UHGV virus genome: UHGV-0125592 | Reading direction: 5' to 3' (one strand) | DNA from: a virus | DNA length: 33,748 nt | Shown: positions 1 through 33,748 of the stretch, in pieces | How positions within the stretch are numbered: the stretch's first letter is position 1 | How the letters are laid out: each line of letters starts with the position of its first letter | Notes under the pieces: model-generated | Told to the model about the DNA's origin: nothing | The model's database searches: none | Seen by the model: only the letters and a program-made list of their open reading frames with translations | Program-made: the position numbers and the translations under genes

Positions 1-286
1 TTGAATCGCCAGATATTCCTAGAATATGTCGGCCGGATGTAACATTGATATCGATCGTTTCTCCCGTATCAATTCTTGCATAGGATTTTCCATCAATAGT
101 TATTTCTACAAAGCATCCACCACCAGCAAACCATCCTTGATCTCGTGTAATTGTTATCACCGAGTCACCAGCCCCCTTCAGCAATACACGTTCAGATGGT
201 ACTTGTTTTGCAACGGTAGAATTCACCGCCGTGGTTGAACACCCAGCAACGCTAAGCGCAATTAGAAGCAGCAAAGTCTTTTTCAT
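1..286 (-). CDS. Putative lipoprotein, 5' part only (gene runs off the left edge)
   Basis: Reverse-strand ATG at 286 translates MKKTLLLLIALSVAGCSTTAV..., a signal peptide with lipobox LSVAGC; the frame stays open to position 1. Not in the ORF track because it is truncated by the window edge. Confidence 0.5.
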   Translation of the reverse strand, partial: MKKTLLLLIALSVAGCSTTAVNSTVAKQVPSERVLLKGAGDSVITITRDQGWFAGGGCFVEITIDGKSYARIDTGETIDINVTSGRHILGISGDS

Positions 287-340
287 ATCCCTATCACCTT
301 TGATTAATTTGCCAAAAGAGTAGCAGGGATCCGGTAACGA

Positions 341-363
341 CAAAACCCGCAGTTAAGCGGGTT
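341..363 (-). terminator. Intrinsic terminator downstream of the Rha antirepressor gene
   Basis: On the minus strand AACCCGC-TTAACT-GCGGGTT (7-bp stem) is followed by TTTTGTCGTT. Confidence 0.4.
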
Positions 364-396
364 GGGATAGCAAATCTATTTTAGATACTTTGGAGT

Positions 397-1128
397 TTAT
401 GCCACATCAGCGCCATGAATCAGATGGCGTAACGCATCAATCCCACTAGTGTTGTACCGGAACGTCTCAACTTGCTTACTGGAGTGAGCTGATTTATCCA
501 TCACAAAAATACCGTACTCGTCAGATTTGAGATTATTAGCATTTGCAACGCGCCCGATTTTCTGTGCTGACACACCAAGCATTTCACCTACTTCACTGGC
601 GCTATGATAGTGTTCTTCCACTTTTGGTAACGGTAGTAACTCAATACCAGCAGCATCGTTTACTGCTCGTGCCATAGCCGTTTGTTTGGCTATATCACCT
701 AACTTCGGCATAAACGATAACGCCAGGCTCATTGCCTCCACTTCCATCTTTATTGCGCGCGCTCTGCGATATTCCGGCAGGTGTGATGCTGATTTCTGCG
801 GAAGCATCTCTCCTGACTCAAGCTGACGCCAGCGTTTAGCCACTTTATGGCGTAGCGGAATGTTATAACCAGTCATCAGGGTCATGGTAAGGTCATGATC
901 AAGTTTAATTTCATCAATGACTACACGACCATTGTAAACCCGGCGCTTGATAGAAAACTCTTTAGAATCATAATCATCCAATTCTGGATAATGAAGATTT
1001 AGAGCTTCTAGCATTACCTCAATGTCACGAACTACGTGTGATGGATTCTTGCCAGTCAGCTTGGCAAGCTCGTGATGTGACATCATAGTGACAACAGATC
1101 GCGCATTTGCTACAGTTTGTTTAGTCAT
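397..1128 (-). CDS. Rha-family phage regulatory protein / antirepressor
   Basis: 243-aa ORF; N-terminus (MSHHELAKLTGKNPSHVVRDIEVMLEAL) matches the Rha-family pattern; AGGAA ribosome-binding site upstream of the ATG. Confidence 0.7.
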   Translation of the reverse strand: MTKQTVANARSVVTMMSHHELAKLTGKNPSHVVRDIEVMLEALNLHYPELDDYDSKEFSIKRRVYNGRVVIDEIKLDHDLTMTLMTGYNIPLRHKVAKRWRQLESGEMLPQKSASHLPEYRRARAIKMEVEAMSLALSFMPKLGDIAKQTAMARAVNDAAGIELLPLPKVEEHYHSASEVGEMLGVSAQKIGRVANANNLKSDEYGIFVMDKSAHSSKQVETFRYNTSGIDALRHLIHGADVA

Positions 1129-1161
1129 ATACGTTCCTACACGTTAATAGACTTCAATAGA

Positions 1162-1193
1162 CCGCCAGCAGCCACTGGCGGTTTTTCTTTTTG
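1162..1193 (+). terminator. Plus-strand intrinsic terminator between the two antirepressor genes (possible end of a Sar-like antisense RNA)
   Basis: CCGCCAG-CAGCCA-CTGGCGG hairpin followed by TTTTTCTTTTT on the plus strand, i.e. opposite to the flanking minus-strand genes. Confidence 0.45.
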
Positions 1194-1206
1194 CATTTAA
1201 GCAAGT

Positions 1207-1872
1207 TCAATAAATCCTCGGTCGTTCTCCCTGTTGAAGTTGTTGATCAGCATATTCCTTAATCATGTACATGAAGGCAGCTCCGTCATTAAAACGATCA
1301 TGAAGGCGACCAGCCAAAGGTGACTCTATTGCCCTCAAAGCCGGTTCTATCTGGTTAAACCATGCTTCACACATAACCTCGAAATAATCGAACATTGCGT
1401 TTGCATTGTGGGCGTGTATTTCTCTATTGCTGAGCATCTTCGATGCTGGAATATTTATAGACACCTCACGATCCAGAATATCTAACACCCAGCGTCGGAA
1501 TTCTTTAGCAACCGGAGTTCTCGCAAACATAGCGACCATGTGTGCACCACGTAGAGAAAAAACTCGAGTTTCTTGATGCCCACTAGGGGTGGTCAACTTG
1601 ACCACCCTCGACATTCTTTGCGTAAATTCATCAGAATGCCTTGAATAGATGCGCTGCACAGCTTTATCGTCCGCATACTGTAATGCATAACCAATCTGAT
1701 TAGCGGTCAGCCAAATGCCATCTTTATCAGAAATGCTCTGCAGAGATACGTCTTGGAAGTTAAGCTCAATTTTGGTTACACTATTCATGTCGATATCTCC
1801 TTTGCCGGATTTGTTCGATAAGAGGCCCAGAGTGTTAGCGCACTTCTGGGCTTCGCTACTTTTAACGACCAT
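1207..1872 (-). CDS. ant: Bro-N domain antirepressor (Ant-like)
   Basis: 221-aa ORF with Bro-N-like segment (WLTANQIGYALQY...VFSLRGAHMVAMFARTPVAKEFRRWVLDIL); start overlaps the stop of the upstream arc-like gene; AAGAGG ribosome-binding site. Confidence 0.7.
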   Translation of the reverse strand: MVVKSSEAQKCANTLGLLSNKSGKGDIDMNSVTKIELNFQDVSLQSISDKDGIWLTANQIGYALQYADDKAVQRIYSRHSDEFTQRMSRVVKLTTPSGHQETRVFSLRGAHMVAMFARTPVAKEFRRWVLDILDREVSINIPASKMLSNREIHAHNANAMFDYFEVMCEAWFNQIEPALRAIESPLAGRLHDRFNDGAAFMYMIKEYADQQLQQGERPRIY

Positions 1873-2035
1873 TTTCTACCTCTTCCCTCACTCCTTTTGC
1901 CAATAAACGAACAATCGCGGAGTTTAGTGAAATGCAGTCCATTTCCGCCAATCTCCTGATATCCTGGTCTAATCTCGCTGGTAAGCGAAGGTTACGTTTA
2001 ATGTTCTTTCTTTCTGTATAAAGTGAATCTTTCAT
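1862..2035 (-). CDS. arc: Arc-like ribbon-helix-helix repressor
   Basis: 57-aa product from ATG at 2035 (MKDSLYTERKNIKRNLRLPARLDQDIRRLAE...), small basic RHH pattern like P22 Arc; AAGGAG 7 nt upstream; co-directional with and overlapping ant. Confidence 0.65.
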   Translation of the reverse strand: MKDSLYTERKNIKRNLRLPARLDQDIRRLAEMDCISLNSAIVRLLAKGVREEVENGR

Positions 2036-2144
2036 TAAATTCTCCTTTTGGGGCCAAGTTAACACCTGATGTTAAGTTAACACCATTGCGATAGATGTCA
2101 AGTTGGCCCCATAATAATTTTATACAATCTTTGTAGGTGATGTG
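2036..2144. promoter_or_regulatory. Divergent promoter/operator region between arc-like and mnt-like genes
   Basis: Direct repeats AAGTTAACACC at 2056-2066 and 2074-2084 (each contains palindromic GTTAAC); inverted repeat GGGGCCAA (2050-2057) / TTGGCCCC (2103-2110). Confidence 0.5.
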
Positions 2145-2501
2145 ATGAGCAAGTACCCGAGCCAAATGCAAGACAAATTCAACCTACGCTTCCCTGACGG
2201 AATGCGTGACGTTATAGCTGAGCGAGCAAAGCGCAATGGAAGATCCATGAATTCAGAGATAGTGGATATAATTGCAAATGCTATATCACAACCGGCTTTA
2301 GCACAGGAGGGTATTGAATTCATTCTTGGCCTAACGGAGCCCGAAGAATTTGCAAAGCTAAACGATAAAGAGAAGGAAAAAGTTCAGGGAGTTCTAACAG
2401 ATGCCGCGGCCATAATGGCAAGAAACATAGAAACTGAAAGCGCCAATTTAAGGAAAATATTATTTCTACTATCCCAAGGCAGCCCCCTTCAGAAGGAGTG
2501 A
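2145..2501 (+). CDS. mnt: Mnt-like ribbon-helix-helix repressor
   Basis: N-terminus QMQDKFNLRFPDGMRDVIAERAKRNGRSMNSEIVDIIANAI resembles the Arc/Mnt DNA-binding motif (P22 Arc: MPQFNLRWPREVLDLVRKVAEENGRSVNSEIYQRV); longer C-terminal tail as in Mnt; divergent from arc-ant. AGGTGA ribosome-binding site. Confidence 0.65.
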   Translation: MSKYPSQMQDKFNLRFPDGMRDVIAERAKRNGRSMNSEIVDIIANAISQPALAQEGIEFILGLTEPEEFAKLNDKEKEKVQGVLTDAAAIMARNIETESANLRKILFLLSQGSPLQKE

Positions 2502-2510
2502 GACTCCATT

Positions 2511-3230
2511 CTAATAGGGTTTAACTAAATCCTTGTAGCGCAGTACCTTCATCGTCCGTTCCTGCCAGTATCCGCCATACGGAACACGCTGGCTCAAATG
2601 GCCATAAAGATGGTGGAGTAACATGTTACCTTCCAGCAGGATCCCTGCATGGTTCCACTTATTAGCCTGGACCTGCATGATAACCATATCACCTGGCTGC
2701 GGTACGCCACTGAATTCACGGAAGCCGCACTCATACCAGCAATCGTGGTAGAAGTTTTCGGGGTAACTGTCTTCCCACCAGGGATAATCGACGCGGTAAT
2801 CCTTCAGTTCAATACCATGCTTCTGCCTGAAGTAACTCATCACCAGCCCCCAGCAATCGAAGTGACCGAGCACAAATGGGCGCTCCAGTAGCGGCAGCTC
2901 GCCCCGCGGCTGGATAGTACGTACATCCCCCTCCGGCCAGCTGACGATATGCCAGGGAAGTAACGTAGCGTCACACTGTGCCTTATCCAGTTCGCTCGCC
3001 TGCGTCGTGGCATCCGGGTGGCTGTGGACAATGGCAATCACTGTTCCCCAGTCTTCGGCAGCGGCGTAATCTTCCGGCGACAGGTGGAAATGCTCTGTCG
3101 GATCGGTTGCCAGATTACGGCAGGGAATGTACCGCTGCACCCTGCTTTTTTGCACCACTACGCCGCAGCATTCGCGCGGATATTCAGCAGCAGCATGCGC
3201 CATAATAGCGTCGATAATTTTCTGACGCAT
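2511..3230 (-). CDS. Tail assembly protein K (MPN/JAMM plus NlpC/P60 domains)
   Basis: JAMM motif HSHPDATTQASELD and a Cys/His NlpC/P60-like C-terminal region; sits at the lambda K position next to L. Confidence 0.85.
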   Translation of the reverse strand: MRQKIIDAIMAHAAAEYPRECCGVVVQKSRVQRYIPCRNLATDPTEHFHLSPEDYAAAEDWGTVIAIVHSHPDATTQASELDKAQCDATLLPWHIVSWPEGDVRTIQPRGELPLLERPFVLGHFDCWGLVMSYFRQKHGIELKDYRVDYPWWEDSYPENFYHDCWYECGFREFSGVPQPGDMVIMQVQANKWNHAGILLEGNMLLHHLYGHLSQRVPYGGYWQERTMKVLRYKDLVKPY

Positions 3231-3231
3231 A

Positions 3232-3987
3232 TCAGCTCCTGATCAGGGATGTGCCAGGGAAGCCACCGAACGGCAACTCGTTCCCCTCGCCATGCCTCAA
3301 CTTGCACGCAGTGAGCGTACCGGGGCATTCATCGAGTGACGGATCGTTAACCGGGTTGTTGTGCTTGTCGAAATAACGCGTTCCGGCATAGTCACATCCA
3401 TCACCTGAGCGATATTTGTTACGGATACACCAGGTACAAAGCGAATGTAGCTGGCGCGTCGGGATCATCAGCCCCTGCAGGTCCATTGGACTGGACAACG
3501 TAAACGCCACCACCTCGTTGGTTTCAGTGCTCTTGGCGTCAATGTAAAACACCTTCAGCTTTTCCTGCTGCGGATCCGCTGACGGGTTGCCCTCCGGATA
3601 GTTTTTCGCATCCAGATACTGCGCCAGCGTGTCATGAATCGTGACCTTTGCCTGCAGCAGGTCATCATAAGCAAGACACAGCGCCGTAATGGAACTGTCC
3701 AGGTTAGCGACCGACAGCGTCGGTTGCGCGCTGGTCCCGTCGGTCGCCGTCTCAATACCCTCTATCTGGCAGGGCCAGGCTTTATATTCCTGCCCCTGCC
3801 ACCAGATCGATTTCGCCGGTAGCTTATTTTCATCTCCACCAGCAGCGGCAATTTCATCGGGAGTGTGGGCAATATTGTGGGCGTGGAAGCGGAGAACGTC
3901 GGAAACACCAAATGCGGTGCCATCGACATCAAAAAGCCGGACAGCATTGCCCGGCTCAAGTTTCTGATAATCACTGTTTAAGTTCAT
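3232..3987 (-). CDS. Minor tail protein L
   Basis: 251 aa; similarity to lambda gpL including the C-terminal Cys cluster (CTWCIRNKYRSGDGCDY...CPGTLTAC); position between M and K. Confidence 0.85.
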   Translation of the reverse strand: MNLNSDYQKLEPGNAVRLFDVDGTAFGVSDVLRFHAHNIAHTPDEIAAAGGDENKLPAKSIWWQGQEYKAWPCQIEGIETATDGTSAQPTLSVANLDSSITALCLAYDDLLQAKVTIHDTLAQYLDAKNYPEGNPSADPQQEKLKVFYIDAKSTETNEVVAFTLSSPMDLQGLMIPTRQLHSLCTWCIRNKYRSGDGCDYAGTRYFDKHNNPVNDPSLDECPGTLTACKLRHGEGNELPFGGFPGTSLIRS

Positions 3988-4331
3988 GGTGCAAATGCCT
4001 GTTCAAACGTGGCCGAAACGGTTTCCACCGTTTTACTTTTGGTGACTCGCTGCATGCTGTCTGCCTCAACGCGCCACAGCGCAAGATCACCGCCTGGCGG
4101 GGTAAACGAAAATGATTTCGTCTTATGGCGCCGCAGGAAAGCATAAATATCCCGGACGGTTTGCGGTTCGCCGGTAAATGAAAACTCATAACTGAGCGTT
4201 TCATCATTCATCCCGGCACCTGACACCTGCTTATAGCCATCACCAAACTGCGCCGTGCGGACGGTATCCTTACTTTTCAGGGTCGGCTGGCTGGATGCTT
4301 TAATCCGCCATGCAAAATGTTCGATCGCCAT
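3984..4331 (-). CDS. Minor tail protein M
   Basis: 115 aa, lambda gpM size and position; overlaps L start. Confidence 0.8.
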   Translation of the reverse strand: MAIEHFAWRIKASSQPTLKSKDTVRTAQFGDGYKQVSGAGMNDETLSYEFSFTGEPQTVRDIYAFLRRHKTKSFSFTPPGGDLALWRVEADSMQRVTKSKTVETVSATFEQAFAP

Positions 4332-4334
4332 TGC

Positions 4335-6851
4335 TTACCTCTGTTTTGTTGCATTCCAGATGATGCCGCCGGGCCGGACTTCTCTGGTGATACCTTCCCT
4401 GATGGAACTGTTGATCACCTGCTGATAGGCTTTCCCAAGCGCATCGCCGCTACCTTTCTGTTGACCGGAATCCCCCTGGCCTGTTGTAACCGAAACCGGT
4501 GCATACACGCTGACGCCAAAAGGAGAAGCAACGCCACCGCCACTCCCCCCGACCAGACCGCCAGTCGCATAACCACGCATCATGCGATAAAGGTTGCCGA
4601 CACCGATTCGGTTAGTGGCCTCCTGCGTAAAGACAAACTCTCCACGGTGCACCACACCTGCAGGCTCATACTTGCCGCCGGAGCCGGTATAACCACCGCC
4701 AGCAAAACCCAGCGCTGACGTGGCGGAACTGACCAGGCCAACCATGGCCTGCTTCATCAGGATCTGCGTCAGCATCGACAATGTGGAACGGGTGAAATCA
4801 GCCCAGTTTGCTTTCCCTGTCGTCAGCATATCGGCCATGTTCTGACTGATGCCATCGAATGTGGCTGAAGCAGCGGACTTCATCGAACCATAGGCATCAG
4901 CAGCTGAATCGGCATAGTCCGCCCAGGCGGATTTTGCCCCGGCCTGCCAGTCGCTACGGAGCTCATCCTGTGCGGCATAGTATTCCTTCAGCGCCGCCAG
5001 CTCGTTCTGATAGCCCTGATCGGAATCCGTTCCGCCGGCATTCATCCAGCCCTGCCGCAACTGCGCCTCTTCGTTTTGTCGCTGCGCACCGCGACTGCTC
5101 ATGCTGCCCCCGGCCACCAGCGCTCGGGTCTTCTCCCCGATCTTGGTAACGTACTTCTGCGAGCTGTCCTGCAGGCGGTTTAACCGCTCCTGGGCAACAA
5201 TCTGATCACCCAGTCGGGCATTCACTTCGGCCCGCGCCAGTACCTCGTCTTTGTTCGCCAGCACCGATTTTTCATCGGCGGTCAGCGCGCGCTTTTTGGC
5301 GGCCTCTTCCAGCACCGAAAAGCGGGATTGCTGTTTCCACAATTCCTGCCGCTGCTGGCTGATGGTATCCGTGATGCTCTTATGCTCCTGCAAAGTGCGT
5401 AACTGCGCCTCCAGCTCGAGCGTCTGCGCGCTGGCAGCATCGACACTTTTTACGCCTGCAGGTGTTTTCACTGCTGACGGCTTTTTAGGCTTCTTCAGTG
5501 AGTCGTCGTATTCCTTCTTAGCGGCTGCCATCAGAATGTTGTAATCAGCCTGGAGGATACGTCCGTCTTTGATGGCCTGATTATATTCTTTCTGTTTTGC
5601 CGTAAATTTATCCAAAGCTGATTCGGTCTTTGAATATGCAGCCTGCGCCTGCGCGGCATACTTCTGGCGATCAGACTCAATCACCGCCTCGCGTGCGGCG
5701 TTATCCTCAGTTGCCTTTGCCACACTGGCCTGCTGCTGCGCCATTTCCAGTGCAAGGCGTGCAGATTCCCGATCGTTCCAGTAGCTGGCGCGCGCATCAT
5801 CATTGACATAACCATCACCTTTACGCAGATTCCAGATTTCATCCGCCCGCTTAAAGGCCGCTTCAGCTTTGGCAACCATCTCCTGCGTGGTGTCAGGCCG
5901 GCCGATATCGAGCGCCGCATCCCACATCGATTTAAAGGCACGCTTCAGGCTGTCGGCAGCAGTCTCAATCGACCCCATATTGTCGCGCAGGCTCTTTGTC
6001 TGCTCACGAAAACCATTCGTCGCCGCATCATTAGCCGCCTGCAGCGCCCCGGCTTCATCCCCGGCACGTTGCAGCTGTGCCACATAAGCAATCTGTTCCG
6101 CTGTGACGTTATGGAACTGCTGCGCCATGGCAATCAGACCAGAGGTCGGATCGTTCGTCAGTTTGCCGAATGCCGCCGCCACCTTATCGACCGGCACACC
6201 CGACGCATCGGTGAATTTCGCTACCGCCTGACTCATATCATCGAACCGGGCACCGGCACGCACTCCGGCGTTAACCAGCTCCGTCAGCGCGTTGCTGGTC
6301 TGGTTAAACGTGAGTCCCGCCTGCTCGCCGGATTTCGCCAGAACCAGCATGCGGTTTGAGGTCAGCCCGGCAGTGTTTCCGGACAGGACCAGCGTTTTGT
6401 TGAAATCAGACAGCGTGGACGAGCCCTGATACCAGGCGTAAACCACCGCACCGGTGGCGGCTGCCAGCGCGCCAACCCCCACCATCACCGGCGATATGGT
6501 GCCCAGCAGCGCCCTGAAGGTCGGCATGATACCGCCGAAGGAGTCTTTAACCTGACCACCCTGCTGCAGCAAAATGAGCCATGGGCTTTGACCACCGGCC
6601 AGCTGGGTGGCGATATCCGTAAACTGCGCAGGCAGCATACGCATCGCGGCGTTGTACTGGCCTACAGAAATACCGGCCTTCTTCGCCGCGCTCTCCTGGC
6701 GGGTAAATGACTGCTGCACCTTCAGCGCAGAGTCATTCGCTGCGTCACCCGTCTGCTTAAACTGCCGTTTTACGTACTCCATCTGTTCGTTGAACTTTGA
6801 CGAGTTAACATCAAGGTTAACGACCAGGTCACCCACTGCCGTCTGGGCCAT
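4335..6851 (-). CDS. Tail tape measure protein (gpH-like)
   Basis: 838-aa Ala/Gln-rich coiled-coil protein with Gly-rich C-terminus, downstream of G-T as in lambda. Confidence 0.9.
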   Translation of the reverse strand: MAQTAVGDLVVNLDVNSSKFNEQMEYVKRQFKQTGDAANDSALKVQQSFTRQESAAKKAGISVGQYNAAMRMLPAQFTDIATQLAGGQSPWLILLQQGGQVKDSFGGIMPTFRALLGTISPVMVGVGALAAATGAVVYAWYQGSSTLSDFNKTLVLSGNTAGLTSNRMLVLAKSGEQAGLTFNQTSNALTELVNAGVRAGARFDDMSQAVAKFTDASGVPVDKVAAAFGKLTNDPTSGLIAMAQQFHNVTAEQIAYVAQLQRAGDEAGALQAANDAATNGFREQTKSLRDNMGSIETAADSLKRAFKSMWDAALDIGRPDTTQEMVAKAEAAFKRADEIWNLRKGDGYVNDDARASYWNDRESARLALEMAQQQASVAKATEDNAAREAVIESDRQKYAAQAQAAYSKTESALDKFTAKQKEYNQAIKDGRILQADYNILMAAAKKEYDDSLKKPKKPSAVKTPAGVKSVDAASAQTLELEAQLRTLQEHKSITDTISQQRQELWKQQSRFSVLEEAAKKRALTADEKSVLANKDEVLARAEVNARLGDQIVAQERLNRLQDSSQKYVTKIGEKTRALVAGGSMSSRGAQRQNEEAQLRQGWMNAGGTDSDQGYQNELAALKEYYAAQDELRSDWQAGAKSAWADYADSAADAYGSMKSAASATFDGISQNMADMLTTGKANWADFTRSTLSMLTQILMKQAMVGLVSSATSALGFAGGGYTGSGGKYEPAGVVHRGEFVFTQEATNRIGVGNLYRMMRGYATGGLVGGSGGGVASPFGVSVYAPVSVTTGQGDSGQQKGSGDALGKAYQQVINSSIREGITREVRPGGIIWNATKQR

Positions 6852-7176
6852 AGCGAACGCCTCCTGAAATGCCCTCGGCCTTTGCCATCAGCACAGCATC
6901 ACCGGGTTCATCGTCGGCAATATCCTCCGCAGAAGGTGAAAGCAGGCTGAAGCTGGCAGGGGTTGATGTGGTTTTGGGGTCAAGCGCGGTAATGACGATA
7001 TGCATCAGCGAGGAAAAATGTGCATCTAGTTGCGCATCATTAAAAAAATTGTCCTGGTAGAACGTTCGCCAGTCGGCGTATTCCGTTGACGACATACCAG
7101 CAAGCATGGCGCGCCAGTCCGGGCGGCGAAATTCACGCGCCAGTTTCAGGACGAATGTCAGCTCACTGGCGAGGAC
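6829..7176 (-). CDS. Tail assembly chaperone T segment (expressed as G-T fusion by programmed -1 frameshift)
   Basis: The T reading frame is -1 relative to G and stays open from the slip region at 7176-7182 through MLAGMSSTEY... to the stop at 6829; lambda G/T arrangement. Confidence 0.7.
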   Translation of the reverse strand, partial: VLASELTFVLKLAREFRRPDWRAMLAGMSSTEYADWRTFYQDNFFNDAQLDAHFSSLMHIVITALDPKTTSTPASFSLLSPSAEDIADDEPGDAVLMAKAEGISGGVRYGPDGSG

Positions 7177-7565
7177 TTTTCCAGACTGACCGGCTCAGTC
7201 ACTGCGACATCCTCCGGATCATTCGCTTCCTGCAAAGGCACCATGCCGGACAGCAGCTTTACGCTGTACTCTGCTGCGGAAACAATCTCCAGCGGCCAGG
7301 TCATCAGCACTTCATTCTGGATCTGCTCTACGTCTTCTTTTGGCGTTTTGTGCGTCCCTTTCAGAGGATGCCCATGCCATAACGACATGGCCACCAGGAG
7401 TGCGCCGGATTTAATCGTCATTTCCATCGCCGCCTGCATGTCGGTATCAGTGATACTTTCCAGCGACTTCAGGTGTTCAAGATGCTCAATACGCTGCAGT
7501 GCCGACAGTTCGTAGAGCGTGACTGTATTACCGTTACGTTCGAACGGTTCACTTTTTAAAAACAT
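7158..7565 (-). CDS. Tail assembly chaperone G
   Basis: 135 aa; N-terminus MFLKSEPFERNGNTVTLYELSALQRIEHLEHL closely resembles lambda gpG; followed by the overlapping T frame. Confidence 0.85.
   Translation of the reverse strand: MFLKSEPFERNGNTVTLYELSALQRIEHLEHLKSLESITDTDMQAAMEMTIKSGALLVAMSLWHGHPLKGTHKTPKEDVEQIQNEVLMTWPLEIVSAAEYSVKLLSGMVPLQEANDPEDVAVTEPVSLEKSSPVS
7176..7182 (-). other. Putative -1 ribosomal frameshift site (GGAAAAG on the coding strand) for the G-T fusion
   Basis: Heptamer CTG-GAA-AAG sits near the end of G where the -1 frame becomes open; lambda uses GGGAAAG at the equivalent place. Confidence 0.5.
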
Positions 7566-7601
7566 GGGTTACTCCGGAAAGCGGGGCCACAGCCCCGGAG
7601 G

Positions 7602-8339
7602 TCAGGAAACGGTGACTTTACAGGTCGCGACAAACAACCCGTCATTGGTCATTACGATAATGTCGGCGGTTCCGGCGGCAATGCCGGTGACCGTCAGCAC
7701 CGTACCGGCGACAGCCACCGTGGCTTTACCTGCATCCGTGGTGGTGGCCCGGAAAGATGGATCGCTTGCGCTGGCTGGCGCCACGGTGACATTCAGCGTG
7801 GTGGTGGCAGCAACTGCAACGGTGGCGGTCGATTTATCCAGGCTGACTCCAGTTACGGCAATCGCTGCAGCAGCAGTGTCTTCAGCAAGGCCTGGCTTAC
7901 CGTTATTGCTGATTTTTACAGAACGGGTAATGGTGTCTTTTGCTGTCACCGTTTTGCCCAGGCTACTTACCCAGCCACGGAACACATCGATGGCGCCATT
8001 CGGGTATTTGATTTTGTACGCCAGCACGGTACCGTCATCAAACCAGCGAACCAGATCCTGCTGCCCGCTCTCAGCAGGTTTCCAGGCCAGCGTAAAACTG
8101 GCCTCGCCCGCCGATTTCTGCCCCTGCGCGGTAGCAGTCCAGTCGGCATCATCGTCATCCAGATAGGTATCATCGTTTGATTCGGCAGTCAGTTCACCGG
8201 GCTGCAGATCTTTAATCTTTGCCAGGCGCGTCCAGTCAACATCCGATAATGGGTTAGCGAACGGGTTGCCCGATCCGGAATAAATCCAGAGCGTGGTGGT
8301 GGCACCCTTTACTGGCGCCAGTGGGTTTGGTGTAGTCAT
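7602..8339 (-). CDS. Major tail protein V with C-terminal Ig-like domain
   Basis: 245 aa; lambda gpV size and position; Thr/Ala/Val-rich C-terminal Ig-like segment. Confidence 0.85.
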   Translation of the reverse strand: MTTPNPLAPVKGATTTLWIYSGSGNPFANPLSDVDWTRLAKIKDLQPGELTAESNDDTYLDDDDADWTATAQGQKSAGEASFTLAWKPAESGQQDLVRWFDDGTVLAYKIKYPNGAIDVFRGWVSSLGKTVTAKDTITRSVKISNNGKPGLAEDTAAAAIAVTGVSLDKSTATVAVAATTTLNVTVAPASASDPSFRATTTDAGKATVAVAGTVLTVTGIAAGTADIIVMTNDGLFVATCKVTVS

Positions 8340-8346
8340 TACGTCC

Positions 8347-8745
8347 TCACATAATGTAGCTGATGGAATAACTGAGGTCGGCAGATCCCCACGTCATGGC
8401 CTCTTCATCGCGCTGATAGTCATATCCCTGAGCCGCCATCAATTCGAGAAGATTTGCCAGTTCGGGAACATCAGCCATTGCCGGATAGATGCGGTCCTCC
8501 ATCCAGGAATCCAGAGCACTGTCTGTAGCCGTGGCTTTCAGAAACACCTCAACATGCAGCACGGCTGTCCACATATCTTCATCAACACTTTCATCCGAGG
8601 CCCGGGCGTCAGAAAGGTAAACCGCTACCGCCGGAAGATCCTGCTCATCCAGAAACCCAGGACGACCGTCGAACCATGTCACTGCATCTGAGATATTGCG
8701 CTGGAGCGCGGTTAGTACGGCTTTGCGGATATCACTGTTTTTCAT
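8347..8745 (-). CDS. Tail terminator protein U
   Basis: 132 aa at the lambda U position between Z and V. Confidence 0.75.
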   Translation of the reverse strand: MKNSDIRKAVLTALQRNISDAVTWFDGRPGFLDEQDLPAVAVYLSDARASDESVDEDMWTAVLHVEVFLKATATDSALDSWMEDRIYPAMADVPELANLLELMAAQGYDYQRDEEAMTWGSADLSYSISYIM

Positions 8746-9296
8746 CGTTTAAGGATCAACCTCAGTTGGTTAGACAGGTTTTGTCGCATAATTTGCGGCA
8801 TACGTTCGTCCATAAGTTTTGGCACTTCAGCCCGGAATGTCTCGGTCAGGGGAATGGTCAGGGGAATACTGACCACTTCAATGGGATACCGGCTCTTCGT
8901 GGTACGCCGCAAAACATGCCAGCGGCCGTTTGCCAGTTGCTGAATAAAGGCCCCAGGGAAACGGAAACGCCCTACACGTAGCTCACTGTTCGTACCAGAC
9001 TTATCCCGTTTACGCCGGGACAGACGCATGCTGGATGGTCCCAGTTTGATAGCAGGAAGATTACCGCGGTTTATGCGAATCAGAGCGCGCGGCTTCGCCA
9101 CCGTTGCCCGGCGTACCCGCGCACGCTGCCTGACCAGTTTTCGGGGGACGCGGGTTGATTTCGCGACAGCGGACACACTGCGATTGACCGCCTGTGTGGC
9201 GATACGATTCACCGTCTGGGCGGAAGCGCGCGGTACAGCTTTTTTACTGATGCTGTTCAGGTTAGCAATGGCCTGCTCCAGCCCCTTAATCGACAT
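8742..9296 (-). CDS. Tail completion protein Z
   Basis: 184-aa basic protein at the lambda Z position; start/stop overlap with U. Confidence 0.7.
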   Translation of the reverse strand: MSIKGLEQAIANLNSISKKAVPRASAQTVNRIATQAVNRSVSAVAKSTRVPRKLVRQRARVRRATVAKPRALIRINRGNLPAIKLGPSSMRLSRRKRDKSGTNSELRVGRFRFPGAFIQQLANGRWHVLRRTTKSRYPIEVVSIPLTIPLTETFRAEVPKLMDERMPQIMRQNLSNQLRLILKR

Positions 9297-9308
9297 ATTC
9301 CCCCCTGC

Positions 9309-9584
9309 TTATTCGATAAAGATGCGTGGCTTGCTGTTAAAACGTTCGTGGCGGGTAAGATGGAATTCCTCCCCTTCAAAAATCACCACGTCATTACGGC
9401 GCGGCCTGTATCCTGCAGTAAACACCACCAGTGACCGCCCAGTTCCGCTCAAAGGCCCCATTTCTTCCAGAAACTCAGCCGGAATAACAATCATGGGCTC
9501 CCCGTTGATGGTCGCTGGCTTGCCCATTTTGTTTACCGTGACCGCATCCATGCGGCTGACAAGTCTGTCAAAGGGATTAGGCAT
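9309..9584 (-). CDS. Head-tail joining protein (FII-like)
   Basis: 91 aa, position between head genes and Z; weak pattern similarity to lambda FII. Confidence 0.5.
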   Translation of the reverse strand: MPNPFDRLVSRMDAVTVNKMGKPATINGEPMIVIPAEFLEEMGPLSGTGRSLVVFTAGYRPRRNDVVIFEGEEFHLTRHERFNSKPRIFIE

Positions 9585-9903
9585 TGATTTTCACAGCTAC
9601 AATTGCGGAACTGGCAGCAGCATCTTCCCAGGCTACCCCGGCCAGCTCGGCACCTGTCGCGTCGTTCTGCACTTTGCCATCTTTGATATGAACCTGCTCA
9701 CCGATGGTGATCGCATCGGTAGTCAGCTTGGGCAGCAGGAAAACCCCTTCGGCAAAACCGTCCCCCGCCTGGCCTGCCGGAATATCAGTAATGGCAATCG
9801 CCACGACTTTCCCCACCAGCACCGGCGAACCACTCAGGATCGCAACGCTGCCCGTGTTGGCAATCTCAATAGTTTTGCCATGCTGTACAAAATTCTTCGC
9901 CAT
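9577..9903 (-). CDS. DUF2190-like small head protein (putative decoration/cement)
   Basis: ATG at 9903 with GGAG 9 nt upstream; product MAKNFVQHGKTIEIANTGSV...AVKINA (108 aa); the longer 180-aa ORF in the track begins with an N-terminal extension that is unlikely to be translated. Confidence 0.55.
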   Translation of the reverse strand: MAKNFVQHGKTIEIANTGSVAILSGSPVLVGKVVAIAITDIPAGQAGDGFAEGVFLLPKLTTDAITIGEQVHIKDGKVQNDATGAELAGVAWEDAAASSAIVAVKINA

Positions 9904-9946
9904 AAATTCAGTCTCCATACAGCCCCTGTTGGGGCCGAACTCAGAT

Positions 9947-9968
9947 ACAAAAAAAGCCCTGATGGGCT
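9947..9968 (-). terminator. Weak intrinsic terminator/stabilising hairpin after the capsid gene
   Basis: Minus strand AGCCC-ATCA-GGGCT followed by TTTTTTT, 27 nt after the capsid ORF stop. Confidence 0.35.
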
Positions 9969-9994
9969 GTGATGTGCTGCTTGAGTGGAAGGAA

Positions 9995-11944
9995 TTATTT
10001 CCCGGTAGATTTCGCCAGGCCACGATAATCCAGAGGGGAAACACCAGCATCGATGCGCACCTTGGTCGCAATGCCGTCGGTCGTGAAGCCTTCCTGCTGG
10101 TCGATATACGGAGTATCAACGCCGTTCAGGTAAGCCACTTCGATGGTGTCCGTGCCCTTAGAGGCGGCCAGATACCAGGCGCTGGTGTCTTTGGCGTCAA
10201 GACGCGGCTCCGCGATAACTTCAGCAAAGTTCTGAATTGGGTTCATGATACCGGCGTTGATATCCGCCCCTTTCACACTGGCAGACTTGATCGTCTGGTT
10301 TGCCAGGGTTTCGAGCGCGACTGGCACCAGCATGAATGCCGGGCGAATATTCAGGGGACGCTCTCCCTCTTTCTGAAGGCGCATCATCTTGCGCGCTTCA
10401 TCAAGGCTGGCTACAGAAATCGCGCCTGCGGAAATATTGCCGTGATCAGCATGGAACAGCGGCTTGCCATCAGCCAATTTCGCGTTTTCGGTAAGAACGG
10501 CATATACCAGATCGCCAATCGTCCCTTTTGCCGCGCGCCCCATCTTCATAGGTACATCGGTTAACTGATTCAGATCGTCGTTGATGATAGCCTGACGGGT
10601 AATAGAGAAGATTTCACCGTAGGTGGCCAGCGCGATGCTTTCACCTTTATCTTTGGTGGTCACATACTTATATTCAGCCCCCTCGCGTACCTGACGCAGG
10701 GAGGAGAAACCACCCAGACCGACACGATGCGCCGTTTTAAAGTCAGACAACTGGCCTTTCTTGGTCCACTGCTCAAAAGTTTCTGCCGCTTCCTCCCAGC
10801 CCTGAAGCAACGCTTTATTAGCAACGTCGAGCAGGATATTGCCGAAGTCAGACGTGCTGTGCGTCAGTGCCATACCGACCATCTGCATCGGGTTATAGCT
10901 GGAAACGCCGATGCCGCGCTCGGTCAACGCCATACGGGCATATTCGCGCAGCGTCATGCCGTTATAGACGTTGTCACGCTCCAGGCTCTCAAAGCCCGCG
11001 CGCGCCATCAGTGCCTGGCGAACTCCATCGCCAACAAAGTTACCGTTCCCGGCGTAAATATGCGCATCCGTGGTTTTATTCGACGGGGTTGCATTTTTGC
11101 CCAGCGCTGCCAGCAGTTCATCTTTAGCCTGTGCAACGGTGCATTCCGGATCCGCGATGCATTTATTCTGCAACTCATGATGCTTGCCGCCGAACATCGC
11201 AAAGAGATCGTTAATCGCGGTAACACGGTTCTTTTGCTCGGCAAGCACCTGTGCACGGATAGTGGCTTCATCAGAAGTGGCCGCCGGCGCTGTGGTCGTC
11301 GTTGTCCCCACCTGTGGTTGCTGAGGTTCGCGCTGGGTAGTATTGCGCGGCGGGGTGATCATGTTACGAATGCTGTTTGGCATCTTTTCAAAGTCCTCGA
11401 TACGTTTTGATTGAATACAGGCCATCGCCTGCAGAGATGTTGTGACCTGATCAGCAAAGCCATGCGCCAGGCATTCTTTACCATCCATCCAGGTTTCATC
11501 TTCCAGCATGGCGGCAACTTCCTCAGTCGTTTTCCCGGTTTTCTCAGCGTATGCCGGGATCAGGACTGACTCGACCTTATCCAGCAGATCGGCATAATCC
11601 CGCATGTCGTTGGCATCACCACCTGCAAAGCCCCATGGTTTATGGATCATCATCATCGTGTTTTCCGGCATAATGACCGGGTTGCCAACCATCGCAATCA
11701 CAGAAGCCATTGAAGCTGCCAGACCATCAATGTGAACGGTGATCGCCGCGCCGTGATGCTTAAGGGCATTAAAAATGGCGATGCCATCGAAGACATCGCC
11801 ACCTGGCGAATTGATATGAAGGTTGATATGGGTAATGTCGCCCAGCGCCTTCAGGTCATTTACAAACTGGCGCGCCGTCACCCCCCAGTAGCCGATCTCG
11901 TCGTAGATATAAATATCCGCTTCGTTGTCGGCGCTGGCCTGCAT
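9995..11944 (-). CDS. Prohead protease (ClpP-like) fused to major capsid protein
   Basis: N-terminal ClpP/S14 motifs (INSPGGDVFDGIAIFNAL, GLAASMASVIAM with catalytic Ser, MMIHKPWG with His) followed by a long capsid-like C-terminal domain in one ORF. Start placed at ATG 11944 just after the portal stop; upstream TTG/ATG starts (12049, 12031) are possible. Confidence 0.75.
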   Translation of the reverse strand: MQASADNEADIYIYDEIGYWGVTARQFVNDLKALGDITHINLHINSPGGDVFDGIAIFNALKHHGAAITVHIDGLAASMASVIAMVGNPVIMPENTMMMIHKPWGFAGGDANDMRDYADLLDKVESVLIPAYAEKTGKTTEEVAAMLEDETWMDGKECLAHGFADQVTTSLQAMACIQSKRIEDFEKMPNSIRNMITPPRNTTQREPQQPQVGTTTTTAPAATSDEATIRAQVLAEQKNRVTAINDLFAMFGGKHHELQNKCIADPECTVAQAKDELLAALGKNATPSNKTTDAHIYAGNGNFVGDGVRQALMARAGFESLERDNVYNGMTLREYARMALTERGIGVSSYNPMQMVGMALTHSTSDFGNILLDVANKALLQGWEEAAETFEQWTKKGQLSDFKTAHRVGLGGFSSLRQVREGAEYKYVTTKDKGESIALATYGEIFSITRQAIINDDLNQLTDVPMKMGRAAKGTIGDLVYAVLTENAKLADGKPLFHADHGNISAGAISVASLDEARKMMRLQKEGERPLNIRPAFMLVPVALETLANQTIKSASVKGADINAGIMNPIQNFAEVIAEPRLDAKDTSAWYLAASKGTDTIEVAYLNGVDTPYIDQQEGFTTDGIATKVRIDAGVSPLDYRGLAKSTGK

Positions 11945-11957
11945 ACGGAACCAGGAA

Positions 11958-13466
11958 TTACTTTTTGCGCTGGCTTTCGGACGGTGATGCGCCCGGTTCT
12001 TTGGCTTCAGCACTTGTGCCTCCTTTGTCATTGGCAGGGTCAGTGTCAAACACCAGCCCCATCTCTTTGTTTTCGTCGATTTCTGCCTTCCGGCGCGCCT
12101 TCACATCGTTCGGGTTACGTCCGCTGGCGCGGACCCAGTCGGATTCCGTTGCCGCTCCGCCCCGGATCTGTAATTTCCAGGCATTGGCCTCTTTAACCGG
12201 ATCGATCCACGGCATAACAGGGCCGGAATACACTGCCGAGTACAGCGACTCCATATCCAGACCGCGGGGCAATTTAATCTCGCCGGCGGCCACCGCCATT
12301 TTCAGCCAGGCGCGGTACATTGGCCGGGTCACCGCGCCAATAAACCAGTCCTGCAAAATGAGATAGCCGTCTGTTGATTCCACCAGTTCCTGCCGCTGCG
12401 CGCTGTAGGTGCCGTTGTAGTTTCTGGCTGTGCTTGAAAAGCTGAGTCGACTGCCTGCTGCGACAGCGCGAAGTTGCCCATTACGGAAGGTTTCAAGGTT
12501 AGGATTGGGTCGGTCAGATTTCACCATGCCGATATCTTCACCAGGCTTAAGATCGTCATAAATGATGCCTGGCTGAATCATCACTTCCCGATCATCATCA
12601 TCGGAAGAACTATTACTCTCTTCGAAGCTTTGCCCGTCCCCCTTTTTGATGTACATGCCCAGCGCGGCAGCAATACGTGCGGCGGTGAGTTCTGCGTCTT
12701 CATATTCTTTGAGTGCGCTGAGGCGCATCAGTACGCCGGACAGCATCGATACGCCCCGGGTCTGGTGCAGACGGCGGACAAATTTAAGATGCAGCATGTT
12801 TTCCGCATCCACTTCTTTGGTATCAAGCTGACGGCCCGAAACGGGCAGGCTTTTATAAACCTGATATTTCCTTGGTCTGCCCCAGTTGTCGACGAATACT
12901 CCCTGATTAAGCTGGCTGGCAGCATCGCTGTTCATGGGAATAAAATCGGGTTCAAGCGCTTCAAGCCAGAAAGGAATACCGGCTGCTGGCGTAAGACCAT
13001 TCCCGGTTCCACTGACAAGTTGGGCAAACACTTCGCCATCCCGCAGCCAGGTACGCAACATCAGGCGCTCAAGCATCGGACGGGTAAACTGGTTTGTGAC
13101 ATCTGGCCTGACAGACCATTCTGCCCATTTATTACGGATCTGATCGGCCAGCTTTTTGGCGATTTGACCGTTCATCAGTTTGGGATGGGGTTCAACAATA
13201 ATTCCGGCTTTACCCACCACCCGTTCTTCAAGCTTATCGAACACCCCAATCACCAGATCATGGTTGTTATCGAGCCACCGGGCCTGCTCCCGCAGTGATA
13301 CAGCCCCCATTTTGCTGAGCTGATCTGCCGAACGGTTTTCACGGCGCCCTTTGTGCGTTCTGGTCGGGGTAACGGCTTCATATGCCCTGATTTTCGCGCG
13401 CGCCTGCAGACGGGCAGCTTTCCAGCCAGGCGAAAAGACACCAATCGCATCATCTAAAAGGCTCAT
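11958..13466 (-). CDS. Portal protein (lambda gpB family)
   Basis: 502 aa, between W and the protease-capsid gene; ATGA overlap with the W stop. Confidence 0.85.
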   Translation of the reverse strand: MSLLDDAIGVFSPGWKAARLQARAKIRAYEAVTPTRTHKGRRENRSADQLSKMGAVSLREQARWLDNNHDLVIGVFDKLEERVVGKAGIIVEPHPKLMNGQIAKKLADQIRNKWAEWSVRPDVTNQFTRPMLERLMLRTWLRDGEVFAQLVSGTGNGLTPAAGIPFWLEALEPDFIPMNSDAASQLNQGVFVDNWGRPRKYQVYKSLPVSGRQLDTKEVDAENMLHLKFVRRLHQTRGVSMLSGVLMRLSALKEYEDAELTAARIAAALGMYIKKGDGQSFEESNSSSDDDDREVMIQPGIIYDDLKPGEDIGMVKSDRPNPNLETFRNGQLRAVAAGSRLSFSSTARNYNGTYSAQRQELVESTDGYLILQDWFIGAVTRPMYRAWLKMAVAAGEIKLPRGLDMESLYSAVYSGPVMPWIDPVKEANAWKLQIRGGAATESDWVRASGRNPNDVKARRKAEIDENKEMGLVFDTDPANDKGGTSAEAKEPGASPSESQRKK

Positions 13467-13684
13467 TCAAACCTCGCCAGTCGGTAACCGGGTCGCCCTC
13501 GGCGATGAGAAATAAGAGATGAGAGACGACGCTCCCACTCCTGCCGCCCTTTACGGATTTCCGACAGGTTCTCCATCGTCATTTCCTGCCCATTGAAACG
13601 GATAGTTTTGCCATCCAGTACCGCCATTTCGGCTTCGGTATATCGCTGGATCATGGCTTCAATATCGACACGGTTCACAACCAT
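13463..13684 (-). CDS. Head-tail connector / head completion protein W
   Basis: Small protein ending RRGRPGYRLARFE, like the C-terminus of lambda gpW; start uncertain (ATG 13684 or 13654; the track start at 13702 is TTG). Confidence 0.6.
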   Translation of the reverse strand: MVVNRVDIEAMIQRYTEAEMAVLDGKTIRFNGQEMTMENLSEIRKGRQEWERRLSSLISHRRGRPGYRLARFE

Positions 13685-15777
13685 CCTCCTGAAGTTCTCC
13701 AAGGGTTAGCATCATTGGTTACGGGCTTTTTCCGCTTCCTTTTTTTGGTGGGTACTGGTTCTGGTGTCTGGGATGACACTTCGCCAGCTTCCGACGGCGC
13801 GTTCTCCAGCCAGGTTTCCCGCCTCGCCCACTCAGGAGCAGCGGGCCATTTGATTTTCTCGTAGCCGTGGAGAATGGCGAGCGCATCTGCGTAGACCAGC
13901 AGGTCAAATGCTTCGTTTGCACCACGTCCAGGCTTACTCCATTTGCCATCGGTCGATCGCTCCTCATAGGTCAGTTCATCGTAAAACCAGCTGCCGAGCC
14001 AGTCAGGGAAATGCACATAGCCAGGGCCTGGTGAATCACGCCACAAAGCGTTGTTCACCCGGTCTTTCAGAGCATCGGTCTGGATCAGATAAAGCGGGAC
14101 GTCACCAGAAGCCTGTGCCCGCCGGCTTGAACGTCCGGTATTATCAGGAAAGGTTCGGGAGATGAGTTTTGATCGGCGGACACTGTCGCCTTTGAACAGA
14201 TAAACCTGTTTTCCTAGTCCCTCCCGACGGCACTTACGCCAGAATTTATAAGCGTTGTCGGTCACACCATCCTCACCGCCGGAGTCAACGGCCATCGCCA
14301 TCAGCCGCATACACCGGGTCGGATCCGATGCCAATGGCCAGGCTTTGTTAAACGCATCGGTCAGCAATAAATCCCAGTCTTCCGGATAGCTTGCCGGGTC
14401 AATCTGCTGGCTCTCACCATTGGCGTCATGGCGCATCGACTGCCGGATGTTGTAGCGGTCCACCAGCCAGCGCTCTCCCATGCTGCCGTAACCAGTAATC
14501 TGAACAACAAAACGCCGGTTGCGCCCCGCCTGAACGTCGACGGTCGCCATAAGAAAACAAACCCCGTCCGGAACAGAGCGCTTTGGTACATCCTCCGCAC
14601 GCTGCTCAAGCAGTTCACTTTTACGCTGCTCCATGCTGGATCGGGGAAGGTACGGACGCCCAAAGTCTGTGTTGATTACCGTCTTCAGTGCTTCCTCGCT
14701 GCCGGTGGCCTGATAGTCCTGCTCGGCAGTAAGAAATTTATAGATGAGCTGCGCCCAGGTCTGGTACGCGGCGGCAGGTCCTTCCATCCAGAAGGAGGCA
14801 ATGCGCGAGCGGCGCCCTTCTCCAGTGATAACACCATCGCTGTCGATGGTTTGCCCATCGCGTAGCCACACGCCTTTCATATTCAGCGAACGCTTCATAT
14901 CCGGCGTGATGTGATCTTTACAGGCAGGGCATTGAAGACTCGCTTTCTCGCTGGCCTGAACAGGGTCTGCGATATCGCGATAACCTGTCATGTTGTCCAT
15001 TTCAGGCTGGAAATATTCACCGCAATGTGGGCACGGCCAGTAAAGGCGACGGCGATCACCACGGTTGTACAGCGCCAGAATCCCCGTTGAGGGAGGTGCT
15101 TCATGCGGTGAGCTACGGCGCCATTTTGTGTCACGTATATCGCGGCCCGGCGAACTCTCAACCAGTGTCATACCTGATGACATGAACGTTGTGGTTCGCT
15201 TTGATGCCAGTGAAAAGGCGTCACCTTCCCCGTCAATGTCTTCCGGGAAACGGTCATAATCGGTCAGTGCCACGCATTTATAGTCCGATGAGGACATAAT
15301 ATTGACCGATGGCCAGCCGATTTTCAGGTAGTTCCCGGCACGAAACGTGCGATCATATACGTTGTTATCGTTACGCCGCGGGCTCAGTCGGGATTTCACT
15401 TCAGGGCTGCAACGGAATGTACGATCAAGACGCTTTTTGGAGTGCTCGCGCGCCTTTTCCTCAGTCATCTGAATCAGGAGCATATCAGCCGGATCACAGA
15501 CAACGTTGTAAACAATCCAGCCATCAATCAGACCAATGGTTTTACCGGTTCGCGCCGGACCAACAAACACCACCGCGTCATATTCACGTGATGCCAGACA
15601 GTTCATCGGTTCAATCACGTAAGGTGCCAGATCCGGATCCCATGGAACGGAGTTACCCGCCCCCATTGGCACGCGCATATAAGTACTGACCGCATCGGCC
15701 ACCTGCATTCGACGCGGGGCACGTAAGATACCGGAAACATCGCGGCGGATGCCTCTGGCTGATGCCCGCTTTGCCAT
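13675..15777 (-). CDS. Terminase large subunit (gpA family)
   Basis: 700 aa; Walker A motif GPARTGKT; ATGA overlap with the small-subunit stop. Confidence 0.9.
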   Translation of the reverse strand: MAKRASARGIRRDVSGILRAPRRMQVADAVSTYMRVPMGAGNSVPWDPDLAPYVIEPMNCLASREYDAVVFVGPARTGKTIGLIDGWIVYNVVCDPADMLLIQMTEEKAREHSKKRLDRTFRCSPEVKSRLSPRRNDNNVYDRTFRAGNYLKIGWPSVNIMSSSDYKCVALTDYDRFPEDIDGEGDAFSLASKRTTTFMSSGMTLVESSPGRDIRDTKWRRSSPHEAPPSTGILALYNRGDRRRLYWPCPHCGEYFQPEMDNMTGYRDIADPVQASEKASLQCPACKDHITPDMKRSLNMKGVWLRDGQTIDSDGVITGEGRRSRIASFWMEGPAAAYQTWAQLIYKFLTAEQDYQATGSEEALKTVINTDFGRPYLPRSSMEQRKSELLEQRAEDVPKRSVPDGVCFLMATVDVQAGRNRRFVVQITGYGSMGERWLVDRYNIRQSMRHDANGESQQIDPASYPEDWDLLLTDAFNKAWPLASDPTRCMRLMAMAVDSGGEDGVTDNAYKFWRKCRREGLGKQVYLFKGDSVRRSKLISRTFPDNTGRSSRRAQASGDVPLYLIQTDALKDRVNNALWRDSPGPGYVHFPDWLGSWFYDELTYEERSTDGKWSKPGRGANEAFDLLVYADALAILHGYEKIKWPAAPEWARRETWLENAPSEAGEVSSQTPEPVPTKKRKRKKPVTNDANPWRTSGGWL

Positions 15778-16265
15778 CAGTCCTCCTCTGGCTCTTCCTC
15801 CTCTGCTTCAGCATCCTGTACCCTCTCCGCCATCTGATCGCGCAGGTCATCGATAACGCTCTGCACGCGAGAAACCGCAACGGGCGTTAATGCACAGTCA
15901 CGCTCAAGTACATCAGGGAGGGTTTCAAGTACCATGACGACCGCTTTCGCCATCAATGAGAATTCGCGCGCAACTTCATCGGCGGGAATCAGTTGCCCCG
16001 TGTCCTGCTCGAACTTGAGGCGCTCATTCTCCGCTTTCCAGTGGGAAAGCCTGTCCGATGGCGGCATGTCATCGATATTGGCTGACACAGTGGGGATCAT
16101 CAGTTCGGTCAGAATGTCGGTGATCAGGTAAAGCTTTAATTTGCTGTTGCTACCTGGTGCCGGTTCAATATTTTTCAGCCTGGCGGCAACCGTCTGACGG
16201 TGTACGCCGGTGATCCCCGCCAGCTGGTTGATGTTCAGTTTTAAAGCGGCAATTTCCTGGTCCAT
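15777..16265 (-). CDS. Terminase small subunit (Nu1-like)
   Basis: N-terminal HTH (MDQEIAALKLNINQLAGITGVHRQTVAARL) resembling lambda Nu1, acidic C-terminus; sits directly downstream of the cos-like sequence. Confidence 0.7.
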   Translation of the reverse strand: MDQEIAALKLNINQLAGITGVHRQTVAARLKNIEPAPGSNSKLKLYLITDILTELMIPTVSANIDDMPPSDRLSHWKAENERLKFEQDTGQLIPADEVAREFSLMAKAVVMVLETLPDVLERDCALTPVAVSRVQSVIDDLRDQMAERVQDAEAEEEEPEED

Positions 16266-16379
16266 GATGGTGAACACTTTTTAAACGATTCGACATCTGC
16301 ACGAAATCGCCTCTAATGAGATCAATAACCTGCGCAAATGATGATGATGATGACCTTAGATCCGAAAAACTAGCCATTT

Positions 16380-16400
16380 TCCGCGAGCACGCCGCCCCGT
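16380..16400 (-). other. cos site (cosN-like cohesive-end region)
   Basis: Minus strand reads GGGGCGGCGTGCTCGCGG...TTTTTCGGATCTAAGG, close to lambda cosN GGGCGGCGACCTCGCGGG...TTTTCCGGTTTAAGG, about 120 bp upstream of Nu1. Confidence 0.5.
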
Positions 16401-16518
16401 GGCAGGCCACCCCGCCAGGAGGACCCATTTAATAATAATGATTATCACTTGCAATGATGAGTAGCGGGCATTAAAAAGCCCCGCTTTTGCTAGGCTTATT
16501 CGATGTGATAGCTGAGTA

Positions 16519-16722
16519 TCATTCGTCTTTTTTGATTACCACTTCTTGTGGTCTCATCTGCTGGATAGCACGACAGATGCAATATGGGATTACCGCCCAC
16601 GCAACGCCCATTGCTGCACCAGCAGCCTGCTGAGGCGCACTAACAGCACCGAACACTCCGATAATTCCCTGCACAAACCCAATCACTCCGCAAGTAATGC
16701 ATATAACCCAGAGAAATTTCAT
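16519..16722 (-). CDS. Small two-helix membrane protein (moron; possibly YbcW-like)
   Basis: ATG at 16722 with AAGGAG 9 nt upstream; 67 aa, MKFLWVICITCGVIGFVQGIIGVFGAV...; two hydrophobic segments. Confidence 0.4.
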   Translation of the reverse strand: MKFLWVICITCGVIGFVQGIIGVFGAVSAPQQAAGAAMGVAWAVIPYCICRAIQQMRPQEVVIKKDE

Positions 16723-17150
16723 TACCAAAACTCCTTTTATCAAAGAGATACCATGATAACCCCATGAATTATTTAGTAAAGCATGATCACAGACACTCAG
16801 TGAATGTCTGCTGTAACGCCTACTCAGTCGAGCTGTAGAACACCATGTTCTTCTGATTCAAAGTATGCAATAAGCATGCTGTATTCGGGGATGATACTAC
16901 CGTCATCAACTCCGCCTTTACATGTTGGTTTGTGGCAATTTACTTTTTATAGTCAAGCATCTGTCACTAAGGCGACATACTTTGAGTGCGCTTTGCTACA
17001 TTGTAAAATTTTCAGCAATGAGGCACATTAGATGTTCAGATGAAACTGTAAGTTCTTGACTCGGGCCGGATGATTAAATCATAACTTTCATTACACTTTG
17101 AGTAATCAATCTCATCCAGCATAGTTAAGCCCTGTTGATAAGGAATGTAT

Positions 17151-17570
17151 ATGGCAATTAAAATCATTGGTGGAAATATTAGTGGTAATGGTGGTGATGG
17201 CATCCATGTTGGGGATGGATTTGATATAGAGGTTATAGGCACCAAAATCACCGATAATCATCGTGATGGAATTCATGTCGCAAGCCCTAATACGAATGTT
17301 AGCATTCAAAATATTGAATGTTTCGGTAATACAAGAGATGGAGTTCATGTTGCTATAACAATGCAAGATTTAGTTAATGCTGGGTTGAAAGAAAATATAC
17401 CACAAGAAGAACTAAACAAGGCACAAAAGGTCATAGTTGAAAACACAAACAAACCACTTATAAAAATAACGTCCGCATTAAAAGGAATAGGATTCTGTCG
17501 CTGGATCACAAAAGGTTCAGAACTAGCAACAATTACGTCTCTTTTAATTCAGCTATTCACAAAAAATTAG
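17151..17570 (+). CDS. Hypothetical low-GC protein with three DGIHV beta-helix-like repeats
   Basis: 139 aa from ATG 17151 (AAGGA 6 nt upstream); repeats GDGIHVGDG / RDGIHVASPNTN / RDGVHVAIT; AT-rich relative to flanking phage genes; opposite strand to the late operon. Confidence 0.45.
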   Translation: MAIKIIGGNISGNGGDGIHVGDGFDIEVIGTKITDNHRDGIHVASPNTNVSIQNIECFGNTRDGVHVAITMQDLVNAGLKENIPQEELNKAQKVIVENTNKPLIKITSALKGIGFCRWITKGSELATITSLLIQLFTKN

Positions 17571-17639
17571 CCTTATTTATAATTAATATCATTGACATTC
17601 AAATAAACTCAAGAATAACACCTATTTATTCTACAGGAC

Positions 17640-17673
17640 GCTTACCACTCTCTAACAGTGGTAAGCTTTCCCC
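17640..17673 (+). terminator. Hairpin terminator after the low-GC repeat protein gene
   Basis: Perfect 10-bp stem GCTTACCACT / AGTGGTAAGC with 7-nt loop followed by TTT. Confidence 0.35.
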
Positions 17674-17839
17674 ACAGAGAATAATCATTCTTTATGTGAT
17701 GCATACATGTTTTTCTATCAAGAGTACGTTCTGCAGATTAGCTTGCTCCTCACCAGAAGCAAAGCCTGTTCTCTTAATGGGAAATCAGGAGCAAGTTATA
17801 ACCATACTATTACATTTCAGTTGCTGCGCCTTATCCGTA

Positions 17840-18364
17840 CTACTTTTTCATTTGTTCAGTCACTCTGTTATTTGACTCTCTCACCGAGTCGTAAACTCGC
17901 TCACACGTTATTCCAGCTCGGTAGCTTTCGTCAGATCGCTCAGCATAATATCGAGCTTCTTCTGCAAGGCGTCCGAGCATGTCGGCGAGCACTGCGGCGG
18001 CGGATCCGGCTGTTTTGCTTCTGACGGCAGCGGCAAGATCTGAGGTGTGCTTTGCGGCGTCCAAGCGGGCGGCAAGCTTTGTTGCTTCGGTGCGCAACTG
18101 GCTAACAGTGGCAGACAGGCCAGCAGCAGTGGCAGCAGATTTAGCGGCTTGTGCTTGTGCATCTTTTACAGCCTCATCACGGGCAATTATGCGCCCTTGC
18201 TCAATCATGCGGGCGGCGGTCTGCGCGTTCGCTGTTTGCGATGATTCCGCGCTGTCACGGTCAGCCCACTTCTTTTCCCAGCCGTGATTGCTCCATACGT
18301 TTCCGGCGATGAATGCGACAGCCACTAGCATCAAAATAACAATGAACTGATAGTGCAGGTTCAC
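17840..18364 (-). CDS. Rz-like i-spanin
   Basis: N-terminal TM helix ([15 protein letters not shown]) then Ala/Gln-rich coiled coil; follows the endolysin; probable GTG start overlapping the endolysin stop (GTGA). Confidence 0.7.
17908..18162 (-). CDS. Rz1-like o-spanin lipoprotein embedded in Rz
   Basis: Lies entirely within Rz in another frame; signal peptide with lipobox LLASC, Pro-rich mature part. Confidence 0.6.
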
Positions 18365-18909
18365 TTGTCTATCCCCCAGCACGTCAGCCCGCTTTCCTGG
18401 TCTCGTCGTTCAACCTGTCCGTAGCAGCCGTTTTTCTGGCCTTTGGTCAGACGGCAATCGCGGCCACCGTCTTTAATCCACCAGCGGATCGCTTCACAAG
18501 CTCCTTTTCGGTCGCCAGCATTGATCCGTTTGTAGAAAGTGGAAGGGAAGCATTTTCCGGGACCGATGTTATAAGGGCAGAAAGAAGCGATACCCGCTTT
18601 CTGAGGTTCACTCAGCGGGACTTGGATATTTTTCTCTACCCACGCCAGCGCCTTGTCGCGTTCTATGGCGTTCACCTGGGCGCATTTCTCAGCAGACAGT
18701 TTCATGCTCTGAACTACTGGCTTACCGTCAACCATCGTGGCGCCACGGCAAATGGTCCACACTCCGCCGCCGTCGCGATATGCCGTCAGGCTGTTACCCT
18801 CTTTCTCATCCAGAAACTGATCGAGAATTACAGGTGCGGAAGCCCCAGCAAGAATCAAACCAACTACCGCTGCACTCAGTTTATTCTTCAGCTTTGGTGA
18901 CATTGCCAT
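18361..18909 (-). CDS. SAR endolysin (GH24 T4-type lysozyme, RrrD-like)
   Basis: Catalytic E-x8-D-x5-T motif ([16 protein letters not shown]); N-terminal weakly hydrophobic signal-anchor-release segment ([17 protein letters not shown]); GGAGG ribosome-binding site. Confidence 0.85.
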
Positions 18910-19159
18910 TAAGCCGGTCCTCCCTTTCCTTTTTCCTGTAATACCAGTTCACTGCACAGGTGATAACCGTGCATGCGATACCGACAATAATTGCCCAGTC
19001 GCTCAGGCTTAACCCTGCAATTCTGTCGGCCAACATCCAGGACACCTCTTTTGCTGTTTTAGCTGTTTCGGCGTATGCCTTCGCTGATACACCGCAGCCG
19101 GTCAGCGTGGTGCCTGTTCCATATGAAAGTCTGCTGTAAATGGTGCTCATTCTGGTCAT
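18881..19159 (-). CDS. Pinholin-type holin (S21-like) with dual start
   Basis: MTRMSTIY... has two Met codons separated by Thr-Arg (antiholin/holin pattern); Gly/Thr-rich TMD1, hydrophobic TMD2, charged C-terminus; GGAGGTGAGG ribosome-binding site; overlaps the endolysin start. Confidence 0.7.
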   Translation of the reverse strand: MTRMSTIYSRLSYGTGTTLTGCGVSAKAYAETAKTAKEVSWMLADRIAGLSLSDWAIIVGIACTVITCAVNWYYRKKEREDRLNGNVTKAEE

Positions 19160-19263
19160 AGCCTCACCTCCGATAGTACGGATGGCGCTGTGTGTGATGA
19201 AAGGGTCAGGCCCTCGGGCTGGATTTAACAACGAAGCATGTCGATGATGATTCCCGTGAGCCT

Positions 19264-19294
19264 GAAATAGAAAAGGCCACGCAAATGCGCAGCC
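19264..19294 (-). terminator. Intrinsic terminator (tR'-like), copy A, upstream of the holin
   Basis: Minus-strand transcript GGCUGCGC-AUUU-GCGUGGCC forms an 8-bp stem using two G-U wobble pairs, followed by UUUUCUAUUU; forms only in the minus-strand transcript. Confidence 0.55.
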
Positions 19295-19352
19295 TGTAAC
19301 CAGAAATCAATATTGTCTTTACATCAATTTTTCTTAAGGTTAAATTCTTCTG

Positions 19353-19428
19353 ACAAGTTGATGAAAGACAACTTGAATATTAGCTATTTGTTCTCTGTTA
19401 TGCCCGCAACCCAATGCGGGCTTTTTTT
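19353..19428 (+). ncRNA. Candidate small RNA (about 75 nt) antisense to the late transcript
   Basis: Promoter-like TTTACA (19318-19323), 17-bp spacer, TAAATT (19341-19346); internal hairpin CAAGTTG-ATGAAAGA-CAACTTG; strong terminator GCCCGCA-ACCCAA-TGCGGGC + TTTTTTT (19402-19428); no ORF. Confidence 0.4.
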
Positions 19429-19551
19429 CGCCCTGCTAAAAGTTCCACCGTTGTGAGCCTTTTTGCTATGCAATAATGGATGCGTGGTGCCGGGTGTCTC
19501 CCGGTGATCCTTTGGCTGACAACCCATGCCTCACGAACATTTCACAACGGG

Positions 19552-19581
19552 ATATAGAAAAGGCCGTGCATTTGCATAGCC
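19552..19581 (-). terminator. Intrinsic terminator, copy B (imperfect duplicate of copy A)
   Basis: Minus-strand GGCUAUGC-AAAU-GCACGGCC hairpin (one mismatch) followed by UUUUCUAUAU; shares the flanking motif ATAGAAAAGGCC...AGCC(C)TGAAA with copy A. Confidence 0.45.
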
Positions 19582-19602
19582 CTGAAAGATGTTTATGCTT
19601 TA

Positions 19603-20100
19603 TTAATTCGCTGGAATATCTGGCATGGCGCGATCCATAGAAGAGCTAATTAACGCCTTAATAGCGTTGCATACCTGATAAAATCCACCCAGCTGAGATG
19701 AGACAGAAAAACGGGAGACGTCGTCTCCTGAGCCTACTTCAGCATAAAATGATGAGTTCTCATACCAGAGTGAGATGCTTACGCCCTGCCTGTAGCCACC
19801 TGTTAGCGGAGAATCATCAAGAGTGGTTGCAATCACGAAATTCAAGTGGTAACGGCTGTCCATATTGAGTTGGGGGATTAAGACAGGAAAGAACTTCCCC
19901 TCCTCCTCCCAAATACCAATGTCCACATAAGGCCATCTTGTTCCGTCAGAACCAGTCCACTCACGAGATGTAAGATCAAGAGAACCTGAATACTCTCGTA
20001 GTAGTTCGCTCGCCTTCTCCTGAAGTTTATCCTGTAACTTCCATTGCGCCTCGACCAGTTTAGTGCGTTTTTCTTTCAGATCCTTAAATGTTAATTCCAT
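19603..20100 (-). CDS. Hypothetical protein (cargo, low GC)
   Basis: 165 aa from ATG 20100 with GGAG ribosome-binding site (MELTFKDLKEKRTKLVEAQWKLQ...); no recognisable motifs; divergent from the adjacent plus-strand operon. Confidence 0.5.
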   Translation of the reverse strand: MELTFKDLKEKRTKLVEAQWKLQDKLQEKASELLREYSGSLDLTSREWTGSDGTRWPYVDIGIWEEEGKFFPVLIPQLNMDSRYHLNFVIATTLDDSPLTGGYRQGVSISLWYENSSFYAEVGSGDDVSRFSVSSQLGGFYQVCNAIKALISSSMDRAMPDIPAN

Positions 20101-20183
20101 GCCACTCTCCAGACAACTTTTGAAAGGAATCTGCATAGTAACTCACCCTGAAAGCACATGGTTATATTTCACTTACACTGAGT

Positions 20184-20220
20184 GCGAAAAACAAAAACCC
20201 CACCATTTCTGGCAGGGCTT
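20184..20220 (-). terminator. Possible terminator upstream of the 165-aa gene
   Basis: Minus strand: GC-rich imperfect hairpin (CCCTGCC...GGTGGGG) followed by TTTTTGTTTTT. Confidence 0.3.
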
Positions 20221-20349
20221 CGATTGTTAAGCTGTGTGTCGAAGTGACCACTCTTAACACGTTACATTACTTTTTGCGGACCGCAATAATGTTTTTTATT
20301 ATTAAAACAGGTATTTTATGGAAAAAAATCAAACCATAGCGAGCAAATA

Positions 20350-21219
20350 GTGACCAATACTACTTCTTTTCAGATCTTCTATGATGCAGAAGACACTGAA
20401 TTGGCACAGCATAAAATTGATGCAAAAACACTTAGCATTTCCATAGGTTCTATGGCTGATTTAATTTCAGCCGCCGATAAACGGCTTAACGACGGTCAAC
20501 AAACTGTGAAGTTGATGGTGACAAACCCGGCCGAGGCTGGCTCTCTCGGCGTATCCTATACGATGATGGAACTTGTCCCACATGCAATCAATGTTGCGAA
20601 AGTGATCGGATTGACAGGGTTAGCCGGCGCAGCAATTGGTGCACCTGCATTATCGTTAATTCGACAGTTGGGAAGTAAGAAAGTCATTTCCATCACGAAA
20701 CGAGCAGGTACAAACCAATCCGTTCTTGAGCTCGAAGGTGAAGAGATTGTTTGTCATGATTCTGTAGCAAAGCTAGTGACTGATCCAGAAATTAGGAATG
20801 CTTTAGTGAACGTTGTGCGCGCACCTTTAGACGGGAAAGAAGGCGCAGTGTTCAAAGTTCTGAATGAAGACGGTATCGAAGTCGTCCGCCTGGAAGGTGA
20901 AGAAACTGAGGAAATAAAACCACTTCCCAGGGGCACTTTGCTGGAAAAAGAAGAATCAGTGGAAGAAGTAAACGTAAGATTCGTCCAAATAAACTTTGAA
21001 GGAACAAAAGGTTGGAGGATTGAGTACCTCGGAGAGGAACATGCAGTTTCGTTTGAGGATCAACTTTTTATACATCAAGTCCAAAATGGGATCGTTAGTT
21101 TCACCAAAGAAGATTTGTTTGTCGTTGACCTCAAAACAACAAAAACTTTCACTGCACGTAATGCTTCAACCAAGTATGCTATAACCAAAGTTAAGCGAAA
21201 ACGCCCTGCTGAGGCTTGA
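20350..21219 (+). CDS. Hypothetical membrane-anchored protein, first gene of a three-gene cargo operon
   Basis: 289-aa ORF (GTG start at 20350; first in-frame ATG at residue 35); central hydrophobic segment INVAKVIGLTGLAGAAIGAPALSLI, acidic C-terminal half; low GC; preceded by a 10-codon mini-ORF whose stop overlaps the GTG. Confidence 0.5.
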   Translation: MTNTTSFQIFYDAEDTELAQHKIDAKTLSISIGSMADLISAADKRLNDGQQTVKLMVTNPAEAGSLGVSYTMMELVPHAINVAKVIGLTGLAGAAIGAPALSLIRQLGSKKVISITKRAGTNQSVLELEGEEIVCHDSVAKLVTDPEIRNALVNVVRAPLDGKEGAVFKVLNEDGIEVVRLEGEETEEIKPLPRGTLLEKEESVEEVNVRFVQINFEGTKGWRIEYLGEEHAVSFEDQLFIHQVQNGIVSFTKEDLFVVDLKTTKTFTARNASTKYAITKVKRKRPAEA

Positions 21220-21275
21220 TTAACGTGGCATTAAACTTGCAGATAGCGCAACTGATCTTCTGGATAGGAGTGATT

Positions 21276-21485
21276 ATGATCATTCCTACCTTTAGTCGTT
21301 TCTGCTATTCGGCATCTGCTTTGCTATGGCGTCGATTGTTTCCTACCAGGACCTTTGAGTTCCGGTATCACGATGAAGATACTGGTACAACTAAAACACT
21401 CATAGTTAAGGTGCCAAGAAAAAACGGCAAAATGCTTACCAGCCTTATTGATGAGGCTATTTCGGAGAATTCAAAACCAAAATGA
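21276..21485 (+). CDS. Small hypothetical protein, second gene of the cargo operon
   Basis: ATG at 21276 with GGAG 8 nt upstream; 69 aa; an upstream TTG start would add a hydrophobic N-terminus; stop overlaps the next start (ATGA). Confidence 0.4.
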   Translation: MIIPTFSRFCYSASALLWRRLFPTRTFEFRYHDEDTGTTKTLIVKVPRKNGKMLTSLIDEAISENSKPK

Positions 21486-21904
21486 GTTCTCAAAGTAAAG
21501 GTTTAAGTACTGGAAAAGCGACACTTTCCACTGGTGGTTGGGGAGCAATACTCAGCGTTTTAGTTGGTGCAGTTCTTACAGACCCCAACAGCGTGTGGAG
21601 GACGGTTGCTTATGCCCTTGTGCCTGGTGTTGCTGCTGTCCTTACCTACGTGATGAATTGGTTCATTTCTAGGCATGGGTTTGAATCACCAGAAGATGCA
21701 GCTAAACGAGCGAAGTGTAAACGAGATTTAGCTGAGATCGAAAAACAGCTAAGCTCAGAGCATTTAACCCCTGAAATTGAAGCCAGGCTGATGCAGGCAA
21801 AGGCCAAGACAATTGAAATACTCGTTTCTATTGGCAGCGACTCTATCCTTGAAGCCTCATCACGTTCGAGCCAACTACCAGATACTGCCGGGCCTCAAGG
21901 CTAA
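21482..21904 (+). CDS. Two-TM membrane protein with C-terminal coiled coil, third gene of the cargo operon
   Basis: 140 aa; two hydrophobic helices (GGWGAILSVLVGAVL and VAYALVPGVAAVLTYVMNWFI) then a charged helical tail; translationally coupled to the preceding gene. Confidence 0.5.
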   Translation: MSSQSKGLSTGKATLSTGGWGAILSVLVGAVLTDPNSVWRTVAYALVPGVAAVLTYVMNWFISRHGFESPEDAAKRAKCKRDLAEIEKQLSSEHLTPEIEARLMQAKAKTIEILVSIGSDSILEASSRSSQLPDTAGPQG

Positions 21905-21926
21905 CCGGCAGTCTTGATTTTAACAA

Positions 21927-22295
21927 TCAATCATCCATGTCAAGTCGAATATCAAGCATAGCCAAACATCCGTCTATAAATCCTTCTGCCATCTGTATCT
22001 CGATGCGTATCAATTTCTCATCTTTTTTACGCGCTTTCGCAATCTTCCTCTTAGATATTCCGTATAGGTAGTGGGCAACAAGAAGTGAATGCTCATATGG
22101 TTTTCGGTTTTTCAATCGCGCCAGGCACCCTTCGATGATCAGCGCATCATCGTCAGTACAAGACGGTCGGGAGCTACCTATTTGCGGCAACAGCCCTTTA
22201 AATCCTGCAGCTATAGGAGAATAGTCCACGCCAGAACTATCACTGGCAGCCCACCCGCCCCATCTTTCGAGTAACATTTGAATATCACGCATCAC
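21927..22295 (-). CDS. Late-gene antiterminator Q (small Q family, QuuD-like)
   Basis: 122 aa; MMRDIQMLLERWGGWAA...IAAGFKGLLP...SRPSCTDDDALIIEGCLARL...AEGFIDGCLAMLDIRLDMDD matches the conserved pattern of the DLP12/phage-82-type small Q proteins. Confidence 0.75.
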   Translation of the reverse strand: MMRDIQMLLERWGGWAASDSSGVDYSPIAAGFKGLLPQIGSSRPSCTDDDALIIEGCLARLKNRKPYEHSLLVAHYLYGISKRKIAKARKKDEKLIRIEIQMAEGFIDGCLAMLDIRLDMDD

Positions 22296-22309
22296 TTTTC
22301 TCCATACAC

Positions 22310-23338
22310 TTAAGCTTTCGCAATTACGCCGATCGCCAGCGCCCGATCCATAAAACGCAGTAGCAGCTCAAGCTGCGTACCATGCTTCTGCTCGAATGCT
22401 GGTACATCGGCGTGTAACTCGTCGTGGCACTCTCTGCACAGAGGGATCACGAAGAGGTCATGGGCTTTTGTTGCTGTACCACCCATACCGTGCCCTACGA
22501 TATGGTGCGGATCATCTGCTGGCCGTCGGCAACACTCACAGGGTTGTGTTTTTACCCAGCGGGTGTAAGTCTCATTTATCCAGCGGCGTCGCTTTGGCCT
22601 GAGCATGAAAGATTCTGGAGATTCCGGATCAACAGAGAGCGTGAGGATCTTCTTCGCCTTCTCCTGCACGAGGCTGGTTGCAGACGCTAAAGGCACAATG
22701 TCGCTTTCCCTCATGACAGAGCGGATGTTCTCATCCGGAAGGCGCAGCCCTTTGTGAGCAACGCTTTCCGGAATAACATCAGCCAGGTCGTTTCTGACCA
22801 TCCACCAGCACAGTTCCGGAAGCGTCAGGATATGCGACTCGGGAAAACCAGAATCACGCCGAATGACTTCCAGAATCCAGGATACCAGGTTTCCTGCCGC
22901 TATACCTGCAAGCTGTTCGGTATGCTGCCCCGACAAAGTGTGATCGCAATGCCAGCACAGGCGAATGCTTCCTGGTGGGTGCCGCATTGTTGTGAAGTTC
23001 TTGTCGTGCCACGTTGAATGTGGCCACTGGCATTCAAACCGATTACTCAGCCATTGCTCAAGGGAAGGAAGCCCGCCGGCACGCTGAATAATCCTCTCAT
23101 TCTCGAAGACCTGACGCATTACCGGATCATCAGCCAGCGGCTGAATGGCTGCCGGAACAGCCCCGGTACTGAATGACGCCATTTCTTCTGGTTCAGGCTC
23201 GAGCAGAACGCGACCACGCATGAAGAGGTGCATCAGCTCCGCACCAGGACGGAACAGCACAATCCCCATACGATGGGCGATCTCGGGGGTAAGCAGAGCT
23301 TTCACGCGACCTGCCCCCTGGCAATGTGTTCTGCCCAC
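22310..23338 (-). CDS. DUF968-like protein (YdfU-like) with C-terminal HNH-like Cys/His cluster
   Basis: 342-aa ORF; C-terminus CECCRRPADDPHHIVGHGMGG...CRECHDELH; start uncertain (internal Met codons at 23269 and 23230 possible). Confidence 0.55.
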   Translation of the reverse strand: MGRTHCQGAGRVKALLTPEIAHRMGIVLFRPGAELMHLFMRGRVLLEPEPEEMASFSTGAVPAAIQPLADDPVMRQVFENERIIQRAGGLPSLEQWLSNRFECQWPHSTWHDKNFTTMRHPPGSIRLCWHCDHTLSGQHTEQLAGIAAGNLVSWILEVIRRDSGFPESHILTLPELCWWMVRNDLADVIPESVAHKGLRLPDENIRSVMRESDIVPLASATSLVQEKAKKILTLSVDPESPESFMLRPKRRRWINETYTRWVKTQPCECCRRPADDPHHIVGHGMGGTATKAHDLFVIPLCRECHDELHADVPAFEQKHGTQLELLLRFMDRALAIGVIAKA

Positions 23339-23997
23339 AGTCCACCAATCCAGCGCACGCCTTTCGGCGTGAAGCGTGCCTGGCTGAATGCATGGTTTGA
23401 GGTTACGGATGTGCCGGTTTTCACTTCAAAACGGCCCGCATCAATATGCTGATGCCGTGGGGTCATCGTTCCGCCAAGGCGATACATGATGTCCTTCTCA
23501 AGGAGGAATAGCCGCAGATCAGGCTCTTTGGCCTTAAGCAGTTTTGCCACCTGGCGGAATGACATTGACCCACTGGCTGTACAGTACCGATCAACAAACT
23601 CTACCTTCGGCGCCGCGGCAGCCAGTTCGTTAGTCAACTGCTGTTTTTGTTCTGCAAGGTCAGCTGCAAGACGTAGGGCTTCAGAGAATGATTGAGGAAT
23701 CGTCTGCTGCTGTGCCTGCTCAAGCTCCTGCCAGCGATCAACCAGACGCGCGGTAAACTCCGGCGACAGCTGCGCGACAACGATATAACTGTCCCGCTTC
23801 CCTATCAGATAAACCGATACCGACTGATTGAGATGATTTCTAACTTCCCCCATTGGGGGGAGTTCAATAACACCGCGCTCTGCCAGGCGCTCAATGGACC
23901 GTTTAACATGGTCATGTCTTGATTCCACCAGCTCAGCAATATCGCTGCTGGACATGGTTAACGCTGTTGTTGCTAACTGGCTCATACTTTTCTCCAT
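23302..23997 (-). CDS. Antirepressor-like protein (Rha-type N-terminus plus KilA-C-like C-terminus)
   Basis: N-terminus MSSSDIAELVESRHDHVKRSIERLAERGVI (Rha-like HTH); C-terminus VEFVDRYCTASGSMSFRQVAKLLKAKEPDLRLFLLEKDIMYRLGG (KilA-C-like); start ambiguous among several Met codons. Confidence 0.6.
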   Translation of the reverse strand: MEKSMSQLATTALTMSSSDIAELVESRHDHVKRSIERLAERGVIELPPMGEVRNHLNQSVSVYLIGKRDSYIVVAQLSPEFTARLVDRWQELEQAQQQTIPQSFSEALRLAADLAEQKQQLTNELAAAAPKVEFVDRYCTASGSMSFRQVAKLLKAKEPDLRLFLLEKDIMYRLGGTMTPRHQHIDAGRFEVKTGTSVTSNHAFSQARFTPKGVRWIGGLWAEHIARGQVA

Positions 23998-23998
23998 A

Positions 23999-24385
23999 TC
24001 AGGCGGCTGCACCCGCCGGTTCATATCTGCTGATTGTTATCTCTACCCGACCTTTCGGCACAACGGGTCCCCATTCCACCAGCATGCGCTTAATCTGGCT
24101 GTCGTCTTCCCAGACACCCGCATGCGTCAGCGCGTCAAACAGGGCTTTGTTGTAATTATCGATATCCCGGCGGCGCGCATCCGGCGGGTACAGAGTGATT
24201 TCTACCGCTGCCAGTTCAGTCGATGGCTTCGGGAGACGTCGTAATTGCTCAATGATCGCCACGCAGGCAGCGCTCTGGTATTTACGGCCATCAGCGCTAA
24301 TGAGGTGACGACCGGCCAGCGGCCCCTTGTTAGGGGCGCGCCAGTAGGTGTTCACGCTGGGTGGAAATGGGAGTATGAGCCTCAT
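23999..24385 (-). CDS. rusA: Holliday junction resolvase RusA
   Basis: 128 aa; LPFPPSVNTYWR...DARRRDIDNYNKALFDALTHAGVWEDDSQI matches the RusA catalytic core (E. coli RusA: LPWPPSNNRYYR...[30 protein letters not shown]). Confidence 0.9.
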   Translation of the reverse strand: MRLILPFPPSVNTYWRAPNKGPLAGRHLISADGRKYQSAACVAIIEQLRRLPKPSTELAAVEITLYPPDARRRDIDNYNKALFDALTHAGVWEDDSQIKRMLVEWGPVVPKGRVEITISRYEPAGAAA

Positions 24386-24499
24386 TAAAAGCCTCCGTCA
24401 TAATTCCTGAAACATACCTCAACTTTCCCGCTATAGTGACGAACACGTTGAACAACATCCGAAATAGGCGCTATGCCAGCATGGAGATAAAAGACTGTT

Positions 24500-25393
24500 T
24501 CACGCATGAGTTACCCCCCGCATGCTGTCGACAAGACCTTGCGCGATTGTGATGATTTCGCTGGTGGCCGTTCGTTCCAGCCATAGTTGATTGATATTGG
24601 CTTTCAGCTTGTTCTGCTGTGGTTCCTCCAGCATGTCAGCCCCTTCCACCTGGTTAAACACAATACCCACCTCAAGTGGCCAGATGCGTGATTCAACTTC
24701 TGGCAATGACAGCGGCACAGCAGCGGGCATTTCACGTGGTTGCACTGCTGGTGGCTGAACCTTCGCGGCGACAAACGTGGCCAGAGCCATAGAAGCACGC
24801 CCTTTTGCCTCCAGTTCTGTGCGGTTGATGTAGCTGAACCGCTCACCACGCCATGACTTATCGAATACAGCTATGGCACCGGCAAAAAACGCGCTGGTGG
24901 GCTTCTGTTTTTCGTCAGCAGGTACAAACCACACAGGCAGATCGAACCCAATGCGCCCGCGAATGAATACAATGTGATCGGCATCTTCCGGCCACCACGT
25001 TTCACTCGGCGCGGCTTTTATCAGGAATACATAGCGACCGCCCTTCTCGCGCTGGGCTGCTGCGTAGTTCATGATGTGCGTCATGCCGGTGATCGCCTGC
25101 TTCTCGTGGTACTGCGAACGGCTATACGGTGGGTTGCCATAGCCAGCGCCACCCAGTTCAGCCAGACGTTCAGACCAGTCCTGCGTCAGCGCGTTATCTT
25201 CGGCGGTGTACCATGCCGGGCATTTCGCGTTGTCGTCGTCAGCAAACAAATCCAGAACTAATGGACCAAATAGCGCGTTAATCCCCCAAAAAAGCAGATC
25301 CGGTGTCCGCCACTGATCGCCAACTTCTTTCAATTCGTGGGCTGGTTGGCTACGCAGTGCCGACAGCGCTAGGCAATATTTATTTGTCATCAT
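24500..25393 (-). CDS. Phage Dam-type N6-adenine DNA methyltransferase
   Basis: NPPY catalytic motif (GYGNPPYSRS) in the N-terminal half of a 297-aa ORF; about 100-aa C-terminal extension of unknown role. Confidence 0.75.
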   Translation of the reverse strand: MMTNKYCLALSALRSQPAHELKEVGDQWRTPDLLFWGINALFGPLVLDLFADDDNAKCPAWYTAEDNALTQDWSERLAELGGAGYGNPPYSRSQYHEKQAITGMTHIMNYAAAQREKGGRYVFLIKAAPSETWWPEDADHIVFIRGRIGFDLPVWFVPADEKQKPTSAFFAGAIAVFDKSWRGERFSYINRTELEAKGRASMALATFVAAKVQPPAVQPREMPAAVPLSLPEVESRIWPLEVGIVFNQVEGADMLEEPQQNKLKANINQLWLERTATSEIITIAQGLVDSMRGVTHA

Positions 25394-26256
25394 GAACGGA
25401 ACCCCGAATTTTCTGGCAGTGAGTAATCAACACTCTGGAAGTTTGCGCGGCTGGCTGAGTTAGTCTCCCATTTGCCGTTAACTCGTTCAGGCCGCCCAGC
25501 ACTGGACCATTTGGTCGCGCTTTGCAGGTAACCAGGGAAGTTTTTTGGAATAAACAGAGTTGCCGGGCGGAGATATTGCGCCTGCTCGCTATCACGCCAA
25601 TCGGCATTTTTGTAATCCACTACCAGGCACAGGTCATCAACCGTAAATTGTTCCCGAAGACGGGCGCGAATATTCTCCAGCGACGTACTGCATACCTGGT
25701 AGCGTGAGCCAGTTGTCTGGTTCAGGTAAGACAAGACCTGTCTGGCCTGATCAGTAATCACAACCTCAGGGTCAGGTTGCGCAGCAACCGGACAAGAGGG
25801 TTTTGAAGTTACTTGTGGATCTTGTTTTGATTTTACTGACGGATCCCCGCCAGATTCTGACGGGTCAAAACCGCTGTTTTTGCCAGATTCCGATGGGTCA
25901 GTTTTTGAGGTGTCAAATTTTGATGCGTCAGATTTTGACGTGTCAGAATCTGACAGTTGAGAAAATGCGGCAGCCTGAAGTTTCGCCACATTCAGGCGGT
26001 ACACGTTCGATGCATTACGGTTACCATTACGGCGCTGTGTACGCGTGAGCCAGCCATCTTTTTCAAGCTTAGCGATTGCTGTTCTAATGGTGCTCGGACC
26101 CGCGCCAAGCTGGCGAGCAATAGTTTCAATGGACGGCCAGCACACACCTTCATCGCTGCTGAAATCAGCAAGGCGAGCCATGATCGCGACACTAGACAAC
26201 TTCATGCCCGACGCTGCGCAACCATCCCATACGTAGCCGGTTAATTTAGTGCTCAT
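25390..26256 (-). CDS. Replication initiator (lambda O-like) containing the origin iterons
   Basis: N-terminal HTH region, central repetitive Ser/Asp/Lys segment encoded by DNA iterons, conserved phage C-terminal domain; AGGGAG ribosome-binding site. Confidence 0.7.
   Translation of the reverse strand: MSTKLTGYVWDGCAASGMKLSSVAIMARLADFSSDEGVCWPSIETIARQLGAGPSTIRTAIAKLEKDGWLTRTQRRNGNRNASNVYRLNVAKLQAAAFSQLSDSDTSKSDASKFDTSKTDPSESGKNSGFDPSESGGDPSVKSKQDPQVTSKPSCPVAAQPDPEVVITDQARQVLSYLNQTTGSRYQVCSTSLENIRARLREQFTVDDLCLVVDYKNADWRDSEQAQYLRPATLFIPKNFPGYLQSATKWSSAGRPERVNGKWETNSASRANFQSVDYSLPENSGFRS
25825..25956. repeat. Replication origin iterons inside the O-like gene
   Basis: Five to six tandem, partly palindromic 13-bp units of the form TCAGATTYTGAYG (e.g. 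CAGATTCTGACGG, CAGATTCCGATGG, TCAAATTTTGATG, TCAGATTTTGACG, TCAGAATCTGACA). Confidence 0.6.
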
Positions 26257-26265
26257 GATCGTCCG

Positions 26266-26592
26266 TTATCTCCCTGAACTTTTGCCTGAAATGCTCAAGT
26301 GGGCTGAAGCATTCGTGTGGATAGCCATCTCGCAGGTAGATAACGCGCTGTGTTTCTGGCTCCCAGCGGATAACACGGACTGGCACTCCGCGGTAATCTT
26401 TGAACCTTCGGTTAAGTTCGCGCGCAGGCGTTTTGCCCTCCGATAGTAGACCCCCACAATTACGGCAGCCTGGCTGTGGTTACATGACACCCAGCGATTT
26501 GATACTTTGCATTCATACCGAAACAGCGGAAGACCAGGAACCGGGATCATTCGCAGTTGCGGTAAGTGAGGATTTACGATTAAATTGCTCAT
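26266..26592 (-). CDS. Hypothetical small protein between the CII-like and O-like genes (uncertain)
   Basis: Only long minus-strand frame in the gap; ATG at 26592 with GGAG upstream, 5 nt after the CII-like stop; odd composition, and a plus-strand ORF (26249-26446) overlaps it. Confidence 0.25.
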   Translation of the reverse strand: MSNLIVNPHLPQLRMIPVPGLPLFRYECKVSNRWVSCNHSQAAVIVGVYYRRAKRLRANLTEGSKITAECQSVLSAGSQKHSALSTCEMAIHTNASAHLSISGKSSGR

Positions 26593-26597
26593 GCGGA

Positions 26598-27149
26598 TTA
26601 TTTCTCCATACTCGAAGAGTTGTTCGCCAAGGCGCCCGGAGCTGCACACTCGCGGGCGTCACTCTTTTCAGCGACACAAAAAACTCGATAAAGAAGCGTT
26701 ACGTGCTCCTGGAACTTCGCGATAACCTGATAGCTGTTTTCCTCAATCTGAGCACGCTCATCTGCGTCAATTACCCCATCAGCCGTGGCTTTACGTACAA
26801 AATTAGAATGACGACCTATCCATTCGATTGATTCCATCAGCCGCTGGTTGATATCGGCATTATCCAGATCATCAACATCTGCCAGCGGTACAAATACGCC
26901 CTGAGAATGGCGCGCAACGGCATCAGCGATATGGGTTGAACCACCAGCACGTTGTAAAACCATTGCCCAGCCCAGCGGGAAGATCTGGTCGCCATCAATA
27001 CGAAGGCGGTTAAACAATGCGTTCTCTGTCACGCCCAACCATTCCGCCGCCTCGGCATAACCGCCATGTAGATCGGTGATCGTTTTTTTTATCGCCGCAA
27101 CCAGCCAGGCTGGCTGGCGTTCGACTTTCCAAATAGGTTCGTTACCCAC
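26598..27149 (-). CDS. CII-like phage regulatory protein (CP76/YdaT-type architecture)
   Basis: 183-aa ORF immediately downstream of the cro-like gene, the position of lambda cII/ydaT; family assignment is from sequence pattern only. Confidence 0.5.
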   Translation of the reverse strand: MGNEPIWKVERQPAWLVAAIKKTITDLHGGYAEAAEWLGVTENALFNRLRIDGDQIFPLGWAMVLQRAGGSTHIADAVARHSQGVFVPLADVDDLDNADINQRLMESIEWIGRHSNFVRKATADGVIDADERAQIEENSYQVIAKFQEHVTLLYRVFCVAEKSDARECAAPGALANNSSSMEK

Positions 27150-27171
27150 GGCTTACTCCTTTTTCCTGTGG

Positions 27172-27375
27172 TTACTGGTTAGCAGATACGCCTGTAACCT
27201 TGTGATACAGGGATGCGTCATACTTAAGTTTCCCATTAGTAATTCTCTCTATTACGAAGGCTTGCTTCTCAGGGATGACTTTTCCCCAACGACATACGGC
27301 AGGGTGTGAGATATTCAAAGCAACAGCGGTTTTAGAGATACCGCCAAAATGCTTTACGACTTCGGACTTATACAT
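27172..27375 (-). CDS. cro: Cro-like HTH regulator (YdaS/Cro family)
   Basis: 67 aa with HTH (GGISKTAVALNISHPAVCRWGK); divergent from cI across the operator region; GGAGG ribosome-binding site. Confidence 0.7.
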   Translation of the reverse strand: MYKSEVVKHFGGISKTAVALNISHPAVCRWGKVIPEKQAFVIERITNGKLKYDASLYHKVTGVSANQ

Positions 27376-27467
27376 AGTTCCTCCGGTGTAATGAATGAGA
27401 TAAAGGTAACAAAAGGTACATTAAATAGCAAACAACAGTTACAGAAAAAGGGTGTAACATTGGTTAC
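27376..27467. promoter_or_regulatory. Right operator/promoter region (OR) between cro and cI
   Basis: Operator-like sites AGGTAACAAAAGGTACAT (27404-27421) and the perfect palindrome TGTAAC-ATTG-GTTACA (27454-27469), which overlaps the cI start codon. Confidence 0.55.
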
Positions 27468-28127
27468 ATGAAAACAGAGATGAAAGACCGCATCAGATCC
27501 AGACGAATCCAGCTGGATATAACCCAACTAGCACTGGCTAAAAAGCTTGGTGTAAGCCGTGTATCGGTTACAAAATGGGAAAACGGCACGACTAAGCCTG
27601 ATGGTGAGAACCTTCACCAGTTGGCTCAGGCTCTATCAACAACACCAGAGTGGATACTCTATGGAAGCGGTGATGAGGTCATTGACGACACGCGCGTCGT
27701 GCCTTTTTTGAAACCCCCTGTAGCTGTACCGATCATTTCGGCAGTTCAAGCCGGTTTATGGACGGAAAGCTATGCCTGCTCAAGACTTACAGACGTGATT
27801 TCCTGGACTCAAACAACTGCAAATGTATCGGATGAAGCGTTTGGGTTAGTAGTCCGCGGGGAGTCGATGACTAACCCGCAAGGACTTCCATCTATACCTG
27901 AAGGTTCTATTGTTATAGTCGAGCCCCATTATGGGCAGCTTGATGATCTATATGGGAAAATAGTTGTTGCTATTTTGGATGGGACTTCAGAAGCAACGGT
28001 TAAAAAATTAGTTTGGGATAGCCCCTACTCATACCTAATGCCACTAAATCCGTTATTTAAGCCAATCCAAATTGATGGCAACTGTCGCATTGTCGGAAAA
28101 GTTGTACAAATCACTCAAAACATCTAA
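27468..28127 (+). CDS. cI: CI-type prophage repressor (HTH plus S24 LexA-like autopeptidase domain)
   Basis: N-terminal XRE-type HTH (LDITQLALAKKLGVSRVSVTKWENG), C-terminal S24 domain with Ser (GESM) and Lys (TVKKL) dyad; start codon abuts an operator, suggesting leaderless translation as for lambda cI. Confidence 0.85.
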   Translation: MKTEMKDRIRSRRIQLDITQLALAKKLGVSRVSVTKWENGTTKPDGENLHQLAQALSTTPEWILYGSGDEVIDDTRVVPFLKPPVAVPIISAVQAGLWTESYACSRLTDVISWTQTTANVSDEAFGLVVRGESMTNPQGLPSIPEGSIVIVEPHYGQLDDLYGKIVVAILDGTSEATVKKLVWDSPYSYLMPLNPLFKPIQIDGNCRIVGKVVQITQNI

Positions 28128-28143
28128 TCCCTTCAAAATTAGG

Positions 28144-28168
28144 AGCCGAGCATAGCCTCGGCTTTTTT
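28144..28168 (+). terminator. Intrinsic terminator after cI
   Basis: AGCCGAG-CATAGC-CTCGGCT hairpin followed by TTTTTT, 17 nt after the cI stop. Confidence 0.6.
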
Positions 28169-28177
28169 ACACGTCCA

Positions 28178-28261
28178 AAGGTAACATAAAGTACATTACT
28201 CACTTGACCGCCAAGGTAACTAAAGGTACATTTAAATTATCAAACGTAACCATTGGTACGT
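28178..28261. promoter_or_regulatory. Left operator/promoter region (OL/PL) with three operator sites
   Basis: AAGGTAACATAAAGTACAT (28178-28196), AAGGTAACTAAAGGTACAT (28213-28231), ACGTAACCATTGGTACGT (28244-28261), same family as the OR sites; candidate PL TTGACC (28204-28209) and TACATT (28227-28232). Confidence 0.55.
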
Positions 28262-28359
28262 TTGGTGAAGATAACAAATGCCTTGTATCACTATTCTGGC
28301 GGCCCAGTGTTTTCCCTTGTGTCTGGTTACCGCCAGCCTTTTTTCAAGGCACAACATGA

Positions 28360-28419
28360 AAGCGCACTCCTTCAATTACCAGTTATGGGTGACAGGTGTG
28401 AAACAAGCGGAGTGCGCTT
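28360..28419 (+). other. Long inverted repeat (11-bp stem, about 38-nt loop) in the PL leader
   Basis: AAGCGCACTCC (28360-28370) pairs with GGAGTGCGCTT (28409-28419); a second hairpin CGGCGG-TTGCAG-CCGCC (28442-28457) lies just before the first PL gene. Confidence 0.4.
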
Positions 28420-28475
28420 CCAGTTGAGTATGGAGAAAGATCGGCGGTTGCAGCCGCCTTAACGAGGGTAAAACC

Positions 28476-28847
28476 ATGAGTAATGACCGCATGACCGTAG
28501 TGCCAGATTTTCTTGGCGAACTGGATGCCGGCGTGTTCATGAACAAAATCGCGGCAGCACTTAATACCACCGCGCTTGGTGTTCTAAACAACGGCAACAA
28601 AGGAAAAGTAGTCCTCACCTTTGATTTTGAGCGCATGGGTAATTCCGTTGAAGAGAAGCGCGTCAAGATCAAGCACAAGCTGAACTACAGCACCCCAACA
28701 CCGCGTGGTAAAGCCTCCGAGGAGGACACAACCGAAACCCCGATGTGGGTCAACAAAGGCGGGAAGCTCACCATCCTGCAGGAAGATCAGGGTCAGCTGT
28801 TCGGGATCACTGGCGCGGTGGATGGAAAGCTTAAAGCGGCTCAGTGA
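28476..28847 (+). CDS. Hypothetical protein, first gene of the PL operon
   Basis: 123-aa ORF with GAGGG ribosome-binding site; not Arg-rich, so not N-like. Confidence 0.5.
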   Translation: MSNDRMTVVPDFLGELDAGVFMNKIAAALNTTALGVLNNGNKGKVVLTFDFERMGNSVEEKRVKIKHKLNYSTPTPRGKASEEDTTETPMWVNKGGKLTILQEDQGQLFGITGAVDGKLKAAQ

Positions 28848-28903
28848 TCCGCAACAACAAACTCACTGATACCACTTCGATCATCAGTTAATAAGGAATT
28901 TCT

Positions 28904-29731
28904 ATGTCTCAGTTAGACAGCGGTACATTTCAGCAGGTAAAAGACCTGGTCCTTTCAGGCTACCACCTGAATGATATTCATGGCCTGGCTTGCCCGACCG
29001 CATTGCTGCCAGATGGTACTAGCGTTGAAAGCCTTGAGCGCTTTTCTCTGGAGCGTTTCCGCTTCCGTGGTGCAATGACAACAACCAGTATTGACGACTT
29101 CGCACGTTATTCTAAAGGTTACGCCAGCGCCAGCGAGCCTGCCCGTTGCTTCATTGACGCTGACAACATGACCGCTCGTTCAGTGTTCAACATCGGCACC
29201 CTGGATAATCCCGGCCACGCCGATAACGTTGCTTCGATCACCCTGAAGAAAACCGCCCCGTTCCGCGCGTTACTGCAGATCGATGGTCAACGTCTGAAGC
29301 AAAAGCAAATCGCTGAATGGCTGGAAGACTGGAGTGATTACCTGCTGGCGTTTGACGCCGATGGTAATACGATGCAGATTTCCCAGGCTGCTCAGGCAGT
29401 GCGTCGTATCACCATTCAACAAGCAACCCAGCAGGACCATGAAACTGGTGATTTCGCTGGTAAAAAATCGCTGATGCAAAGCGTTGAAGCAAGCAGCAAA
29501 GACGTAATGCCCGTGGCGTTCGAGTTCAAATGTATGCCGTATGAAGGGCTGGGCGAACGCCGCTTTAGCTTGCGTAACAGCCTGCTGACCAGCGATGAAC
29601 CCTGCTTTGTTCTGCGCATCGTCCAACTGGAAGCACAGGAAGAAGCGATCGCCAACGAATTCCGCGATTTGCTGATCAGCAAGTTCGACGGTGAATCAGT
29701 GGAAACTTTCATCGGTAACTTTAAAGCGTAA
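28904..29731 (+). CDS. DUF2303-like protein (YfdQ-like)
   Basis: 275-aa ORF with AAGGAA ribosome-binding site; size and position match the yfdQ-type gene preceding an HD-domain gene in E. coli cryptic prophages. Confidence 0.5.
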   Translation: MSQLDSGTFQQVKDLVLSGYHLNDIHGLACPTALLPDGTSVESLERFSLERFRFRGAMTTTSIDDFARYSKGYASASEPARCFIDADNMTARSVFNIGTLDNPGHADNVASITLKKTAPFRALLQIDGQRLKQKQIAEWLEDWSDYLLAFDADGNTMQISQAAQAVRRITIQQATQQDHETGDFAGKKSLMQSVEASSKDVMPVAFEFKCMPYEGLGERRFSLRNSLLTSDEPCFVLRIVQLEAQEEAIANEFRDLLISKFDGESVETFIGNFKA

Positions 29732-29859
29732 TTGCTCTGCATTAAATCCCCGGCGCCGCGGGGATTTATTGAAGCGTAATTCCACTAATTATCGCCAACC
29801 GGCGAGGGATTCGTGCAACCAAAATCTGCGCGGTGCAGCGCGCCAATATGGAGAAAACC

Positions 29860-30399
29860 ATGAGCTACATTCAAACATTATCCGGTAAAAAATTTAACTA
29901 CCTGACCGCCACTATCGACGATATCGATGTTGAGGATATCGCGACTGCTCTTTCCAACATCTGTCGATTCGCTGGGCATCTTCCAGAGTTCTACAGCGTG
30001 GCCAAGCACTCTGTGCTTGTAAGCCAGATTGTTCCGCCAGAGTTCGCATTTGAAGCGCTGATGCACGACGCTGCGGAGGCATATTGCCAGGACATTCCTG
30101 CCCCGCTCAAAGCCCTGTTACCAGACTACCAACGCATGGAAACTTATGTTGATGGTCTTATCCGCTTTAAATTCGGTATCTCTCTTGAACAAGCTGCTGT
30201 CGTGAAATATGCCGATCTCACCATGTTAGCCACCGAGCGCCGTGATCTGGAAATCGATGACGGTTCGAAGTGGGAAATTCTCGAAGGTATTCCCTGCTCT
30301 GATCTCGTTCAGGTTATCCCTCTCCGTCCTGGTCAAGCCTATGGCCTGTTCATGAATCGCTTTAACGAACTGATGGATCTGCGCCAATGCGCCGCATGA
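29860..30399 (+). CDS. HD-domain phosphohydrolase (YfdR-like)
   Basis: HD motif (ALMHDAAEAY) with upstream His (AKHSVLVSQ); ATG at 29860 preceded by GGAGAAAACC; the longer ORF from 29833 is an alternative. Confidence 0.65.
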   Translation: MSYIQTLSGKKFNYLTATIDDIDVEDIATALSNICRFAGHLPEFYSVAKHSVLVSQIVPPEFAFEALMHDAAEAYCQDIPAPLKALLPDYQRMETYVDGLIRFKFGISLEQAAVVKYADLTMLATERRDLEIDDGSKWEILEGIPCSDLVQVIPLRPGQAYGLFMNRFNELMDLRQCAA

Positions 30400-30572
30400 A
30401 GGTAAAAGAGCTCGTAGCGGAGGCTTTTACCTCCGTTGCTGAATTACCACCAAAACATGCACCGCTTATGCGCGAAGTCGCCACCAGACTGGACGCTACG
30501 TTCGCAGCATTAAAAGAGTCTCTGGTGCAACTGGAACAGGAACGTAAAGGTAAACGCCATGACCGTATTTGA
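30387..30572 (+). CDS. Small hypothetical protein
   Basis: 61-aa ORF overlapping the end of the HD-domain gene and the start of the next gene. Confidence 0.35.
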   Translation: MRRMKVKELVAEAFTSVAELPPKHAPLMREVATRLDATFAALKESLVQLEQERKGKRHDRI

Positions 30573-30813
30573 ATATCTCCAGGCTCATCCGAATACCACC
30601 AGCGGTGAAATCGCCAAAGGTATGAACAAAAAGACACCCGCGGTCGCTGGCGCATTATCGCAACTCTATGGCACCGGCCGGATCGTGAAATCTGGTGTTC
30701 GCAAGGGAATTCCTACTTACCGTGTTAACGATATGCCGTTTGGGTGTAGTAACAGCCTAACCATGATGTTTAACCAGCTCTTGAACAGAGCCAGAGAAGG
30801 AGCAGCCCAATGA
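30559..30813 (+). CDS. Small winged-helix-like DNA-binding protein (hypothetical)
   Basis: 84 aa; HTH-like segment TSGEIAKGMNKKTPAVAGALSQLYGTGRIVKSG; overlaps neighbours. Confidence 0.4.
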   Translation: MTVFEYLQAHPNTTSGEIAKGMNKKTPAVAGALSQLYGTGRIVKSGVRKGIPTYRVNDMPFGCSNSLTMMFNQLLNRAREGAAQ

Positions 30814-31139
30814 CAGTACTCAATAAACACAGGGAATTGCGCAAAGAGCTTTCAAACCCCGCAATAGGCAGCAATCACCACCTGCGAAAACTGGCCCTGT
30901 CGTTGCTGGATGAGCTGGAAACCAAAGAAGAACAACGCGCCAATTGGTTTCAAATGGCGCAGAAGTTAGGCGAGGATCTGGATGCCGCAGAGAAGCGCAT
31001 AACTGACTATCACACAGTGCTTAACAATCTCGCCGCCGTCGCCCGTCGCTATCTGCCAGATTATGACGAGCATCCTGATATTCAGGCCGCTGACGACTTG
31101 TTAGAAAGCGCCGCTGGCATTGGCGTGAAGGGGGATTGA
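30810..31139 (+). CDS. Hypothetical protein
   Basis: 109-aa ORF, overlapping start/stop with neighbours in the PL operon. Confidence 0.4.
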   Translation: MTVLNKHRELRKELSNPAIGSNHHLRKLALSLLDELETKEEQRANWFQMAQKLGEDLDAAEKRITDYHTVLNNLAAVARRYLPDYDEHPDIQAADDLLESAAGIGVKGD

Positions 31140-31612
31140 TGGCAGAGCAAACAATTTTGGACCTGTGCTGCGGCTCCCGCATGTTCTGGTTCAACAAGCA
31201 GGACACCCGCGCCGTGTTCACTGATATCCGCGCCGAAGAGCATGAGCTGTGCGACGGTCGCCGCCTGGTTATCAGTCCCGACCTGATTGCCGATTTTCGT
31301 TCACTGCCGTTCTCTGACTCTTCTTTTCCGGTTGTGGTGTTTGACCCGCCGCACCTCGAGCGCGTGGGCCAGTCTGCCTGGATGGGTAAAAAATACGGGC
31401 GATTGAACAAAAAAACGTGGCGTTCTGATTTGCGAACAGGATTCAAAGAGGCTTTCCGTGTACTGCGGCCACACGGCGTTCTCATATTCAAATGGAACGA
31501 GACGCAGATCCCGGTTAGCCAGATTTTGGCGCTTACAGATGTAAAACCTGCAATTGGTCAACGTACCGGGAAGAACGACAAAACTCACTGGATTATTTTT
31601 GTGAAGGACTAA
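31136..31612 (+). CDS. Small SAM-dependent DNA methyltransferase (DPPH motif)
   Basis: Motif I-like ILDLCCGS and motif IV VVVFDPPH (amino-methyltransferase type) in a 158-aa protein. Confidence 0.65.
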   Translation: MMAEQTILDLCCGSRMFWFNKQDTRAVFTDIRAEEHELCDGRRLVISPDLIADFRSLPFSDSSFPVVVFDPPHLERVGQSAWMGKKYGRLNKKTWRSDLRTGFKEAFRVLRPHGVLIFKWNETQIPVSQILALTDVKPAIGQRTGKNDKTHWIIFVKD

Positions 31613-31615
31613 CTC

Positions 31616-32050
31616 ATGACAACTAATAACCACCCGGCGCACGGCCCTGTATCACTCGATCGCCTGCACCAGATACGCGAACACCTGCAGCATGATACCC
31701 AGTACTCAAACGGAGGGAACAGAGCTTACATTCTCGCGGATATGTTGAAGGTGGTAGATGAGGTTTTGGCAAGTAGGACCGCCGAGCCAGTGGCAGATGT
31801 CGTTGCCTGGCGCAAAGAAGGTGAAGAAAGAACCTGTGATATACGCTGGCGCCGTTTTGATGTTCAACCTGGCCCCCTTTACGGTGTCCCACCTTCATCG
31901 CGTTTACTCTTAGATGAATTACGTAGGCAGATCGGATCCCTGCTAAATTCTGACGGTTATCGCGGAGCTGATTTCGACTTGCTCGATTACCTGAAAGCTC
32001 GGGACAGCATAGTAGATCTCTTCCATTCATCTAGCTCCTGTAACAGCTAA
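31616..32050 (+). CDS. Hypothetical protein
   Basis: 144-aa ORF between the methyltransferase and excisionase genes. Confidence 0.4.
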   Translation: MTTNNHPAHGPVSLDRLHQIREHLQHDTQYSNGGNRAYILADMLKVVDEVLASRTAEPVADVVAWRKEGEERTCDIRWRRFDVQPGPLYGVPPSSRLLLDELRRQIGSLLNSDGYRGADFDLLDYLKARDSIVDLFHSSSSCNS

Positions 32051-32089
32051 TAATTACCCCGGGTGCAGCCGGGTAATGGATAAATAACC

Positions 32090-32326
32090 ATGAGCAATAT
32101 TTTCCAGTTAGCCCCCAACGAGTGGGTTTGTGAAAGCGTTCTTATCGCGGTTACCGGCCTCAAACCCGGAACCATCCTACGGGCAAGAAAAGAGTGCTGG
32201 ATGGTTGGGAGGGAATATATCCACGTCTCACCAGACGGGAATCCAAAACCGTCCAGTGAGTGCATGTATAACAGAAAGGCTGTAGATGCCTGGGTCGCTT
32301 CAATGAAAAGCAAGCAGCCAGGGTGA
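32090..32326 (+). CDS. xis: Excisionase-like protein
   Basis: 78-aa protein immediately upstream of the integrase; winged-helix-like N-terminus (WVCESVLIAVTGLKPGTILRARKECWMVGREY). Confidence 0.6.
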   Translation: MSNIFQLAPNEWVCESVLIAVTGLKPGTILRARKECWMVGREYIHVSPDGNPKPSSECMYNRKAVDAWVASMKSKQPG

Positions 32327-32384
32327 TTTGATGCCATGAAAAAGGTAAGCTCGTATCGCTCTTGGGCGTCTGGAGGTAACACCA

Positions 32385-33698
32385 ATGGATAAAGTCACAT
32401 ATCCAACAGGCGTCGAAAACCACGGTGGCACATTACGCATCTGGTTTAATTTTAAAGGTAAGCGTGTCAGGGAAAGTCTCGGTGTCCCTGACACCTCTAA
32501 GAACAGGAAGATAGCCGGGGAACTGCGGACATCAGTATGTTTTGCCATCCGCACAGGAACCTTTGATTATGCAACCCAGTTTCCTGACTCCCCTAACCTC
32601 AAGGCTTTTGGTGTAAGTAAAAAAGACATTACAGTAAAAGAACTTGAAGAAAAGTGGCTGGATCTGAAACGGATGGAAATCTGCGCGAACGCATTCAATC
32701 GCTATGAGTCTGTCGCAAGGAATATGGTACCGAGGATCGGAGGTAATCGCCTGGTGTCAGCAGTAACCAAAGAGGAATTGCTGTATCTCAGGAAAGATTT
32801 GCTAACTGGTTACCAGAATCCGACGAAAAACAAATCCCCGGCAAAAGGGCGAAGCGTTGTTACTGTGAACTATTACATGACGACAATGGCCGGAATGTTT
32901 CAGTTTGCTGCGGATCACGGTTACTTAGAGGTGAACCCATTCGAGGGAATTAAGCCTCTGAAAAAAGCCAGGGCAGAACCAGATCCTCTTTCTCGTGATG
33001 AATTTATTCGCCTGATAGATGCATGCCGGCATCAGCAGACTAAAAACCTGTGGTCATTAGCAGTGTACACAGGAATGCGTCACGGGGAACTGGTCTCCCT
33101 GGCCTGGGAAGATATCGATCTGAAGGCGGGAACAATTACCGTCAGGCGTAATTATACGAAACTTGGTGAGTTCACTCTACCGAAAACCGAGGCAAGCACA
33201 GATCGAGTGGTGCATCTTATCCAGCCCGCAATCAGTATCCTGAAAAATCAGGCTGAAATGACAAGGCTGGGCAGGCAACATCGCATTGAAGTTCAGTTAC
33301 GTGAGTATGGCCGTTCGGTGAACCATGAGTGTACATTCGTCTTTAACCCGCATGTGGTCAGACGCAGTAAGCAGGTCGGATTTATCTACCGGGTCGATTC
33401 AGTAGGCGACTCCTGGGAAGCGGCACTAAAGCGCGCGGGGATCAGACATAGAAAGGCGTACCAGTCACGACATACCTATGCGTGCTGGTCATTATCTGCT
33501 GGTGCAAACCCGAGTTTTATTGCCAGTCAGATGGGGCATGCGAGCGCGCAGATGGTGTTCAATGTTTACGGTGCATGGATGGCTGACAGCAGCGCAGAGC
33601 AGATCGCAATGCTCAATCAGAAGCTGGCAGATTTTGCCCCATTGATGCCCCATAGCCACGAGAGCAGTACGGGAGGATTATTAAAATCAGTAAGTTAA
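32385..33698 (+). CDS. int: Tyrosine recombinase / phage integrase
   Basis: 437 aa; N-terminal arm-binding region; catalytic core residues R (TGMRHGEL), H-x-x-R (SRHTYAC) and Tyr (MVFNVYGAWM); GGAGG ribosome-binding site. Confidence 0.85.
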   Translation: MDKVTYPTGVENHGGTLRIWFNFKGKRVRESLGVPDTSKNRKIAGELRTSVCFAIRTGTFDYATQFPDSPNLKAFGVSKKDITVKELEEKWLDLKRMEICANAFNRYESVARNMVPRIGGNRLVSAVTKEELLYLRKDLLTGYQNPTKNKSPAKGRSVVTVNYYMTTMAGMFQFAADHGYLEVNPFEGIKPLKKARAEPDPLSRDEFIRLIDACRHQQTKNLWSLAVYTGMRHGELVSLAWEDIDLKAGTITVRRNYTKLGEFTLPKTEASTDRVVHLIQPAISILKNQAEMTRLGRQHRIEVQLREYGRSVNHECTFVFNPHVVRRSKQVGFIYRVDSVGDSWEAALKRAGIRHRKAYQSRHTYACWSLSAGANPSFIASQMGHASAQMVFNVYGAWMADSSAEQIAMLNQKLADFAPLMPHSHESSTGGLLKSVS

Positions 33699-33748
33699 CC
33701 CCTAACGCCCGTCATGTTAACTGCGTGGAGGGCAATACCACGCTGTAT

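Follow-up and report, generated by a model that had tools for sequence, protein, structure and literature searches.

The genes that lie leftward of tail gene K in the window (the whole 33,748-nucleotide stretch of DNA analysed here) most probably, with a rough probability of 85%, belong to an 'ant moron', i.e. a self-regulated cassette of about 2.72 kb of the P22 immI type, recombined into the junction between tail genes K and I of a prophage that does not look defective. The first-pass annotation had described an immI-like module in this region, and had left the choice between tail-tip genes displaced beyond the window and a prophage with defective tail-tip and host-range functions. The apparent tail-tip gap that gave rise to this question is a boundary effect: it is a product of the place where the window was cut, and an absence of tail-tip genes should not be attributed to the prophage. 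The module genes were all recovered with statistical support, essentially where they had been placed, and are listed here together with K.

2511-3230, minus strand: tail gene K (Prok-JAB, 1.4e-20; NlpC/P60, 1.6e-21; 91% amino acid identity to E. coli K)
2145-2501 (alternative GTG start at 2142), plus strand: gene for a Mnt-like RHH repressor, 118 aa (Pfam Arc, 7.5e-18)
2036-2144, both strands: control region with overlapping divergent promoters and inverted repeats (sequence, promoter scan, repeats)
1862-2035, minus strand: gene for an Arc-like RHH repressor, 57 aa, first in the payload operon (BLASTP to P22 Arc)
1753-1863, plus strand: predicted sar-like antisense RNA gene, RNA about 1790-1863 (Rfam, covariance model)
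1207-1788, minus strand: antirepressor-like payload gene 1 (ant-like), 193 aa (Bro-N, 2.8e-10; phrog_245)
397-1128, minus strand: antirepressor-like payload gene 2, 243 aa (phrog_1726 'anti-repressor', 1.7e-50)
344-363, minus strand, sense direction: terminator-like hairpin after payload gene 2 (terminator scan)
1-286, minus strand, running off the left edge: lipoprotein gene, first 95 of 141 codons (lipobox VAGC; phrog_890 'lipoprotein', 5.4e-43)

The continuation to the left of the window was read from eight independent contigs (L002-L009), which are 99.6-99.99% identical to those parts of window positions 1-11128 that they cover. Past the edge, these contigs, taken together, carry the rest of the lipoprotein gene, gpI, gpJ, a DUF6453 gene, an S74 fibre gene, DinI genes, yecD and aspS, in this order. 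Extension to the left, as had been recommended, therefore located both missing genes just beyond the window: the homologue of gpI begins 196 bp from the edge (phrog_32, 1.7e-75; Lambda_tail_I, 24.1 bits against a cutoff of 23.8; about 76% identical to E. coli I), and is followed by a gpJ homologue of 1067 aa with FNIII-A_GpJ, Phage-tail_3 and Phage_Tail_Tip domains.

K and I are not adjacent in this Citrobacter prophage, being separated by an insert of 2.72 kb. The lipoprotein gene is its last gene, and directly after the terminator of the latter, outside the window, comes gene I with its own Shine-Dalgarno sequence. In a related E. coli prophage with a 91% identical K, there is no cassette and K overlaps I by 16 nt. 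The similarity to this relative stops at about position 2526, 15 nt before the stop codon of K, and resumes at the start codon of I, and the last five codons of K are new relative to the uninterrupted gene. The GC content of the block is 43-44%, against 54-59% in the neighbouring tail genes. Because K directly overlaps I in the E. coli relative, this low-GC block of 2.72 kb is an insertion at the K/I junction, and not, as had been supposed, a module occupying the place of I and J. It shows the characters by which morons are recognized, namely a slot in the late operon, an empty site in a relative, promoters and terminators of its own, and an atypical GC content. On the other side, the mnt-like gene is indeed convergent with K, at a distance of 9 bp (2502-2510). 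In a literature search that was not exhaustive, no account of an immI cassette at the K/I junction was found. An Rfam match to a DnaX frameshift element was also recorded at 2858-2918 (plus strand); being below threshold and antisense to K, it was taken as due to chance.

The Mnt-like gene is transcribed divergently from the ant operon, and the RHH domain of its product is 48% identical to P22 Mnt (E 2e-12). In an AF2 model with a mean pLDDT of 77, the RHH helices are accompanied by a long C-terminal helix (38 residues, 74-111), which would fit an oligomerisation helix. The Arc-like protein is less strongly supported than Mnt, with 32% identity to P22 Arc in BLASTP (E 2e-5) and a Pfam Arc score below threshold (E 0.0046-0.0068); its start was placed at the ATG that follows AAGGAGA, not at that of a 67-aa GTG ORF. 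Arc-like proteins 80-96% identical to it are present in many homologous cassettes. Between the two genes, the control region contains the following elements.

TTGACA 2101-2096, 16 nt spacer, TGt-TAACTT 2079-2074, minus strand: Pant-like promoter (promoter scan)
TTGCGA 2086-2091, 18 nt spacer, CATAAT 2110-2115, plus strand: Pmnt-like promoter (promoter scan)
2082-2070: palindrome TGTTAAcTTAACA (repeat search)
2046-2067 and 2093-2114: outer inverted-repeat arms (repeat search)

These elements are conserved in 22 extracted variants, and the two outer arms change together in cassettes with a divergent Arc. Their layout matches that of the annotated Pant, Pmnt, Oarc and Omnt of P22, the repeats being putative operators. 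In window positions 1-2600 no LexA box (CTGT-N8-ACAG, at most one mismatch) was found, and LexA control was ruled out for a module devoid of this box.

The gap between arc and ant encodes a predicted sar-type antisense RNA, complementary to the ribosome-binding site and start codon of ant, which would be transcribed from a conserved promoter.

TTGGAA 1753-1758 and TACACT 1777-1782, plus strand: Psar-like promoter

The Rfam sar family (RF00262) matches over its full length with 25.8 bits, below the gathering score of 43 (E 0.038). With a purpose-built covariance model, window positions 1790-1863 score 84 bits, and the annotated sar of P22, which had been left out of the training set, is found at 34.9 bits (E 2.7e-5). 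Covariation was observed for 18 of the 23 sar pairs, at values that were not reached in any of 500 shuffles. It should be noted that MAFFT and RNAalifold recovered the outer terminator stem alone, because that alignment is not structure-aware, and that realignment with the covariance model was used instead; such a realignment leans towards the structure of the model, but slid-partner controls and the independent match to P22 argue that the signal is real. Promoter layout, inverted repeats and antisense RNA together bear out the identification of the module as immI-like.

The ORF of the ant-like gene spans 1207-1872, and the ATG at 1788, which is also the NCBI call (193 aa), is the probable start. 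Its product belongs to phrog_245 'anti-repressor Ant' (2.2e-39) and also matches phrog_5060; of its 2829 homologues at E<=1e-5, those with a named source come from Enterobacterales, except for one metagenome-assembled genome labelled Bifidobacterium. Antirepressor activity of the payload is assigned from family annotation, since the protein has no BLASTP similarity to P22 Ant, its N-terminal domain is Bro-N and not P22_AR_N, and the match to P22_AR_C (21.0 bits) is below the cutoff of 22.4. The second gene had been called a Rha-family antirepressor: the gene itself is well founded, and NCBI names its product 'Rha family transcriptional regulator', while the Rha label is weakly supported, the Pfam match (PF09669, profile positions 1-90 of 91, E 3.4e-4) reaching 21.6 bits, below the threshold of 29.9. 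Sequence searches of the PDB with both payload proteins retrieved no solved relative, and neither NCBIfam nor PADLOC returned anything useful for payloads or lipoprotein. The hairpin that follows ant faces the opposite strand as a terminator, so that the ends of the sense-direction transcripts are uncertain.

By analogy with P22, we infer a circuit in which rightward transcription in a lysogen would supply the Mnt-like repressor, which would bind its operator and keep the Pant-like promoter, leftward and overlapping with its own, shut. Upon infection or when repression is lifted, arc, ant and the second antirepressor gene would be transcribed from Pant, which Arc would close again by feedback, and the sar-like RNA would pair with the ribosome-binding site of ant and block its translation. 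The payload proteins would presumably bind and inactivate CI-type repressors, either the S24-type CI of the prophage itself or those of co-resident prophages. In polylysogenic strains, such cassettes may allow one prophage to induce the others or to sense them. The cassette points in the direction of the late operon and has sense-direction terminators after payload gene 2 and after the lipoprotein gene, and hence I, J and the fibre genes would have to be reached by Q-modified late read-through.

In the comparison with related prophages that had been proposed, the arrangement K, cassette, I is shared by many Citrobacter assemblies, including the prophages of L022 and L023, and occurs in Salmonella (L182). 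In other phages, homologous cassettes occupy at least five different junctions of structural and tail clusters. In SPN3UB and its relatives and in Cronobacter they separate the G/T gene from the tape-measure gene; other sites separate the latter from M, or gene 16 from gene 9 in P22, or follow tailspike and gtr genes. Arc and payload are always oriented with the structural genes. The Mnt/Arc/sar core, combined with interchangeable payloads, is also common in the tail clusters of lambda-like, HK97-like and SPN3UB-like siphoviruses from Citrobacter, Salmonella, Cronobacter and E. coli. A scan of the genome-contig collection with the Mnt-like protein gave only three distant loci, because each species is represented there by a single genome, and these representatives evidently do not carry the prophage.

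It remains to weigh the other readings of the region. Within the window alone, neither I nor J is visible left of K, as would be expected if the immI-like module had replaced them and the prophage could form no infectious particles. This reading is contradicted to the point of being practically dismissed: the window-identical contigs carry intact gpI, gpJ, DUF6453 and S74 tail-fibre genes straight after the lipoprotein gene, and genes for head, tail, lysis, Q, replication, CI and integrase were all found, those of the Q-like antiterminator, lysis and terminase sharing one strand. A third antirepressor-like gene in the nin region, already noticed in the first-pass annotation, was confirmed, with its right-hand boundary now set at 24024.

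21927-22295: Q-like gene
23302-24024, minus strand: third antirepressor-like gene (Rha, 2.6e-10; KilAC/ANT, 6.5e-25)
27468-28127: S24-type CI gene

Host DNA flanks both ends of the prophage, yecD-aspS on the left and yecE-yecN-cmoA-cmoB next to the integrase end. The att core could not be mapped convincingly (the sole candidate is an 11-bp repeat, TTAACTGCGTG, E 0.08), and the intactness of the prophage end is therefore read from these flanks; what could have overturned the suspicion of a defect was thus found as far as I, J and a common, conserved insertion are concerned, and for the prophage end by way of the host genes. On these grounds the prophage appears to be a complete, lambda-like prophage of Citrobacter freundii, inserted between yecD and yecE, with no sign of defect.

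It is very unlikely that the cassette is the decaying relic of a past recombination event, inert and without a function today. The close relative L022 has lost everything from ant through the lipoprotein gene, by IS5 insertion or deletion, and since it keeps apparently intact I and J, the cassette is dispensable for the prophage backbone. Against decay, however, all cassette ORFs are intact and near-identical over many assemblies, and promoters, inverted repeats and antisense-RNA structure are maintained with compensatory changes in divergent cassettes. Somewhat more credit, while still improbable, may be given to the idea that mnt, promoters, arc and sar form a generic portable switch, whose Bro-N and Rha-like payloads would be DNA-binding regulators or factors for host takeover or exclusion, and whose lipoprotein would act in superinfection exclusion, as does sieA, the exclusion gene of P22's own ant moron. 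Bro-N, KilA-N and Rha are predicted DNA-binding domains; the payloads vary (Bro-N with P22_AR_C, P22_AR_N with P22_AR_C, P22_AR_N with ORF6C, KilA-N, KilA-N with HTH) around a core that is 80-96% conserved, and the payload here is dissimilar to P22 Ant. On the other hand, PHROG families 245, 5060 and 1726 are annotated as antirepressors, P22_AR_C, common to genuine P22 Ant, is significant in the close cassette relatives SPN3UB and L013, and no PADLOC defence model was matched. An ant moron with antirepressor-like payloads is the reading that we prefer.

A further feature of this ant moron concerns the gene after ant, whose start codon is faced by a candidate second antisense RNA.

1088-1196, plus strand: candidate second antisense RNA (promoter and terminator scan)

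Its promoter-like site (GTGACA 1088-1093, 17 nt spacer, TGC-TACAGT 1108-1116) would start transcription at about 1123, beside the CAT at 1126-1128 that is the start codon of payload gene 2, and a terminator hairpin (1159-1184) is followed by a T-run. In 76 of 80 unique flanks, TGnTAnnnT keeps a constant spacing to the start codon in spite of varying encoded amino acids, and at least 120 viral contigs contain the hairpin. Folding of the predicted RNAs gives two hairpins, the terminator stem being invariant and the 5' hairpins belonging to sequence families that cannot be aligned. No account of a second antisense RNA in such cassettes was found in a literature search, which was not exhaustive. 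We suggest, as a tentative and rather doubtful extension, that the cassette is a portable, self-contained switch that inserts in the direction of the structural genes at many junctions of tail operons, perhaps with two sar-type RNAs, one per payload gene, the second and undescribed one running from the start codon of payload gene 2 to the widespread hairpin CCGCCAG-N5-7-CTGGCGG plus T-run. The candidate second RNA would extend a classic regulatory circuit in a simple and testable way. The moron might also set the amount of tail-tip and host-range proteins, because I, J and the fibre genes are all located downstream of its internal terminators; for P22, moron-type control of the tailspike level has been proposed.

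With respect to the tail-tip module K, I, J of lambda, the Citrobacter prophage has both gpI and gpJ downstream of K, and differs in that K and I are not adjacent. The cassette itself shares with P22 immI (mnt, Pmnt/Pant, arc, sar, ant) gene order and orientation, overlapping divergent promoters, RHH-type Mnt and Arc (48% and 32% identity), a sar-type RNA that abuts the start codon of ant, and a co-oriented position in the late operon, shortly before the genes for host recognition. Unlike in P22, the cassette is carried by a lambda-like siphovirus, in a slot between K and I rather than between genes 16 and 9; the payload is a Bro-N protein without BLASTP similarity to P22 Ant, and downstream of it lie another antirepressor-like gene and the lipoprotein gene. 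In addition, Mnt has 118 aa rather than 83, the sequences of the inverted repeats differ, and the hairpin after ant is on the opposite strand with respect to P22 t_ant.

The Gifsy/Fels prophages, which are lambdoid and enterobacterial, also encode antirepressors away from the immunity region, with possible action on the repressors of other prophages. These are small proteins under direct LexA control (PMC3121763), whereas the Citrobacter cassette, with no LexA box in window positions 1-2600, has control of the Mnt/Arc/sar type.

A counterpart with annotated genes is in the Salmonella phage SPN3UB, where gp19-gp21 (Arc-like regulator, Arc-like repressor, anti-repressor Ant) form a homologous cassette, also in a siphovirus tail cluster, with 80% nucleotide identity over parts of window positions 1162-2263, an 86% identical Arc, and the same sar-like RNA and post-ant hairpin. 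There, however, the cassette is flanked by the genes for the G/T-like chaperone and the tape measure instead of K and I; Ant is only 38% identical and has a clear P22_AR_C domain, and the next gene encodes an ORF6N protein.

The term 'ant moron' was defined in P22-like phages such as epsilon34, L, ST64T and HK620, where it denotes a variable, independently regulated block of the late operon, absent from relatives, with rapid turnover and sometimes with exclusion genes (PMC2629481), such as sieA in P22 (PMC2629481; P22 annotation). The Citrobacter cassette is likewise a variable late-operon block with its own regulation, but that definition concerns podoviruses and the slot between ejection-protein and tailspike genes, whereas here siphovirus tail clusters and several junctions are involved. 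The cassette is real but ordinary, of a kind already described.

Judged by its sequence, the block to the left of tail gene K is an insertion, a cassette resembling the immI region of Salmonella phage P22. An ORF listing and profile searches confirmed the gene set that the first-pass annotation had placed there. The end of the Mnt-like gene and the K stop codon are 9 bases apart, and the cassette block has a GC content of 43-44%, against 54-59% for the tail genes.

Genes of the cassette, of its tail-gene neighbours and of the 'third antirepressor' (window positions).
4335-6851, minus strand, tape-measure gene (ORF listing and profile searches)
3984-4331, minus strand, M (ORF listing and profile searches)
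3232-3987, minus strand, L (ORF listing and profile searches)
2511-3230, minus strand, K (JAB and NlpC/P60 domains)
2145-2501, plus strand, Mnt-like gene, 118 aa (Arc/ribbon-helix-helix match, 7.5e-18)
1862-2035, minus strand, Arc-like gene, 57 aa
1207-1872, minus strand, ORF of the Bro-N protein gene (ant; likely start 1788, 193 aa)
397-1128, minus strand, 243-aa gene (PHROG 1726 'anti-repressor'; Rha match below threshold)
286 down to 1, minus strand, lipoprotein gene, first 95 codons
23302-24024, 'third antirepressor' (Rha and KilAC/ANT domains)

A related E. coli prophage (protein identity 91% for K, 86% for L and 76% for I) represents the 'empty site', in which K and I overlap by 16 nt and J comes next. 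Nucleotide similarity to this site ends 15 nt before the window K stop codon (about position 2526), protein similarity restarts at the I start codon, and 2720 bp are found in place of 14 bases. The comparison revealed no target duplication and no terminal repeats at the insert borders, consistent with recombination at junctions, as is typical of phage mosaics. From the insert, K gains a new C-terminus (VKPY) and I a new Shine-Dalgarno sequence, directly after the strong terminator of the lipoprotein gene. A below-threshold match to the Rfam DnaX frameshift element antisense to K (2858-2918, plus strand; 22.1 vs 35 bits) is probably due to chance.

It had been proposed that genes I and J are either displaced beyond the window or missing from a prophage defective in its tail tip. 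Exact-protein look-up of the 243-aa product retrieved eight contigs, which belong to independent assemblies of Citrobacter freundii and to gut metagenomes and are 99.6-99.99% identical to the window over the covered parts of positions 1-11128. Past the window edge, all eight contain the remainder of the 141-aa lipoprotein gene (phrog_890) and then a gpI homologue of 196 aa (phrog_32, 1.7e-75; Lambda_tail_I above cutoff), whose gene starts 196 bp left of position 1. In the longer contigs there follow a gpJ of 1067 aa, in which the expected three domains are found, genes for a DUF6453 protein and an S74 tail fibre and, further on, DinI, UmuD-like and hemerythrin genes, then host yecD and aspS. 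The first of the two proposals therefore holds, and the apparent tail-tip defect is an artefact of the window cut. Beyond the integrase gene (32385-33698), at the opposite end, come yecE, yecN, cmoA and cmoB; the element, flanked by host genes on both sides, is thus integrated between yecD and yecE, which are neighbours in the host, and both of its ends are present. Further genes in the window encode a CI protein of the S24 type, a RusA-like resolvase, a CII-like protein and a Q-like antiterminator (21927-22295), as well as small terminase, holin, endolysin and spanin. Large ORFs such as replication, packaging and head genes should have are also present. No sign of a defective prophage was seen.

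One of these contigs (L002, 17477-19057) has possible cargo genes at this end of the prophage, in the interval from the tail-fibre gene to yecD: two of the DinI family, one UmuD-like (phrog_3469) and one with a hemerythrin domain. The 11-bp sequence TTAACTGCGTG forms a direct repeat, with one copy beside the integrase/yecE junction of contig L059 (about 5333-5343) and the other between the DinI gene and yecD in L002 (about 19320-19330); it is a weak candidate for the att core (E 0.08, small search). Two stretches of the window are low in GC (38-43%), namely 16500-18000, from small terminase to lysis genes, and 19500-21900, from lysis genes to Q, and carry plus-strand ORFs against the late-operon direction (17145-17570, 20350-21219 [phrog_3243] and 21482-21904).

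Comparison with the annotated P22 genome showed that the cassette had been correctly identified as immI-like, as regards Mnt, Arc, the predicted promoters and a sar-like RNA. P22 Mnt shares 48% identity (E 2e-12) with the 118-aa protein in the N-terminal ribbon-helix-helix domain, and P22 Arc shares 32% with the 57-aa protein. In the AF2 model of the 118-aa protein, the two ribbon-helix-helix helices are followed by a long helix (74-111), which would fit a Mnt-like oligomerization domain. Within the intergenic region (109 bp), a Pant-like promoter (TTGACA, 16 nt, TGt-TAACTT) and a divergent Pmnt-like promoter (TTGCGA, 18 nt, CATAAT) overlap, and there are also a 13-bp palindrome covering the Pant -10 element and outer 22-nt inverted repeats; these predicted elements mirror the overlapping Pant/Pmnt of P22 with Oarc and Omnt. 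Among 22 variants extracted from homologous cassettes they are almost invariant, and the outer repeat arms covary where Arc is divergent (GGGGCCAA/TTGGCCCC to GGATTAA/TTAATCC). The cassette contains no LexA box.

The Rfam sar model matched window positions 1790-1857 (plus strand), exactly within the arc-ant gap, over its full length and below gathering (25.8 bits, E 0.038). Our own covariance model, built from 20 cassette homologues with P22 left out, scored 84 bits on the window and 34.9 bits (E 2.7e-5) on the annotated P22 sar, and found one copy in most cassette loci, none in L022, where the sar region is disrupted, and several in L049 and L054. Compensatory changes affect 18 of the 23 pairs in the realigned set; 0 of 500 shuffles reached the observed values, and slid-partner controls were far lower. 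From a Psar-like promoter (TTGGAA, 18 nt, TACACT), the predicted RNA would begin beside the ant start codon, which is also the arrangement in P22. The viral contigs with several sar-like elements (four in L054, 6736-10336; in L049, at 7649-7719 and 9413-9486) also carry multiple Mnt/Arc-like genes and different payloads, which suggests tandem or nested cassettes.

By analogy with P22, Mnt would hold Pant shut in the lysogen, and upon infection or derepression arc, ant and the second antirepressor-like gene would be expressed from Pant, which Arc would thereafter shut, while sar would block ant translation. The payload proteins might then inactivate CI-type repressors, either the phage's own or those of co-resident prophages. 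Terminators in the sense direction follow the second payload gene (363-344) and the lipoprotein gene; therefore, late transcription must read through to I, J and the fibre genes, which would need the Q-like antiterminator.

A strong plus-strand terminator hairpin (1159-1184; CCGCCAG-N6-CTGGCGG and a T-run) lies between ant and the next gene, where all genes are on the minus strand. Upstream of it, within the first codons of the 243-aa gene, is a promoter-like sequence with an extended -10 (GTGACA, 17 nt, TGC-TACAGT); the predicted transcript starts beside the start codon of that gene and covers its Shine-Dalgarno sequence. The hairpin motif was found in at least 120 viral contigs. Of 80 unique flanks, all have a minus-strand ORF start 14-39 nt from the hairpin, and 76 have TGnTAnnnT at a fixed offset. 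The encoded residues vary (TVA, NLA, NVA, KIA, TLA), yet this DNA motif is kept, with xTA codons, which are uncommon in enterobacteria, and GCA for Ala being used consistently. The predicted RNAs are 64-82 nt long with two hairpins, and an anti-Shine-Dalgarno usually lies in or beside the first loop. Window 1088-1196 (plus strand) thus looks like a second sar-type antisense RNA, a candidate whose target would be the 243-aa gene, at its ribosome-binding site and start codon; the candidate is absent from Rfam, and no description was found in the literature searched. Positions 1104-1194 are 90% identical to positions 3912350-3912440 of E. coli NZ_AP050512.1, a genome with no match to the rest of the 4.4 kb query.

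The same K-cassette-I arrangement occurs in further Citrobacter prophages, including L023, whose second payload gene is mosaic, and in one Salmonella enterica assembly. At 6563-7543 of the closely related Citrobacter prophage L022, whose K is 96% identical, an IS5-type transposase gene stands in place of the segment that begins midway in the sar terminator and includes the lipoprotein gene, and the remaining mnt and arc adjoin gene I. Homologous cassettes occupy other junctions.

Junctions holding homologous cassettes.
Junction of the G/T chaperone genes with the tape-measure gene (SPN3UB and relatives, HK97-like Cronobacter prophage)
Junction of the tape-measure gene with M
After J-like genes
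Junction of gene 16 with gene 9 (P22-like phages)
After tailspike and gtr genes (E. coli)

In all cases with recognizable neighbours, arc and payload are oriented like the structural genes and mnt is oriented oppositely. The wide distribution of the cassette among tail operons of siphoviruses merits follow-up, as does the candidate second antisense RNA.

The payload departs from that of P22. P22 Ant, composed of P22_AR_N and P22_AR_C, has no BLASTP similarity to the ant product, which combines Bro-N with a below-threshold P22_AR_C match, whereas Bro-N is joined to a clear P22_AR_C in SPN3UB Ant and in a P22-like Citrobacter phage. Relatives of the Ant family number 2829 at E<=1e-5, and in other cassettes KilA-N proteins are the payload. 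In addition, the hairpin after ant faces the opposite strand compared with P22 t_ant. Such blocks in the late operons of P22-like phages have been termed the 'ant moron', and their rapid turnover was noted (epsilon34 genome paper, PMC2629481). The element described here is of the ant-moron kind; its slot is new, and its payload is not that of P22.

Follow-up and report, generated by a model that had tools for sequence, protein, structure and literature searches.

A putative antisense RNA gene at the ant-rha junction of immI-type regions in Enterobacterales prophages

The virus genome UHGV-0125592, 33,748 nucleotides long, is called the window here. Its first 2.5 kb form an immI-type region resembling that of phage P22, with the gene order mnt-arc-ant-rha. 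Lambda-like tail genes of the same strand are located upstream of this region. The genes, and the terminator that follows the last of them, are listed here.

397 to 1128, minus strand: Rha-like, antirepressor-like gene of 243 amino acids, the target gene of this study; its Shine-Dalgarno sequence AGGA is the complement of 1135 to 1138
1207 to 1788, minus strand: ant, the upstream gene, with a BRO-N domain and a P22AR C-terminal domain
1862 to 2035, minus strand: arc-like gene
2145 to 2501, plus strand: divergent mnt-like gene of the Arc family
363 to 344, minus strand: terminator after the Rha-like gene

The mnt-like gene is recognized by the Pfam Arc profile with 64.6 bits. The arc-like gene matches the same profile weakly (17.2 bits), and its placement mirrors that in the P22 immI region. 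In the Rha-like protein, the Pfam profile Phage_pRha matches residues 16 to 104 with 21.6 bits, which is below the cut-off, and 49.7 bits are reached in close relatives of the protein. For the C-terminal ~100 residues of the Rha-like protein (397 to ~750, minus strand; ...HYHSASEVGEMLGVSAQKIGRVANANNLKSDEYGIF...FRYNTSGIDALRHLIHGADVA) no Pfam match was found. This part also stands behind Rha, BRO-N, and an unassigned N-terminal domain at other loci, and it looks like an uncharacterized antirepressor C-terminal domain. The divergent control region of mnt and arc contains a 22-nt imperfect inverted repeat (2046 to 2067 and 2093 to 2114, 82% complementary), inside which AAGTTAACACC occurs twice as exact direct copies (2056 to 2066 and 2074 to 2084, 18 bp apart). 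These copies and the inverted repeat at 2046 to 2114 are candidate Arc/Mnt operators.

A first-pass annotation of this DNA had pointed to a strong plus-strand terminator between the two minus-strand genes ant and rha and had suggested that a Sar-like RNA ends there, which would be antisense to the start region (ribosome-binding site and ATG) of the Rha-like gene. Our follow-up of this suggestion led to the following elements, all of which are on the plus strand.

1088 to 1093, plus strand: -35 element GTGACA, within codons 12 to 14 of the Rha-like gene
1108 to 1116, plus strand: extended -10 element TGcTACAGT, 17 bp past the -35 element
1123, plus strand: predicted transcription start, an A 7 nt past the -10 element, placed by conservation
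1123 to 1192, plus strand: predicted antisense RNA of ~70 nt, from its fold, the family model, and the lengths in the family
1123 to 1153, plus strand: predicted 5' stem-loop, with the start-codon complement CAT (1126 to 1128) in the stem and the anti-Shine-Dalgarno sequence UCCU (1135 to 1138) in the apical loop
1159 to 1192, plus strand: intrinsic terminator, with the stem 1159 to 1168/1175 to 1184, the loop 1169 to 1174, and the T-tract 1182 to 1192

The terminator has the sequence that had been described. Its core stem on the plus strand is formed by ACCGCCAG (1161 to 1168) pairing with CTGGCGGT (1175 to 1182) around the loop CAGCCA. Two further pairs lengthen the stem to 1159 to 1184, giving 10 pairs with G-C in 6 of them, and 1182 to 1192 read TTTTTCTTTTT. 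This is the GC-rich stem-loop directly followed by a U-tract of an intrinsic (Rho-independent) terminator. The hairpin is located between the ATG of the Rha-like gene (1126 to 1128, minus strand) and the ant stop codon (1207 to 1209), both genes being on the minus strand; it is ~30 nt from the start of the Rha-like gene and 14 to 25 nt from the ant stop codon, which lies 14 nt past the T-tract. The first 20 kb of the window contain 28 terminator-like sites, and this one ranks at the top. Folded alone, the hairpin has a predicted energy of -16.4 kcal/mol (z = -4.85), and equal stability was seen in none of 200 shuffles. The hairpin is beyond chance, for which the main argument is its conservation, as the same hairpin and T-tract are found in the same place in more than 100 distinct related loci.

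The hairpin could instead be the terminator of the ant transcript, possibly a bidirectional one, with no regulatory RNA ending there. Its short distance past the ant stop codon and the fact that a stable hairpin forms on the mRNA strand too are in favor of such a role. However, after the stem the mRNA strand reads UCUAUUGAAG, which is not a U-tract, and the terminator is therefore predicted to act in the plus direction only. Across the family, the mean on the mRNA strand is 2.1 T within 8 nt past the stem, and the long T-run is always on the plus strand; the U-tract on the minus strand that a bidirectional terminator has after its stem is found neither in the window nor in the family. In addition, the Rha-like gene starts 32 nt past the hairpin, and because no minus-strand promoter-like site was found within 1129 to 1300, it would rely on read-through. 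A terminator of ant would also leave a conserved plus-strand promoter at a fixed distance unexplained. We consider it quite unlikely that the hairpin serves ant, and the merely bidirectional terminator, which the first-pass annotation had named as its own counter-explanation, did not hold up.

We looked for relatives of the element with several kinds of queries. The stem together with five T's retrieved 62 loci from IMG/VR, with the same context in all but one. A second search, with the start-codon and Shine-Dalgarno segment only, added 19 loci, and hairpin and T-run were present in 18 of the 18 that had enough sequence. A scan with the promoter only gave 131 distinct regions, 117 of which have a hairpin and T-run 63 to 79 nt past the predicted start; most of the regions lacking the hairpin encode unrelated N-termini and are apparently chance hits. 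The architecture of promoter, A start, complement of the Shine-Dalgarno sequence and AUG, and terminator is common to more than 100 distinct homologous loci in Enterobacterales prophages, and the upstream gene belongs to one and the same protein cluster at 85 of the 108 family loci. Because the sequences are related and mosaic, these counts are not counts of independent events. With a strict composite pattern, 20 loci were found in 19 species-representative genomes. All but one of these loci are in Enterobacterales, including Yersinia, Serratia, Pantoea, Rahnella, Citrobacter, Raoultella, and Buttiauxella. The exception (L101) is in record CACSKA010000002.1, labelled Chryseobacterium sp. 18061 (Bacteroidota); it is a typical enterobacterial copy of the element, and the record is likely a case of contamination or mislabelling. 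The element is also present in SPN3UB-group Salmonella phages, in several Klebsiella phages, in a few plasmid records, and in only 1 of 5,426 complete E. coli genomes. Its carriers include the Klebsiella prophage ST11-VIM1phi8.1 and E. coli AMR2684.

Covariation of the terminator stem was scored in a promoter-anchored set, the rows of which were chosen for possessing a hairpin. The 22 distinct arm pairs, such as CCGCCAG/CTGGCGG, CCGATAG/CTATCGG, CCAGCAG/CTGCTGG, and CCGTCAG/CTGACGG, show compensatory double changes at 6 of the 8 stem pairs. The covariation score was 0.607, compared with 0.247 in shuffles, and was matched by none of 500 shuffles. As the rows were preselected, the stem pairing of 98% is partly built in, which does not apply to the compensatory changes. 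RNAalifold found almost no covariation in our first alignment (A1), because the A1 sequences had been selected by their stem sequence; the promoter-anchored set was needed for this purpose.

The promoter was examined in a promoter-blind set of 57 distinct start regions, which were retrieved via the terminator or the Shine-Dalgarno region and anchored on the start codon. In this set, conservation reaches 90% or more only at TGACA (-37 to -33 relative to the start codon; 91 to 93%), TG (-18/-17; 93/98%), TA (-15/-14; 100/93%), the last T of the -10 element (-10; 96%), and an A 7 nt later (-3). At this position, the predicted start, 93% of the promoter-blind sequences have an A, as do 112 of 114 distinct family members. 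Between the conserved positions the bases vary freely among the 57 sequences, and the spacing is exactly 17 bp. There are 13 sequence variants, all of which keep TGnTAnnnT. In the window, the promoter hexamers match the consensus at only 9 of 12 positions, and the composite motif occurs once, compared with 0.04 occurrences expected. On comparative grounds, the candidate has what characterizes a sigma-70 extended -10 promoter (a TTGACA-like -35 element, a spacer of 17 ± 1 bp, a TGnTATAAT-like -10 element, and conservation of the critical bases), and the conserved pattern reads as the footprint of such a promoter, the spacer being 17 bp and the start a purine.

Since the promoter sits in codons 5 to 14 of the target gene, codon usage provides an internal control. 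Although codon 12 stands for 11 different amino acids, every sequence has NNT there. Val13 is encoded by GTC in 51 of 52 sequences, and at codon 6 GTA, TTA, ATA, or CTA is used. Flanking codons vary, with TCT, TCA, TCG, and TCC for Ser11 and ACT, ACC, and ACG for Thr14; synonymous positions are fixed within the promoter hexamers and free next to them. These observations bear on the view that the region is conserved for a functional peptide at the N-terminus, or as a linker for recombination at the boundary between modules, and that the promoter-like pattern is incidental and silent. The leader does encode a recognizable motif, M-T-K-x-x-[VLI]-A-x-x-x-S-x-V-T, and the region contains a clear mosaic joint. 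A linker would, however, be conserved uniformly, whereas here only the promoter-critical bases are conserved and the intervening ones are free. A peptide constraint would free the synonymous sites, whereas third positions are invariant exactly where the amino acid varies, in codons 12 and 6. A peptide or linker with a silent promoter-like pattern is therefore, in our judgment, very unlikely, and we keep to a functional promoter as the preferred reading of the conserved bases.

The genes downstream of the element encode modular antirepressor-like proteins, in which a 14-residue leader is followed by the first domain. This domain is Rha, KilA-N, ORF6N, BRO-N, or unassigned, and the same leader, untranslated region, and terminator are found before all five. 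At loci with another domain, identity to the window drops to ~0.25 directly beyond the -35 element; the conserved unit therefore extends exactly from promoter to terminator. The comparison argues that the feature being maintained is a nucleic-acid element and no protein feature. A frequent N-terminal domain, DKTIDSQSLLEMVNQARKQCGE... (residues ~15 to 110), occupies the Rha/KilA-N position at L002, L004, L010, L015, and other loci. It is present in 44 of the 110 classified family members and has no Pfam match.

Four promoter-blind sequences do not have the motif at the standard place, and all of them still have a promoter. In three, the same promoter is displaced by 18 nt by a six-codon insertion, and in the fourth the sequence is TTGACT-16-GATAAT. 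The six-codon insertion is seen in Salmonella phage SPN3UB (L001) and at L005 and L039, with the promoter TCGACA-17-TGCTACATT 18 nt deeper in the gene; in this variant the predicted RNA gains ~18 nt in length and would be antisense to codons 1 to ~7. At L003, the second gene is of the BRO-N type with an MNSI... N-terminus resembling that of P22 ant. The antisense promoter of this locus is the near-consensus TTGACT-16-GATAAT in a Psar-like placement, joined to a terminator of the new type, and the locus may be a transitional form linking the Sar layout to the new cassette.

Two other sites were considered as promoters in the window. The first-pass annotation had proposed TTGGCA (1061 to 1066), which together with CATAGT makes a site with 9 of 12 consensus positions, yet it is not conserved in the relatives and gives way to GTGACA-17-TGcTACAGT as the real candidate. 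TTGATA-16-CATAAT at 947 to 974 looks stronger and was rejected, as its region is not conserved even among Rha-class relatives.

Given the promoter at GTGACA (1088 to 1093) and TGcTACAGT (1108 to 1116), the predicted RNA is ~70 nt long. The first-pass annotation had expected 60 to 130 nt, and lengths up to 130 nt are not borne out; across the family, the predicted length is 63 to 79 nt. The predicted RNA (1123 to 1192) folds into two hairpins with -21.1 kcal/mol (z = -4.95), and none of 200 shuffles was equally stable. A covariance model of the family gives 86 bits at 1123 to 1192, as expected with this sequence in the model, and has no other match in the window with E < 0.1. The plus strand of 1123 to 1192 is complementary to the AUG (1126 to 1128), the Shine-Dalgarno sequence (1135 to 1138), and the entire ant-rha spacer. 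The 5' hairpin is weak in the window (-4.7 kcal/mol, z = -1.66). Of 15 sequence clusters, 14 are predicted to have a similar hairpin, the mean z across clusters being -1.37, and this hairpin is predicted to form equally on the mRNA strand. These predictions come from folding each cluster separately; MAFFT did not align the different sequence types. They make a 5' stem-loop plausible.

We propose, with a probability of about 75%, that 1088 to 1192 on the plus strand form a gene complete in itself, whose product is a cis-antisense RNA of ~70 nt that blocks translation of the Rha-like gene. The sequence elements, their position-specific conservation, the covariation of the stem, and the complementarity are observed features of the locus and its relatives, from which we infer that the RNA is produced, where its exact ends lie, and that it represses translation. 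The extended -10 sigma-70 promoter in codons 5 to 14 of the Rha-like gene would fire outward from A1123. The transcript would run across the complement of the Rha-like AUG and Shine-Dalgarno sequence and end at the terminator after the ant stop codon. Its complementarity to the polycistronic mRNA, made from Pant or by late read-through, would be perfect over the ant-rha intercistronic region. Pairing would probably start via the anti-Shine-Dalgarno loop of the 5' hairpin, cover the ribosome-binding site, and stop translation of the second antirepressor-like protein; the RNA-mRNA duplex may then be cleaved. The idea of a Sar-like RNA antisense to the ribosome-binding site and start codon is supported by the comparative analysis, in which promoter, complementarity, directional terminator, and length point the same way.

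The same arrangement of a promoter and terminator might also work mainly by transcriptional interference, that is, by collision with or occlusion of Pant or late transcription, with pairing being secondary. The promoter does face incoming transcription, and its geometry is that of Psar and Pant in P22. Interference has no need, however, for full complementarity to the Shine-Dalgarno sequence and AUG or for an anti-Shine-Dalgarno sequence at or near the loop in most clusters, and diffusible regulators typically are short transcripts with efficient termination. As the main mode of action, interference seems unlikely to us, and it may operate together with the RNA pairing that we favor.

An RNA made from this gene could furthermore have its main targets in trans, among host mRNAs or in the corresponding gene of another phage, co-resident or superinfecting. 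The terminator hairpin, poly-U tail, and A/U-rich linker are as in small RNAs bound by Hfq or ProQ, and there are ~15 types of RNA 5' sequence, which are shuffled relative to the N-domain classes of the proteins and in this resemble specificity classes. However, the only full complementarity that can be demonstrated is to its own locus, and targets that lie mainly in trans are highly improbable. Returning to the cis-antisense RNA, a wider conjecture is that promoter, leader, 5' untranslated region, and terminator make up a portable, self-contained antisense module for the control of translation initiation that can be joined by recombination to any antirepressor-type domain, with the ~15 5' types as specificity classes of RNA cross-immunity. 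We hold this to be doubtful. If it were true, a resident prophage would shut off, in trans, the second antirepressor of phages with the same RNA type, whether these are incoming or co-resident; this would amount to an RNA-based layer of cross-immunity among Enterobacterales prophages, comparable to the c4 heteroimmunity of P1 and P7.

The relation of the new RNA to Sar was examined with covariance models. No match reaching the gathering score was found with Rfam over the whole window. A permissive search with the Sar family RF00262 revealed one further element.

1790 to 1857, plus strand: weak canonical Sar homolog, antisense to the arc-ant spacer (25.8 bits, E = 0.015)

Because 25.8 bits is below the RF00262 gathering score of 43, routine annotation would miss this Sar-like gene. 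Its candidate promoter is TTGGAA (1753 to 1758) with TACACT (1777 to 1782) at a spacing of 18 bp, and the RNA would span ~1789 to 1860. It folds into two hairpins (z = -4.48), in a shape nearly that of the new RNA. Of five other loci that were examined, three (L010, L011, and L024) have a similar sar match on the opposite side of ant from the new element. With the Sar match at the arc-ant junction, ant would be flanked by two antisense RNA genes, and each of the two antirepressor-type immI genes would have its own antisense brake. The first-pass annotation had envisaged one Sar-like RNA in this region; that view stands for the rha element and has to be corrected by the second one, the sar match already present between arc and ant.

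At 1123 to 1192, RF00262 gave no match even at E values up to 10 in a 1.3-kb search, and the new RNA does not reach the 43 bits for membership in this family. The model built from the new family, in turn, had no match on P22 sar or on the Sar homolog of the window. Homology of the new RNA to Sar is thus rejected by covariance models in both directions, and because neither model links the two, the analogy is one of architecture alone. The only Rfam family overlapping the new RNA was suhB/mmgR (15.1 bits, E = 4.5), a weak match mainly to the terminator hairpin and U-tract. We conclude that the new RNA is an analog of Sar, with no homology to it that can be detected.

The architectural likeness is extensive. 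P22 Sar and the new RNA are both cis-antisense in the mnt-arc-ant region, complementary to a ribosome-binding site, and composed of two hairpins, and their lengths are 68 to 69 nt and, as predicted, ~70 nt. Like Sar, the new RNA is encoded opposite the ribosome-binding site of an antirepressor gene in immI, with the promoter in the first codons of its target and the terminator at the end of the upstream gene. According to the GenBank annotation of P22, the sar promoter is within the opening codons of ant, and the sar terminator directly adjoins the arc stop codon; the window has this layout one gene further, and the target is not the ant gene directly downstream of arc but the Rha-like gene after ant. 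The -10 element is TGcTAnnnT in both, TGcTATACT in P22 and TGcTACAGT in the window. The start of the new RNA is 3 nt within the coding sequence, so that the AUG is covered too, whereas P22 Sar starts just outside. Unlike P22 Sar, the new RNA has a terminator with a canonical GC stem and long U-tract, and its cassette is fused to five N-domain families.

Other phage and plasmid RNAs share single traits with the new RNA. Like it, c4 RNA of P1 and P7 (immI, icd-ant) is a small RNA that pairs near a ribosome-binding site against antirepressor synthesis. It is processed from its target's own transcript, not encoded opposite to it, and acts at partially complementary sites. Sequence variants of c4 define heteroimmunity (review PMC12197685). 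Lambda OOP, P22 sas, and P22 a23 are likewise short phage cis-antisense RNAs that have a separate promoter and an intrinsic terminator in or next to a regulatory gene; they differ in their targets (cII, sieB, and gene 23) and sites of action and are encoded outside immI. In CopA/CopT and Sok/hok, as predicted for the new RNA, the interacting sequence is in a hairpin loop and the target bears a complementary loop. These systems are unrelated to it in sequence and biology, and the loop-loop step proposed here comes from weak folding predictions.

Antirepressors decide whether a prophage stays silent and mediate cross-talk between prophages. If the new RNA is real, many immI-type regions of Enterobacterales, among them those of Klebsiella, Citrobacter, Salmonella, Yersinia, Serratia, and Pantoea, hold two antirepressor-type genes with an antisense RNA each. 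The locus would also be a clear case of a promoter embedded in a coding sequence that constrains synonymous sites, and the compact element of ~105 bp is potentially reusable as a portable translational off-switch. The mechanism itself, an antisense block of an antirepressor, is unsurprising to a specialist.

The new RNA family is outside Rfam and without annotation in the genome records examined; it is widespread and apparently unannotated, with an unusually clear comparative signature. A 2025 review of phage small RNAs names only Sar, c4, and 24B_1 as RNAs regulating antirepressors (PMC12197685). Full-text searches of the literature outside subscription journals gave no second immI antisense RNA and no match to the hairpin sequence, and nothing relevant on prophage antisense RNAs with mapped start sites. 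In the tables that we searched of a transcriptome study covering the ST64B prophage of Salmonella strain D23580 (PMC7067206), no gene of this prophage is annotated as Arc-like and no noncoding RNA could be assigned to a locus of this kind; STMMW_20121 adjoins the holin gene.

Two minor observations concern other parts of the window. In the stretch 1 to 363 (minus strand), the terminator at 363 to 344 is followed by a lipoprotein gene that starts at 284 to 286 and leaves the window (MKKTLLLLIALSVAGC...); it may be a moron-type accessory gene. At 19270 to 19430, strong terminator-like hairpins form a convergent pair, 19295 to 19274 on the minus strand and 19402 to 19421 on the plus strand, with promoter-like sites between and around them at 19318 to 19346 (plus strand) and 19356 to 19327 (minus strand).

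Follow-up and report, generated by a model that had tools for sequence, protein, structure and literature searches.

Predicted late-strand intrinsic terminators between the Q gene and a conserved holin leader in a lambdoid prophage

We analysed a stretch of 33,748 nucleotides, virus genome UHGV-0125592 (referred to as the window), with a focus on two similar hairpins upstream of the holin gene. These hairpins, copy A (19265..19295, minus strand) and copy B (19552..19582, minus strand), are ordinary intrinsic terminators of the lambdoid late leader, and are predicted to be the second and third late-strand terminators, the first being tR'. They belong to a very widespread design that joins a terminator to a conserved leader ahead of the holin gene. 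We consider it likely that both act as stops in series that keep the lysis genes silent in the lysogen and that are passed by a Q-modified polymerase. Copy A adjoins a conserved holin leader, and a terminator at this leader junction is under selection.

The window is a lambdoid prophage with its late operon on the minus strand, and its host is probably Citrobacter or a near relative. The minus-strand order would be Q, a divergent inserted operon, pR' with a short leader RNA, tR', a cargo of about 1 kb, the holin leader, and the lysis genes. The sole Q gene of the window (21927..22295, minus strand) is located upstream of A and B. It encodes a late-gene antiterminator of 122 aa that matched Pfam PF06530 (Phage_antitermQ, E 3.9e-53) and PHROG 79 (anti-termination protein Q-like). 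The interval from Q to the holin gene is 2.7 kb. Three overlapping plus-strand ORFs (20350-21904) lie between Q and the pR' block, the first of which matched the PADLOC defence candidate PDC-S42. The gene downstream of A and B (18881..19159, minus strand) encodes a holin of 92 aa with a dual-start motif (MTRM...), as it matched Pfam PF16080/PF04971 and PHROG 20 (holin); an earlier note made from the sequence was thus correct in placing the elements upstream of a holin. The holin gene is followed by an endolysin (lysozyme) gene (18361-18909, minus strand; Pfam PF00959), whose product has an N-terminus that looks like a signal-anchor-release (SAR) domain by our own reading rather than by a tool result. 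The next gene encodes a DUF2514-family protein (17840-18382, minus strand; Pfam PF10721). It appears to occupy the spanin position, a label taken from sequence and gene order and not from a tool. The large ORFs beyond it presumably encode the terminase and structural proteins, judging by their size and order. No tRNA genes were found in the late leader, and Rfam gave no match at gathering thresholds over the whole window.

The block 20307-20194 probably comprises pR', the initial transcribed region and tR', an assignment based on homology and position. The probable pR' (20259..20286, minus strand) contains a − 35 hexamer, TTGCGG (20286-20281), which overlaps the palindrome TGCGGTCCGCA, and a − 10 hexamer, TAACGT (20264-20259), directly followed by a conserved initial transcribed block, GTTAAGAGTGGTCACTTCGACACACAGCTTAA. 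The hexamers are weak, and pR' was not called by a simple sigma-70 scan. The same block was found in E. coli AREA_C483, where it is located directly 3' of a Q-gene remnant. The pR' block recurred in 34 loci with a constant layout, consisting of a short palindrome, TAANNT, GTTAAGAGTGGTCACTTCGACACACAGCTTAA, approximately 10 variable bases, and a hairpin with a T run. TAANNT was retained in these loci, and the hairpin and T run always followed within about 50 nt.

The first intrinsic terminator on the late strand is GAAGCCCUGCCAGAAAUGGUGGGGUUUU followed by UGUUUUUCG (20184..20221, minus strand). It was called by the terminator scan with 12 pairs and lies in the conserved tR' slot of the pR' alignment. 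The predicted energy of its hairpin (20221-20194) was − 16.7/− 18.2 kcal/mol with a z-score of − 3.5, and none of 200 shuffles (0/200) was equally stable. Copies B and A are located about 610 and 900 nt past tR', and about 690 and 980 nt past the putative transcription start, respectively. A and B, described earlier as tR'-like, are therefore not tR', since the promoter-proximal slot (roughly 50-260 nt from the pR' start) is taken by 20221-20194. Their position on the late transcript was borne out: both copies lie after the probable pR', which was placed by homology only, and before the holin gene.

The two 31-nt copies of the repeat (19264-19294 for A and 19551-19581 for B) share 24 of 31 nucleotides, with a start-to-start distance of 287 bp. 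We compared this similarity with 200 dinucleotide-preserving shuffles of 18800-22400. The best pair of 31-mers within 400 nt had 23 identities, and none reached 24, confirming the description of two imperfect copies about 290 bp apart. On the late strand, the similarity between A and B ends exactly past GGCCTTTTCTAT (GGCCUUUUCUAU), and only the hairpin and UUUUCUAU are homologous. Both copies belong to the hairpin family GGCYRYGC-N4-GCRYGGCC followed by UUUUCUAU.

Copy A consists of a stem (19295-19274) and a U tract (19274-19265), and was called by the terminator scan with 9 pairs. Its minus-strand sequence AGGCUGCGCAUUUGCGUGGCCU forms these 9 pairs (6 G-C and 2 G·U) with a 4-nt loop and runs into UUUCUAUUU; 3' of the core GGC...GCC stem lies UUUUCUAU / UUUUCUAUUU. 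The predicted energy was − 14.3 kcal/mol for the hairpin alone, which is near the median (− 14.9) of 193 hairpins at the homologous position, and − 16.3 kcal/mol in context (z − 2.9). Copy B, composed of a stem (19582-19562) and a U tract (19561-19552), has the minus-strand sequence GGGCUAUGCAAAUGCACGGCC followed by UUUUCUAUAU, and its stem is interrupted by one internal A·C mismatch. The energy of B was − 8.3 kcal/mol for the core and − 11.1 kcal/mol in context (z − 0.9), weaker than approximately 99% of the 193 hairpins. The folds suggest that copy B of the window is a poor hairpin and may cause little termination.

Both copies contain a G+C-rich stem, interrupted in B, with a 3' U run on the minus strand alone, and each U tract is broken after its fourth U (UUUUCUAU). 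No T run follows A or B on the plus strand, and both stems are weaker on this strand (− 9.0 kcal/mol for A). Fold prediction thus agreed with the earlier proposal of a minus-strand hairpin followed by UUUUCUAU at each copy, the stem of B having a mismatch, and with the proposed strand specificity. The terminator prediction suggested in the same note gave a divided result, as A was called and B was missed by the simple scan.

The heptamer CCTGAAA, which had been listed as a recurring motif, is present on the plus strand at 19261, 19581 and 20147. Its status as a motif was rejected. The window contains 14 copies against 4.9 expected, and the three local copies are out of register with the repeat. 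Their contexts are the start of the conserved leader, the stem and flank of B, and the vicinity of the ORF177 ribosome-binding site. Frequent CTG-AAA codon pairs are a candidate explanation for the excess.

Copy B is associated with the cargo gene ORF177 (19603..20136, minus strand), which is located between tR' and the holin leader. ORF177 encodes a protein of 177 aa that matched PHROG 5091 (unknown function; E 1.8e-55), with no match in Pfam or PADLOC. The stem of B starts 20 nt past the ORF177 stop codon, and no copy of the cassette has the gene without B. A weak promoter candidate upstream of ORF177, TTCGCA-16-TATAAC, was read by eye; the promoter scan made no call here. Because ORF177 is without a clear promoter of its own, the argument that the terminators insulate the lysis genes from cargo is weak for this gene. 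In the moron concept of Juhala et al. 2000, morons reportedly tend to bring their own terminator. ORF177 resembles a moron in this respect, as it is closed at its 3' end by B.

The region from ~20248/20281 to 19163, which contains tR', ORF177, B, the interval between B and A, A, and the leader, recurred as one block of about 1.1 kb. The block copies showed 93-100% identity beside different Q regions and holins (loci L049, L054, L058, L073, L099 and L113, and the Citrobacter loci L306 and L307). The cassette begins directly past the T run of tR', and its ends are fixed at pR'/tR' and at the holin start. We compared copy B with 24 other cassette loci, in which its 3' arm is GCAUGGCC or GCGUGGCC; both arms form a perfect stem (− 12.3 and − 11.9 kcal/mol, respectively). 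The window and seven loci have the 3' arm GCACGGCC, which produces the A·C mismatch. The perfect stem in sister cassettes with two different pairing arms argues that the cargo unit has a genuine terminator in copy B, one that has been weakened in the lineage of the window.

The entire terminator-leader unit is duplicated around cargo in Chris1, in four further loci (L104, L049, L082 and L150), and in Gifsy-2. In Chris1, the units flank both sides of an STnc100-like RNA and uspF, and in Gifsy-2, a leader and a truncated holin precede gtgA and the real holin. The similarity between A and B is best read as what remains of such a terminator-leader duplication, B having kept no more than the hairpin and UUUUCUAU. 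Copy B most likely arrived with the cargo through recombination between two terminator/leader copies. A second, hidden leader copy after B was looked for and rejected, because 19100-20400 contains only one copy even with the nhmmer filters off and the homology of A and B does not extend past GGCCTTTTCTAT. The two hairpins, described earlier as tandem, are not a local duplication of one functional unit: A belongs to the leader of the lysis cassette and B to the 3' end of the inserted cargo.

We collected leader loci using three pattern scans of IMG/VR and an nhmmer profile. The conserved holin leader (19160..19268, minus strand; ~85 nt) consists of AUUUCAGGCUCACGGGAA...CAGCCCG(N)GCCUGA, a spacer that varies, and a hairpin in which the Shine-Dalgarno (SD) sequence is sequestered. 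It was present in 303 phage or prophage loci, including HK225, mEp237, Gifsy-2, many Klebsiella phages, Citrobacter phage Chris1, and E. coli prophages. Copy A and the approximately 105 nt up to the holin start recurred before quite different holins, and the terminator-leader pair travels with lysis cassettes across phages of Escherichia, Klebsiella, Salmonella and Citrobacter. The leader core is near-invariant, with about 50 alignment columns conserved at 90% or more, and the flanking sequence is variable. No paper was found in a full-text literature search for the leader sequence.

A terminator was scored at the leader junction when a late-strand hairpin with a ΔG of − 8 kcal/mol or lower and a T tail abutted the leader. 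A hairpin and T run were found at 193 of 216 distinct leaders on the late strand versus 17 of 216 on the opposite strand. These junction stems end 3-9 nt ahead of the leader; they represent 101 different hairpin sequences, which fall into several unrelated types. Several of the 23 leaders scored as misses have short terminators under the energy cut. Approximately 7-10% of leaders are without an adjacent terminator, and the terminator is thus not obligatory. In the A-type family (GGC-5-4-5-GCC), the inner pairs vary and pairing is retained, with U·G, U-A or C-G at one pair and G·U, G-C, A-U or U-A at the next. The occurrence of about 90%, the 101 sequences and the compensatory pair changes together strongly support copy A as a selected structure. 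We also examined 219 distinct upstream regions of 400 nt, which contained 1.64 terminator-like sites per region on the late strand compared to 0.31 on the opposite strand. At least two late-strand sites were present in 110 of the 219 regions, and at least three in 29. In three loci (L096, L113 and L163), a second, leader-fused terminator lies within about 10 nt after tR', and five others (L015, L025, L103, L117 and L121) likewise have a second leader-fused terminator right after tR'. The doubled late-strand stop before the holin looks like the cargo-free ground state, with copy A as that second stop.

The leader RNA is predicted to be highly structured. Folding of 19299-19152, from A to the start codon, gave − 49.8 kcal/mol (z − 3.1), and the predicted elements are the terminator, a long hairpin P1 (19265-19206), and the SD-sequestering hairpin (19187-19166). 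P1, a possible long hairpin of the leader, was 98% paired over 138 sequences, and most of its one-sided changes still allow G·U pairing on the late strand. Its covariation was no better than that of shuffles because the leader sequence hardly varies. Approximately 70 near-constant non-coding bases, including loop residues, are found before unrelated holins. Such conservation could reflect a joint for recombination, a site for a protein or an RNase, or an RNA element.

The segment between B and A contains a 5'-truncated relic of an STnc100/PasD-like prophage sRNA (19484..19535, minus strand; core ...GUUGUCAGCCAAAGGAUCACCGGGAGACACCCGGCACCACG...), which was detected using Rfam RF02076, BLAST and alignment with complete copies. 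RF02076 matched 19669-19430 (minus strand) with 31.2 bits, short of the gathering score of 47 bits that membership in STnc100 calls for. The relic retains the conserved core CACCGGGAGACACCCGGCA; it lacks the 5' domain, and its terminator is decayed. BLAST showed 86-93% identity to Chris1, KO-TP1 and E. coli S1. Rfam matches to RprA, AgvB, rseX, OmrA-B and Phe/Trp leaders at permissive E-values were rejected, as they were driven by terminator hairpins, and the sub-threshold STnc100 match was the sole credible one.

The promoter and terminator scans also revealed a candidate sRNA gene antisense to the late genes (19318..19428, plus strand). It has a sigma-70-like promoter, TTTACA-17-TAAATT (19318-19346), and its putative RNA (~19353-19428) consists of the 5' sequence ACAAGUUGAUG, a 7-bp hairpin, an AU-rich linker, and a strong terminator (19402-19421) with U7. 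The fold of this RNA was − 21.1 kcal/mol (z − 2.5). The unit occurs in IMG/VR as two sequence variants only. A diverged homologue (L148) retains the − 35 hexamer, the 17-nt spacer, a TATGTT − 10 hexamer, the first 11 nt and the terminator, and differs in the middle. The candidate matched no Rfam family. We regard 19318-19428 as a candidate for an undescribed sRNA gene extending from promoter to terminator. In EPEC, the PasA and PasC sRNA genes are located just upstream of a prophage holin and antisense to late genes (PMC8550237 Table S6; bioRxiv 10.64898/2026.05.13.724894). The candidate shares this place and orientation, but no homology to PasA/PasC and no sequence similarity to PasA were found.

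We evaluated whether A and B could be explained differently. They might be mainly the 3' ends, that is, the terminator/Hfq-binding module, of STnc100/PasD-type sRNAs, with insulation of the holin as a side effect. PasD and StxS are documented Hfq-binding sRNAs of this genome region (PMC8550237, PMC7547250, bioRxiv 10.64898/2026.05.13.724894), the STnc100-like core of the window sits between B and A, and such a core lies on the late strand, at most 1.5 kb upstream and at discrete distances, in 118 of 294 leader instances. The PasD2 terminator of E2348/69 (GGCUGCGCAUUGCGCAGCC with U8) is closely similar to hairpin A, and the STnc100 terminator of E. coli O157:H16 ends with an identical CUUUUCUAU tail. 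However, the piece in the window is truncated at its 5' end, has lost its own terminator, and scored 31 against a gathering score of 47 bits. It is separated from A by about 130 nt that hold an oppositely oriented unit. B follows a protein-coding gene, and A-type hairpins occur directly after tR' without an sRNA body (L113, L096 and L163). We regard an sRNA origin as the main explanation as unlikely. A somewhat less probable explanation is that the terminators have no dedicated role. The leader would then be a recombination linker, upstream modules such as tR' and morons would end in their own terminators, and A and B would be similar through shared module ancestry. Since the hairpin types at the junction are unrelated, they could be mere 3' ends of upstream modules and not a component dedicated to the lysis cassette. 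The joining of these types to a single leader, the duplicated leaders that flank cargo, the sharp and recurrent end points of the cassette, and a near-invariant leader whose stem covaries no more than shuffles are consistent with a linker. Nevertheless, the distance from the end of the junction stem to the leader is always 3-9 nt, a terminator is found at about 90% of distinct leaders, a second terminator occurs right after tR' even without any cargo, and terminator-like sites show a five-fold late-strand bias. The fixed spacing, high occurrence, cargo-free second terminator and strand bias together indicate selection for a terminator at this exact junction.

Hairpin A and the structured leader could also constitute a conditional switch, an attenuator or riboregulator that tunes holin synthesis or the timing of lysis. 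The predicted long hairpin and SD-sequestering hairpin ahead of a dual-start holin, the extreme conservation of the leader primary sequence including loop residues, and the G·U-compatible one-sided changes of the long stem on the late strand would be in line with a switch. Against it, we found no other pairing that would compete with hairpin A, and the covariation of the long stem did not exceed that of shuffles. Moreover, the hairpin is freely replaceable and the leader is fixed, which is odd for a switch that needs specific anti-terminator pairing. We consider this possibility very improbable. The explanations based on sRNA 3' ends and on module boundaries overlap with serial stops on the late strand and are compatible with them.

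The arrangement of the minus strand, with Q, the pR'-like block, tR', B, A and the holin in this order, is the one expected of substrates for Q antitermination. No late-strand promoter was predicted between A and the holin gene by the promoter scan. As A and B lie downstream of the Q gene and the probable pR' and upstream of the holin gene, late transcripts must pass both, and this needs a polymerase made terminator-resistant by Q. We infer from these data actual termination, Q-dependent read-through, and a safety function. In lambda, 82 and 21, pR' is constitutive, transcription stops at tR' in lysogens, and Q makes polymerase terminator-resistant. Likewise, pR' of Stx phages is constitutive and its transcripts are terminated at tR' in lysogens, and Q converts polymerase into a terminator-resistant form (PMC7547250). 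In a lysogen of the prophage studied here, unmodified polymerase would initiate at pR', which is constitutive, at a putative promoter of the cargo, or elsewhere upstream. It would be halted in series at tR', at B (weakly in the window) and at A, and the serial stops would keep holin and endolysin silent. Upon induction, Q would load on polymerase at pR' and confer terminator resistance. The late transcript would then read past tR', B and A and extend into the lysis and morphogenesis genes.

We compared this arrangement with known systems. The lambda-type tR'/Q system, including lambda 6S RNA and StxS of Stx phages, likewise has late-strand intrinsic terminators between Q and the late genes. 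The genome interval is identical, read-through is required, and dependence on Q-modified polymerase is expected. In contrast, A and B are not promoter-proximal, a position held by 20221-20194, copy A is attached to the leader of the lysis cassette rather than to the promoter module, and the Q protein of the window is of the PF06530 type, unlike lambda Q. Terminators were predicted within the single late operon of P22-like phages, where they were proposed to cause partial termination or to halt polymerases that began without antitermination; the genome paper on phage L stated that their roles are unknown (PMC8022706). The terminator in the window differs in its fixed position and in its fusion to the conserved leader of the holin, and this arrangement recurs in hundreds of phages. 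No description of such a fixed-position terminator fused to a conserved holin leader was found in the literature. STnc100 (RF02076) and PasD1/PasD2 share with the window segment the Q-holin niche, late orientation and a common core, CACCGGGAGNCACCCGGCA, and the PasD2 terminator hairpin with its UUUUCUAU tail resembles A and B. However, what the window contains is a truncated relic that scored below threshold, and A and B are not demonstrably its terminators.

The terminators alone add little, as Q-modified polymerase is known to ignore terminators and extra terminators in late operons have been noted before. The useful part is the comparative pattern: hundreds of phages have a terminator joined firmly to a strongly conserved leader of the holin gene. 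It offers a testable answer to the question of terminators within late operons, namely that a lethal gene is kept off in lysogens. We tentatively propose, as a possibility and not as the probable case, that the terminator and leader form one dedicated control module of the lysis cassette in enterobacterial lambdoid phages, serving both as a fail-safe for the holin and as a preferred joint for cargo, which in the window would include the undescribed antisense sRNA gene. If this is true, leader duplication at the joint would let in morons, genes for sRNAs, and virulence genes, of which gtgA of Gifsy-2 is an example. For prophage annotation, two non-coding features without annotation are brought to notice, the leader and the antisense sRNA candidate. 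The pattern also shows precisely where prophages acquire cargo, among it sRNAs and virulence genes.

The leader of the holin gene (19160-19268, minus strand) contains a core of about 85 nt that was nearly invariant across 303 loci, although the holins encoded downstream are unrelated. It was found in phages of Escherichia, Klebsiella, Salmonella (Gifsy-2), and Citrobacter. Rfam has no entry for this leader, and a full-text search retrieved no paper containing its sequence. A long hairpin is possible within the leader, though it lacks covariation support.

Structures that control the start site are known for the S holin genes of lambda and phage 21, and an arrangement in the window resembles them. 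The holin carries the dual-start motif MTRM, and an upstream CCAUCCG stretch can pair with its Shine-Dalgarno sequence (both within 19148-19187, minus strand). When relatives were compared by eye, the two arms of this pairing changed together, as UCCGA/UCGGA, UCCGU/ACGGA, and CCCGC/GCGAGG.

Upstream of the leader on the late strand, we detected a 5′-truncated sequence resembling the prophage sRNA STnc100/PasD (19430-19669, minus strand; core 19484-19535), which at 31 bits was below the Rfam gathering score of 47. An STnc100-like core was located within 1.5 kb upstream of the leader in 118 of 294 instances, at a few discrete distances, and two such cores were arranged in tandem in L008-type loci. 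In L018, L108, L035, L014, and about 50 other loci, a conserved stretch of about 200 nt (containing GCUACUAAGCUAUUUGGUAG and, further along, CCUGGUAAAUCGGUAGCUCGGACUAUUAGG) lies between the core and the leader. This stretch looks like a longer structured RNA and has a separate terminator at its end, which lies about 50 nt upstream of the terminator adjacent to the leader.

A candidate for a compact sRNA-like gene was located on the plus strand at 19318-19428, antisense to the late operon. Its promoter is TTTACA-17-TAAATT; the 5′ sequence ACAAGUUGAUG leads into a 7-bp hairpin, which an AU-rich linker connects to a terminator with U7. A diverged homologue (locus L148) has retained the promoter and the terminator as well as the first 11 nt, but differs in the middle. 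No Rfam family was found for this unit. Its position and orientation are shared with PasA/PasC of EPEC, but sequence similarity is absent.

The −35 region of the probable late promoter pR′ in the window carries a short palindrome, TGCGGTCCGCA (20271-20284). Among 34 loci this palindrome varied (GCGGTCCGC, CGCGTACGC, and TACGTACGTA), whereas the downstream transcribed block was constant. The palindrome may be a binding element for the type of antiterminator Q found in the window. Three overlapping ORFs of 289, 89, and 140 aa (20350-21904, plus strand) are inserted between Q and pR′ and are transcribed divergently from the latter. For the first, the matches were PDC-S42, a defence candidate in PADLOC (E = 2.7e-31), and PHROG 3243; the second and third had no matches.

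CCTGAAA, which the earlier note had described as recurring, occurs 14 times in the whole window, compared with 4.9 expected from dinucleotide shuffles, and none of 100 shuffles reached 14. Our guess is that this excess stems from CTG-AAA codon-pair usage rather than from a signal.

In Gifsy-2 (NC_010393.1, 1800-4380), tR′, the first late terminator after pR′, precedes a small ORF, after which come a second terminator and then the leader and a holin fragment of 41 aa (STM1024). The cargo that comes next includes gtgA and is on the opposite strand; it is followed by a second ribosome-binding site and the real holin. In two other loci (L113, 3740-4280; L049, 1-600), a truncated holin start is joined to an unrelated coding sequence. 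Downstream of this fusion there is a second, incomplete copy of the pR′ transcript, tR′, and the mobile ORF177 cassette. Both arrangements have the appearance of scars left when two late leaders recombined. In Gifsy-2, the virulence cargo therefore lies within a duplication of the leader and the 5′ end of the holin.

Follow-up and report, generated by a model that had tools for sequence, protein, structure and literature searches.

The window analysed here, the 33,748-nucleotide stretch of UHGV virus genome UHGV-0125592 taken at its full length, is a lambda-like Citrobacter prophage, and its late genes lie on the minus strand. Its genes were placed by open reading frame listing and by Pfam and PHROG scans. 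Between the gene for the Q antiterminator and the lysis cassette, a moron ORF is followed, in late-strand order, by a putative pair of convergent small RNA (sRNA) elements; the terminase, head and tail genes are located further to the left than the lysis cassette. In late-strand order, the main features are:

22295 to 21927, minus strand: gene for the Q antiterminator (PF06530 and phrog_79, from Pfam/PHROG scans)
20136 to 19603, minus strand: moron ORF of 177 aa (ORF list; phrog_5091, annotated as unknown function, E = 1.8e-55)
19669 to 19352, both strands: putative sRNA pair (plus-strand candidate and minus-strand partner)
19583 to 19550, minus strand: late-strand terminator copy 2, directly after the moron ORF (imperfect hairpin, -11.1 kcal/mol, then UUUUCUAUAU)
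19295 to 19264, minus strand: late-strand terminator copy 1, immediately before the holin gene (9-bp stem and UUUUCUAUUUC, -14.9 kcal/mol)
19159 to 18881, minus strand: holin gene, the first lysis gene (Pfam Phage_holin_2_3 and Phage_holin_2_1)
18909 to 18361, minus strand: lysozyme gene of the lysis cassette
18382 to 17840, minus strand: Rz-like DUF2514 gene of the lysis cassette

The sRNA pair lies 3' of Q, between the coding sequence of the moron and the lysis genes. The moron ORF, for which Pfam returned no match, is situated upstream of the pair on the late strand and travels with it as one conserved module, and the holin gene, with the sequence GGTGAGG 5' of its ATG at 19159, is situated downstream. 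The interval from Q to the holin gene is made up of a plus-strand cassette (20350-21904), the 177-aa minus-strand ORF and a 370-bp intergenic region that contains the sRNA candidate. As the convergent plus-strand gene ends right at the stop codon of Q (21927), PR' cannot be accommodated at that position (21905-21927); a terminator-like hairpin (20221->20194) and the motif GGTCACTTCGAC (~20237-20248) are found 1.7 kb downstream of Q.

Several other elements of this region deserve mention. The plus-strand cassette, inverted between Q and the remaining late region, is headed by the gene for a 289-aa protein (20350-21219, plus strand; phrog_3243) that matches the PADLOC candidate defence system PDC-S42 (E = 2.7e-31), and a promoter-like site lies next to the cassette on the plus strand (20261-20290). 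The 177-aa ORF resembles a classic moron, with a promoter-like site (TTCGCA-16-TATAAC, 20188->20161, read by eye) and a terminator, namely copy 2 (19583->19550), of its own. A 141-aa ORF (17145-17570, plus strand) with a weak Beta_helix match (E = 1e-6) occupies part of the 1.5 kb that separate the Rz-like gene from the small terminase gene and is oriented opposite to the late operon.

Anatomy of the candidate sRNA gene and its late-strand neighbour

The first-pass annotation had placed a candidate sRNA between two terminator copies, in antisense orientation to the late operon. The two copies are indeed direct repeats of 31 nt (19264-19294 and 19551-19581) that are 77% identical, and both fold as a minus-strand hairpin followed by a U-tract. 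The stretch that they enclose contains the following elements:

19318-19346, plus strand: sigma-70-type promoter, with -35 element TTTACA (19318-19323), a 17-nt spacer and -10 element TAAATT (19341-19346), from a consensus scan
19352-19428, plus strand: predicted sRNA of ~77 nt (covariance model, nhmmer and fold)
19354-19375, plus strand: 5' stem-loop in which CAAGUUG (19354-19360) and CAACUUG (19369-19375) form 7 bp around the 8-nt loop AUGAAAGA (fold)
19376-19401, plus strand: unpaired stretch rich in A/U and U/G, AAUAUUAGCUAUUUGUUCUCUGUUAU, which may serve as seed and as contact region for Hfq (centroid fold)
19402-19428, plus strand: intrinsic terminator, with GCCCGCA (19402-19408), a 6-nt loop, UGCGGGC (19415-19421) and U7 (19422-19428)
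19430-19669, minus strand: STnc100-like remnant, the convergent partner (Rfam RF02076, 31.2 bits, E = 4e-5); it extends past terminator copy 2 into the end of the moron ORF
19485-19507, minus strand: conserved hairpin CACCGGGAGACACCCGG within this remnant

The promoter is found where it had been proposed, but its description as near-consensus was overstated: it scores 9/12 against the consensus, and four such sites were detected where 3.0 +/- 1.6 per 3 kb are expected by chance. The promoter match alone is no better than chance, and for this reason the case for the gene rests on homology, as its anatomy alone would be weak. A promoter-like site of equal quality (9/12; TTGTCA-18-AAAAAT, 19356->19327) overlaps the sRNA promoter on the minus strand. 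Standing face-to-face with the latter, it would, if active, give rise to an RNA of ~45 nt ending at terminator copy 1.

Judged by the spacing between the -10 element and the start site of AgvB, transcription of the sRNA is predicted to begin at G19352 or A19353. The 76-nt RNA 19353-19428 folds at -21.1 kcal/mol (z = -3.67), a value equalled by 0/200 shuffles. The 7-bp stem-loop that had been noticed after the promoter is present at 19354-19375, with concurring minimum-energy and centroid folds, and the stretch that follows it (19376-19401) is unpaired in the centroid fold and aligns with the body UUCACGUUUUGUUGUUUAUUCCUUGCC of the EcOnc42-type RNAs of E. coli introduced below. The plus-strand terminator described at the outset is equally real; its 7-bp stem contains 6 GC pairs. 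It terminates in one direction only, because AUAACAG follows the hairpin on the minus strand, and a bidirectional terminator at 19402-19428 was therefore rejected, its minus-strand side being devoid of a U-tract. That the element contains no ORF holds in practice: its sole frame, of 31 codons, starts at an ATG at 19361 and runs through the terminator to a stop codon at 19454-19456. We rejected it as the source of a small protein because it lacks a Shine-Dalgarno sequence, crosses the terminator and is absent from the relatives of the RNA. A search for tRNA and tmRNA genes found none.

On the late strand, the sRNA candidate faces a sequence that a permissive Rfam scan identifies as STnc100-like, with a match that is full-length but sub-threshold (31.2 bits vs a gathering score of 47). 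The antisense member of the pair is intact and ends at 19428, and the STnc100-like match starts at 19430, a geometry identical to that of AgvB and STnc100 in one of the E. coli-type loci (L074). The partner itself is clearly a degenerate remnant, which constitutes a genuine difference from E. coli. It lacks the 5' hairpin motif of STnc100, has only a weak 4-bp stem at the position of the terminator and no clear promoter; in place of its 5' half, the window has the final part of the moron ORF and terminator copy 2.

Homology to the occupants of an sRNA slot in E. coli prophages

"Convergent sRNA pairs" have been described at the moron site of E. coli prophages, 3' of PR' and between the moron coding sequence and the downstream phage ORF, with 5' ends that RLM-RACE identified as primary (Tree et al. 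2014, PMC4104026). Among them, AgvB sponges GcvB and AsxR sponges FnrS; both are 51-60 nt in length and consist of a conserved 42-nt 3' part and a variable 5' seed of 14-18 nt (PMC4104026). To survey this slot, we scanned IMG/VR for the hairpin TCACCGGGAGRCACCCGGCAYCA, which is exactly conserved in at least 120 lambdoid contigs and sometimes occurs in 2-3 copies per contig, and read the adjoining 200-260 nt in each of them. Among the matches listed, many E. coli-type contigs share the layout of the window: a late-strand terminator is followed by a plus-strand sRNA, which has a -10 element and ends in a GC-rich terminator with a T-run, and further on by the STnc100 terminator and the hairpin TCACCGGGAGGCACCCGGCA. 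In some of the contigs among the matches listed, Rfam assigns the plus-strand unit to AgvB (96.5 bits) or AsxR (88.1 bits), each of which directly abuts STnc100 on the opposite strand without overlap. Many contigs among the matches listed carry a third type (...CUUCACGUUUUGUUGUUUAUUCCUUGCCGCCCGCGUCUCCCWGCGCGGGCU7), for which there is no Rfam family.

The sequence of this third type equals that of the EPEC sRNA E2348C_1409.E2348C_1408.IGR, identified by RIL-seq, as printed in PMC8550237 Fig. S5, and, in the genome of E2348/69, the T-run falls on the 3' end tabulated for the latter (NC_011601:1444797, minus strand). The EPEC sRNA is a homologue of EHEC EcOnc08/21/42 and, in an Hfq-dependent manner, forms chimeras with tir and with the 5'UTRs of cfa and dppA; its RIL-seq-derived binding site lies in the EcOnc42-type body (Pearl Mizrahi et al. 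2021, PMC8550237, Fig. S5). According to reviews, EcOnc42 (aliases EcOnc21 and EcOnc08) has been detected by Northern blot and Hfq-CRAC and is located 3' of stx1AB, with its target unknown. We found the EcOnc42-type unit in 991 of 5426 complete E. coli genomes, in which it is unannotated. The first-pass annotation had thus rightly expected prophage-encoded precedents at this position, although these reside in lambdoid prophages of EHEC and EPEC and are not the sRNAs of the K-12 cryptic prophages.

For the comparison of the window with these RNAs, the window sequence was excluded from every profile and covariance model. A covariance model built from 11 EcOnc42-type E. coli sequences (R1; 70 positions) and searched with filters off matches 19359-19427 on the plus strand over its full length (1-70) with 30.6 bits (E ~9e-6), the next-best match in the window reaching 9.8 bits. 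In a search of 0.9 Mb of prophage loci, the window match comes next after the true members (64-98 bits) and exceeds the noise (<=22.7 bits). Clear of the noise but far below the true members, the window element thus qualifies as a distant homologue. Searches with nhmmer likewise returned the element as the top match in the window, whether the profile comprised the E. coli cassettes with their left flank (19271-19429, plus strand, E = 4.5e-8), the RNAs only (19358-19429, plus strand, E = 1.4e-4) or only the EcOnc42 type (19360-19428, E = 0.0026). Identity to the model consensus is ~64% overall and ~55% in the body, outside the terminator. The first-pass annotation had also proposed a covariance search against related prophages. 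Across the family, the terminator stem is paired in 98.9% of cells and shows compensatory changes at 2/7 pairs; the 5' hairpin has no covariation support.

The similarity extends beyond the transcribed region. It is the AgvB/AsxR cassettes that the window element most resembles in its left flank (GCGCAGCCTGTAACC), its -10 context (GGTTAAATTC) and its terminator. The -10 context aligns with GGTTAAAATCC, the -10 of both cassettes. Terminator copy 1 is homologous to the terminator found on the same side of the AgvB, AsxR and EcOnc42 cassettes in E. coli prophages. In E. coli, the -35 element TTGCGC is located inside this late-strand terminator, 18 nt from the -10 element. In the window, ~35 extra nucleotides part the ancestral -35 from the -10, and a new TTTACA is found at a spacing of 17 nt.

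These comparisons also bear on the minus-strand promoter-like site. It is conceivable that the functional unit lies on the minus strand, with the site at 19356->19327 driving either a short leader that ends at terminator copy 1 or the holin transcript, and that the plus-strand features are incidental. Such a reading gains some appeal from the identical 9/12 score and from the location of the site ~25 nt upstream of a strong minus-strand terminator. We nevertheless regard it as extremely improbable, since its -10 element, AAAAAT, lacks the first T and its spacer measures 18 nt, since the E. coli cassettes, in which the -10 lies 18 nt from the terminator, have no room for a promoter of this kind, and since it leaves unexplained a conserved and covarying terminator whose T-run is confined to the plus strand.

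The relationship to the EcOnc42 type, described from EHEC Sakai (Tree et al. 2014), comprises position as well as architecture. Both RNAs fill this slot on the strand opposite to the late genes, tail-to-tail with an STnc100-type element (a remnant in the window), with a late-strand terminator adjoining them and upstream of a downstream phage ORF or the lysis genes; they are similar in size (~70 nt), and both possess a -10 element of their own, a GCCCGC...GCGGGC terminator with U7 and a U/G-rich body. They differ in that the EcOnc42-type core CUUCACGUUUU and the CCUUGC(C/G) binding site (CCUUGCC) are absent from the window RNA, which has CUUGAAUAUUAG and UUCUCUGUUAU at the aligned positions, and in that the 5' hairpin of the window RNA is lacking in the E. 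coli RNAs; in addition, its -35 element is new and its host is Citrobacter. With AgvB (RF02702) and AsxR (RF02703), the element shares the slot abutting STnc100, the left flank GCGCAGCCTG(A)TAA(A)CC and a very similar terminator (UGUUAUGCCCGCAACCCAAUGCGGGCU7 in the window vs UGCUAUUGCCCGAACCCAUUCGGGCAU6). These RNAs are 51-60 nt long, whereas the window RNA measures ~77 nt and has an unrelated body, and it falls outside both Rfam classes, scoring 20.5 bits for AgvB against a gathering score of 56 and giving no match for AsxR. The CA-rich 5' end of AgvB is not conserved in it, nor does it contain the CACAACA GcvB-mimic motif.

Two further systems invite comparison. The window possesses the hairpin CACCGGGAGACACCCGGCA and flanking sequence of STnc100/PasD (EcOnc27, EcOnc13) at the equivalent late-strand position, but here the element is sub-threshold, its own terminator is degenerate, and it is the neighbour of the sRNA candidate. 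Like StxS, the short PR'-tR' transcript, and the lambda 6S RNA, the candidate would be a Hfq-binding sRNA of the prophage late region that is made in lysogens; StxS, however, is produced from the late strand by termination of PR' transcription at tR', whereas the candidate lies on the opposite strand and has its own predicted promoter.

Searches by plain sequence similarity were negative. No homologue of the element was detected by blastn among GenBank phages and the 5426 E. coli genomes, so that, by this measure, it is neither a Pas RNA nor any other E. coli sRNA. An Rfam scan of the whole window at gathering thresholds gave no match, and a permissive scan of the element yielded only weak, terminator-driven ones (RprA, rseX, leaders and AgvB at 20.5 bits). 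No match for the window element emerged from a search of the literature by sequence. PasA, PasB and PasC, which are restricted to E. coli and Shigella according to the literature, were rejected, as their probes and sequences do not match, and svsR/co293, located at the 3' end of cI, was dismissed as unrelated. On the strength of the model-based matches, we conclude that the candidate is most plausibly a divergent EcOnc42-type homologue in a known sRNA slot, which has kept the -10 element, the terminator and the U-tail but acquired a different body.

Distribution and variation in Citrobacter

The element was found only in Citrobacter prophages, where a single allele is present in about 40 contigs from IMG/VR, GTDB and metagenomes. 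It is unchanged in 29 IMG/VR contigs, 2 GTDB genomes and 9/10 metagenome contigs, and the only differences among all copies are a T insertion and a C19372A exchange, each seen once. A pattern scan covering one genome per species recovered it only in Citrobacter youngae and in a C. freundii metagenome-assembled genome. Among the carriers of the module is C. youngae CCUG 30791 (contig NZ_RPOI01000005). The C19372A exchange, found in a metagenome variant (L160), breaks a pair of the 5' hairpin without compensation. With a single invariant allele whose sole variant at a paired position is pair-breaking, the 5' hairpin is left without covariation support.

None of the 77 positions of the sRNA is variable (0/77), as compared with 1.5 variable sites per 100 in the adjacent ORF, but part of this invariance is imposed by the search patterns, which fix two-thirds of the 77 positions. 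Moreover, the sRNA is embedded in a nearly invariant module of 0.9 kb, whose core (19274-20136) shows 1.5-4 variable sites per 100 nt across 30 contigs. Given a single allele in a near-invariant module and positions that are partly fixed by the search, there is no independent signal of selection on the sRNA within the clade. Together with the STnc100-like remnant and the 177-aa ORF, the sRNA behaves as one mobile module.

The flanks of the module are mosaic, with 33-61 variable sites per 100 nt and breakpoints at ~19250 and ~20248 (loci L002-L030). In three of the loci (L007, L002 and L026), a different gene, of 256 aa, ends directly at the TCACTTCGAC junction. Citrobacter phage Chris1 (ON041214, L001) contains the same building blocks in another order (2940-3310): a terminator resembling copy 1 is followed by 270 nt of unrelated sequence, by an STnc100-like hairpin whose terminator is strong, and finally by a uspF moron that precedes the holin genes and lies on the opposite strand; a plus-strand sRNA cassette is missing there.

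The absence of a selection signal within the clade also bears on the question of whether the element is still active. It could be a decaying relic of an EcOnc42/AgvB-type gene that is no longer expressed, in which only the hairpins survive and the promoter match is fortuitous. The separation of the ancestral -35 element TTGCGC from the -10, the chance-level score of the present -35/-10 pair and the clear degeneration of the STnc100-like partner would all agree with such a state. Yet the new -35 element (4/6) lies at the optimal spacing of 17 nt from a conserved -10, the terminator is perfect (7 bp, 6 GC, U7), and the alignment with the family model is full length and untruncated, whereas loss of the terminator or the U-tail would be expected in a relic whose body has diverged to ~55% identity. 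We therefore consider decay very unlikely.

Possible functions of the sRNA

In view of the anatomy, synteny and homology of 19352-19428 on the plus strand, this interval very probably represents a genuine regulatory sRNA gene of a lambda-like prophage from Citrobacter. The proposal of a non-coding RNA gene of ~75 nt on the plus strand has thus gained support, namely from homology and synteny with validated Hfq-binding sRNAs. As to its mode of action, we think it likely that the element is a stand-alone sRNA gene in the moron slot, distantly homologous to the EcOnc42 type, whose ~77-nt product is expressed in the lysogen and acts in trans in an Hfq-dependent manner. By analogy with its relatives, the sRNA would be made in the lysogen from its own sigma-70 promoter and end at the U7 terminator. 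Hfq may then bind the terminator and U-tail together with the A/U-rich stretch, leaving the U/G-rich single-stranded region (~19376-19401) to pair in trans with mRNAs or sRNAs of the host, or possibly of the phage, a function that would make the sRNA a regulator of lysogenic conversion. As no E. coli relative shares its candidate seed, it should have other targets than AgvB, AsxR and EcOnc42. A search for trans targets within the prophage using RNAduplex gave a best value of -20.8 kcal/mol, which is inside the range obtained with shuffled sequences (-18.6 to -23.0), and none stands out.

The antisense orientation of the RNA to the late and lysis genes, stressed by the first-pass annotation, is correct, but the antisense function that it implied is at most secondary, as the known relatives act in trans. 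The element could, in principle, be primarily a cis-antisense regulator, with the sRNA itself or convergent transcription blocking or destabilising late read-through toward the holin gene and thereby keeping the lysis genes silent in the lysogen or tuning the timing of lysis. Its position is suggestive in this respect, since the sRNA gene lies wholly between two late-strand terminators, 115 nt upstream of the holin start. Furthermore, its late-strand partner, other than in E. coli, has lost its own terminator, so that read-through past copy 2 must cross the whole sRNA gene before it reaches copy 1, and the two RNAs would consequently be fully complementary. However, the convergent RNAs of E. 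coli abut without overlap, which means that pairing between sense and antisense RNA is not conserved in this slot, and the relatives with characterised functions act on targets in trans (GcvB for AgvB, FnrS for AsxR, and cfa, dppA and tir for the EcOnc42 type). For these two reasons, a primary role in cis ranks second to regulation in trans; we judge it unlikely, all the more as a Q-modified polymerase should ignore both terminators and collisions.

A more elaborate scheme combines the two modes of action. Through the loss of the terminator of the late-strand partner, the sRNA and this partner might have become an obligate sense/antisense pair that gates read-through into the holin gene, as a safety catch or timer of lysis, perhaps with a GcvB-like U/G-rich seed (UAUUUGUUCUCUGUU) that rewires amino-acid and peptide transport of the host in trans. 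We hold this scheme to be distinctly unlikely; if true, it would represent a dual cis/trans function that has not been described for the AgvB/AsxR/EcOnc42 slot.

With the trans-acting sRNA as the preferred reading, the element is a genus-specific addition to a known class of prophage sRNAs, an incremental one that does not entail a new mechanism. The convergent-sRNA slot, described so far only in pathogenic E. coli and Shigella, now extends to Citrobacter prophages, and it acts as a cassette that exchanges its body and seed but retains its -10 element and terminator. Such behaviour lends support to the idea of temperate phages as carriers of rapidly evolving sRNA morons that address the Hfq networks of their hosts. 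For lysogens of the Citrobacter freundii complex, including those represented by human-gut metagenome contigs, the element provides a previously unannotated sRNA candidate.

Some lambdoid contigs (L036, L066 and L080) harbour three to five STnc100 copies in tandem, with five Rfam matches between positions 2197 and 3380 in L036, which suggests a local amplification of the late-strand sRNA.

Follow-up and report, generated by a model that had tools for sequence, protein, structure and literature searches.

The Q21/Q933W family (PF06530) is one of three families of Q antiterminators (10.1101/651190). In 933W-type Stx phages, such as Sakai Sp5 with its Q933, PR', StxS leader and tR', the start of the late promoter PR' has been mapped by dRNA-seq and points toward stx and the lysis genes, the promoter is reported to be always active, and 258 nt lie between the PR' start and the 3' end of tR' as determined by Term-seq (PMC7547250). 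The PR' module of these phages lies at the Q stop codon, and their cargo (tRNAs, stx) follows PR', in the direction of its transcription; at the level of sequence, the annotation of PR' for 933W in PMC6266700 carries no coordinates. In phage 21, the Q binding site lies in the -35/-10 region and is followed by the -10, the start and a terminator (PMC6606751; 10.1101/651190). The phage 21 record gives the order as -35, QBE, -10, start, pause element and terminator, with a consensus -35 that begins 6 nt after the Q stop codon, a binding element that is a direct repeat (TGAGCA twice) and the pause TAAGCT at +2 to +7.

In the cryptic prophage DLP12 of E. coli K-12, quuD is followed by nmpC, a convergent porin gene on the opposite strand that is interrupted by IS5, and then by essD-rrrD-rzpD; together these genes form the classical qsr' region. 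Promoter data for essD were looked up in the literature and none were found. Cargo at conserved positions is familiar from morons and from the defence hotspots of prophages and satellites (lambda bor/lom, stx, P2/P4), where variable cassettes of lower GC content, with a terminator of their own and many known or candidate anti-phage systems, sit between conserved flanks (for the P2/P4 hotspots, Rousset et al. 2022, as cited in PMC11364771).

The locus described here lies in the viral genome UHGV-0125592, of which the whole stretch of 33,748 nucleotides that was analysed is called the window. We propose that it holds a normal Q-dependent late switch whose two halves have been split by cargo, with a PR' module 1.64 kb from Q on the same strand, and we regard this as very probable. 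The features on which the argument draws are, in the direction of late transcription:

21927-22295, minus strand: Q antiterminator gene of the Q21/Q933W family (PF06530, E 3.9e-53, full model)
21884-21912, both strands: hairpin common to the convergent Q gene and cargo operon (fold)
21482-21904, plus strand: cargo gene 3, 140 aa, predicted membrane segments, family F4 (ORF list)
21216-21485, plus strand: cargo gene 2, 89 aa, hydrophobic N-terminus (ORF list)
20350-21219, plus strand: cargo gene 1, 289 aa, candidate defence protein (PADLOC PDC-S42)
20285-20349, both strands: divergent intergenic region (65 bp) that runs from the PR' palindrome to the start codon of cargo gene 1
20276-20284, minus strand: palindrome GCGGTCCGC, candidate Q-binding element, at about -32 to -24 of PR'
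20264-20259, minus strand: putative PR' -10 hexamer TAACGT (column conservation)
20248-20258, minus strand: invariant block GTTAAGAGTGG, at -6 to +5, unique in the window
20252, minus strand: predicted PR' start, an A, 7 nt after the -10 (homology)
20184-20221, minus strand: tR' candidate (hairpin 20221-20194), the first intrinsic terminator after PR' (terminator scan, fold)
19603-20136, minus strand: 177-aa ORF, the second cargo module, which separates tR' from the next terminator (phrog_5091)
19560-19583, minus strand: terminator-like hairpin, copy A, followed by TTTTCTATATC (weak fold, z -1.1)
19274-19295, minus strand: terminator-like hairpin, copy B, followed by TTTCTATTTC (terminator scan; fold z -3.4)
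18881-19159, minus strand: holin gene, 92 aa from ATG 19159, the first lysis gene (PF16080/PF04971)

The product of the Q gene in the window falls into one of the three Q families. Its ORF has 122 codons for amino acids, or 121 from the likely start ATG 22292, and the product matches phrog_79 ('anti-termination protein Q-like'). It belongs to the same family as the Q of 933W-type phages (47% identity) and is 52% identical to QuuD of E. coli K-12; phage 21 Q is a member of PF06530 as well, and its similarity to the window Q is weak (PDB 6P18/6JNX, E 5.5e-5). Residues S93-H95 of phage 21 Q contact DNA (PMC6606751), and the segment aligned to them is the part in which the window Q and QuuD diverge most. 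A gap of 22 bp lies between the Q stop codon (21927-21929) and the stop that ends the final plus-strand ORF (21482-21904), which bears out the earlier, sequence-only reading of this DNA that Q converges closely on a plus-strand cargo operon. The hairpin at this junction folds on both strands (-19.1 kcal/mol, z -4.0 on the plus strand; -21.8 kcal/mol, z -3.4 on the minus strand), and we assign it as the terminator of the cargo operon because the T-rich tract follows it on the plus strand only. Relatives with other cargo have unrelated GC-rich terminator hairpins at the same place after Q.

The late promoter, which had been called not obvious, can be identified. A putative late-promoter module, unique in the window, occupies 20297-20184 of the minus strand. 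Its 37-nt motif at 20248-20284 occurs a single time in the window with zero mismatches, and there were 0 matches in 100 shuffles. These positions fit the core of the 933W/QuuD type, in which a palindrome, a spacer, TAnnnT and G(T/A)TAAGAGTGG follow one another at fixed spacing; in the 933W-type phages the same core reads palindrome, 8 nt, TAnnnT and G(T/A)TAAGAGTGG, followed by a hairpin with a T-run, and in DLP12 the module consists of TATGCT, GTTAAGAGTGG and a terminator, about 120 bp before the holin gene. The core is thus present in Sp5, VT2phi_272 and DLP12. In the position of the window palindrome GCGGTCCGC, 933W-type phages have TTTACGATCGTAAA and DLP12 has TTTACGTACGTAAA. Among 77 non-redundant relatives the -10 column reads TAnnnT in 76, with the inner three bases free (18 hexamer variants), and the block GTTAAGAGTGG is at least 90% conserved, being identical or nearly so in DLP12 and in Sp5/VT2phi_272. 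Upstream of the palindrome, the columns 'aaAAA.ca.Ta.c' are kept in the same relatives and correspond in the window to a conserved A-tract and CAnTAn at 20297-20285 of the minus strand (-45 to -33 of PR').

We place the predicted start on the A at 20252 because the 258-nt spacing of Sakai Sp5 lands on the homologous A, from which 257 further nt lead to the last T of the tR' T-run; the Sakai start was matched through this spacing and the shift between record versions (NC_002695.1 and.2), and not by direct coordinate. The start site and the promoter activity proposed for the window rest on homology and consensus. The palindrome is a candidate for a Q-binding element that matches its own Q. It stands where a -35 hexamer would be expected, and none is recognisable in the module. 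Loading of both Q21 and lambda Q needs a -10-like pause element, yet among the relatives no TAnnnT or nAnnnT element is conserved at +1 to +25. Neither the consensus -35 nor the pause of phage 21 was found in the window, and its candidate binding element is a palindrome rather than a direct repeat. The sole second -10-like element is the invariant TGnTAAGAG that straddles the start, with TAAGAG at -4 to +2.

Other placements of the promoter elements were considered and rejected. If the -10 lay at module positions 16-21, with TAAGAG as a pause like that of phage 21, the corresponding column should be -10-like across relatives, and it is not. TGnTAAGAG as an extended -10 is without the T at -7 and conflicts with the 258-nt spacing. 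A third possibility, in which the promoter precedes the palindrome and TAnnnT serves as pause, fails because neither a -10 nor a -35 is conserved there and that DNA is either cargo-specific or codes for Q. Separately, there is an inverted repeat, TTAAG...CTTAA, that covaries at one position (the covarying pair was counted by script); its 5' arm lies upstream of the inferred start, a position that the PR' model leaves unexplained.

The first intrinsic terminator downstream of PR' would give a leader of about 60-69 nt, against the published 258 nt from start to tR' in 933W-type phages. It consists of a 12-bp stem followed by TTTTTGTTTTT, and the leader folds at -24.2 kcal/mol (z -3.3). Of 74 non-redundant relatives, 61 have a terminator-like hairpin no more than 130 nt past the palindrome, and in 55 it begins at a distance of 51-70 nt. 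In Sakai Sp5, a terminator-like hairpin at about +32 to +57 is evidently read through and is not called tR'; by analogy, the first hairpin of the window may be leaky. Next comes the 177-aa ORF, which shares its strand with Q and the lysis genes, matches phrog_5091 (unknown function, E 1.8e-55) and is present or absent among prophages with an identical Q-cargo unit. The hairpin beyond it, copy A, is a sequence repeat of copy B. Copy B stands directly upstream of the holin leader, its equivalent directly follows tR' in several relatives (L004, L088, L114 and others), and homology with phages mEp237 and HK225 begins there; the holin DNA is 91-93% identical to the holins of these two phages. From the predicted PR' start to the holin is 1,093 nt, and holin, lysozyme and Rz all come after the intrinsic terminator. 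The earlier reading put three terminators in the path of antisense transcription; the three minus-strand hairpins (20221-20194, 19583-19560 and 19295-19274) are all downstream of PR' in the sense direction, and an antisense path through the operon contains none of them. Across the whole window there was no Rfam match at the gathering threshold and no tRNA by scan, and 19296-19600 has a sub-threshold STnc100-like match.

On the plus strand, the cargo operon spans 20350-21904 (1.55 kb) and consists of three intact genes, of which the second overlaps the first, and the third the second, by 4 bases. The earlier estimate of 2.7 kb of opposed cargo between Q and the lysis genes holds as a distance, the holin ATG at 19159 being about 2.7 kb away, but only these 1.55 kb are opposed. 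GC content is 38-47% across 20050-21999, against 52-58% in the genes upstream of Q. The 289-aa protein matches the candidate defence system PDC-S42 (PDLC05015) over its full length (E 2.7e-31, residues 4-287 on profile positions 3-292 of 302), belongs to phrog_3243 (unknown function) and has no Pfam match. It also matches NCBIfam NF053583, 'LAPAL motif-containing putative phage structural protein' (203 bits); PDC entries are candidate defence systems, whereas NCBIfam names the family a putative phage structural protein. Genes 2 and 3 had no family match in Pfam, PADLOC, PHROG or NCBIfam, and the three genes are found together, as F4-F6-F5, in 11 related loci. As a putative transcription unit of its own, the operon has the terminator hairpin at 21884-21912 and, by consensus match, a plus-strand promoter-like site, GTTACA-18-AATAAT, at 20261-20290. 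Its promoter must lie within 20285-20349 or overlap PR'.

In a survey biased toward close relatives of the window Q, a strict pattern found the module in 99 of 166 loci and a relaxed one in 131 of 164; each of these loci has it a single time, and without exception it lies downstream of Q, in the orientation of Q and with fixed internal spacing. The distances are bimodal: among the 131 module-bearing loci, 12 have the module adjacent to Q, 119 have it displaced by 360-3018 bp and none falls between. That most are displaced is valid for this neighbourhood of Q only, because the sampling favours close relatives. About 98 loci, with a Q that is 60-100% identical, carry the palindrome GCGGTCCGC, each of them a single time, downstream of Q and in its orientation; in clades with Q 51-62% identical it is replaced by CGCGTACGC, GCGCTACGC, GCGTTACGC or TCGTAACGA, in DLP12 by ACGTACGT and in 933W-type phages by ACGATCGT, with the downstream block unchanged throughout. 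In other words, the palindrome varies with the clade of Q, and the -10 and +1 block stay constant.

The alignment with relatives that lack the cargo, which the sequence-only reading had put forward as a check, supports a displaced PR'. In cargo-free loci (L006, which is PhiR5_1, L113, L017, L020, L021 and L030) the module lies 12-20 bp after the Q stop codon or overlaps it, and it likewise adjoins the truncated Q of L003, whereas the window has 1,642 bp between the Q stop and the beginning of the module. Where cargo is present, different and unrelated gene sets occupy the space between the same conserved flanks, as at other moron or cargo hotspots. They comprise 27 protein families in at least 18 architectures, many of the genes are known or candidate anti-phage defence genes, and the cassettes include PDC-S42, KAP NTPase/PDC-S20, TIR-TM, NYN, HNH, methyl-directed REase-like and others. 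Unlike other hotspots, the site is exactly the junction between the end of Q and PR', and the orientation of the cargo is nearly uniform, with 145 of 150 ORFs opposed to Q. The close relatives L089 and L090 share the Q-cargo unit of the window at 97-99%. A megablast search with the region against phages and E. coli genomes matched only the flanks; one of these matches (H49) covers 20194-20303 beside a truncated Q. DLP12 has the same split layout, its module lying past nmpC, a porin gene where the window has an operon of defence candidates, and in 933W-type phages the cargo lies downstream of PR' and in its sense, whereas that of the window is opposed and upstream.

The alternative that fares best is that the prophage is defective, the separation of Q and PR' being a product of decay that left the lysis genes outside Q control. 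DLP12, with the same layout, is cryptic. However, the ORFs of the window cassette are all intact, the layout recurs with intact genes in the 119 displaced loci and across the full range of cargo types, and the gaps cluster in two sizes rather than being scattered. The split layout also exists in a deposited complete phage genome, because vB_EcoS-733R5 (Q 89% identical), named as a virion isolate, has the order Q, two opposite-strand genes, module and holin. We therefore consider decay improbable. It is less probable still that the conserved module is a promoter or operator of the cargo and not a late promoter. The module always abuts the 5' end of opposite-strand cargo, and the plus-strand promoter-like site overlaps it; but loci without cargo have the module too, oriented alike with respect to Q and the lysis genes, as do loci in which the cargo is co-oriented with Q (L143, L119, L146). 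It is shared with Stx phages in which the mapped start faces the lysis genes, and a terminator comes after it on the Q strand.

The sequence-only reading had offered two other sites. One was a PR' directly downstream of Q (about 21880-21926), from which late transcripts would cross the entire plus-strand operon in antisense. PR' has this position in textbooks and in phage 21, and the hairpin after Q, for lack of a U-run on the minus strand, would let these transcripts pass. However, that strong hairpin fills the 22-bp gap and extends into its flanks, no promoter module or promoter-like site was found there, and relatives that differ in cargo show unrelated sequences over the first 70 nt past the Q stop, while the conserved module lies elsewhere, once per locus. 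We give this arrangement, and with it antisense late transcription, very little credence. The other, a displaced PR'/qut at 19450-19550, was right in that the promoter is displaced past the cargo, and this segment lies at a plausible leader distance upstream of the hairpin 19295-19274 and the holin, but the module is at 20184-20297, with PR' at 20252-20284, about 750 bp away, the minus strand of 19450-19550 has neither the module nor a -10/-35 match, and 19296-19600 is missing from L089/L090 and from the phage and E. coli collections (the near-identical L087 has it), which makes the site just as hard to credit.

With a normal, split late switch as the preferred reading, events at this locus would be as follows. 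Q would be made from the early operon, and its target would be the PR' module further along the same strand. Without Q, transcripts from PR' would stop at 20221-20194 or at the further hairpins 19583-19560 and 19295-19274. Once Q is loaded at PR', RNA polymerase would pass all three hairpins together with the co-oriented 177-aa ORF, and the antiterminated polymerase would continue into the holin, lysozyme, Rz and terminase genes. The plus-strand operon would occupy a recombination hotspot that extends from the Q stop codon to the PR' A-tract. It is convergent with Q, with which it would share the terminator hairpin, and divergent from PR'. The claim that the cargo is silenced during lytic growth under either of the suggested arrangements does not hold on this model: because PR' is directed away from the operon, late transcripts would never cross it, and the silencing inference fails since late transcription leaves the operon rather than crossing it. 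The only transcription that could cross the cargo is early transcription reading through past Q. Late transcription would avoid the operon, which could therefore be expressed independently in the lysogen.

We hypothesize further, as a composite that is possible but that we would not call probable as a whole, that the Q-stop/PR' junction is a dedicated, orientation-locked hotspot for defence cassettes in the 933W/QuuD-like branch; that the cassette promoter would stand back-to-back with PR', the cassette terminator doubling as the end of the early operon; that Q would recognise the palindrome, implying a symmetric dimer and not the direct repeats of phage 21; and that Q might load without a classical downstream pause element. 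The literature searched gave no description of this junction as a cargo site. The mechanism is ordinary; it is the layout that is recurrent and for which no earlier description was found.

For annotation, these observations mean that a position next to Q cannot be taken for granted for the late promoter of this Q subfamily, and that a motif made of the clade-specific palindrome, 11 nt, TAnnnT and G(T/A)TAAGAGTGG finds PR' in more than 130 loci, DLP12 included. The junction also provides a narrow site, with bounds of about 20 bp on each side, from which defence candidates can be harvested, such as the three-gene operon of the window and the families that have no database match. It is an old idea that Q acts preferentially in cis, and the observation that 0.4-3 kb can separate the Q gene from its predicted target bears on it. 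The candidate palindromic Q-binding element and the missing pause element pose testable questions, and the cargo operon of the window would lie outside the path of late transcription.

The late genes of this lambdoid prophage lie on the minus strand; in descending coordinates towards the terminase genes, the order is as follows:

22310-23338, minus: DUF968/HNH gene (ORF and family annotation)
21927-22295, minus: Q antiterminator, 122 aa (Pfam)
20350-21904, plus: three overlapping ORFs of 289, 89 and 140 aa (ORF list)
20264-20259, minus: predicted -10 element of PR' (homology with Sakai)
20252, minus: predicted PR' start (homology with Sakai)
19603-20136, minus: 177-aa ORF, phrog_5091, function not assigned (ORF list)
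19583-19560, minus: terminator-like hairpin, first copy, then TTTTCTAT
19295-19274, minus: terminator-like hairpin, second copy, then TTTTCTAT
ATG 19159 to 18881, minus: holin
18361-18909, minus: lysozyme
17840-18382, minus: Rz/Rz1

Beyond Rz/Rz1, a low-GC stretch (16900-17800, 32-38%) precedes the small terminase gene and the other terminase genes. It contains an opposite-strand ORF (17145-17570, plus, 141 aa) of repetitive, beta-helix-like sequence, whose 139-aa equivalent in a near-identical prophage gives a weak PF13229 match, and it looks like a second opposite-strand cargo site.

The window Q covers the whole of Pfam model PF06530 (E 3.9e-53), named the Q21/Q933W family by Yin et al. (10.1101/651190), shares 52% identity with QuuD of DLP12, and weakly matches the phage 21 Q chains in 6P18 and 6JNX (E 5.5e-5). 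Yin et al. (10.1101/651190) give the order of the canonical cassette as Q gene, PR', sigma-dependent pause element, terminator. The sequence-only reading had offered a PR' adjoining Q as one arrangement, but a promoter scan of the window found no promoter-like site there. The 22 bp that it had correctly counted between the Q stop codon (21927-21929) and the stop of the 140-aa ORF (21904) belong to a strong hairpin (21884-21912) that carries its T-rich tail only on the plus strand and is the terminator of the plus-strand operon. Because the minus strand lacks a U-run, this shared hairpin would be an inefficient stop for minus-strand transcripts. The distance of ~2.7 kb from Q to the holin start also holds, but the opposite orientation applies to only 1.55 kb of it and not to the whole; the 177-aa ORF runs in the direction of the late genes, and ~440 bp without a long ORF separate it from holin.

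Although PR' had been called not obvious, a unique conserved module is present beyond the cargo. By megablast, window positions 20194-20303 match sequence adjoining a truncated Q-family gene in E. coli MLI104K1, and the same sequence stands 3' of a different opposite-strand gene in E. coli C3728, past two opposite-strand genes in phage vB_EcoS-733R5, and straight after the Q stop in phage PhiR5_1. The fact that cargo-free PhiR5_1 has the module directly after Q bears out the second proposed arrangement, in which cargo separates Q from a displaced PR'. We compared 160 fetched loci coding for relatives of the window Q. The motif GCGGTCCGC-N16-TGTTAAGAGTGG, whose spacing never varies, occurs once per locus, always 3' of Q and in the same orientation, in 99/166 loci, which are nearly all those with a Q at least 64% identical; the window has it only at 20248-20284 (minus strand), and 100 shuffles gave 0 matches. 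By column conservation, the consensus of 77 non-redundant copies is aaAAA.ca.Ta.c GCGGTCCGCA ..tt.t..t. TA.t.T GtTAAGAGTGGT.aCTtcG.CaC.., and its hexamer column reads TAnnnT in 76 of the 77 (18 variants), as is characteristic of a sigma-70 -10 element. In most copies a terminator-like T-run hairpin starts 51-70 nt past the palindrome; in 61/74 it starts within 130 nt.

Studied phages anchor these elements. In phage 21 (curated record OL657228), the PR' cassette begins 6 nt past the Q stop and consists of a -35 (TTGACA), a QBE (ATTGAGCA plus AATGAGCA), a -10, the start, a pause element (TAAGCT at +2..+7) and a terminator. Directly after Q, the 933W-type Stx phages (VT2phi_272, Sakai Sp5) carry TTTACGATCGTAAA, then 8 nt, TATCAT, GATAAGAGTGG and a hairpin: the core is the same as in the window, but the palindrome differs. 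In Sakai, Sy et al. (PMC7547250) placed the PR' start (dRNA-seq) and the tR' 3' end (Term-seq) 258 nt apart; their coordinates on NC_002695.1 carry a uniform 142-nt offset from the version read here. Counting +257 nt from the A that lies 7 nt after TATCAT leads to the last T of the tR' T-run, and this fit supports TAnnnT as the predicted -10 and the A of AAG-A-GTGG as the predicted +1. Sakai Sp5 also has a hairpin plus seven T (AACCCGCCGATGCGCGGGTTTTTTT, positions about 82-108 of the compared locus) at about +32..+57, well ahead of the published tR', and may make a very short PR' RNA as well. Since this hairpin does not block the 258-nt RNA, the window's first hairpin after PR' may, by analogy, be leaky too. 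DLP12 of E. coli K-12 shares the window's core (TTTACGTACGTAAA..TATGCT GTTAAGAGTGG.. terminator) in a module ~120 bp ahead of essD, with the opposite-strand nmpC between quuD and the module (MG1655, about 577194-577280), where RefSeq record NC_000913.3 annotates no feature.

The invariant TGnTAAGAG straddles the predicted start, and no conserved -10-like pause element was found at +1..+25 among the relatives' modules. The base two positions past the -10 (20257) covaries with one ~25 nt downstream on the minus strand (about 20228): among 65 distinct relatives, T..A occurs 49 times, A..T 7, A..A 2 and T..T 1 (Fisher p 8e-7, uncorrected for phylogeny). These positions belong to an inverted repeat, (T/A)TAAG ... 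CTTA(A/T), whose 5' arm at -5..-1 lies upstream of the predicted start and outside the predicted PR' transcript. The covariation could come from base pairing of the RNA in read-through transcripts or from symmetry of a DNA site.

Relaxing the pattern of the constant half made the module detectable in 131/164 loci, and the sequence of nine bases at the site of the palindrome follows the Q clade.

Palindrome and associated Q (identity to window Q) or phage
GCGGTCCGC and one-mismatch variants: 60-100%
CGCGTACGC: 51-62%
GCGCTACGC: 55-58%
GCGTTACGC: 60-61%
TCGTAACGA: 52-53%
ACGTACGT: DLP12
ACGATCGT: 933W type

The palindrome's position, about -32..-24, agrees with a QBE situated between the -35 and -10 elements (PMC6606751). 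Phage 21 Q contacts DNA through S93-H95 (PMC6606751), residues whose aligned counterparts in the window Q, S81-R83, begin the segment that diverges most from QuuD. We therefore regard the palindrome as a candidate Q-binding element.

The distance from Q stop to module is bimodal under the relaxed pattern: <40 bp in 12 loci and 360-3018 bp in 119 (median 1,487 bp), with none between; PhiR5_1 and a further locus (L003) are also <40 bp, but the relaxed pattern missed them and they are not among the 12. In the GCGGTCCGC clade, the 92 loci with a gap of at least 300 bp contain 150 cargo ORFs (minimum length 70 aa), which fall into 27 families and make up at least 18 architectures; 145/150 are opposite to Q. 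The window's three-gene type (families F4-F6-F5, F4 including the 140-aa gene) recurs in 11 loci, its members reaching down to a Q identity of about 66%. Its 289-aa protein matches PADLOC PDC-S42 over its full length (E 2.7e-31), and the NCBIfam name of the family is 'LAPAL motif-containing putative phage structural protein'. Among the matches of other cargo proteins are KAP NTPase/PDC-S20 (E 1e-175), TIR-TM (E 3.5e-56), PDC-S49, NYN, the N-terminus of an Aga-type REase, a type II methyl-directed REase domain, and an HNH domain resembling that in PDC-M68A and SAVED-HNH effectors; family searches gave no match for several families. Every architecture has a GC-rich hairpin within about 45 nt of the Q stop, of unrelated sequence, and GC is 38-47% over the cargo vs 52-58% in genes upstream of Q. 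The identical 289-aa protein and the same Q adjoin three different lysis cassettes, with or without the 177-aa ORF, which argues that the Q-cargo-PR' unit moves as a block within the mosaic. A 10-codon plus-strand upstream ORF (20319-20349; ATG 20319, TAG 20347-20349) stops right where the 289-aa gene begins with its GTG (20350); it may reflect translational coupling or a wrong annotated start.

Downstream, folding of the predicted leader (20252 to about 20186) gives a small hairpin at its 5' end and a terminator (-24.2 kcal/mol, z -3.3). Several relatives (among them L004, L088 and L114) have one copy of the repeated hairpin, directly after tR', indicating that the window has two further insertions between tR' and holin. 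The hairpin copies bracket a 264-bp segment (19296-19559) without counterpart in related loci L089 or L090, which suggests an insertion with hairpin duplication, or recombination at the hairpin; from 19295-19274 down through holin, identity to phages mEp237 and HK225 is 91-93%. In the near-identical prophage L088 (8040-8720), the PR' module is followed by a holin fragment, by the leader 3' half plus tR' once again, and by the 177-aa ORF. Judged from this order, it is a mosaic joint inside the conserved leader, and the leader thus appears to act as a recombination linker.

Two RNA-like features also lie here. An sRNA-like unit on the plus strand, antisense to the late transcript (19318-19428; -21.1 kcal/mol, z -2.5), combines a promoter-like TTTACA-17-TAAATT with a 7-bp hairpin at 19354-19375 and, at 19402-19421, a strong terminator followed by seven T, with only weak sub-threshold Rfam matches (RprA 25 bits, AgvB 20 bits). 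On the minus strand, 19430-19669, which takes in the first hairpin copy and the 3' terminus of the 177-aa ORF, gives a full-length sub-threshold match to STnc100 (RF02076; 31.2 bits vs gathering score 47, E 3e-5 in a 341-nt search).

The switch belongs to the known Q/PR' kind, with the promoter core of 933W-type phages; what differs is that Q is split from PR' by a cargo site, a split already present in long-sequenced DLP12. In the incomplete literature searched, we found no account of the Q stop/PR' junction as a site where cargo or defence genes recur with biased orientation. The window shares its layout with vB_EcoS-733R5, a deposited phage genome whose name presents it as a virion isolate. 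We favour a standard Q switch acting over a distance: Q, a product of the early operon, would bind at PR' to an element 1.64 kb from its own gene and would make terminator-resistant the polymerase that starts at about 20252. On its way to holin, this polymerase would have to pass three terminator-like structures, each of them in sense orientation. As the plus-strand operon and PR' point away from each other, late transcripts would not cross the operon, contrary to the antisense late transcription through the cargo that had been envisaged, and only early read-through past Q could give antisense phage transcription of this operon.

Follow-up and report, generated by a model that had tools for sequence, protein, structure and literature searches.

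A three-gene operon between antiterminator Q and a conserved downstream element in a Citrobacter freundii lambdoid prophage: a candidate anti-phage membrane module in a cassette slot

The described systems closest to the locus analysed here are RexAB, Kiwa and PDC-S42. In phage lambda, the rexAB genes are located directly downstream of the cI repressor and are co-transcribed with cI in the lysogen; RexA is a cytoplasmic protein of 279 aa and RexB a polytopic membrane protein of 144 aa, and RexAB collapses the membrane potential upon infection. Kiwa is a small operon composed of a membrane protein and a soluble protein of about 300 aa. PDC-S42, listed by PADLOC as a single-gene system, is a computational defence candidate only, and the literature searched contained no description of PDC-S42 or of the LAPAL family; neither the Tai paper (PMC11364771) nor the HepS paper (PMC13043305) was relevant. 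As for genomic context, a hotspot known from another phage group is made of two conserved flanks that enclose many mutually exclusive short cassettes of uniform orientation, in which known systems occur beside unknown ones. The established layout of the late region is Q-PR'-tR'-late genes (10.1101/651190; PMC7547250), and in Stx phages stx1/stx2 are found after the terminator, on the late strand and before the holin (PMC7547250).

We analysed a window of 33,748 nucleotides (the whole of virus genome UHGV-0125592), which is a lambdoid prophage of Citrobacter freundii. An earlier sequence-only reading had placed four open reading frames between antiterminator Q and the holin, and all four were indeed present, with Q and the holin identified by their Pfam families (Table 1). 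Judged by its sequence, Q is a distant relative of Q21 and forms one conserved flank of the cassette slot described below, while the holin probably starts at an ATG near position 19159. Three of the genes (A, B and C) share the plus strand, and the fourth (D) diverges from A across an intergenic region of 213 nt. The low GC content ascribed to this interval was confirmed (0.41-0.47 in genes A, B, C and D versus 0.53-0.57 in the DUF968 gene, the lysis genes and terminase), but Q is also low (0.458), so it lies inside the low-GC block. We consider it somewhat probable that the interval comprises two independent accessory units, split by a candidate late-promoter/terminator element, and that the first unit, ABC, is a lysogen-expressed anti-phage membrane module.

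Table 1. Features of the Q-holin interval and its neighbourhood in the window
Feature	Coordinates	Strand	Description
Lysozyme	18361-18909	-	
Holin	18881..19231	-	PF16080 (1.1e-13); phrog_20; end of accessory interval
Second terminator-like hairpin, upstream of holin	19274..19295	-	RNA fold -14.9 kcal/mol, z -4.3
Hairpin and T-run just after D	19557..19585	-	RNA fold -11.1 kcal/mol, z -3.0
Gene D	19603..20136	-	177 aa (or 165 aa from ATG 20100), acidic, predicted soluble; first gene after terminator, late strand
GC-rich hairpin and T-run	20194..20221	-	candidate tR' of a short leader transcript; RNA fold -17.8 kcal/mol, z -3.6
Conserved non-coding element, 80 nt	20226..20305	-	GCGGTCCGC inverted repeat, TAnnnT motif, TAAGAGTGG; candidate PR' / Q-loading region
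5' region of ABC	20261..20350	+	promoter-like hexamers and 10-codon uORF; consensus matches only, weak
Gene A	20350..21219	+	289 aa, GTG start, predicted alpha/beta protein; PDC-S42 / LAPAL family
Gene B	21225..21485	+	86 aa from GTG 21225 or 89 aa from TTG 21216; predicted N-terminal TM helix and small cytoplasmic domain
Gene C	21482..21904	+	140 aa, two predicted TM helices; RHGxESP motif; polar C-terminal tail
Candidate intrinsic terminator of ABC	21885..21921	+	CTGCCGG/CCGGCAG and T-rich tail; RNA fold -18.2 kcal/mol, z -2.85
Antiterminator Q	21927..22295	-	122 aa; PF06530 (E 3.9e-53); PDB 6p18/6jnx Q21 (E 5.5e-5)
cI-like repressor	27468-28127	+	same strand as ABC

The four genes had been described as lacking any recognisable family, which did not hold for A and D. 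The product of A matched the PADLOC profile PDC-S42 (PDLC05015) over its full length (E 2.7e-31, residues 4-287 on profile positions 3-292 of 302), the NCBIfam family NF053583 (LAPAL_fam, 'LAPAL motif-containing putative phage structural protein'; 203 bits, cut-off 60) and phrog_3243, and D matched phrog_5091. In Pfam, no match was obtained for A or B, only sub-threshold ones for C and D (E 0.09-0.4), and no enzymatic domains were detected in ABC. Fold comparison of A gave no match, and hhalign of the A profile against c172 and c5, two further cassettes that each consist of one gene with a central hydrophobic segment, revealed no homology. A central hydrophobic helix had been proposed for A; the hydrophobic stretch exists (residues 86-104, Gly/Ala-rich, Kyte-Doolittle 1.74), but AlphaFold2 rendered it as a low-confidence loop with a short helix and not as a confident TM helix, which leaves the relation of A to the membrane uncertain. 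The model of A is that of a mainly soluble alpha/beta protein, so the all-membrane composition assumed for the operon does not apply.

Gene B had been taken to encode 69 aa. In the alignment of homologues, however, the residues upstream of the ATG chosen at that time are conserved, and they form the N-terminal TM helix (hydropathy 2.06), so that a length of 86-89 aa is indicated. As for C, described as a two-TM protein with a coiled-coil tail, two hydrophobic peaks were found, as well as a polar C-terminal tail that is conserved and probably helical, while the sole indication of a coiled coil was a sub-threshold match to PF15188. The RHGxESP motif is conserved among the homologues of C, every one of which is annotated as 'hypothetical'. 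Translational coupling of the three genes, already suspected, is supported by the overlap of the C start codon with the B stop codon (ATGA) and by an overlap or a 5-nt gap between A and B, depending on the start of B. Upstream of A, a scan found the hexamers GTTACA-18-AATAAT, and TTGCGG-17-TATTAT was noticed by eye at 20274-20302; the uORF occupies positions 20318-20350 and its stop codon overlaps the GTG start of A. At the opposite end of the operon, the candidate terminator shares sequence with the 3' end of C and lacks a T-run when read the other way.

Next, we examined the distribution of the triad. In all 66 loci that carry A (53-100% identity), genes A, B and C occurred together in the same order, adjoining Q, although many of the IMG/VR loci are near-duplicates and such counts therefore overstate independence. 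In contrast to the single-gene definition of PDC-S42 in PADLOC, B and C thus always followed A, and this extended to distant homologues. In a context lacking Q, an A protein of 35% identity was accompanied by two genes, one of 80 aa with one TM and one of 131 aa with two, and the triad was kept at 30-35% identity in Pseudomonas- and Pasteurella-type phages. In the phage contigs collected with a Pseudomonas query (L199-L203) and a Pasteurella query (L204-L205), the arrangement A(297-356 aa)-B(77-87 aa, one TM)-C(121-127 aa) was found directly downstream of a cI-like repressor and co-oriented with it. The A family comprised 1,854 clusters (50% identity, E <= 1e-3) across Gammaproteobacteria. A scan of genome contigs yielded two loci only, and the P0139 scan gave no match. 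The triad occurs in phages of four bacterial families, whose hosts and envelopes differ, and a phage-directed function fits this distribution better than a host-specific one.

The curated name of NF053583, together with the strong score of A against it and the near confinement of the family to phage contexts, might suggest that A is a structural or morphogenetic protein of the phage, with B and C as accessory membrane proteins of lysis or assembly. The sequence-only reading had named homology to structural phage proteins as evidence against its own proposal, and such a match by name does exist, but the context argues against a structural role and contradicts the curated name. ABC is optional, as close relatives with the same Q, element and lysis genes either lack it or carry other cassettes; it runs against Q and the late genes and is co-oriented with the repressor in other lineages; and in the loci examined it was never placed within head or tail gene clusters. 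We therefore regard a structural function as highly improbable.

ABC also has features in common with RexAB. Both are prophage-encoded and combine a soluble protein of about 290 aa with one or more small inner-membrane proteins, and ABC lies downstream of a cI-like repressor in the Pasteurella- and Pseudomonas-type phages and on the repressor strand in the window, so that the lysogen-compatible orientation claimed for ABC was upheld. The differences are that RexAB consists of two genes and ABC of three, and that ABC divides its membrane part between a protein with one TM and a protein with two; no homology of ABC to RexA or RexB was detected in Pfam, PADLOC or NCBIfam. Kiwa has a similar general composition, but its gene number and TM topology are unlike those of ABC, and the KwaA and KwaB models matched none of A, B and C, while the same models detected a true Kiwa in L080.

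Between ABC and D, a non-coding element was found whose searchable motif is CGCA-N10-TA-N3-TGWTAAGAGTGG. This pattern is unique in the window and matched in none of 100 shuffles; the core of the element was present in at least 120 viral contigs, and the element in 88 phage records, Stx phages included. When positions 19300-22300 were compared by megablast with phage and E. coli collections, only the 110-nt element was matched and the cassette was not, and in the alignments no other non-coding block from Q to the lysis genes was conserved. In all 96 loci, Q was situated upstream of the element and shared its strand, at a distance of 14-58 nt in 16 of them and of 637-2915 nt in 80. In the 16 loci with an empty slot, as well as in the Stx2a phage Stx2_EH2201, the element abuts the Q stop codon, which marks its 5' edge. 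In Stx2_EH2201 the element separates Q from the late genes with stx2AB, and Stx2a_1447 differs only by an antisense two-gene cassette inserted between Q and the element.

A hairpin with a T-run followed the element in 92 of 108 non-redundant loci, compared with 18 when the reverse complement was scanned and 16 in shuffled sequences, and the hairpins represented 61 different sequences. Given the established late layout, the element probably is the late promoter PR'. This assignment is positional, because the sigma-70 scan of its minus strand gave no match of at least 9 of 12 positions and the invariant TAnnnT is not preceded by a good -35 hexamer. Attempts to assign -35, -10, Q-binding and pause elements within it, by eye and with a scanner, were unconvincing. 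The sequence-only reading had considered ABC to be antisense to late transcription, which is probably not the case: the element and its hairpin (20305-20194) lie on the far side of the cassette, and with the candidate PR' in this position only early rightward transcripts through Q would cross ABC.

The junction of Q and the element is a hotspot of cassettes. In 78 non-redundant filled slots, 31 architectures were distinguished, with 151 ORFs antisense and a single one sense. A complete Kiwa occupies the same slot in the same orientation in the sister phage L080 (KwaB 2.3e-150, KwaA 1.9e-83). DS-1 was also found in the slot (NF053868, 452 bits versus a cut-off of 330); NCBIfam names this family an anti-phage protein, and DS-1 belongs to the numbered DS systems of the DefensePredictor study (PMC13092281). 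PADLOC candidates PDC-S20, PDC-M53 and a HEC-04-like ATPase with a methyltransferase were present as well. The view of ABC as accessory cargo was upheld, and in sister phages its slot holds validated defence systems. The slot is similar to the hotspot of the other phage group in its two conserved flanks, its many mutually exclusive short cassettes, the mixture of known systems with unknowns and the uniform orientation; here, however, the phages are lambdoid and the flanks are Q and the post-Q element, which means that the hotspot parts Q from its presumed target promoter. Hotspots also hold non-defence cargo, such as methyltransferases and toxin-antitoxin-like pairs.

Most of the approximately 31 cassette types had no match in Pfam, NCBIfam or PADLOC and hence represent a ready candidate list for screening, and Q together with the invariant motif provides a simple, searchable definition of the hotspot. 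In Stx1a and some Stx2a phages the slot is filled just upstream of the element that precedes stx, so that cassette content could affect both phage competition and, given its location between Q and the element, toxin regulation. Neither a Q-linked hotspot nor Kiwa in lambdoid phages was found described in the literature searched, the coverage of which was incomplete. Tentatively, and short of calling it probable, we propose that the Q-element junction may be a widespread, undescribed defence hotspot of Enterobacterales lambdoid phages (Stx1a, Stx2a, SfII and cdtI phages among them), that most of its roughly 30 cassette types may be unknown immune systems, and that ABC may be a new three-component membrane system of abortive infection or exclusion, RexAB-like but unrelated to RexAB.

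Two other functions of ABC have to be weighed against this background. Firstly, ABC might be a lysogenic-conversion module, that is, a fitness moron whose inner-membrane complex alters host physiology (envelope stress tolerance, transport or colonisation). Its membrane association without enzymatic domains and its lysogen-compatible orientation would suit such a role, and the neighbouring late slot does hold non-defence cargo (stx, a TAXI-like binding protein, methyltransferases). On the other hand, ABC shares its antisense slot with Kiwa, DS-1 and the PADLOC candidates, PADLOC flags the A family itself, and the triad spans hosts with different envelopes, all of which renders conversion unlikely. 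Secondly, B and/or C might be a membrane toxin restrained by A, the whole stabilising the prophage as an addiction or toxin-antitoxin-like system. Such a system would fit the tight coupling of small TM proteins with a larger soluble protein, and in L093 the slot is occupied by what reads, by eye, as a HicAB-like pair. Nevertheless, no similarity to known toxin-antitoxin families was detected in Pfam, NCBIfam or PADLOC, and three conserved genes exceed the needs of a toxin-antitoxin pair. We consider this function rather improbable, although toxin-antitoxin and abortive-infection functions are not mutually exclusive.

Returning to ABC as an anti-phage module, the following model can be outlined. 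ABC would be a self-contained operon inserted in reverse between Q and the element. Its own promoter would drive it in the lysogen, and its products would act against other phages. In the model, A would serve as a soluble or peripheral sensor or regulator, and B (one TM) with C (two TM, polar tail) as an inner-membrane effector or anchor. Upon infection, the complex would either compromise the membrane, leading to abortive infection as with RexA/RexB, or block DNA entry, leading to superinfection exclusion. During prophage induction, early rightward transcription through Q would be antisense to C-B-A and might damp the cassette. If ABC is a defence system, a large three-component membrane family would be added to the prophage immune repertoire.

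The second unit of the interval would be D, an unrelated late-strand moron behind the terminator, as is stx in Stx phages. All four genes had originally been read as one island, in which D could be a regulator, an immunity gene or a partner of the membrane operon. The physical adjacency, the divergent arrangement around the intergenic region and the shared low GC content are compatible with this, but of the 66 ABC loci only 4 contained D, and these 4 are almost the same as the window; D is absent from three loci whose ABC is 100% identical (L017, L022 and L045), its homologues occur without ABC between other Q types and the holin, and in Yersinia it follows other Q types. Moreover, the intergenic region itself corresponds to the conserved element of all related phages, whatever cargo they carry. 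A single island therefore seems scarcely credible, and its distribution marks D as an independent late-operon moron and not a partner of ABC. A comparison of the Q-holin interval across relatives, as suggested earlier, thus bore out an exchangeable slot for ABC, whereas D proved to be a separate late-strand unit.

The solubility predicted for D was supported by the lack of any hydrophobic peak, but its proposed length of 165 aa may have to be extended to 177 aa with a start at 20136, since 14 of 24 homologues conserve the additional N-terminal residues. D runs in the same direction as Q and the lysis genes, and its position behind the terminator on the late strand suggests that it would be expressed only when Q acts. 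It shares with stx1/stx2 the location after the terminator, on the late strand and before the holin; this likeness covers D only and not ABC, and Pfam, phrog and further searches revealed no similarity of D to toxins or to any characterised family. As for RNA features of the window, the only Rfam match was a sub-threshold one to STnc100, located outside the cassette, and the tRNA search found none. Many related loci conserve the terminator-like hairpin that precedes the holin, and in L017 this hairpin directly follows the first terminator. The hairpin just after D is a near copy of this holin-proximal hairpin.

The prophage in the window is lambdoid and comes from Citrobacter freundii; its 289-aa protein A is 100% identical to an entry from this species. 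All four ORFs that the sequence-only reading had placed between the antiterminator gene Q and the holin are present. Their low GC content was borne out as well (0.41-0.47 versus 0.53-0.57 in backbone genes), with the low-GC block taking in Q too (GC 0.458). A second antisense ORF of 141 aa and very low GC (0.35) separates the spanin gene from the small terminase (17145-17570, plus strand); it matches the right-handed beta-helix family PF13229 (1e-6), has a hydrophobic C-terminus and is likely another moron, just upstream of the packaging module.

Features of the prophage in the window
Feature	Position	Strand
Integrase	32385-33698	+
cI-like HTH/S24 repressor	27468-28127	+
cII-like gene	26598-27149	-
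DUF968 gene	22310-23338	-
Q	21927-22295	-
C (140 aa)	21482-21904	+
B	21216/21225-21485	+
A (289 aa, GTG start)	20350-21219	+
Conserved non-coding block, candidate PR'	20226-20305	-
Hairpin with T-run, candidate tR'	20194-20221	-
D (177 or 165 aa)	19603-20136	-
Holin, lysozyme, spanin	17840-19231	-
Terminase	13675-16277	-

Gene B had been read as encoding 69 aa, but residues upstream of that ATG are kept in homologues and form an N-terminal TM helix, giving 86-89 aa. Protein C does have the two TM helices ascribed to it; it also shows a conserved motif, RHGxESP, and its C-terminus is a polar tail. The stop codon of B and the start codon of C overlap in ATGA, while A and B overlap by 4 nt or are spaced by 5 nt, depending on the B start. 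Concerning the central hydrophobic helix proposed for A, the hydrophobic stretch was confirmed (residues 86-104, rich in Gly/Ala), but AlphaFold2 shows it as a low-confidence loop with a short helix in an otherwise alpha/beta protein (pLDDT 81.5, pTM 0.71). Promoter-like hexamers were found 5' of A (20261-20302), and a terminator-like hairpin of ABC (-18.2 kcal/mol) at 21885-21921, with no T-run in the opposite direction. A 10-codon uORF, MEKNQTIASK, is located at 20318-20350 (plus strand), its TAG stop overlapping the GTG start of A; in a 300-aa E. coli homologue (P0002), the ATG of this uORF is in frame with A.

Rather than having no recognisable family, A and D both match catalogued ones, all without assigned function. 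Over its full length, A fits the model of the PADLOC defence candidate PDC-S42 (2.7e-31). It also scores 203 bits (cut-off 60) with NCBIfam NF053583, "LAPAL motif-containing putative phage structural protein", and matches phrog_3243; D matches phrog_5091. A profile search with A returned 1,854 clusters at 50% identity (676 at E <= 1e-10), nearly all of 285-310 aa. The family is represented in Pseudomonas, Aeromonas and Pasteurella, its members being annotated as hypothetical throughout.

Genes A, B and C make up an autonomous, conserved operon. Each of the 66 fetched loci encoding A (53-100% identity) had B, C and Q after it in constant order and orientation. A Q-less element with a 35%-identical A retained a one-TM gene of 80 aa and a two-TM gene of 131 aa whose product has a polar tail; at this distance B and C were no longer detectable by BLAST. 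Versions of A only 28-31% identical, in the same phage slot, had different partners, a one-TM protein of 81-82 aa and a two-TM protein of 128-132 aa. Since B and C accompany A even in distant versions, the "single-gene" label of PDC-S42 in PADLOC is too narrow. Finally, contigs retrieved with Pseudomonas and Pasteurella queries have the triad directly downstream of a cI-like repressor and co-oriented with it, the spot that rexA-rexB occupies in lambda. Its proteins there measure 297-356, 77-87 and 121-127 aa, and the stop and start codons of adjacent genes overlap. In one such locus (L202, 5099-6499), a KAP-family P-loop NTPase (PF07693, 3e-31) directly follows ABC and is absent from the relatives L199 and L203; this is a small variable defence-like cluster beside the repressor of Pseudomonas-type phages. 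A contig labelled as a Firmicute, Vagococcus sp. WN89Y (NZ_JBQPOM010000057.1), also carried a lambdoid prophage of enterobacterial type with Q, DUF968 and ABC (A 77% identical), which probably reflects contamination or a mislabelled assembly.

The 213-nt intergenic region between A and D holds a block conserved in all related loci, here called the post-Q element. On the minus strand it comprises an inverted repeat, GCGGTCCGC (or GCGTACGC), a 10-nt spacer, TAnnnT, then G, W, TAAGAGTGG, a semi-conserved stretch and a GC-rich hairpin, variable in sequence, with a T-run. The core pattern occurs once in the window and in 0 of 100 shuffles; IMG/VR has it in at least 120 contigs, GenBank in 88 phage records. 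Wherever both were present (96/96 loci), Q lay upstream of the element on the same strand. The gap between them was 14-58 nt in 16 loci, the Q stop (TAA/TAG) directly preceding the inverted repeat, and 0.6-2.9 kb in 80. A hairpin with T-run followed the element in 92 of 108 non-redundant loci, with 61 different hairpin sequences (controls: reverse complement 18, shuffles 16); that of the window has -17.8 kcal/mol and z -3.6. In the standard Q cassette, Q is followed by PR' with the Q-binding and pause sites, a terminator and the late genes (10.1101/651190; PMC7547250). Because its position, conservation and terminator fit this layout, these features point to the element as a candidate PR'/tR', although a promoter scan of its minus strand gave no match at 9 or more of 12 positions and no good -35 hexamer was seen in it by eye. 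In E. coli MLI104K1 (L013, 4001-4292), a Q pseudogene fragment with the element follows two tRNA genes and a different Q of 229 aa; one late-control cassette was here put behind another, making the locus a mosaic.

The gap between Q and the element constitutes a slot, and Stx phages illustrate directly the placement that points to PR'/tR'. In Stx2_EH2201 (L194) the slot is empty, and behind Q and the element come an orf, a methylase, tRNAs and stx2AB. Stx2a_1447 shares this arrangement but has an antisense cassette of 179 + 343 aa in the slot, and Stx1_14040 carries one of 220 + 130 + 350 aa, also antisense, after which come the element and stx1AB. The 78 non-redundant filled slots showed 31 gene architectures of one to three genes each, and slot ORFs of at least 70 aa were antisense to Q in 151 cases and sense in one. 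Among the contents were a complete Kiwa (KwaB 2.3e-150, KwaA 1.9e-83); DS-1 (452 bits versus a cut-off of 330), which figures among the DS systems of the DefensePredictor study (PMC13092281), with distant versions in Klebsiella phage P7641; the PDC-S20 KAP NTPase; a HEC-04-like ATPase with a C5 methyltransferase; PDC-M53; a RelA/SpoT-like and YejK-like protein pair; and a pair resembling HicAB by eye. ABC occupied seven loci, plus four with distant versions. Most slot cassettes had no match in Pfam, NCBIfam or PADLOC, and many combined a multi-TM protein (150-190 aa) with a soluble one of ~300 aa. Antisense cassettes of two to three genes fill this slot, just upstream of stx1, stx2 or the holin, in well-known toxin- and serotype-converting phages: Stx1_14040 (Stx1a; L195, 833-2940), Stx2a_1447 (L198, 1883-3446), cdtI (L197, 1549-2937) and SfII (L196, 1352-2966). 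The pair in SfII, a Shigella phage, is PDC-M53A/B; PADLOC gave no match for the Stx and cdtI cassettes.

With a cassette present, Q ends in ...LDMDD and the stop codon, about 15 codons before the Q end of empty-slot phages (21927-21960, minus strand, in the window versus L079, L113 and others), and ~20 nt resembling the former Q 3' end are left beside the inverted repeat. The shortened Q and this remnant suggest that one cassette replaces another through recombination inside the Q tail and inside the element.

ABC shares its slot with validated defence systems, and it lies on the strand of the cI-like repressor, in keeping with the lysogen-compatible orientation noted earlier. We slightly favour an anti-phage role. 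Should this hold, a Rex-like abortive mechanism would be the probable form and exclusion at entry the less probable one. ABC would be expressed in the lysogen, with A as sensor or regulator, its conserved Gly/Ala-rich stretch perhaps contacting the membrane or TM partners, and B and C as membrane effector; infection would lead to membrane damage or to a block of DNA entry, respectively. Upon induction, transcripts from the early rightward promoter passing through Q, antisense over ABC, might lower its expression. A conversion function other than defence is unlikely, and an addiction module somewhat more so. The NCBIfam name suggests a structural role for A. This is contradicted by the optional nature of the cassette, by an orientation unsuited to a late gene and by its location next to the repressor in other lineages, and we consider the reading very improbable.

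While A is already catalogued, uncharacterised, by PADLOC, NCBIfam and PHROG, the literature searched, with incomplete coverage, held no description of the obligatory triad, its Rex-like placement, or a hotspot between Q and the post-Q element reaching Stx, SfII and cdtI phages, and all three appear undescribed. A prophage defence cassette in a hotspot, with sensor and membrane effector, is known in kind.

As for D, it may be 177 aa long, because a 12-residue N-terminal extension is conserved in most homologues. The sequence-only reading had joined it with ABC into a single four-gene island, which is hardly credible: D was present in only 4 of the 66 A-encoding loci, all near-identical to the window, and absent from three with 100% identical ABC (L017, L022, L045), while in Yersinia prophages lacking ABC a D homologue is the first late-strand gene between Q (PF03589 or PF06530) and the holin. 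In L017 the element is followed directly by two terminators and the holin. The window thus has a ~0.9 kb insertion (D and its 3' region) between its terminator-like hairpins at 20221-20194 and 19295-19274. The first ORF past the terminator was in sense orientation in 64 of 77 loci, often being the holin itself. Thus, there are two adjacent accessory slots of opposite logic, antisense before the candidate PR' and sense after the terminator, the latter being the site of D and of stx. In Klebsiella prophages, the place of D is taken by a TAXI/NMT1-like solute-binding protein or an N6/N4 DNA methyltransferase (L001-L006, 4813-5658; L007-L012, ~4341-5420), some of these loci carrying an Acb2/Tad1-like anti-defence gene further downstream. 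In the window, a stretch covering the 3' end of D and continuing downstream (19430-19669, minus strand) gave a sub-threshold match to the Rfam sRNA STnc100 (31 bits, gathering score 47, E 6e-4), in which a CACCGGGAG...CCCGGCA hairpin matched well. Between D and the holin (19318-19428, plus strand), a promoter-like TTTACA-17-TAAATT is followed after ~55 nt by a strong plus-strand terminator (GCCCGC...GCGGGC + T7), and a small antisense RNA of ~75 nt is possible at this site.

Follow-up and report, generated by a model that had tools for sequence, protein, structure and literature searches.

The initiator O of phage lambda is a two-domain protein whose gene carries iterons with internal dyad symmetry in its linker-coding middle. 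There are four of them, at a spacing of 20–24 bp, and they are followed by an A/T-rich stretch; the whole assembly lies within the pR operon, and lambda also has a P gene. In SPP1, the origin oriL is located within the gene of the replisome organizer G38P, and the phage encodes its own loader (G39P) and its own helicase (G40P). Iteron plasmids such as pSC101, R6K, and F possess a single initiator of their own (RepA, pi, and RepE, respectively) together with iterons and employ the DnaB and DnaC of the host; their origins normally have DnaA boxes and need DnaA. Initiators with an HTH_36 domain are also found among the “Eru” replication types of Stx phages, and modules of the kind described here were reportedly classified by Weigel and Seitz in 2006 (“Bacteriophage replication modules”). 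A literature search did not find the term “initiator-solo”, and the searchable literature yielded no experiment on this module type or its helicase loading.

Loading of DnaB involves DnaC in Escherichia coli and DciA in Vibrio cholerae, two systems that have been reported to be mutually exclusive (PMC8216460, PMC5509034). Replication modules without a loader gene are present in the isolated phages LLS (E. coli K12), mEp390, SfII, SfIV (which has no Dam methyltransferase), and phiNP, and the module of SfV has been grouped with those of SfII and SfIV (PMC3851460).

The DNA analyzed here (the window; 33,748 nucleotides) includes an early-right operon that belongs to a lambdoid prophage; the nearest relatives occur in Citrobacter and E. 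coli. The 2.4-kb rep–dam region has at least a partial DNA match in 2748 of 5426 complete E. coli genomes. A cI-like repressor with HTH_3 and S24 peptidase domains (27468–28127, plus strand; PF01381, E 4.4e-16; PF00717, E 3.8e-22) is followed on the minus strand by a cro-like repressor (27172–27375; PF14549, E 3.4e-22), with which the rightward early operon containing rep begins, and by a cII/YmfL-like regulator (26598–27149; PF06892, E 2.4e-9; PHROG 101, E 4.2e-58). A small gene of the DUF4222 family (26246–26386, minus strand; PF13973, E 8.9e-12) overlaps the start of rep; its product has 46 aa in the window and 59 aa in most relatives, and members of the same family lie directly upstream of rep also in phages of Klebsiella, Pantoea, and Providencia. 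The gene next after dam is the Holliday-junction resolvase rusA (23999–24385, minus strand; PF05866, E 4.3e-16), beyond which Ant, DUF968, and Q (PF03374, PF06147, and PF06530) extend down to 21927.

The order cI / cro / cII-like / small gene / rep with internal iterons / (PerC-like) / (Dam) / RusA / … / Q is common to the window and to SfII, SfIV, ST64B, mEp390, LLS, and phiNP, and none of these six phages has a loader. Their initiators differ in composition. Those of phiNP, LLS, and mEp390 share the C-terminal Phg_2220_C domain of the window Rep (65%, 54%, and 59% identity, respectively); those of SfII and SfIV have the same N-terminal domain and iterons as the window but a C-terminal domain of the lambda O type instead of Phg_2220_C; and in ST64B, both domains are unlike those of the window Rep. 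Judging from these genomes, the loader-less rep layout is not new and is common in enterobacterial phages; the window is an ordinary member of a known module type. A large class of “lambdoid” phages, including the serotype-converting phages of Shigella, departs from the O–P paradigm of lambda.

The initiator and the repeats within its gene

The rep gene (25390–26256, minus strand) encodes an initiator of 288 aa. Its N-terminal region contains an HTH_36 winged helix (aa 23–70; PF13730, E 8.5e-12), which is connected by a Ser/Asp/Lys-rich linker to a C-terminal Phg_2220_C domain (aa 174–245; PF09524, E 1.3e-25, 89.7 bits at a cutoff of 27). The protein also passes TIGR02220 (74.3 bits; cutoff 66.65) and matches PHROG replication-initiation families with E values of 2.7e-81 to 1.5e-50; residues 160–288 are all-helical in an AF2 model (pLDDT 90.7). 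A tblastn search with the C-terminal domain matched 395 phage records, chiefly from Staphylococcus, Streptococcus, and Bacillus, and among them gene 38 of SPP1 (E 6e-5). The domain is of the “replisome organizer” type of SPP1 G38P, which related initiators of Firmicute phages likewise possess. Some databases call these Reps “primosomal protein”, a label for which no experimental basis could be traced here.

An earlier note on this DNA had described the initiator as O-like. The term is apt for the layout, with internal iterons followed by an A/T-rich stretch, but not for the sequence: the window Rep has no detectable similarity to lambda O (BLASTP, E 0.62) and no match to PF04492 (Phage_rep_O) at E ≤ 0.01 in Pfam. 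Rep is thus O-like in architecture only and is not a homolog of lambda O.

The same note had counted five to six 13-bp iterons in the middle of the gene, as in lambda, and this was borne out. A repeat search found six good copies, starting at 25849, 25882, 25897, 25912, 25927, and 25942 (array 25849–25960), and a weak seventh at 25985; the first interval is 33 bp and the following four are 15 bp each. The iterons are partly palindromic repeats of 13–19 nt of the GTCAGAnTCTGAC type. With up to two mismatches, the pattern TCAGATTYTGAYG has 16 matches in the window, where 3.35 ± 1.7 are expected, and none of 100 shuffled sequences attained that number; nine of the 16 matches fall within 25848–25955, on both strands since the sites are partly palindromic. 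The array occupies nt ~297–408 of the 867-nt rep gene, between the parts that encode HTH_36 and Phg_2220_C, which is the same relative position as in lambda, whose four iterons (nt 349–435 of O) were recovered by the same search as a positive control. The coding strand of the iterons also specifies the repeated SK(S/F/T)D(A/T/P) linker of Rep.

Among relatives, the number of iterons changes by whole 15-bp units. Iterons of the same TCAGA..TCTGA type with a 15-bp period occur in phiNP, LLS, and YeP1. Relatives with another N-terminal domain have other repeats in the same place of the gene, and distinct repeats of their own are present at this place in Klebsiella ST147-VIM1phi7.2 (ST147phi7.2), ST64B, mEp390, and Vibrio phage 1.038.O. 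This covariation of the repeats with the DNA-binding domain indirectly supports the view that Rep binds them.

The iterons are adjoined, on their transcriptionally downstream side, by a candidate unwinding region (25800–25845) with a GC content of 0.42 and an A-rich coding strand (AT skew −0.43 on the plus strand). It comprises two direct repeats of 22 nt at a distance of 24 bp, both with a GGATC end; the resulting GATC sites (25818 and 25842) are kept as a pair at nt 412 and 436 of rep in all phages of this origin type. The consensus DnaA box (TTWTNCACA) is absent from the entire 33.7-kb window, unlike the situation in the iteron plasmids, whose initiator proteins are unrelated to Rep. A DnaA-dependent origin was therefore set aside, and for the same reason also a DnaA-assisted route is less likely. 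In their arrangement, the repeats support the presence of a putative origin inside the initiator gene that resembles ori-lambda in anatomy, with six iterons at a 15-bp period in place of four at a wider spacing. The combination of initiator architecture and origin anatomy also agrees with that of G38P and oriL in SPP1.

Absence of a loader gene and the role of Dam

The earlier note had reported no P- or DnaC-like loader in this region, and the profile searches agree. Pfam and PHROG scans, which took in ORFs from ~110 aa upward in the early region and the largest ones outside it, found no homologs of P, DnaC/IstB, or DnaB in the window. The possibility that a P or DnaC homolog is hidden among the small ORFs was addressed with HMMs constructed from six proteins of the IstB/DnaC-like type and two of the lambda P family and run on all six-frame segments of at least 30 aa; the best E values in the whole window were 1.3 for the lambda P family and 4.2 for the IstB/DnaC-like proteins. 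The only genuine Walker A motif in the window is that of the terminase, and no AAA+ domain with a Walker A motif (PF01695 or PF00308) is encoded by the early genes. Directly downstream of rep, there is Dam instead of a P gene (PF06992).

The same result was obtained for the relatives. No loader or helicase gene was found in the modules of 80 IMG/VR relatives, which constituted the sample of close relatives, nor in those of phiNP, SfII, SfIV, ST64B, Flotzy, LLS, YeP1, mEp390, Hafnia phage yong2, Pantoea phage AH07, Providencia phage PSTCR8lys, and Klebsiella ST147phi7.2. Because several of these loader-less members are isolated phages, the module works without a phage-encoded loader.

By contrast, dedicated loaders adjoin initiators of the same kind not only in SPP1 but also in vibriophages. 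The Reps of Vibrio phages 1.038.O, 230E39-1, vB_VpP_1, LP.2, and 1.082.O have a Phg_2220_C domain (annotated as such or as IPR011741), and in all five, which were the vibriophages sampled with a Rep of the HTH_36 + Phg_2220_C kind, an AAA+ gene of the IstB_IS21 family begins almost at the rep stop codon, a few bases away at most (E 1e-11 to 8e-15). An IMG/VR scan with a Vibrio-phage Rep returned mainly matches to the N-terminal HTH and added only three Phg_2220_C loci. Gp24 of Aeromonas phage 56, with HTH_36 and Phg_2220_C domains (Pfam), is of the same overall kind as the Vibrio-phage Reps.

The gene next to rep encodes an NPPY-type N6-adenine methyltransferase with a C-terminal extension, as the earlier note had recognized. 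It directly follows rep on the minus strand (24500–25393), and its start overlaps the rep stop (ATGA). The catalytic part (aa 1–199; 24797–25393) matches PF05869 at aa 19–199 (E 2.8e-43, 148 bits; cutoff 28.1) and passes TIGR01712 (E 4.8e-61, 205 bits; cutoff 97); the catalytic NPPY is at aa 87–90 (GNPPY, aa 86–90). As in characterized members of these families, N6-adenine methylation specific for GATC is to be expected. The remaining ~100 residues (aa 200–297; 24500–24796) consist of a Pro/Ala-rich linker and a module of ~65 aa (SRIWPLEVG…NQLWLER…). The profile search that had been proposed for this extension found nothing among the Pfam, NCBIfam, and PDB entries, and its sole matches were to the C-terminal portions of the PHROG methyltransferase families 111 and 16025.

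The position of dam could mean that the methyltransferase, through its extension, delivers DnaB to Rep and so serves as an adaptor or loader. It would agree with this idea that dam lies directly behind rep, with overlapping codons, that most of the 80 IMG/VR relatives keep this order, and that the ~65-aa module, without counterparts in the domain and structure databases, is present in only 15 phage records, mostly together with loader-less modules of this kind. However, Dam is dispensable in relatives: the same type of Rep and origin occurs without Dam in SfIV, mEp390, and two IMG/VR relatives (L074 and L076), and an unrelated classical Dam takes its place in another relative (L084) and in Klebsiella ST147-VIM1phi7.2. 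The extension is missing from the short Dam of SfII (217 aa) and is a different one in the relative L071, and many relatives have a PerC-like gene that separates rep from dam. Moreover, Klebsiella phage 5 LV-2017 encodes a free-standing homolog of the ~65-aa module together with a loader of the lambda P family (PF06992, E 6.8e-61); the homolog is immediately upstream of a C5-cytosine methylase, a neighbor that also adjoins the Dam extension in phiNP and Flotzy. These comparative data largely refute a function of Dam as loader, which we regard as highly improbable, and Dam appears to be an optional passenger and not a substitute for the loader.

Probable helicase loading by host factors

The best reading of the loader-less layout is a reliance on host factors, with direct recruitment of host DnaB–DnaC by Rep as the most likely route. 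The earlier note had left the choice between host factors and the methyltransferase extension; the loader-less isolated phages favor the former, and the optional nature of Dam speaks against the latter. The locus is probably a single-protein replication module, in which Rep acts on iterons in its own gene and recruits host DnaB–DnaC, with Dam as an accessory. The winged helix of Rep would bind the six iterons, and the resulting nucleoprotein complex may open the adjoining A-rich region. The Phg_2220_C domain and the flexible C-terminal tail would then bring in host DnaB together with its loader DnaC, so that the C-terminal part of Rep would do the job of P in lambda and of G39P in SPP1. The dam gene would be a translationally coupled accessory gene for DNA modification in a nin-like region, and its extension presumably belongs to a modification cassette and not to replication.

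Three other explanations were considered. A small phage protein, either that of the DUF4222 family or the product of an early-left gene, might represent a novel type of loader or adaptor for the helicase: several early ORFs lack annotation; in four diverged modules of enterobacterial phages, whose iterons differ, DUF4222 genes are directly upstream of rep and usually overlap it; and phage loaders can be small and mutually unrelated, as illustrated by lambda P and SPP1 G39P (67 residues in its truncated, crystallized form). This is nevertheless improbable, as DUF4222 proteins comprise just 46–59 aa and are replaced by unrelated proteins of 108–112 aa in LLS, mEp390, and SfII, and no accessory gene is common to all loader-less modules sampled. 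It is somewhat less improbable, though still unlikely, that Rep merely opens or marks the origin and that the PriA–PriB–DnaT restart primosome of the host, instead of a direct contact of Rep with DnaB/DnaC, loads the helicase on an R-loop or D-loop arising from early transcription or recombination. The location of the origin inside a strongly transcribed early operon would suit such a route, as would the database label “primosomal protein” and the presence in the family of an SSB-like tail class; yet the label has no traceable experimental basis, and the tail of the window Rep belongs to a different class. The restart primosome also ends in DnaC-dependent loading of DnaB, which makes this route a variant of the main explanation and not a true alternative.

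A replication-defective prophage, in which deletion of a P or dnaC gene placed dam beside rep, has the lowest probability of all. Many enterobacterial prophages are decayed, the DUF4222 ORF of the window is shortened, and a gap of 115 bp follows dam where relatives have more genes, but neither the rep ORF nor the iterons are damaged, and the same overlap of the rep stop with the next start, without any remnant of a loader, is found in isolated phages and in 80 of 80 IMG/VR relatives. Direct recruitment of host DnaB–DnaC by Rep is retained as the preferred reading.

The C-terminal tail of the initiator

The only new lead from this module is the C-terminal tail of Rep (DYSLPENSGFRS; 25393–25428, minus strand), which contains the motif P-x(1-3)-G-F-R-[GS] and is flexible according to the AF2 model (pLDDT 61–68). 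The motif is present in 11 of 13 loader-less enterobacterial Reps sampled, across three unrelated C-terminal domains (the Phg_2220_C, lambda O, and ST64B types); the two others, from YeP1 and the Providencia phage, have a different tail. It is absent from every sampled Rep with an adjoining loader, i.e., from the Vibrio-phage Reps, which end soon after the Phg_2220_C domain. The Rep of Aeromonas phage 56 has neither the tail nor a loader. The contrast between solo initiators in Enterobacterales and loader-associated ones in Vibrio comprises ~8 independent solo and six loader lineages and is confounded with phylogeny.

A mere Shine–Dalgarno or overlap constraint imposed by the next gene was ruled out as the cause of the motif by the variation in its codons and position. 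The codons vary synonymously, with Arg encoded by both CGN and AGR and Gly by all four of its codons, and the motif is kept at distances of 2–28 residues from the stop and also in the absence of an overlap with the next gene.

It is conceivable, though at this stage a tentative idea derived from the distribution of the motif, that the tail is a portable docking peptide by which unrelated initiators capture host DnaB–DnaC or another primosome protein of the host. If true, it would explain why this large group of enterobacterial lambdoid phages can dispense with a loader gene while related phages that infect Vibrio have an IstB/DnaC-like one. The loader gene of the Vibrio phages and the conserved tail motif of the loader-less phages, associated with the same kind of initiator, provide a concrete and cheap experimental handle on how such phages place a helicase on their origin. 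Another class of tails in the family ends in …YDDDTPL; we take it to resemble the tail of SSB, and it could bind partners of the PriA type.

A lambdoid early operon without a helicase loader gene

The genes around rep form the early-right operon of a lambdoid prophage and lie on the minus strand. Opposed by a cI-like repressor gene (27468-28127, +), the operon comprises cro (27172-27375, -), a cII/YmfL-like regulator (26598-27149, -), a small DUF4222 gene (26246-26386, -), the initiator gene rep (25390-26256, -), dam (24500-25393, -), whose ATG overlaps the TGA of rep, rusA (23999-24385, -), an Ant/Rha antirepressor (23302-24024, -), a DUF968/HNH protein (22310-23338, -), and Q (21927-22295, -). 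The early-left operon (28476-33698, +) encodes YfdP-family, YfdQ-family, HD-like, Ea22-like, and small SAM-methyltransferase-like proteins and an integrase; the remaining genes of the window are terminase, head, tail, and antirepressor genes. The annotation sources of the nearest Rep proteins are Citrobacter freundii, Salmonella, and Escherichia coli.

An earlier note had reported that no P/DnaC homolog accompanies rep, and profile searches bear this out. Pfam and PHROG scans of the early-operon ORFs of at least about 110 aa, and of the largest ORFs elsewhere, detected no P, DnaC/IstB, DnaB, primase, or other helicase. Custom HMMs for IstB/DnaC-like proteins (built from six phage sequences) and for the lambda-P family (built from two), run with filters off against all six-frame stop-to-stop segments of at least 30 aa in the window, gave best E values of 4.2 and 1.3, respectively, and only the large terminase has a convincing Walker A motif. 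With the lack of a consensus DnaA box (below), four lines of search concur that the window holds no hidden loader.

The same gene order (a small gene, rep with internal repeats, optionally a PerC-like gene and a methyltransferase gene, then rusA, and onward up to Q) recurs in phiNP, SfII, SfIV, ST64B, Flotzy, LLS (recorded host E. coli K12), YeP1, and mEp390, in Hafnia phage yong2, Pantoea phage AH07, Providencia phage PSTCR8lys, and Klebsiella phage ST147-VIM1phi7.2, in each of the 80 IMG/VR loci that Rep retrieved, and in prophages of E. coli, among them one of strain Nissle 1917. None of the named phages, IMG/VR loci, or E. coli prophages has a loader gene beside rep, and the loader HMMs detected none in these loci. 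Given the recorded host of LLS and the isolation of mEp390, SfII, and SfIV as phages, the module is functional in its present form. The SfIV genes orf41-45 have been described as its "replication module" (PMC3851460), and among the non-lambda "Eru" replication types of Stx phages, several list HTH_36 proteins (PMC8951638); we found no mechanistic study of this module type in the literature. The module in the window is a new example of a type that has already been sequenced and annotated, and only the tail motif of Rep and the contrast with Vibrio phages go beyond routine annotation.

In RefSeq and other annotations, the initiators of this type are labeled "primosomal protein" and the Dam homologs "phosphoadenosine phosphosulfate reductase" (loci L002 [SfII], L003, and L005). 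Both labels look misleading and have probably spread from the PHROG families phrog_33262 and phrog_11896.

The initiator and its candidate origin

The earlier description of rep as O-like holds for its layout but not for its sequence: the 288-aa Rep has no significant BLASTP similarity to lambda O (E 0.62) and no match to PF04492. The module resembles lambda O/ori-lambda in origin anatomy but lies outside the lambda O family by sequence. The C-terminal domain of Rep is Phg_2220_C/TIGR02220. A complete scan of 1.84 billion representative proteins yielded 8651 clusters with this domain; such proteins are usually 250-370 aa long and carry it in their C-terminal half. In tblastn searches, this domain matched 395 of 50,697 phage records, most of them Staphylococcus, Streptococcus, and Bacillus phages in which the protein is called a replication initiator or a replisome organizer. 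Among the matches is gene 38 of SPP1 (E 6e-5), which encodes a classical origin-binding "replisome organizer", and the C-domain groups Rep with such G38P-type organizers.

The 13-bp iterons noted earlier within rep are genuine. With up to two mismatches, the 13-mer has 16 matches in the window versus 3.35 expected, a number reached by none of 100 shuffles; nine of the 16 fall within 25848-25955. The sites are partly palindromic, so that some match on both strands (e.g., GTCAGAATCTGAC). A repeat search resolved six good copies, at 25849, 25882, 25897, 25912, 25927, and 25942, the last five with a strict 15-bp period; as a positive control, the identical search on lambda O found all four annotated iterons of ori-lambda at the corresponding position of the gene. 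The iterons occupy nt ~297-408 of rep, between HTH_36 (aa 23-70) and Phg_2220_C (aa 174-245), and their coding strand specifies a repetitive Ser/Lys/Asp linker. The segment directly downstream in the sense of transcription (GC content 42%) is strongly skewed between A and T on its two strands and contains, beside the iterons at 25800-25845, two 22-nt direct repeats, both with a GGATC end.

In 52 distinct relatives, the origin segment varies in iteron copy number by whole 15-bp units. Reps that share the N-domain of the window also have TCAGA..TCTGA iterons, and those with a different N-domain (Klebsiella ST147phi7.2, ST64B, mEp390, and Vibrio 1.038.O) have different repeats at the same position of the gene, a covariation expected of an initiator and its binding sites. 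Like iteron plasmids, the module would depend on the host for helicase loading, but it differs from them in that the entire window contains no consensus DnaA box (TTWTNCACA).

The pair of GATC sites beside the iterons (rep nt 412 and 436) is kept in every phage of this origin type, with or without Dam, and may link origin function to adenine methylation. The initiators SfII_41 (L002, 3542-4483) and SfIV gp41 (L086, 3999-4940) are chimeric, combining an N-domain and iterons of the window type with a C-domain homologous to residues 187-270 of lambda O (E 7e-26); despite this lambda-O-type C-domain, neither SfII nor SfIV has a P gene.

Helicase recruitment

The earlier note had offered two routes to the helicase, host factors or the C-terminal extension of the methyltransferase. 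The gene following rep indeed encodes an NPPY enzyme (PF05869/TIGR01712) with ~100 residues beyond the catalytic domain, but a role of this extension in recruitment finds no support among relatives. Dam is absent from SfIV, as remarked by its authors (PMC3851460), from mEp390, and from the IMG/VR loci L074 and L076; L084 and Klebsiella ST147phi7.2 instead carry a classical Dam that is unrelated to it. The Dam of SfII (217 aa) lacks the extension, and in another relative (L042, 6855-9107) the N-terminal part of Dam is fused directly to a C5-methylase instead. The extension is modular, with a Pro/Ala-rich linker, a ~65-aa terminal module (24503-24700, -), and sometimes a further insert of ~150 aa. 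Only 15 phage records contain the terminal module, which stands alone as an 85-aa gene in Klebsiella phages 5 LV-2017 (L101, 4444-4701) and ST13-OXA48phi12.4 (L102, 4444-4701), both of which have a conventional loader (PF06992, E 6.8e-61, in the former; a DnaC-type replication protein, by record annotation, in the latter). In 5 LV-2017, the 85-aa gene adjoins a C5-cytosine methylase, which likewise follows Dam and its extension in phiNP and Flotzy. The extension thus travels with DNA-modification genes rather than with loader-less origins, and the comparative evidence speaks against Dam as the missing replication partner.

Recruitment through host factors is the best-supported reading. In all five sampled Vibrio phages with a Phg_2220_C Rep (L089, 3842-4663; L091, 3311-4039; L092, 1068-1781; L093, 3306-4112; L094, 3303-4109), an AAA+ gene of the DnaC/DnaI family (IstB_IS21, each above Pfam thresholds) begins within a few bases of the rep stop. 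E. coli has DnaC, whereas DciA serves V. cholerae; DnaC/DnaI and DciA are described as mutually exclusive, and DnaC/I as derived from phages (PMC8216460, PMC5509034). Read most simply, this small and phylogenetically confounded sample would mean that the Phg_2220_C organizer needs a DnaC-type loader: phages of DnaC-less hosts would supply their own, and enterobacterial phages would use the resident DnaC. Aeromonas phage 56 (L088), whose HTH_36 and Phg_2220_C Rep is followed by the DUF6475 protein gp25 (3826-4410), has neither a loader nor the tail motif described below and does not fit this simple two-class picture.

A candidate docking peptide for a host replication protein is the motif P-x(1-3)-G-F-R-[GS], present at or near the C terminus of 11 of 13 loader-less enterobacterial Reps (e.g., ...DYSLPENSGFRS, ...DYSQIPAGFRG, and ...TKIPEGFRG) within a tail that has low pLDDT in the Rep model. 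It occurs in the window (25393-25428, -) and in L002, L005, L086, L090, L095-L097, and L099, on three unrelated C-domains: Phg_2220_C (window, phiNP, LLS, mEp390, and others), the lambda-O type (SfII and SfIV), and the ST64B type. The five Vibrio Reps, one further loader-bearing IMG/VR Rep, and the Rep of Aeromonas phage 56 lack it, and several other tail classes exist among 150 family representatives. An origin of the motif as a ribosome-binding site is ruled out by its codons, which vary synonymously (Gly as GGA, GGC, GGG, or GGT; Arg as CGN and AGR), and by its retention 2-28 residues from the stop or where the next gene does not overlap; this variation and persistence indicate a constraint at the protein level.

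Other early genes

The DUF4222 gene overlaps the start of rep in the window and likewise in Klebsiella, Pantoea, and Providencia phages with differing Reps; its product has 46 aa (GTG start) in the window and 59 aa in most relatives. The early-left operon is led by YfdP- and YfdQ-family genes (28476-30399, +), with an HD-like protein of 188 aa in the position of YfdR; the sole Pfam match of this protein is weak (YfbR-like, E 0.0048). The YfdR of E. coli binds DnaA and inhibits the DnaA-DnaB interaction (PMC4776307); a YfdR-type protein could release host helicase for the phage, and the 188-aa protein is a positional candidate. A three-gene block beside Q (20350-21904, +) resembles a moron cassette; it has no Pfam match, and the one PHROG family that it matches is of unknown function. 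Two antirepressor-type genes (397-1872, -) adjoin the minor-tail genes at the left end of the window.

Follow-up and report, generated by a model that had tools for sequence, protein, structure and literature searches.

A terminator-like hairpin and a putative RNase III processing hairpin in the early-left leader of an N-less lambdoid phage

The DNA analyzed in this study, hereafter the window, is the 33,748-nt virus genome UHGV-0125592, and our subject is its leader between the early-left promoter PL and the first early-left gene. The features on which the argument depends are listed below.

21927-22295, - strand: Q-like late antiterminator gene (phrog_79, E 3e-46)
27172-27375, - strand: cro; a CII/YmfL-like gene starts 22 nt beyond it
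27468-28127, + strand: cI-like repressor gene, with the terminator hairpin 28143-28168 at its end
28204-28232, + strand: PL promoter, TTGACC-17-TACATT, from a consensus scan
28242-28263, + strand: palindromic third operator AAACGTAACCATTGGTACGTTT, from the sequence; transcribed, and the first small hairpin of the MFE leader fold
28280-28350, + strand: HP1 module, from the terminator scan, the fold, and relatives, with an outer clamp of GCCUUG (28280-28285) and CAAGGC (28345-28350)
28350-28428, + strand: HP2, type A of the CACAAC…GUUGUG family, from the fold, the family model R2, and arm covariation
28429-28439, + strand: UAUGGAGAAAG, a conserved element on the 3′ side of the hairpin nearest to the first gene, from relatives and the MFE fold
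28443-28458, + strand: HP3, a 6-bp GC hairpin GGCGGUUGCAGCCGCC, from sequence, fold, and conservation, 5 nt upstream of the Shine-Dalgarno sequence
28464-28847, + strand: Shine-Dalgarno sequence GAGGGU (28464-28469) and yfdP-like gene (ATG at 28476), from the ORF list

The PL promoter is overlapped and flanked by operator-like repeats, GGTAAC..GTAC, which are also found at OR, and the dicBp promoter of the K-12 Qin prophage shares its layout (TTGACC-17-TAATCT). Transcription from PL probably starts at ~28239, and because the promoter lies at 28204-28232 the transcribed leader measures ~237 nt; the original prediction was right in placing a leader here, but its length of roughly 210 nt was too short. 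The small hairpin formed by the third operator is probably a by-product of operator symmetry. At the far end of the leader, the first PL gene encodes a yfdP-like protein of 123 aa that matches phrog_204 (function unknown); it is assigned to PF27127 (YfdP) in identical prophages, and its E. coli homologues are annotated as "YfdP family". The PL operon continues with yfdQ (DUF2303), an HD-domain gene, small ORFs, a methyltransferase gene, an excisionase gene, and an integrase gene. Between yfdQ and the next gene, at 29744-29770, the operon also contains a terminator-like element, the GC-rich hairpin AAATCCCCGGCGCCGCGGGGATTT followed by ATT. On the other side of the repressor, the CII/YmfL-like gene is followed by a DUF4222 ORF, a replication gene, dam, rusA, an antirepressor gene, and the gene for the Q-like antiterminator. 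The late genes are thus provided with protein antitermination through the Q-like protein, though no early system was found in the same phage.

At least four public assemblies (GCA_020730125.1, GCA_053552535.1, GCA_027908715.1, and GCA_032741435.1; our loci L148-L151) contain this immunity region and leader, with 1-3 substitutions in 353 nt. No gene is called in those assemblies in the 348-nt gap between cI and yfdP, and the substitutions among the four prophages are too few to inform. Searches with Rfam returned no family at threshold over the whole window and only chance-level matches around the leader, and a literature search on the hairpin sequence returned only unrelated primer matches. 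Self-cleaving ribozyme and Y-RNA-like identities were rejected because Rfam gave no such match, and what we take to be the motif order of the hammerhead core does not fit the leader. The cI 3′ end and its terminator (28071-28170) gave a sub-threshold Rfam match to AgrB (17.9 bits). A C0293-like small RNA, svsR, is located at the cI 3′ end in related SfV/e14-like prophages (PMC12803456), and a small RNA of this type was rejected as the identity of the leader because that position lies outside it.

According to the original prediction, the leader is highly structured, with an 11-bp-stem hairpin enclosing a large loop and a GC hairpin just before the first ribosome-binding site, and all of this was recovered. 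The segment 28239-28480 folds at -87.1 kcal/mol compared with -66.3 ± 5.1 kcal/mol for shuffled sequences (z -4.06), its structures are conserved in relatives, and it holds three hairpins: HP1 (28296-28336), HP2 (28350-28428), and HP3 (28443-28458). HP2 is the predicted 11-bp-stem hairpin and HP3 is the predicted GC hairpin, lying 5 nt ahead of GAGGGU; HP1, a third and terminator-like hairpin, had not been mentioned. The energy of HP3 alone is unremarkable (z -1.75, with 14 of 200 shuffles equally good). HP3 is kept upstream of yfdP in relatives and partly upstream of rdgC, and one compensatory variant (GGCGA/UCGCC) was found, in locus L012. The element UAUGGAGAAAG also follows the last HP2-like hairpin in loci L003, L005-L008, L043, and L044. 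In the MFE leader fold it pairs with CUUUUUUCA, and by this modeling it can pair with the U-tract of HP1, which may lengthen the HP2 helix in read-through RNA.

HP1 has the form CUGGCGG-C-CCAG-loop15-CUGG-UUA-CCGCCAG, that is, a 7-bp GC stem, a 1-nt bulge, a 4-bp upper stem, a 15-nt loop (UGUUUUCCCUUGUGU), and a 3-nt bulge, and it is followed by CC and UUUUUU (28339-28344). The terminator scan flagged 28323-28336 followed by CCTTTTTTCA, which is the 3′ part of the full hairpin. HP1 folds at -26.8 kcal/mol (z -4.71) and is kept in nine relatives, with a compensatory U-A/G-C exchange in the lower stem. A GC-rich hairpin and a U-tract are both present, and HP1 is predicted to act as an intrinsic terminator. 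The 2 nt that separate the stem from the U-tract count against this step.

The 11-bp stem of HP2 is formed by AAGCGCACUCC (28360-28370) and GGAGUGCGCUU (28409-28419) around a 38-nt interior, and the stem continues down to CACAAC/GUUGAG. The structure therefore reads, from the bottom, as a base helix, a small internal loop, the 11-bp helix, and a small apical hairpin. HP2 alone folds at -32.2 kcal/mol (z -4.14), and none of 200 shuffles was as good. With the family model R2, HP2 reaches 91.8 bits on the + strand and 35.9 bits on the - strand, and it is the only copy that this model detects in the window.

BLAST recovered pieces of the leader from several Klebsiella phages, from prophages of E. 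coli, and from the phages mEp390, Flotzy, and LLS. The window and all 10 annotated loci have the hairpins on the repressor strand, beyond the repressor gene, sometimes after an inserted gene, and ahead of the first early-left gene, which is yfdP, rdgC, or another gene. A query with an exact 15-mer of the HP2 3′ arm yielded at least 120 viral-contig loci, the 5′ partner accompanied at least 89 of the matches, and the distinct type-A hairpins in viral contigs number at least 59. A structure-guided scan placed type A as one branch of a broader family with at least 65 distinct arm pairs. Members of this family are 66-134 nt long and share the base helix CACAAC/GUUGUG, with a 5′ strand rich in purines and a 3′ strand rich in pyrimidines; the NGCA/UGCN core is conserved, and the apical domain varies. 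Type A is present in representative genomes of 12 species, mainly of Kosakonia, Enterobacter, Kluyvera, Raoultella, Citrobacter, and Scandinavium. Rfam gave no match for the HP2 family, and 16 related loci gave tRNA matches only; the family-level pattern appears not to have been described before.

The pairing of the two arms is maintained by covariation. Cognate arms pair at -20.7 kcal/mol compared with -11.5 kcal/mol for arms of other types, and only 1.3% of swaps reach the cognate mean. The N:N′ pair of the core is seen as A-U, C-G, and G-C, and a helix of ~20 bp with a small internal loop is retained, the window and Qin having the same fold pattern. One-sided changes in type A lead mostly to G·U pairs on the + strand, with the 5′ arm showing mainly C-to-U changes opposite G, and R2 prefers the + strand by ~55 bits. 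Folding energy used as a strand test did not discriminate (34 of 67), and the model-made alignment A3 was left out of the pair counts because it mixed both strands.

A start codon inside HP2 (28357) raises the proposal that a leader peptide (MKAHSFNYQLWVTGVKQAECASS) is translated there and controls the downstream structure. This ATG is present in 47 of 59 variants, and in the window AAGG stands 7 nt upstream of it. However, the encoded lengths range from 0 to more than 25 residues, the frames shift, only MKAHS is common and is encoded by the conserved stem, and other hairpin types have no start codon. We regard a leader peptide as scarcely credible and, given the variable lengths and shifting frames, have rejected it.

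The leaders of relatives are 0.3-1.6 kb long and consist of shuffled modules with no convincing ORFs, including HP1-type hairpins with U-tracts. They carry at least two HP2-type hairpins each, and four were counted in locus L044 by reading of the sequence. The leader of the window, with HP1, one HP2, and HP3, is a minimal version of this arrangement. In several relatives, HP2-type hairpins adjoin tRNA genes or tRNA-like elements. In L048 (7987-8063) and in L049, L083, L101, and L113, a tRNA-Arg(UCU) begins within the three terminal bases of a type-A HP2, so that RNase P, in cleaving at this tRNA, would cut the hairpin at its base. A 126-nt tRNA-like element (L044 1800-1925; L065 1116-1241; L047 4364-4488, - strand) scores 30-40 bits with the Rfam tRNA model and is not called by ARAGORN; it has normal D and T arms, an insertion of ~50 nt, and HP2-type hairpins on both sides, and the 5′ strand of its acceptor overlaps the GUUGUG of the preceding hairpin. 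A 134-nt HP2-type hairpin (L044 1928-2061; L065 1244-1377) carries two T-arm-like apical hairpins (GGTTCGATTCC), GTCTGG-TTCGATT-CCAGAC and GTCCG-TTCGATT-CGGAC. The repetition of these hairpins, their punctuation of tRNA genes, and their place after a terminator fit a processing signal and are hard to square with a put-like device.

Two further modules were observed in the leaders of relatives. The first, ACCACC(G/T)NGCCTGA(T/A)GTGG(T/A)NAAAAG(N)CAGGC, comprises two small hairpins and often lies directly before HP1 or HP2 (L003 2955-2990; L002 2445-2480; L043 7163-7190; L044 1428-1460); the window has no copy. The second, GGTAATGCGGCTCTGCGCACG…GGTGGAGGCACCACCGCCACAAC, follows many type-A hairpins (L044 2056-2175; L002 2629-2760; L135 2450-2600), and the Qin region between dicF and dicB resembles it by eye. 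Because this trailing module ends in CACAAC, HP2 could find a partner for its GUUGUG arm on either side, in the upstream or the downstream CACAAC.

The functional interpretation of HP2 is drawn from the dicF region of the Qin prophage (L135). A hairpin located ~125 nt upstream of dicF, CATAACGCGAAAGCGCA…TGCGCTTCCGGTTGTG, is matched by R2, which was built without Qin, at L135 2172-2261 on the + strand (38.7 bits, E 3.7e-8). Several of its pairs differ from type A on both sides and are thus compensatory. The Qin hairpin is a homologue of HP2 in both sequence and structure. Ragunathan et al., on the authority of Faubladier et al. (1990), attribute the 5′ end of the 190-nt form of DicF to RNase III and that of the 53-nt form to RNase E, and the RNase III sites that flank dicF in the dicBF operon are credited to Faubladier et al. 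(1990) in bioRxiv 10.1101/2023.04.14.536235 and PMC5069750. Because dicF ends at L135 2435, the 190-nt DicF described in these citing accounts would start near 2246, inside the paired 3′ arm (2239-2258). This coordinate derives from a gel size (190 nt) and from published numbering as counted here; a count of 813 nt from the inferred dicBp start, again on that numbering, leads to ~2250, also in the 3′ arm. By alignment with Qin, HP2 is a predicted RNase III substrate, with a 3′-arm cut probably near 28416/28417. The A·A mismatch in the base helix of the window copy (GUUGAG) counts against this processing. The 3′ end of the 72-nt DicF is also made by RNase III (PMC5069750), and it falls in a 21-bp helix that starts 4 nt past the DicF U-tract and ends just before dicB. 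The order of Qin, a terminator-ended hairpin, then an RNase III helix, then the first gene, is the order of HP1 and HP2 in the window.

The homology to a processed RNA also bears on the proposal that the inverted repeats are DNA elements, either a miniature transposable element or linkers at which phage modules recombine. Conserved CACAAC/GTTGTG ends, variable interiors, and the shuffling of modules among phages would suit such an element. However, only one or two places per E. coli genome have it, all copies of known context lie in an early-left leader in one orientation, and the flanks read showed no target duplications. Moreover, the one-sided changes lead to G·U pairs on the transcribed strand, and the Qin copy, by the accounts cited above, is processed as RNA. 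We consider a DNA element highly improbable.

The resemblance between HP1 and DicF must be stated with more caution. HP1 has the bracket pattern of DicF, namely, a 7-bp GC stem, a 1-nt bulge, a 4-5-bp stem, a U-rich loop, a 3-nt bulge, and a U-tract, and the loop motif UUUCCC is common to HP1 and some DicF-like modules. However, the Rfam DicF model (RF00039) gave no match at E ≤ 10 in either the 1001-nt or the 91-nt search, and model R3, built from DicF and 11 relatives, matched 28275-28347 at 11.2 bits (E 0.014) in the 501-nt search only; in a 91-kb search it returned nothing for HP1 at E ≤ 1. Because of these results, we describe the modeled resemblance as architectural and regard homology with DicF as inconclusive. 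Clear DicF-like modules, GCUGUGUGUAGUCUUGGCGGU…ACCGCCCUUUUU, occur in many relatives, and the HP1 of the window belongs to a second group, CUGGCGG…CCGCCAGCCUUUUU, which is conserved with a compensatory pair. Among the distinct HP1-like hairpins with a U-tract, 27 of 39 have an HP2-like hairpin within the next 16 nt.

The original prediction had also stated that no N homologue and no nut site are apparent, that the first PL gene is not Arg-rich, and that cro is followed directly by the CII-like gene, and these statements hold. Pfam and PHROGs scans of the ORFs of the PL and PR operons gave no N homologue, the yfdP-like product is not Arg-rich, and the 22 nt between cro and the CII-like gene leave no room for nutR or putR. 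Matches to boxA in the window numbered 8 against 9.3 expected, with none in the leader, and in related loci both ops (GGCGGTAG) and the lambda-type boxA (CGCTCTTA) were at or below chance. The prediction had further offered an RNA element like the put sites of phage HK022 as one identity of the leader. Guided by a cryo-EM paper (PMC9378689), we located putL and putR in the HK022 genome and built the model R1 from 7 put RNAs of HK022, HK639, CobraSix, S9-5, and phiEt88, which share the consensus GAACGGC…GUCGG…GGCG.GG.UCA.GG..GA…CAAU in two stem-loops that together span ~70 nt. R1 recovers all seven training sequences at 62-101 bits. With filters off and at E ≤ 10, its best match in the window was at most 8.6 bits and none fell within 28239-28480, and the leaders of 50 related loci gave no match. 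Because R1 finds all of the true put RNAs and nothing in the leader or in the 50 related loci, the leader is not a member of the put family.

The put RNAs act independently of protein factors and rely on the zinc-binding domain of the β′ subunit. A cis-acting RNA unrelated in sequence might nevertheless be put-like in function, HP2, alone or together with HP1, binding RNA polymerase, rendering it resistant to terminators, and replacing N. Consistent with this are the lack of N, nut, and boxA, the terminator-like hairpin after yfdQ in the PL operon, and the conserved paired nucleotides and apical motif, which suggest specific recognition; in several relatives, a type-A HP2 lies 10-45 nt past the early promoter, as does putL, and HP2 usually follows another hairpin in a two-hairpin layout. 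However, put sites stand one to each early operon, upstream of the terminators, whereas the window has a single HP2, with no copy in the PR operon or elsewhere, and this HP2 cannot protect against HP1 because it lies downstream of it. In addition, relatives carry two or more tandem copies, some of which flank tRNA genes, the leaders of some relatives begin with a different antitermination device (an exact rrn-type boxA), and the Qin homologue is a mapped cleavage site for which the accounts cited here report no antitermination. With the R1 searches also negative, the put-like proposal was not borne out, and we judge it improbable.

The rrn-type boxA is itself a feature of some relatives. An exact copy (GCTCTTTAACAATCTGGA) directly follows a hairpin (AAGCGCCCCGTAGGACGCTT) in 13 related loci, compared with 0.55 expected, including L043 (6385-6445), L044 (795-840), L065, L068, L071, L074, L082, L090, L099, L103, L108, and L115; the window has none. 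In L043 it lies ~100 nt downstream of the early-left promoter, and no N-like gene follows. This pattern suggests that the long untranslated leaders are protected by Nus factors in the manner of rRNA. A related proposal would make HP2 itself a nut-like loading site for an unrecognized elongation factor of phage or host, with its pyrimidine 3′ arm serving as boxA for NusB/NusE. In some members that arm, UGCUCUUU, equals the first 8 nt of the rrn boxA and precedes the GU-rich GUUGUGUGG. BoxA acts single-stranded with NusB/E, however, and the UGCUCUUU strand is base-paired in the hairpin; furthermore, the version in the window, UGCGCUUCC, is a poor boxA, and true boxA elements are separate in relatives. 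A nut-like role for HP2 is accordingly very unlikely.

According to another proposal, the HP2-family hairpins are stable functional RNAs, such as decoys, protein sponges, or tRNA-like effectors, whose stem binds a protein other than RNase III, the cleavage in Qin being incidental. The variable apical domains on a conserved stem, the two T-arm-like hairpins of the 134-nt variant, the arrays with tRNA and tRNA-like genes, and conservation beyond the needs of double-stranded RNA all argue for it. Against it, no nearby gene for a partner protein is consistent, the downstream genes vary (yfdP, rdgC, and others), and no Rfam family matches. We regard this proposal as unlikely. The invariance of CACAAC/GUUGUG and GCA/UGC, together with the recurrent type-A apical motif (UGGGKRA…GGU.UGUAAC), goes beyond the known needs of RNase III; therefore, some further recognition or function of HP2 is likely, and protein binding, a stable RNA, or an action on polymerase is conceivable. 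In the boldest form of this argument, the CACAAC…GUUGUG hairpins would be a new class of phage structured RNA, with a stem that binds protein or polymerase, interchangeable apical domains (some tRNA-like), and arrays at PL that replace N. If so, these RNAs would act on the transcription complex, as a second RNA antiterminator unrelated to put, or on host factors or defenses. We consider this class speculative and rather doubtful.

The structures observed are conserved and covary, HP2 is homologous to the Qin hairpin, and nothing in the leader matches put or nut; on these grounds we believe that the PL leader is best read as a terminator or small-RNA hairpin (HP1) followed by an RNase III processing hairpin (HP2), and this reading is somewhat favored. 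Transcription from PL would make HP1 first, and HP1 would act as a partial intrinsic terminator. Terminated transcripts would yield a leader RNA of ~105 nt with the fold of DicF, a candidate small RNA with the loop UUUUCCCUU. Polymerases that read through would make HP2, whose helix of ~20 bp would be cut by host RNase III, parting the leader RNA from the message for yfdP, yfdQ, and the following genes. The cut would set the 5′ end of this message ~60 nt upstream of the start codon and ahead of HP3, with a possible effect on yfdP. The alternatives of a terminator or a riboregulator, which the original prediction had offered beside put, thus both retain some force, the former for HP1 and the latter in the broad sense of a processing or small-RNA cassette. 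The hairpin at 29744-29770 counts against this reading, since it stands in a PL operon that has no N, put, or boxA, and so does the conservation of HP2 beyond the needs of RNase III.

These results remove the tempting annotation of "put-like antiterminator" and tie an anonymous prophage leader to a studied region of the Qin prophage. They also indicate that the hairpin cut by RNase III beside DicF is no peculiarity of Qin and belongs to a conserved, covarying family absent from Rfam. Hairpins of the HP2 type punctuate noncoding leaders of 0.25-1.6 kb in lambdoids of E. coli, Klebsiella, Enterobacter, Kosakonia, Kluyvera, Citrobacter, and Raoultella, and this yields concrete candidates for phage small RNAs and processing signals. 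Furthermore, the question is raised of how early-left operons are read through in N-less phages of this kind.

Four known systems offer a comparison. Similar to putL and putR of HK022, the leader is a structured RNA just past an early promoter of an N-less lambdoid phage. However, put consists of two irregular stem-loops of ~35 nt each whereas HP2 is one long regular helix, their conserved motifs differ, and put occurs at both PL and PR whereas HP2 is found on the PL side only, as a single copy in the window and in tandem copies in relatives. The N leader of phage lambda contains an RNase III-sensitive hairpin, the cleavage of which modulates translation of the first gene. It resembles the present case in having a large hairpin in a leader of ~225-240 nt between PL and the first ribosome-binding site, but lambda has nutL and N, the phage of the window has neither, and no sequence similarity was seen. 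Between the early genes of phage T7, RNase III sites form a set of repeated hairpins that resemble one another, contain internal loops, and punctuate a single long early transcript, as HP2-type hairpins do. The T7 sites part protein-coding genes, whereas the HP2-type hairpins part noncoding modules, tRNA or tRNA-like genes, and the first coding gene. In the Qin dicF region, DicF stands between the HP2-type hairpin, 125 nt upstream, and a long helix of another kind, whereas in the window HP2 directly follows HP1; three small genes precede the Qin cassette and none precede that of the window; and Qin has DicF itself, of which the HP1 of the window is not a demonstrable homologue. Nevertheless, both belong to lambdoid early-left operons, downstream of a repressor gene and its promoter, and both place a terminator-ended hairpin of the same architecture and a long helix just before the downstream gene. 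We therefore lean toward the view that the PL leader of the window is a compact form of a modular noncoding cassette of lambdoid early-left operons, of which the Qin dicF region is the studied example.
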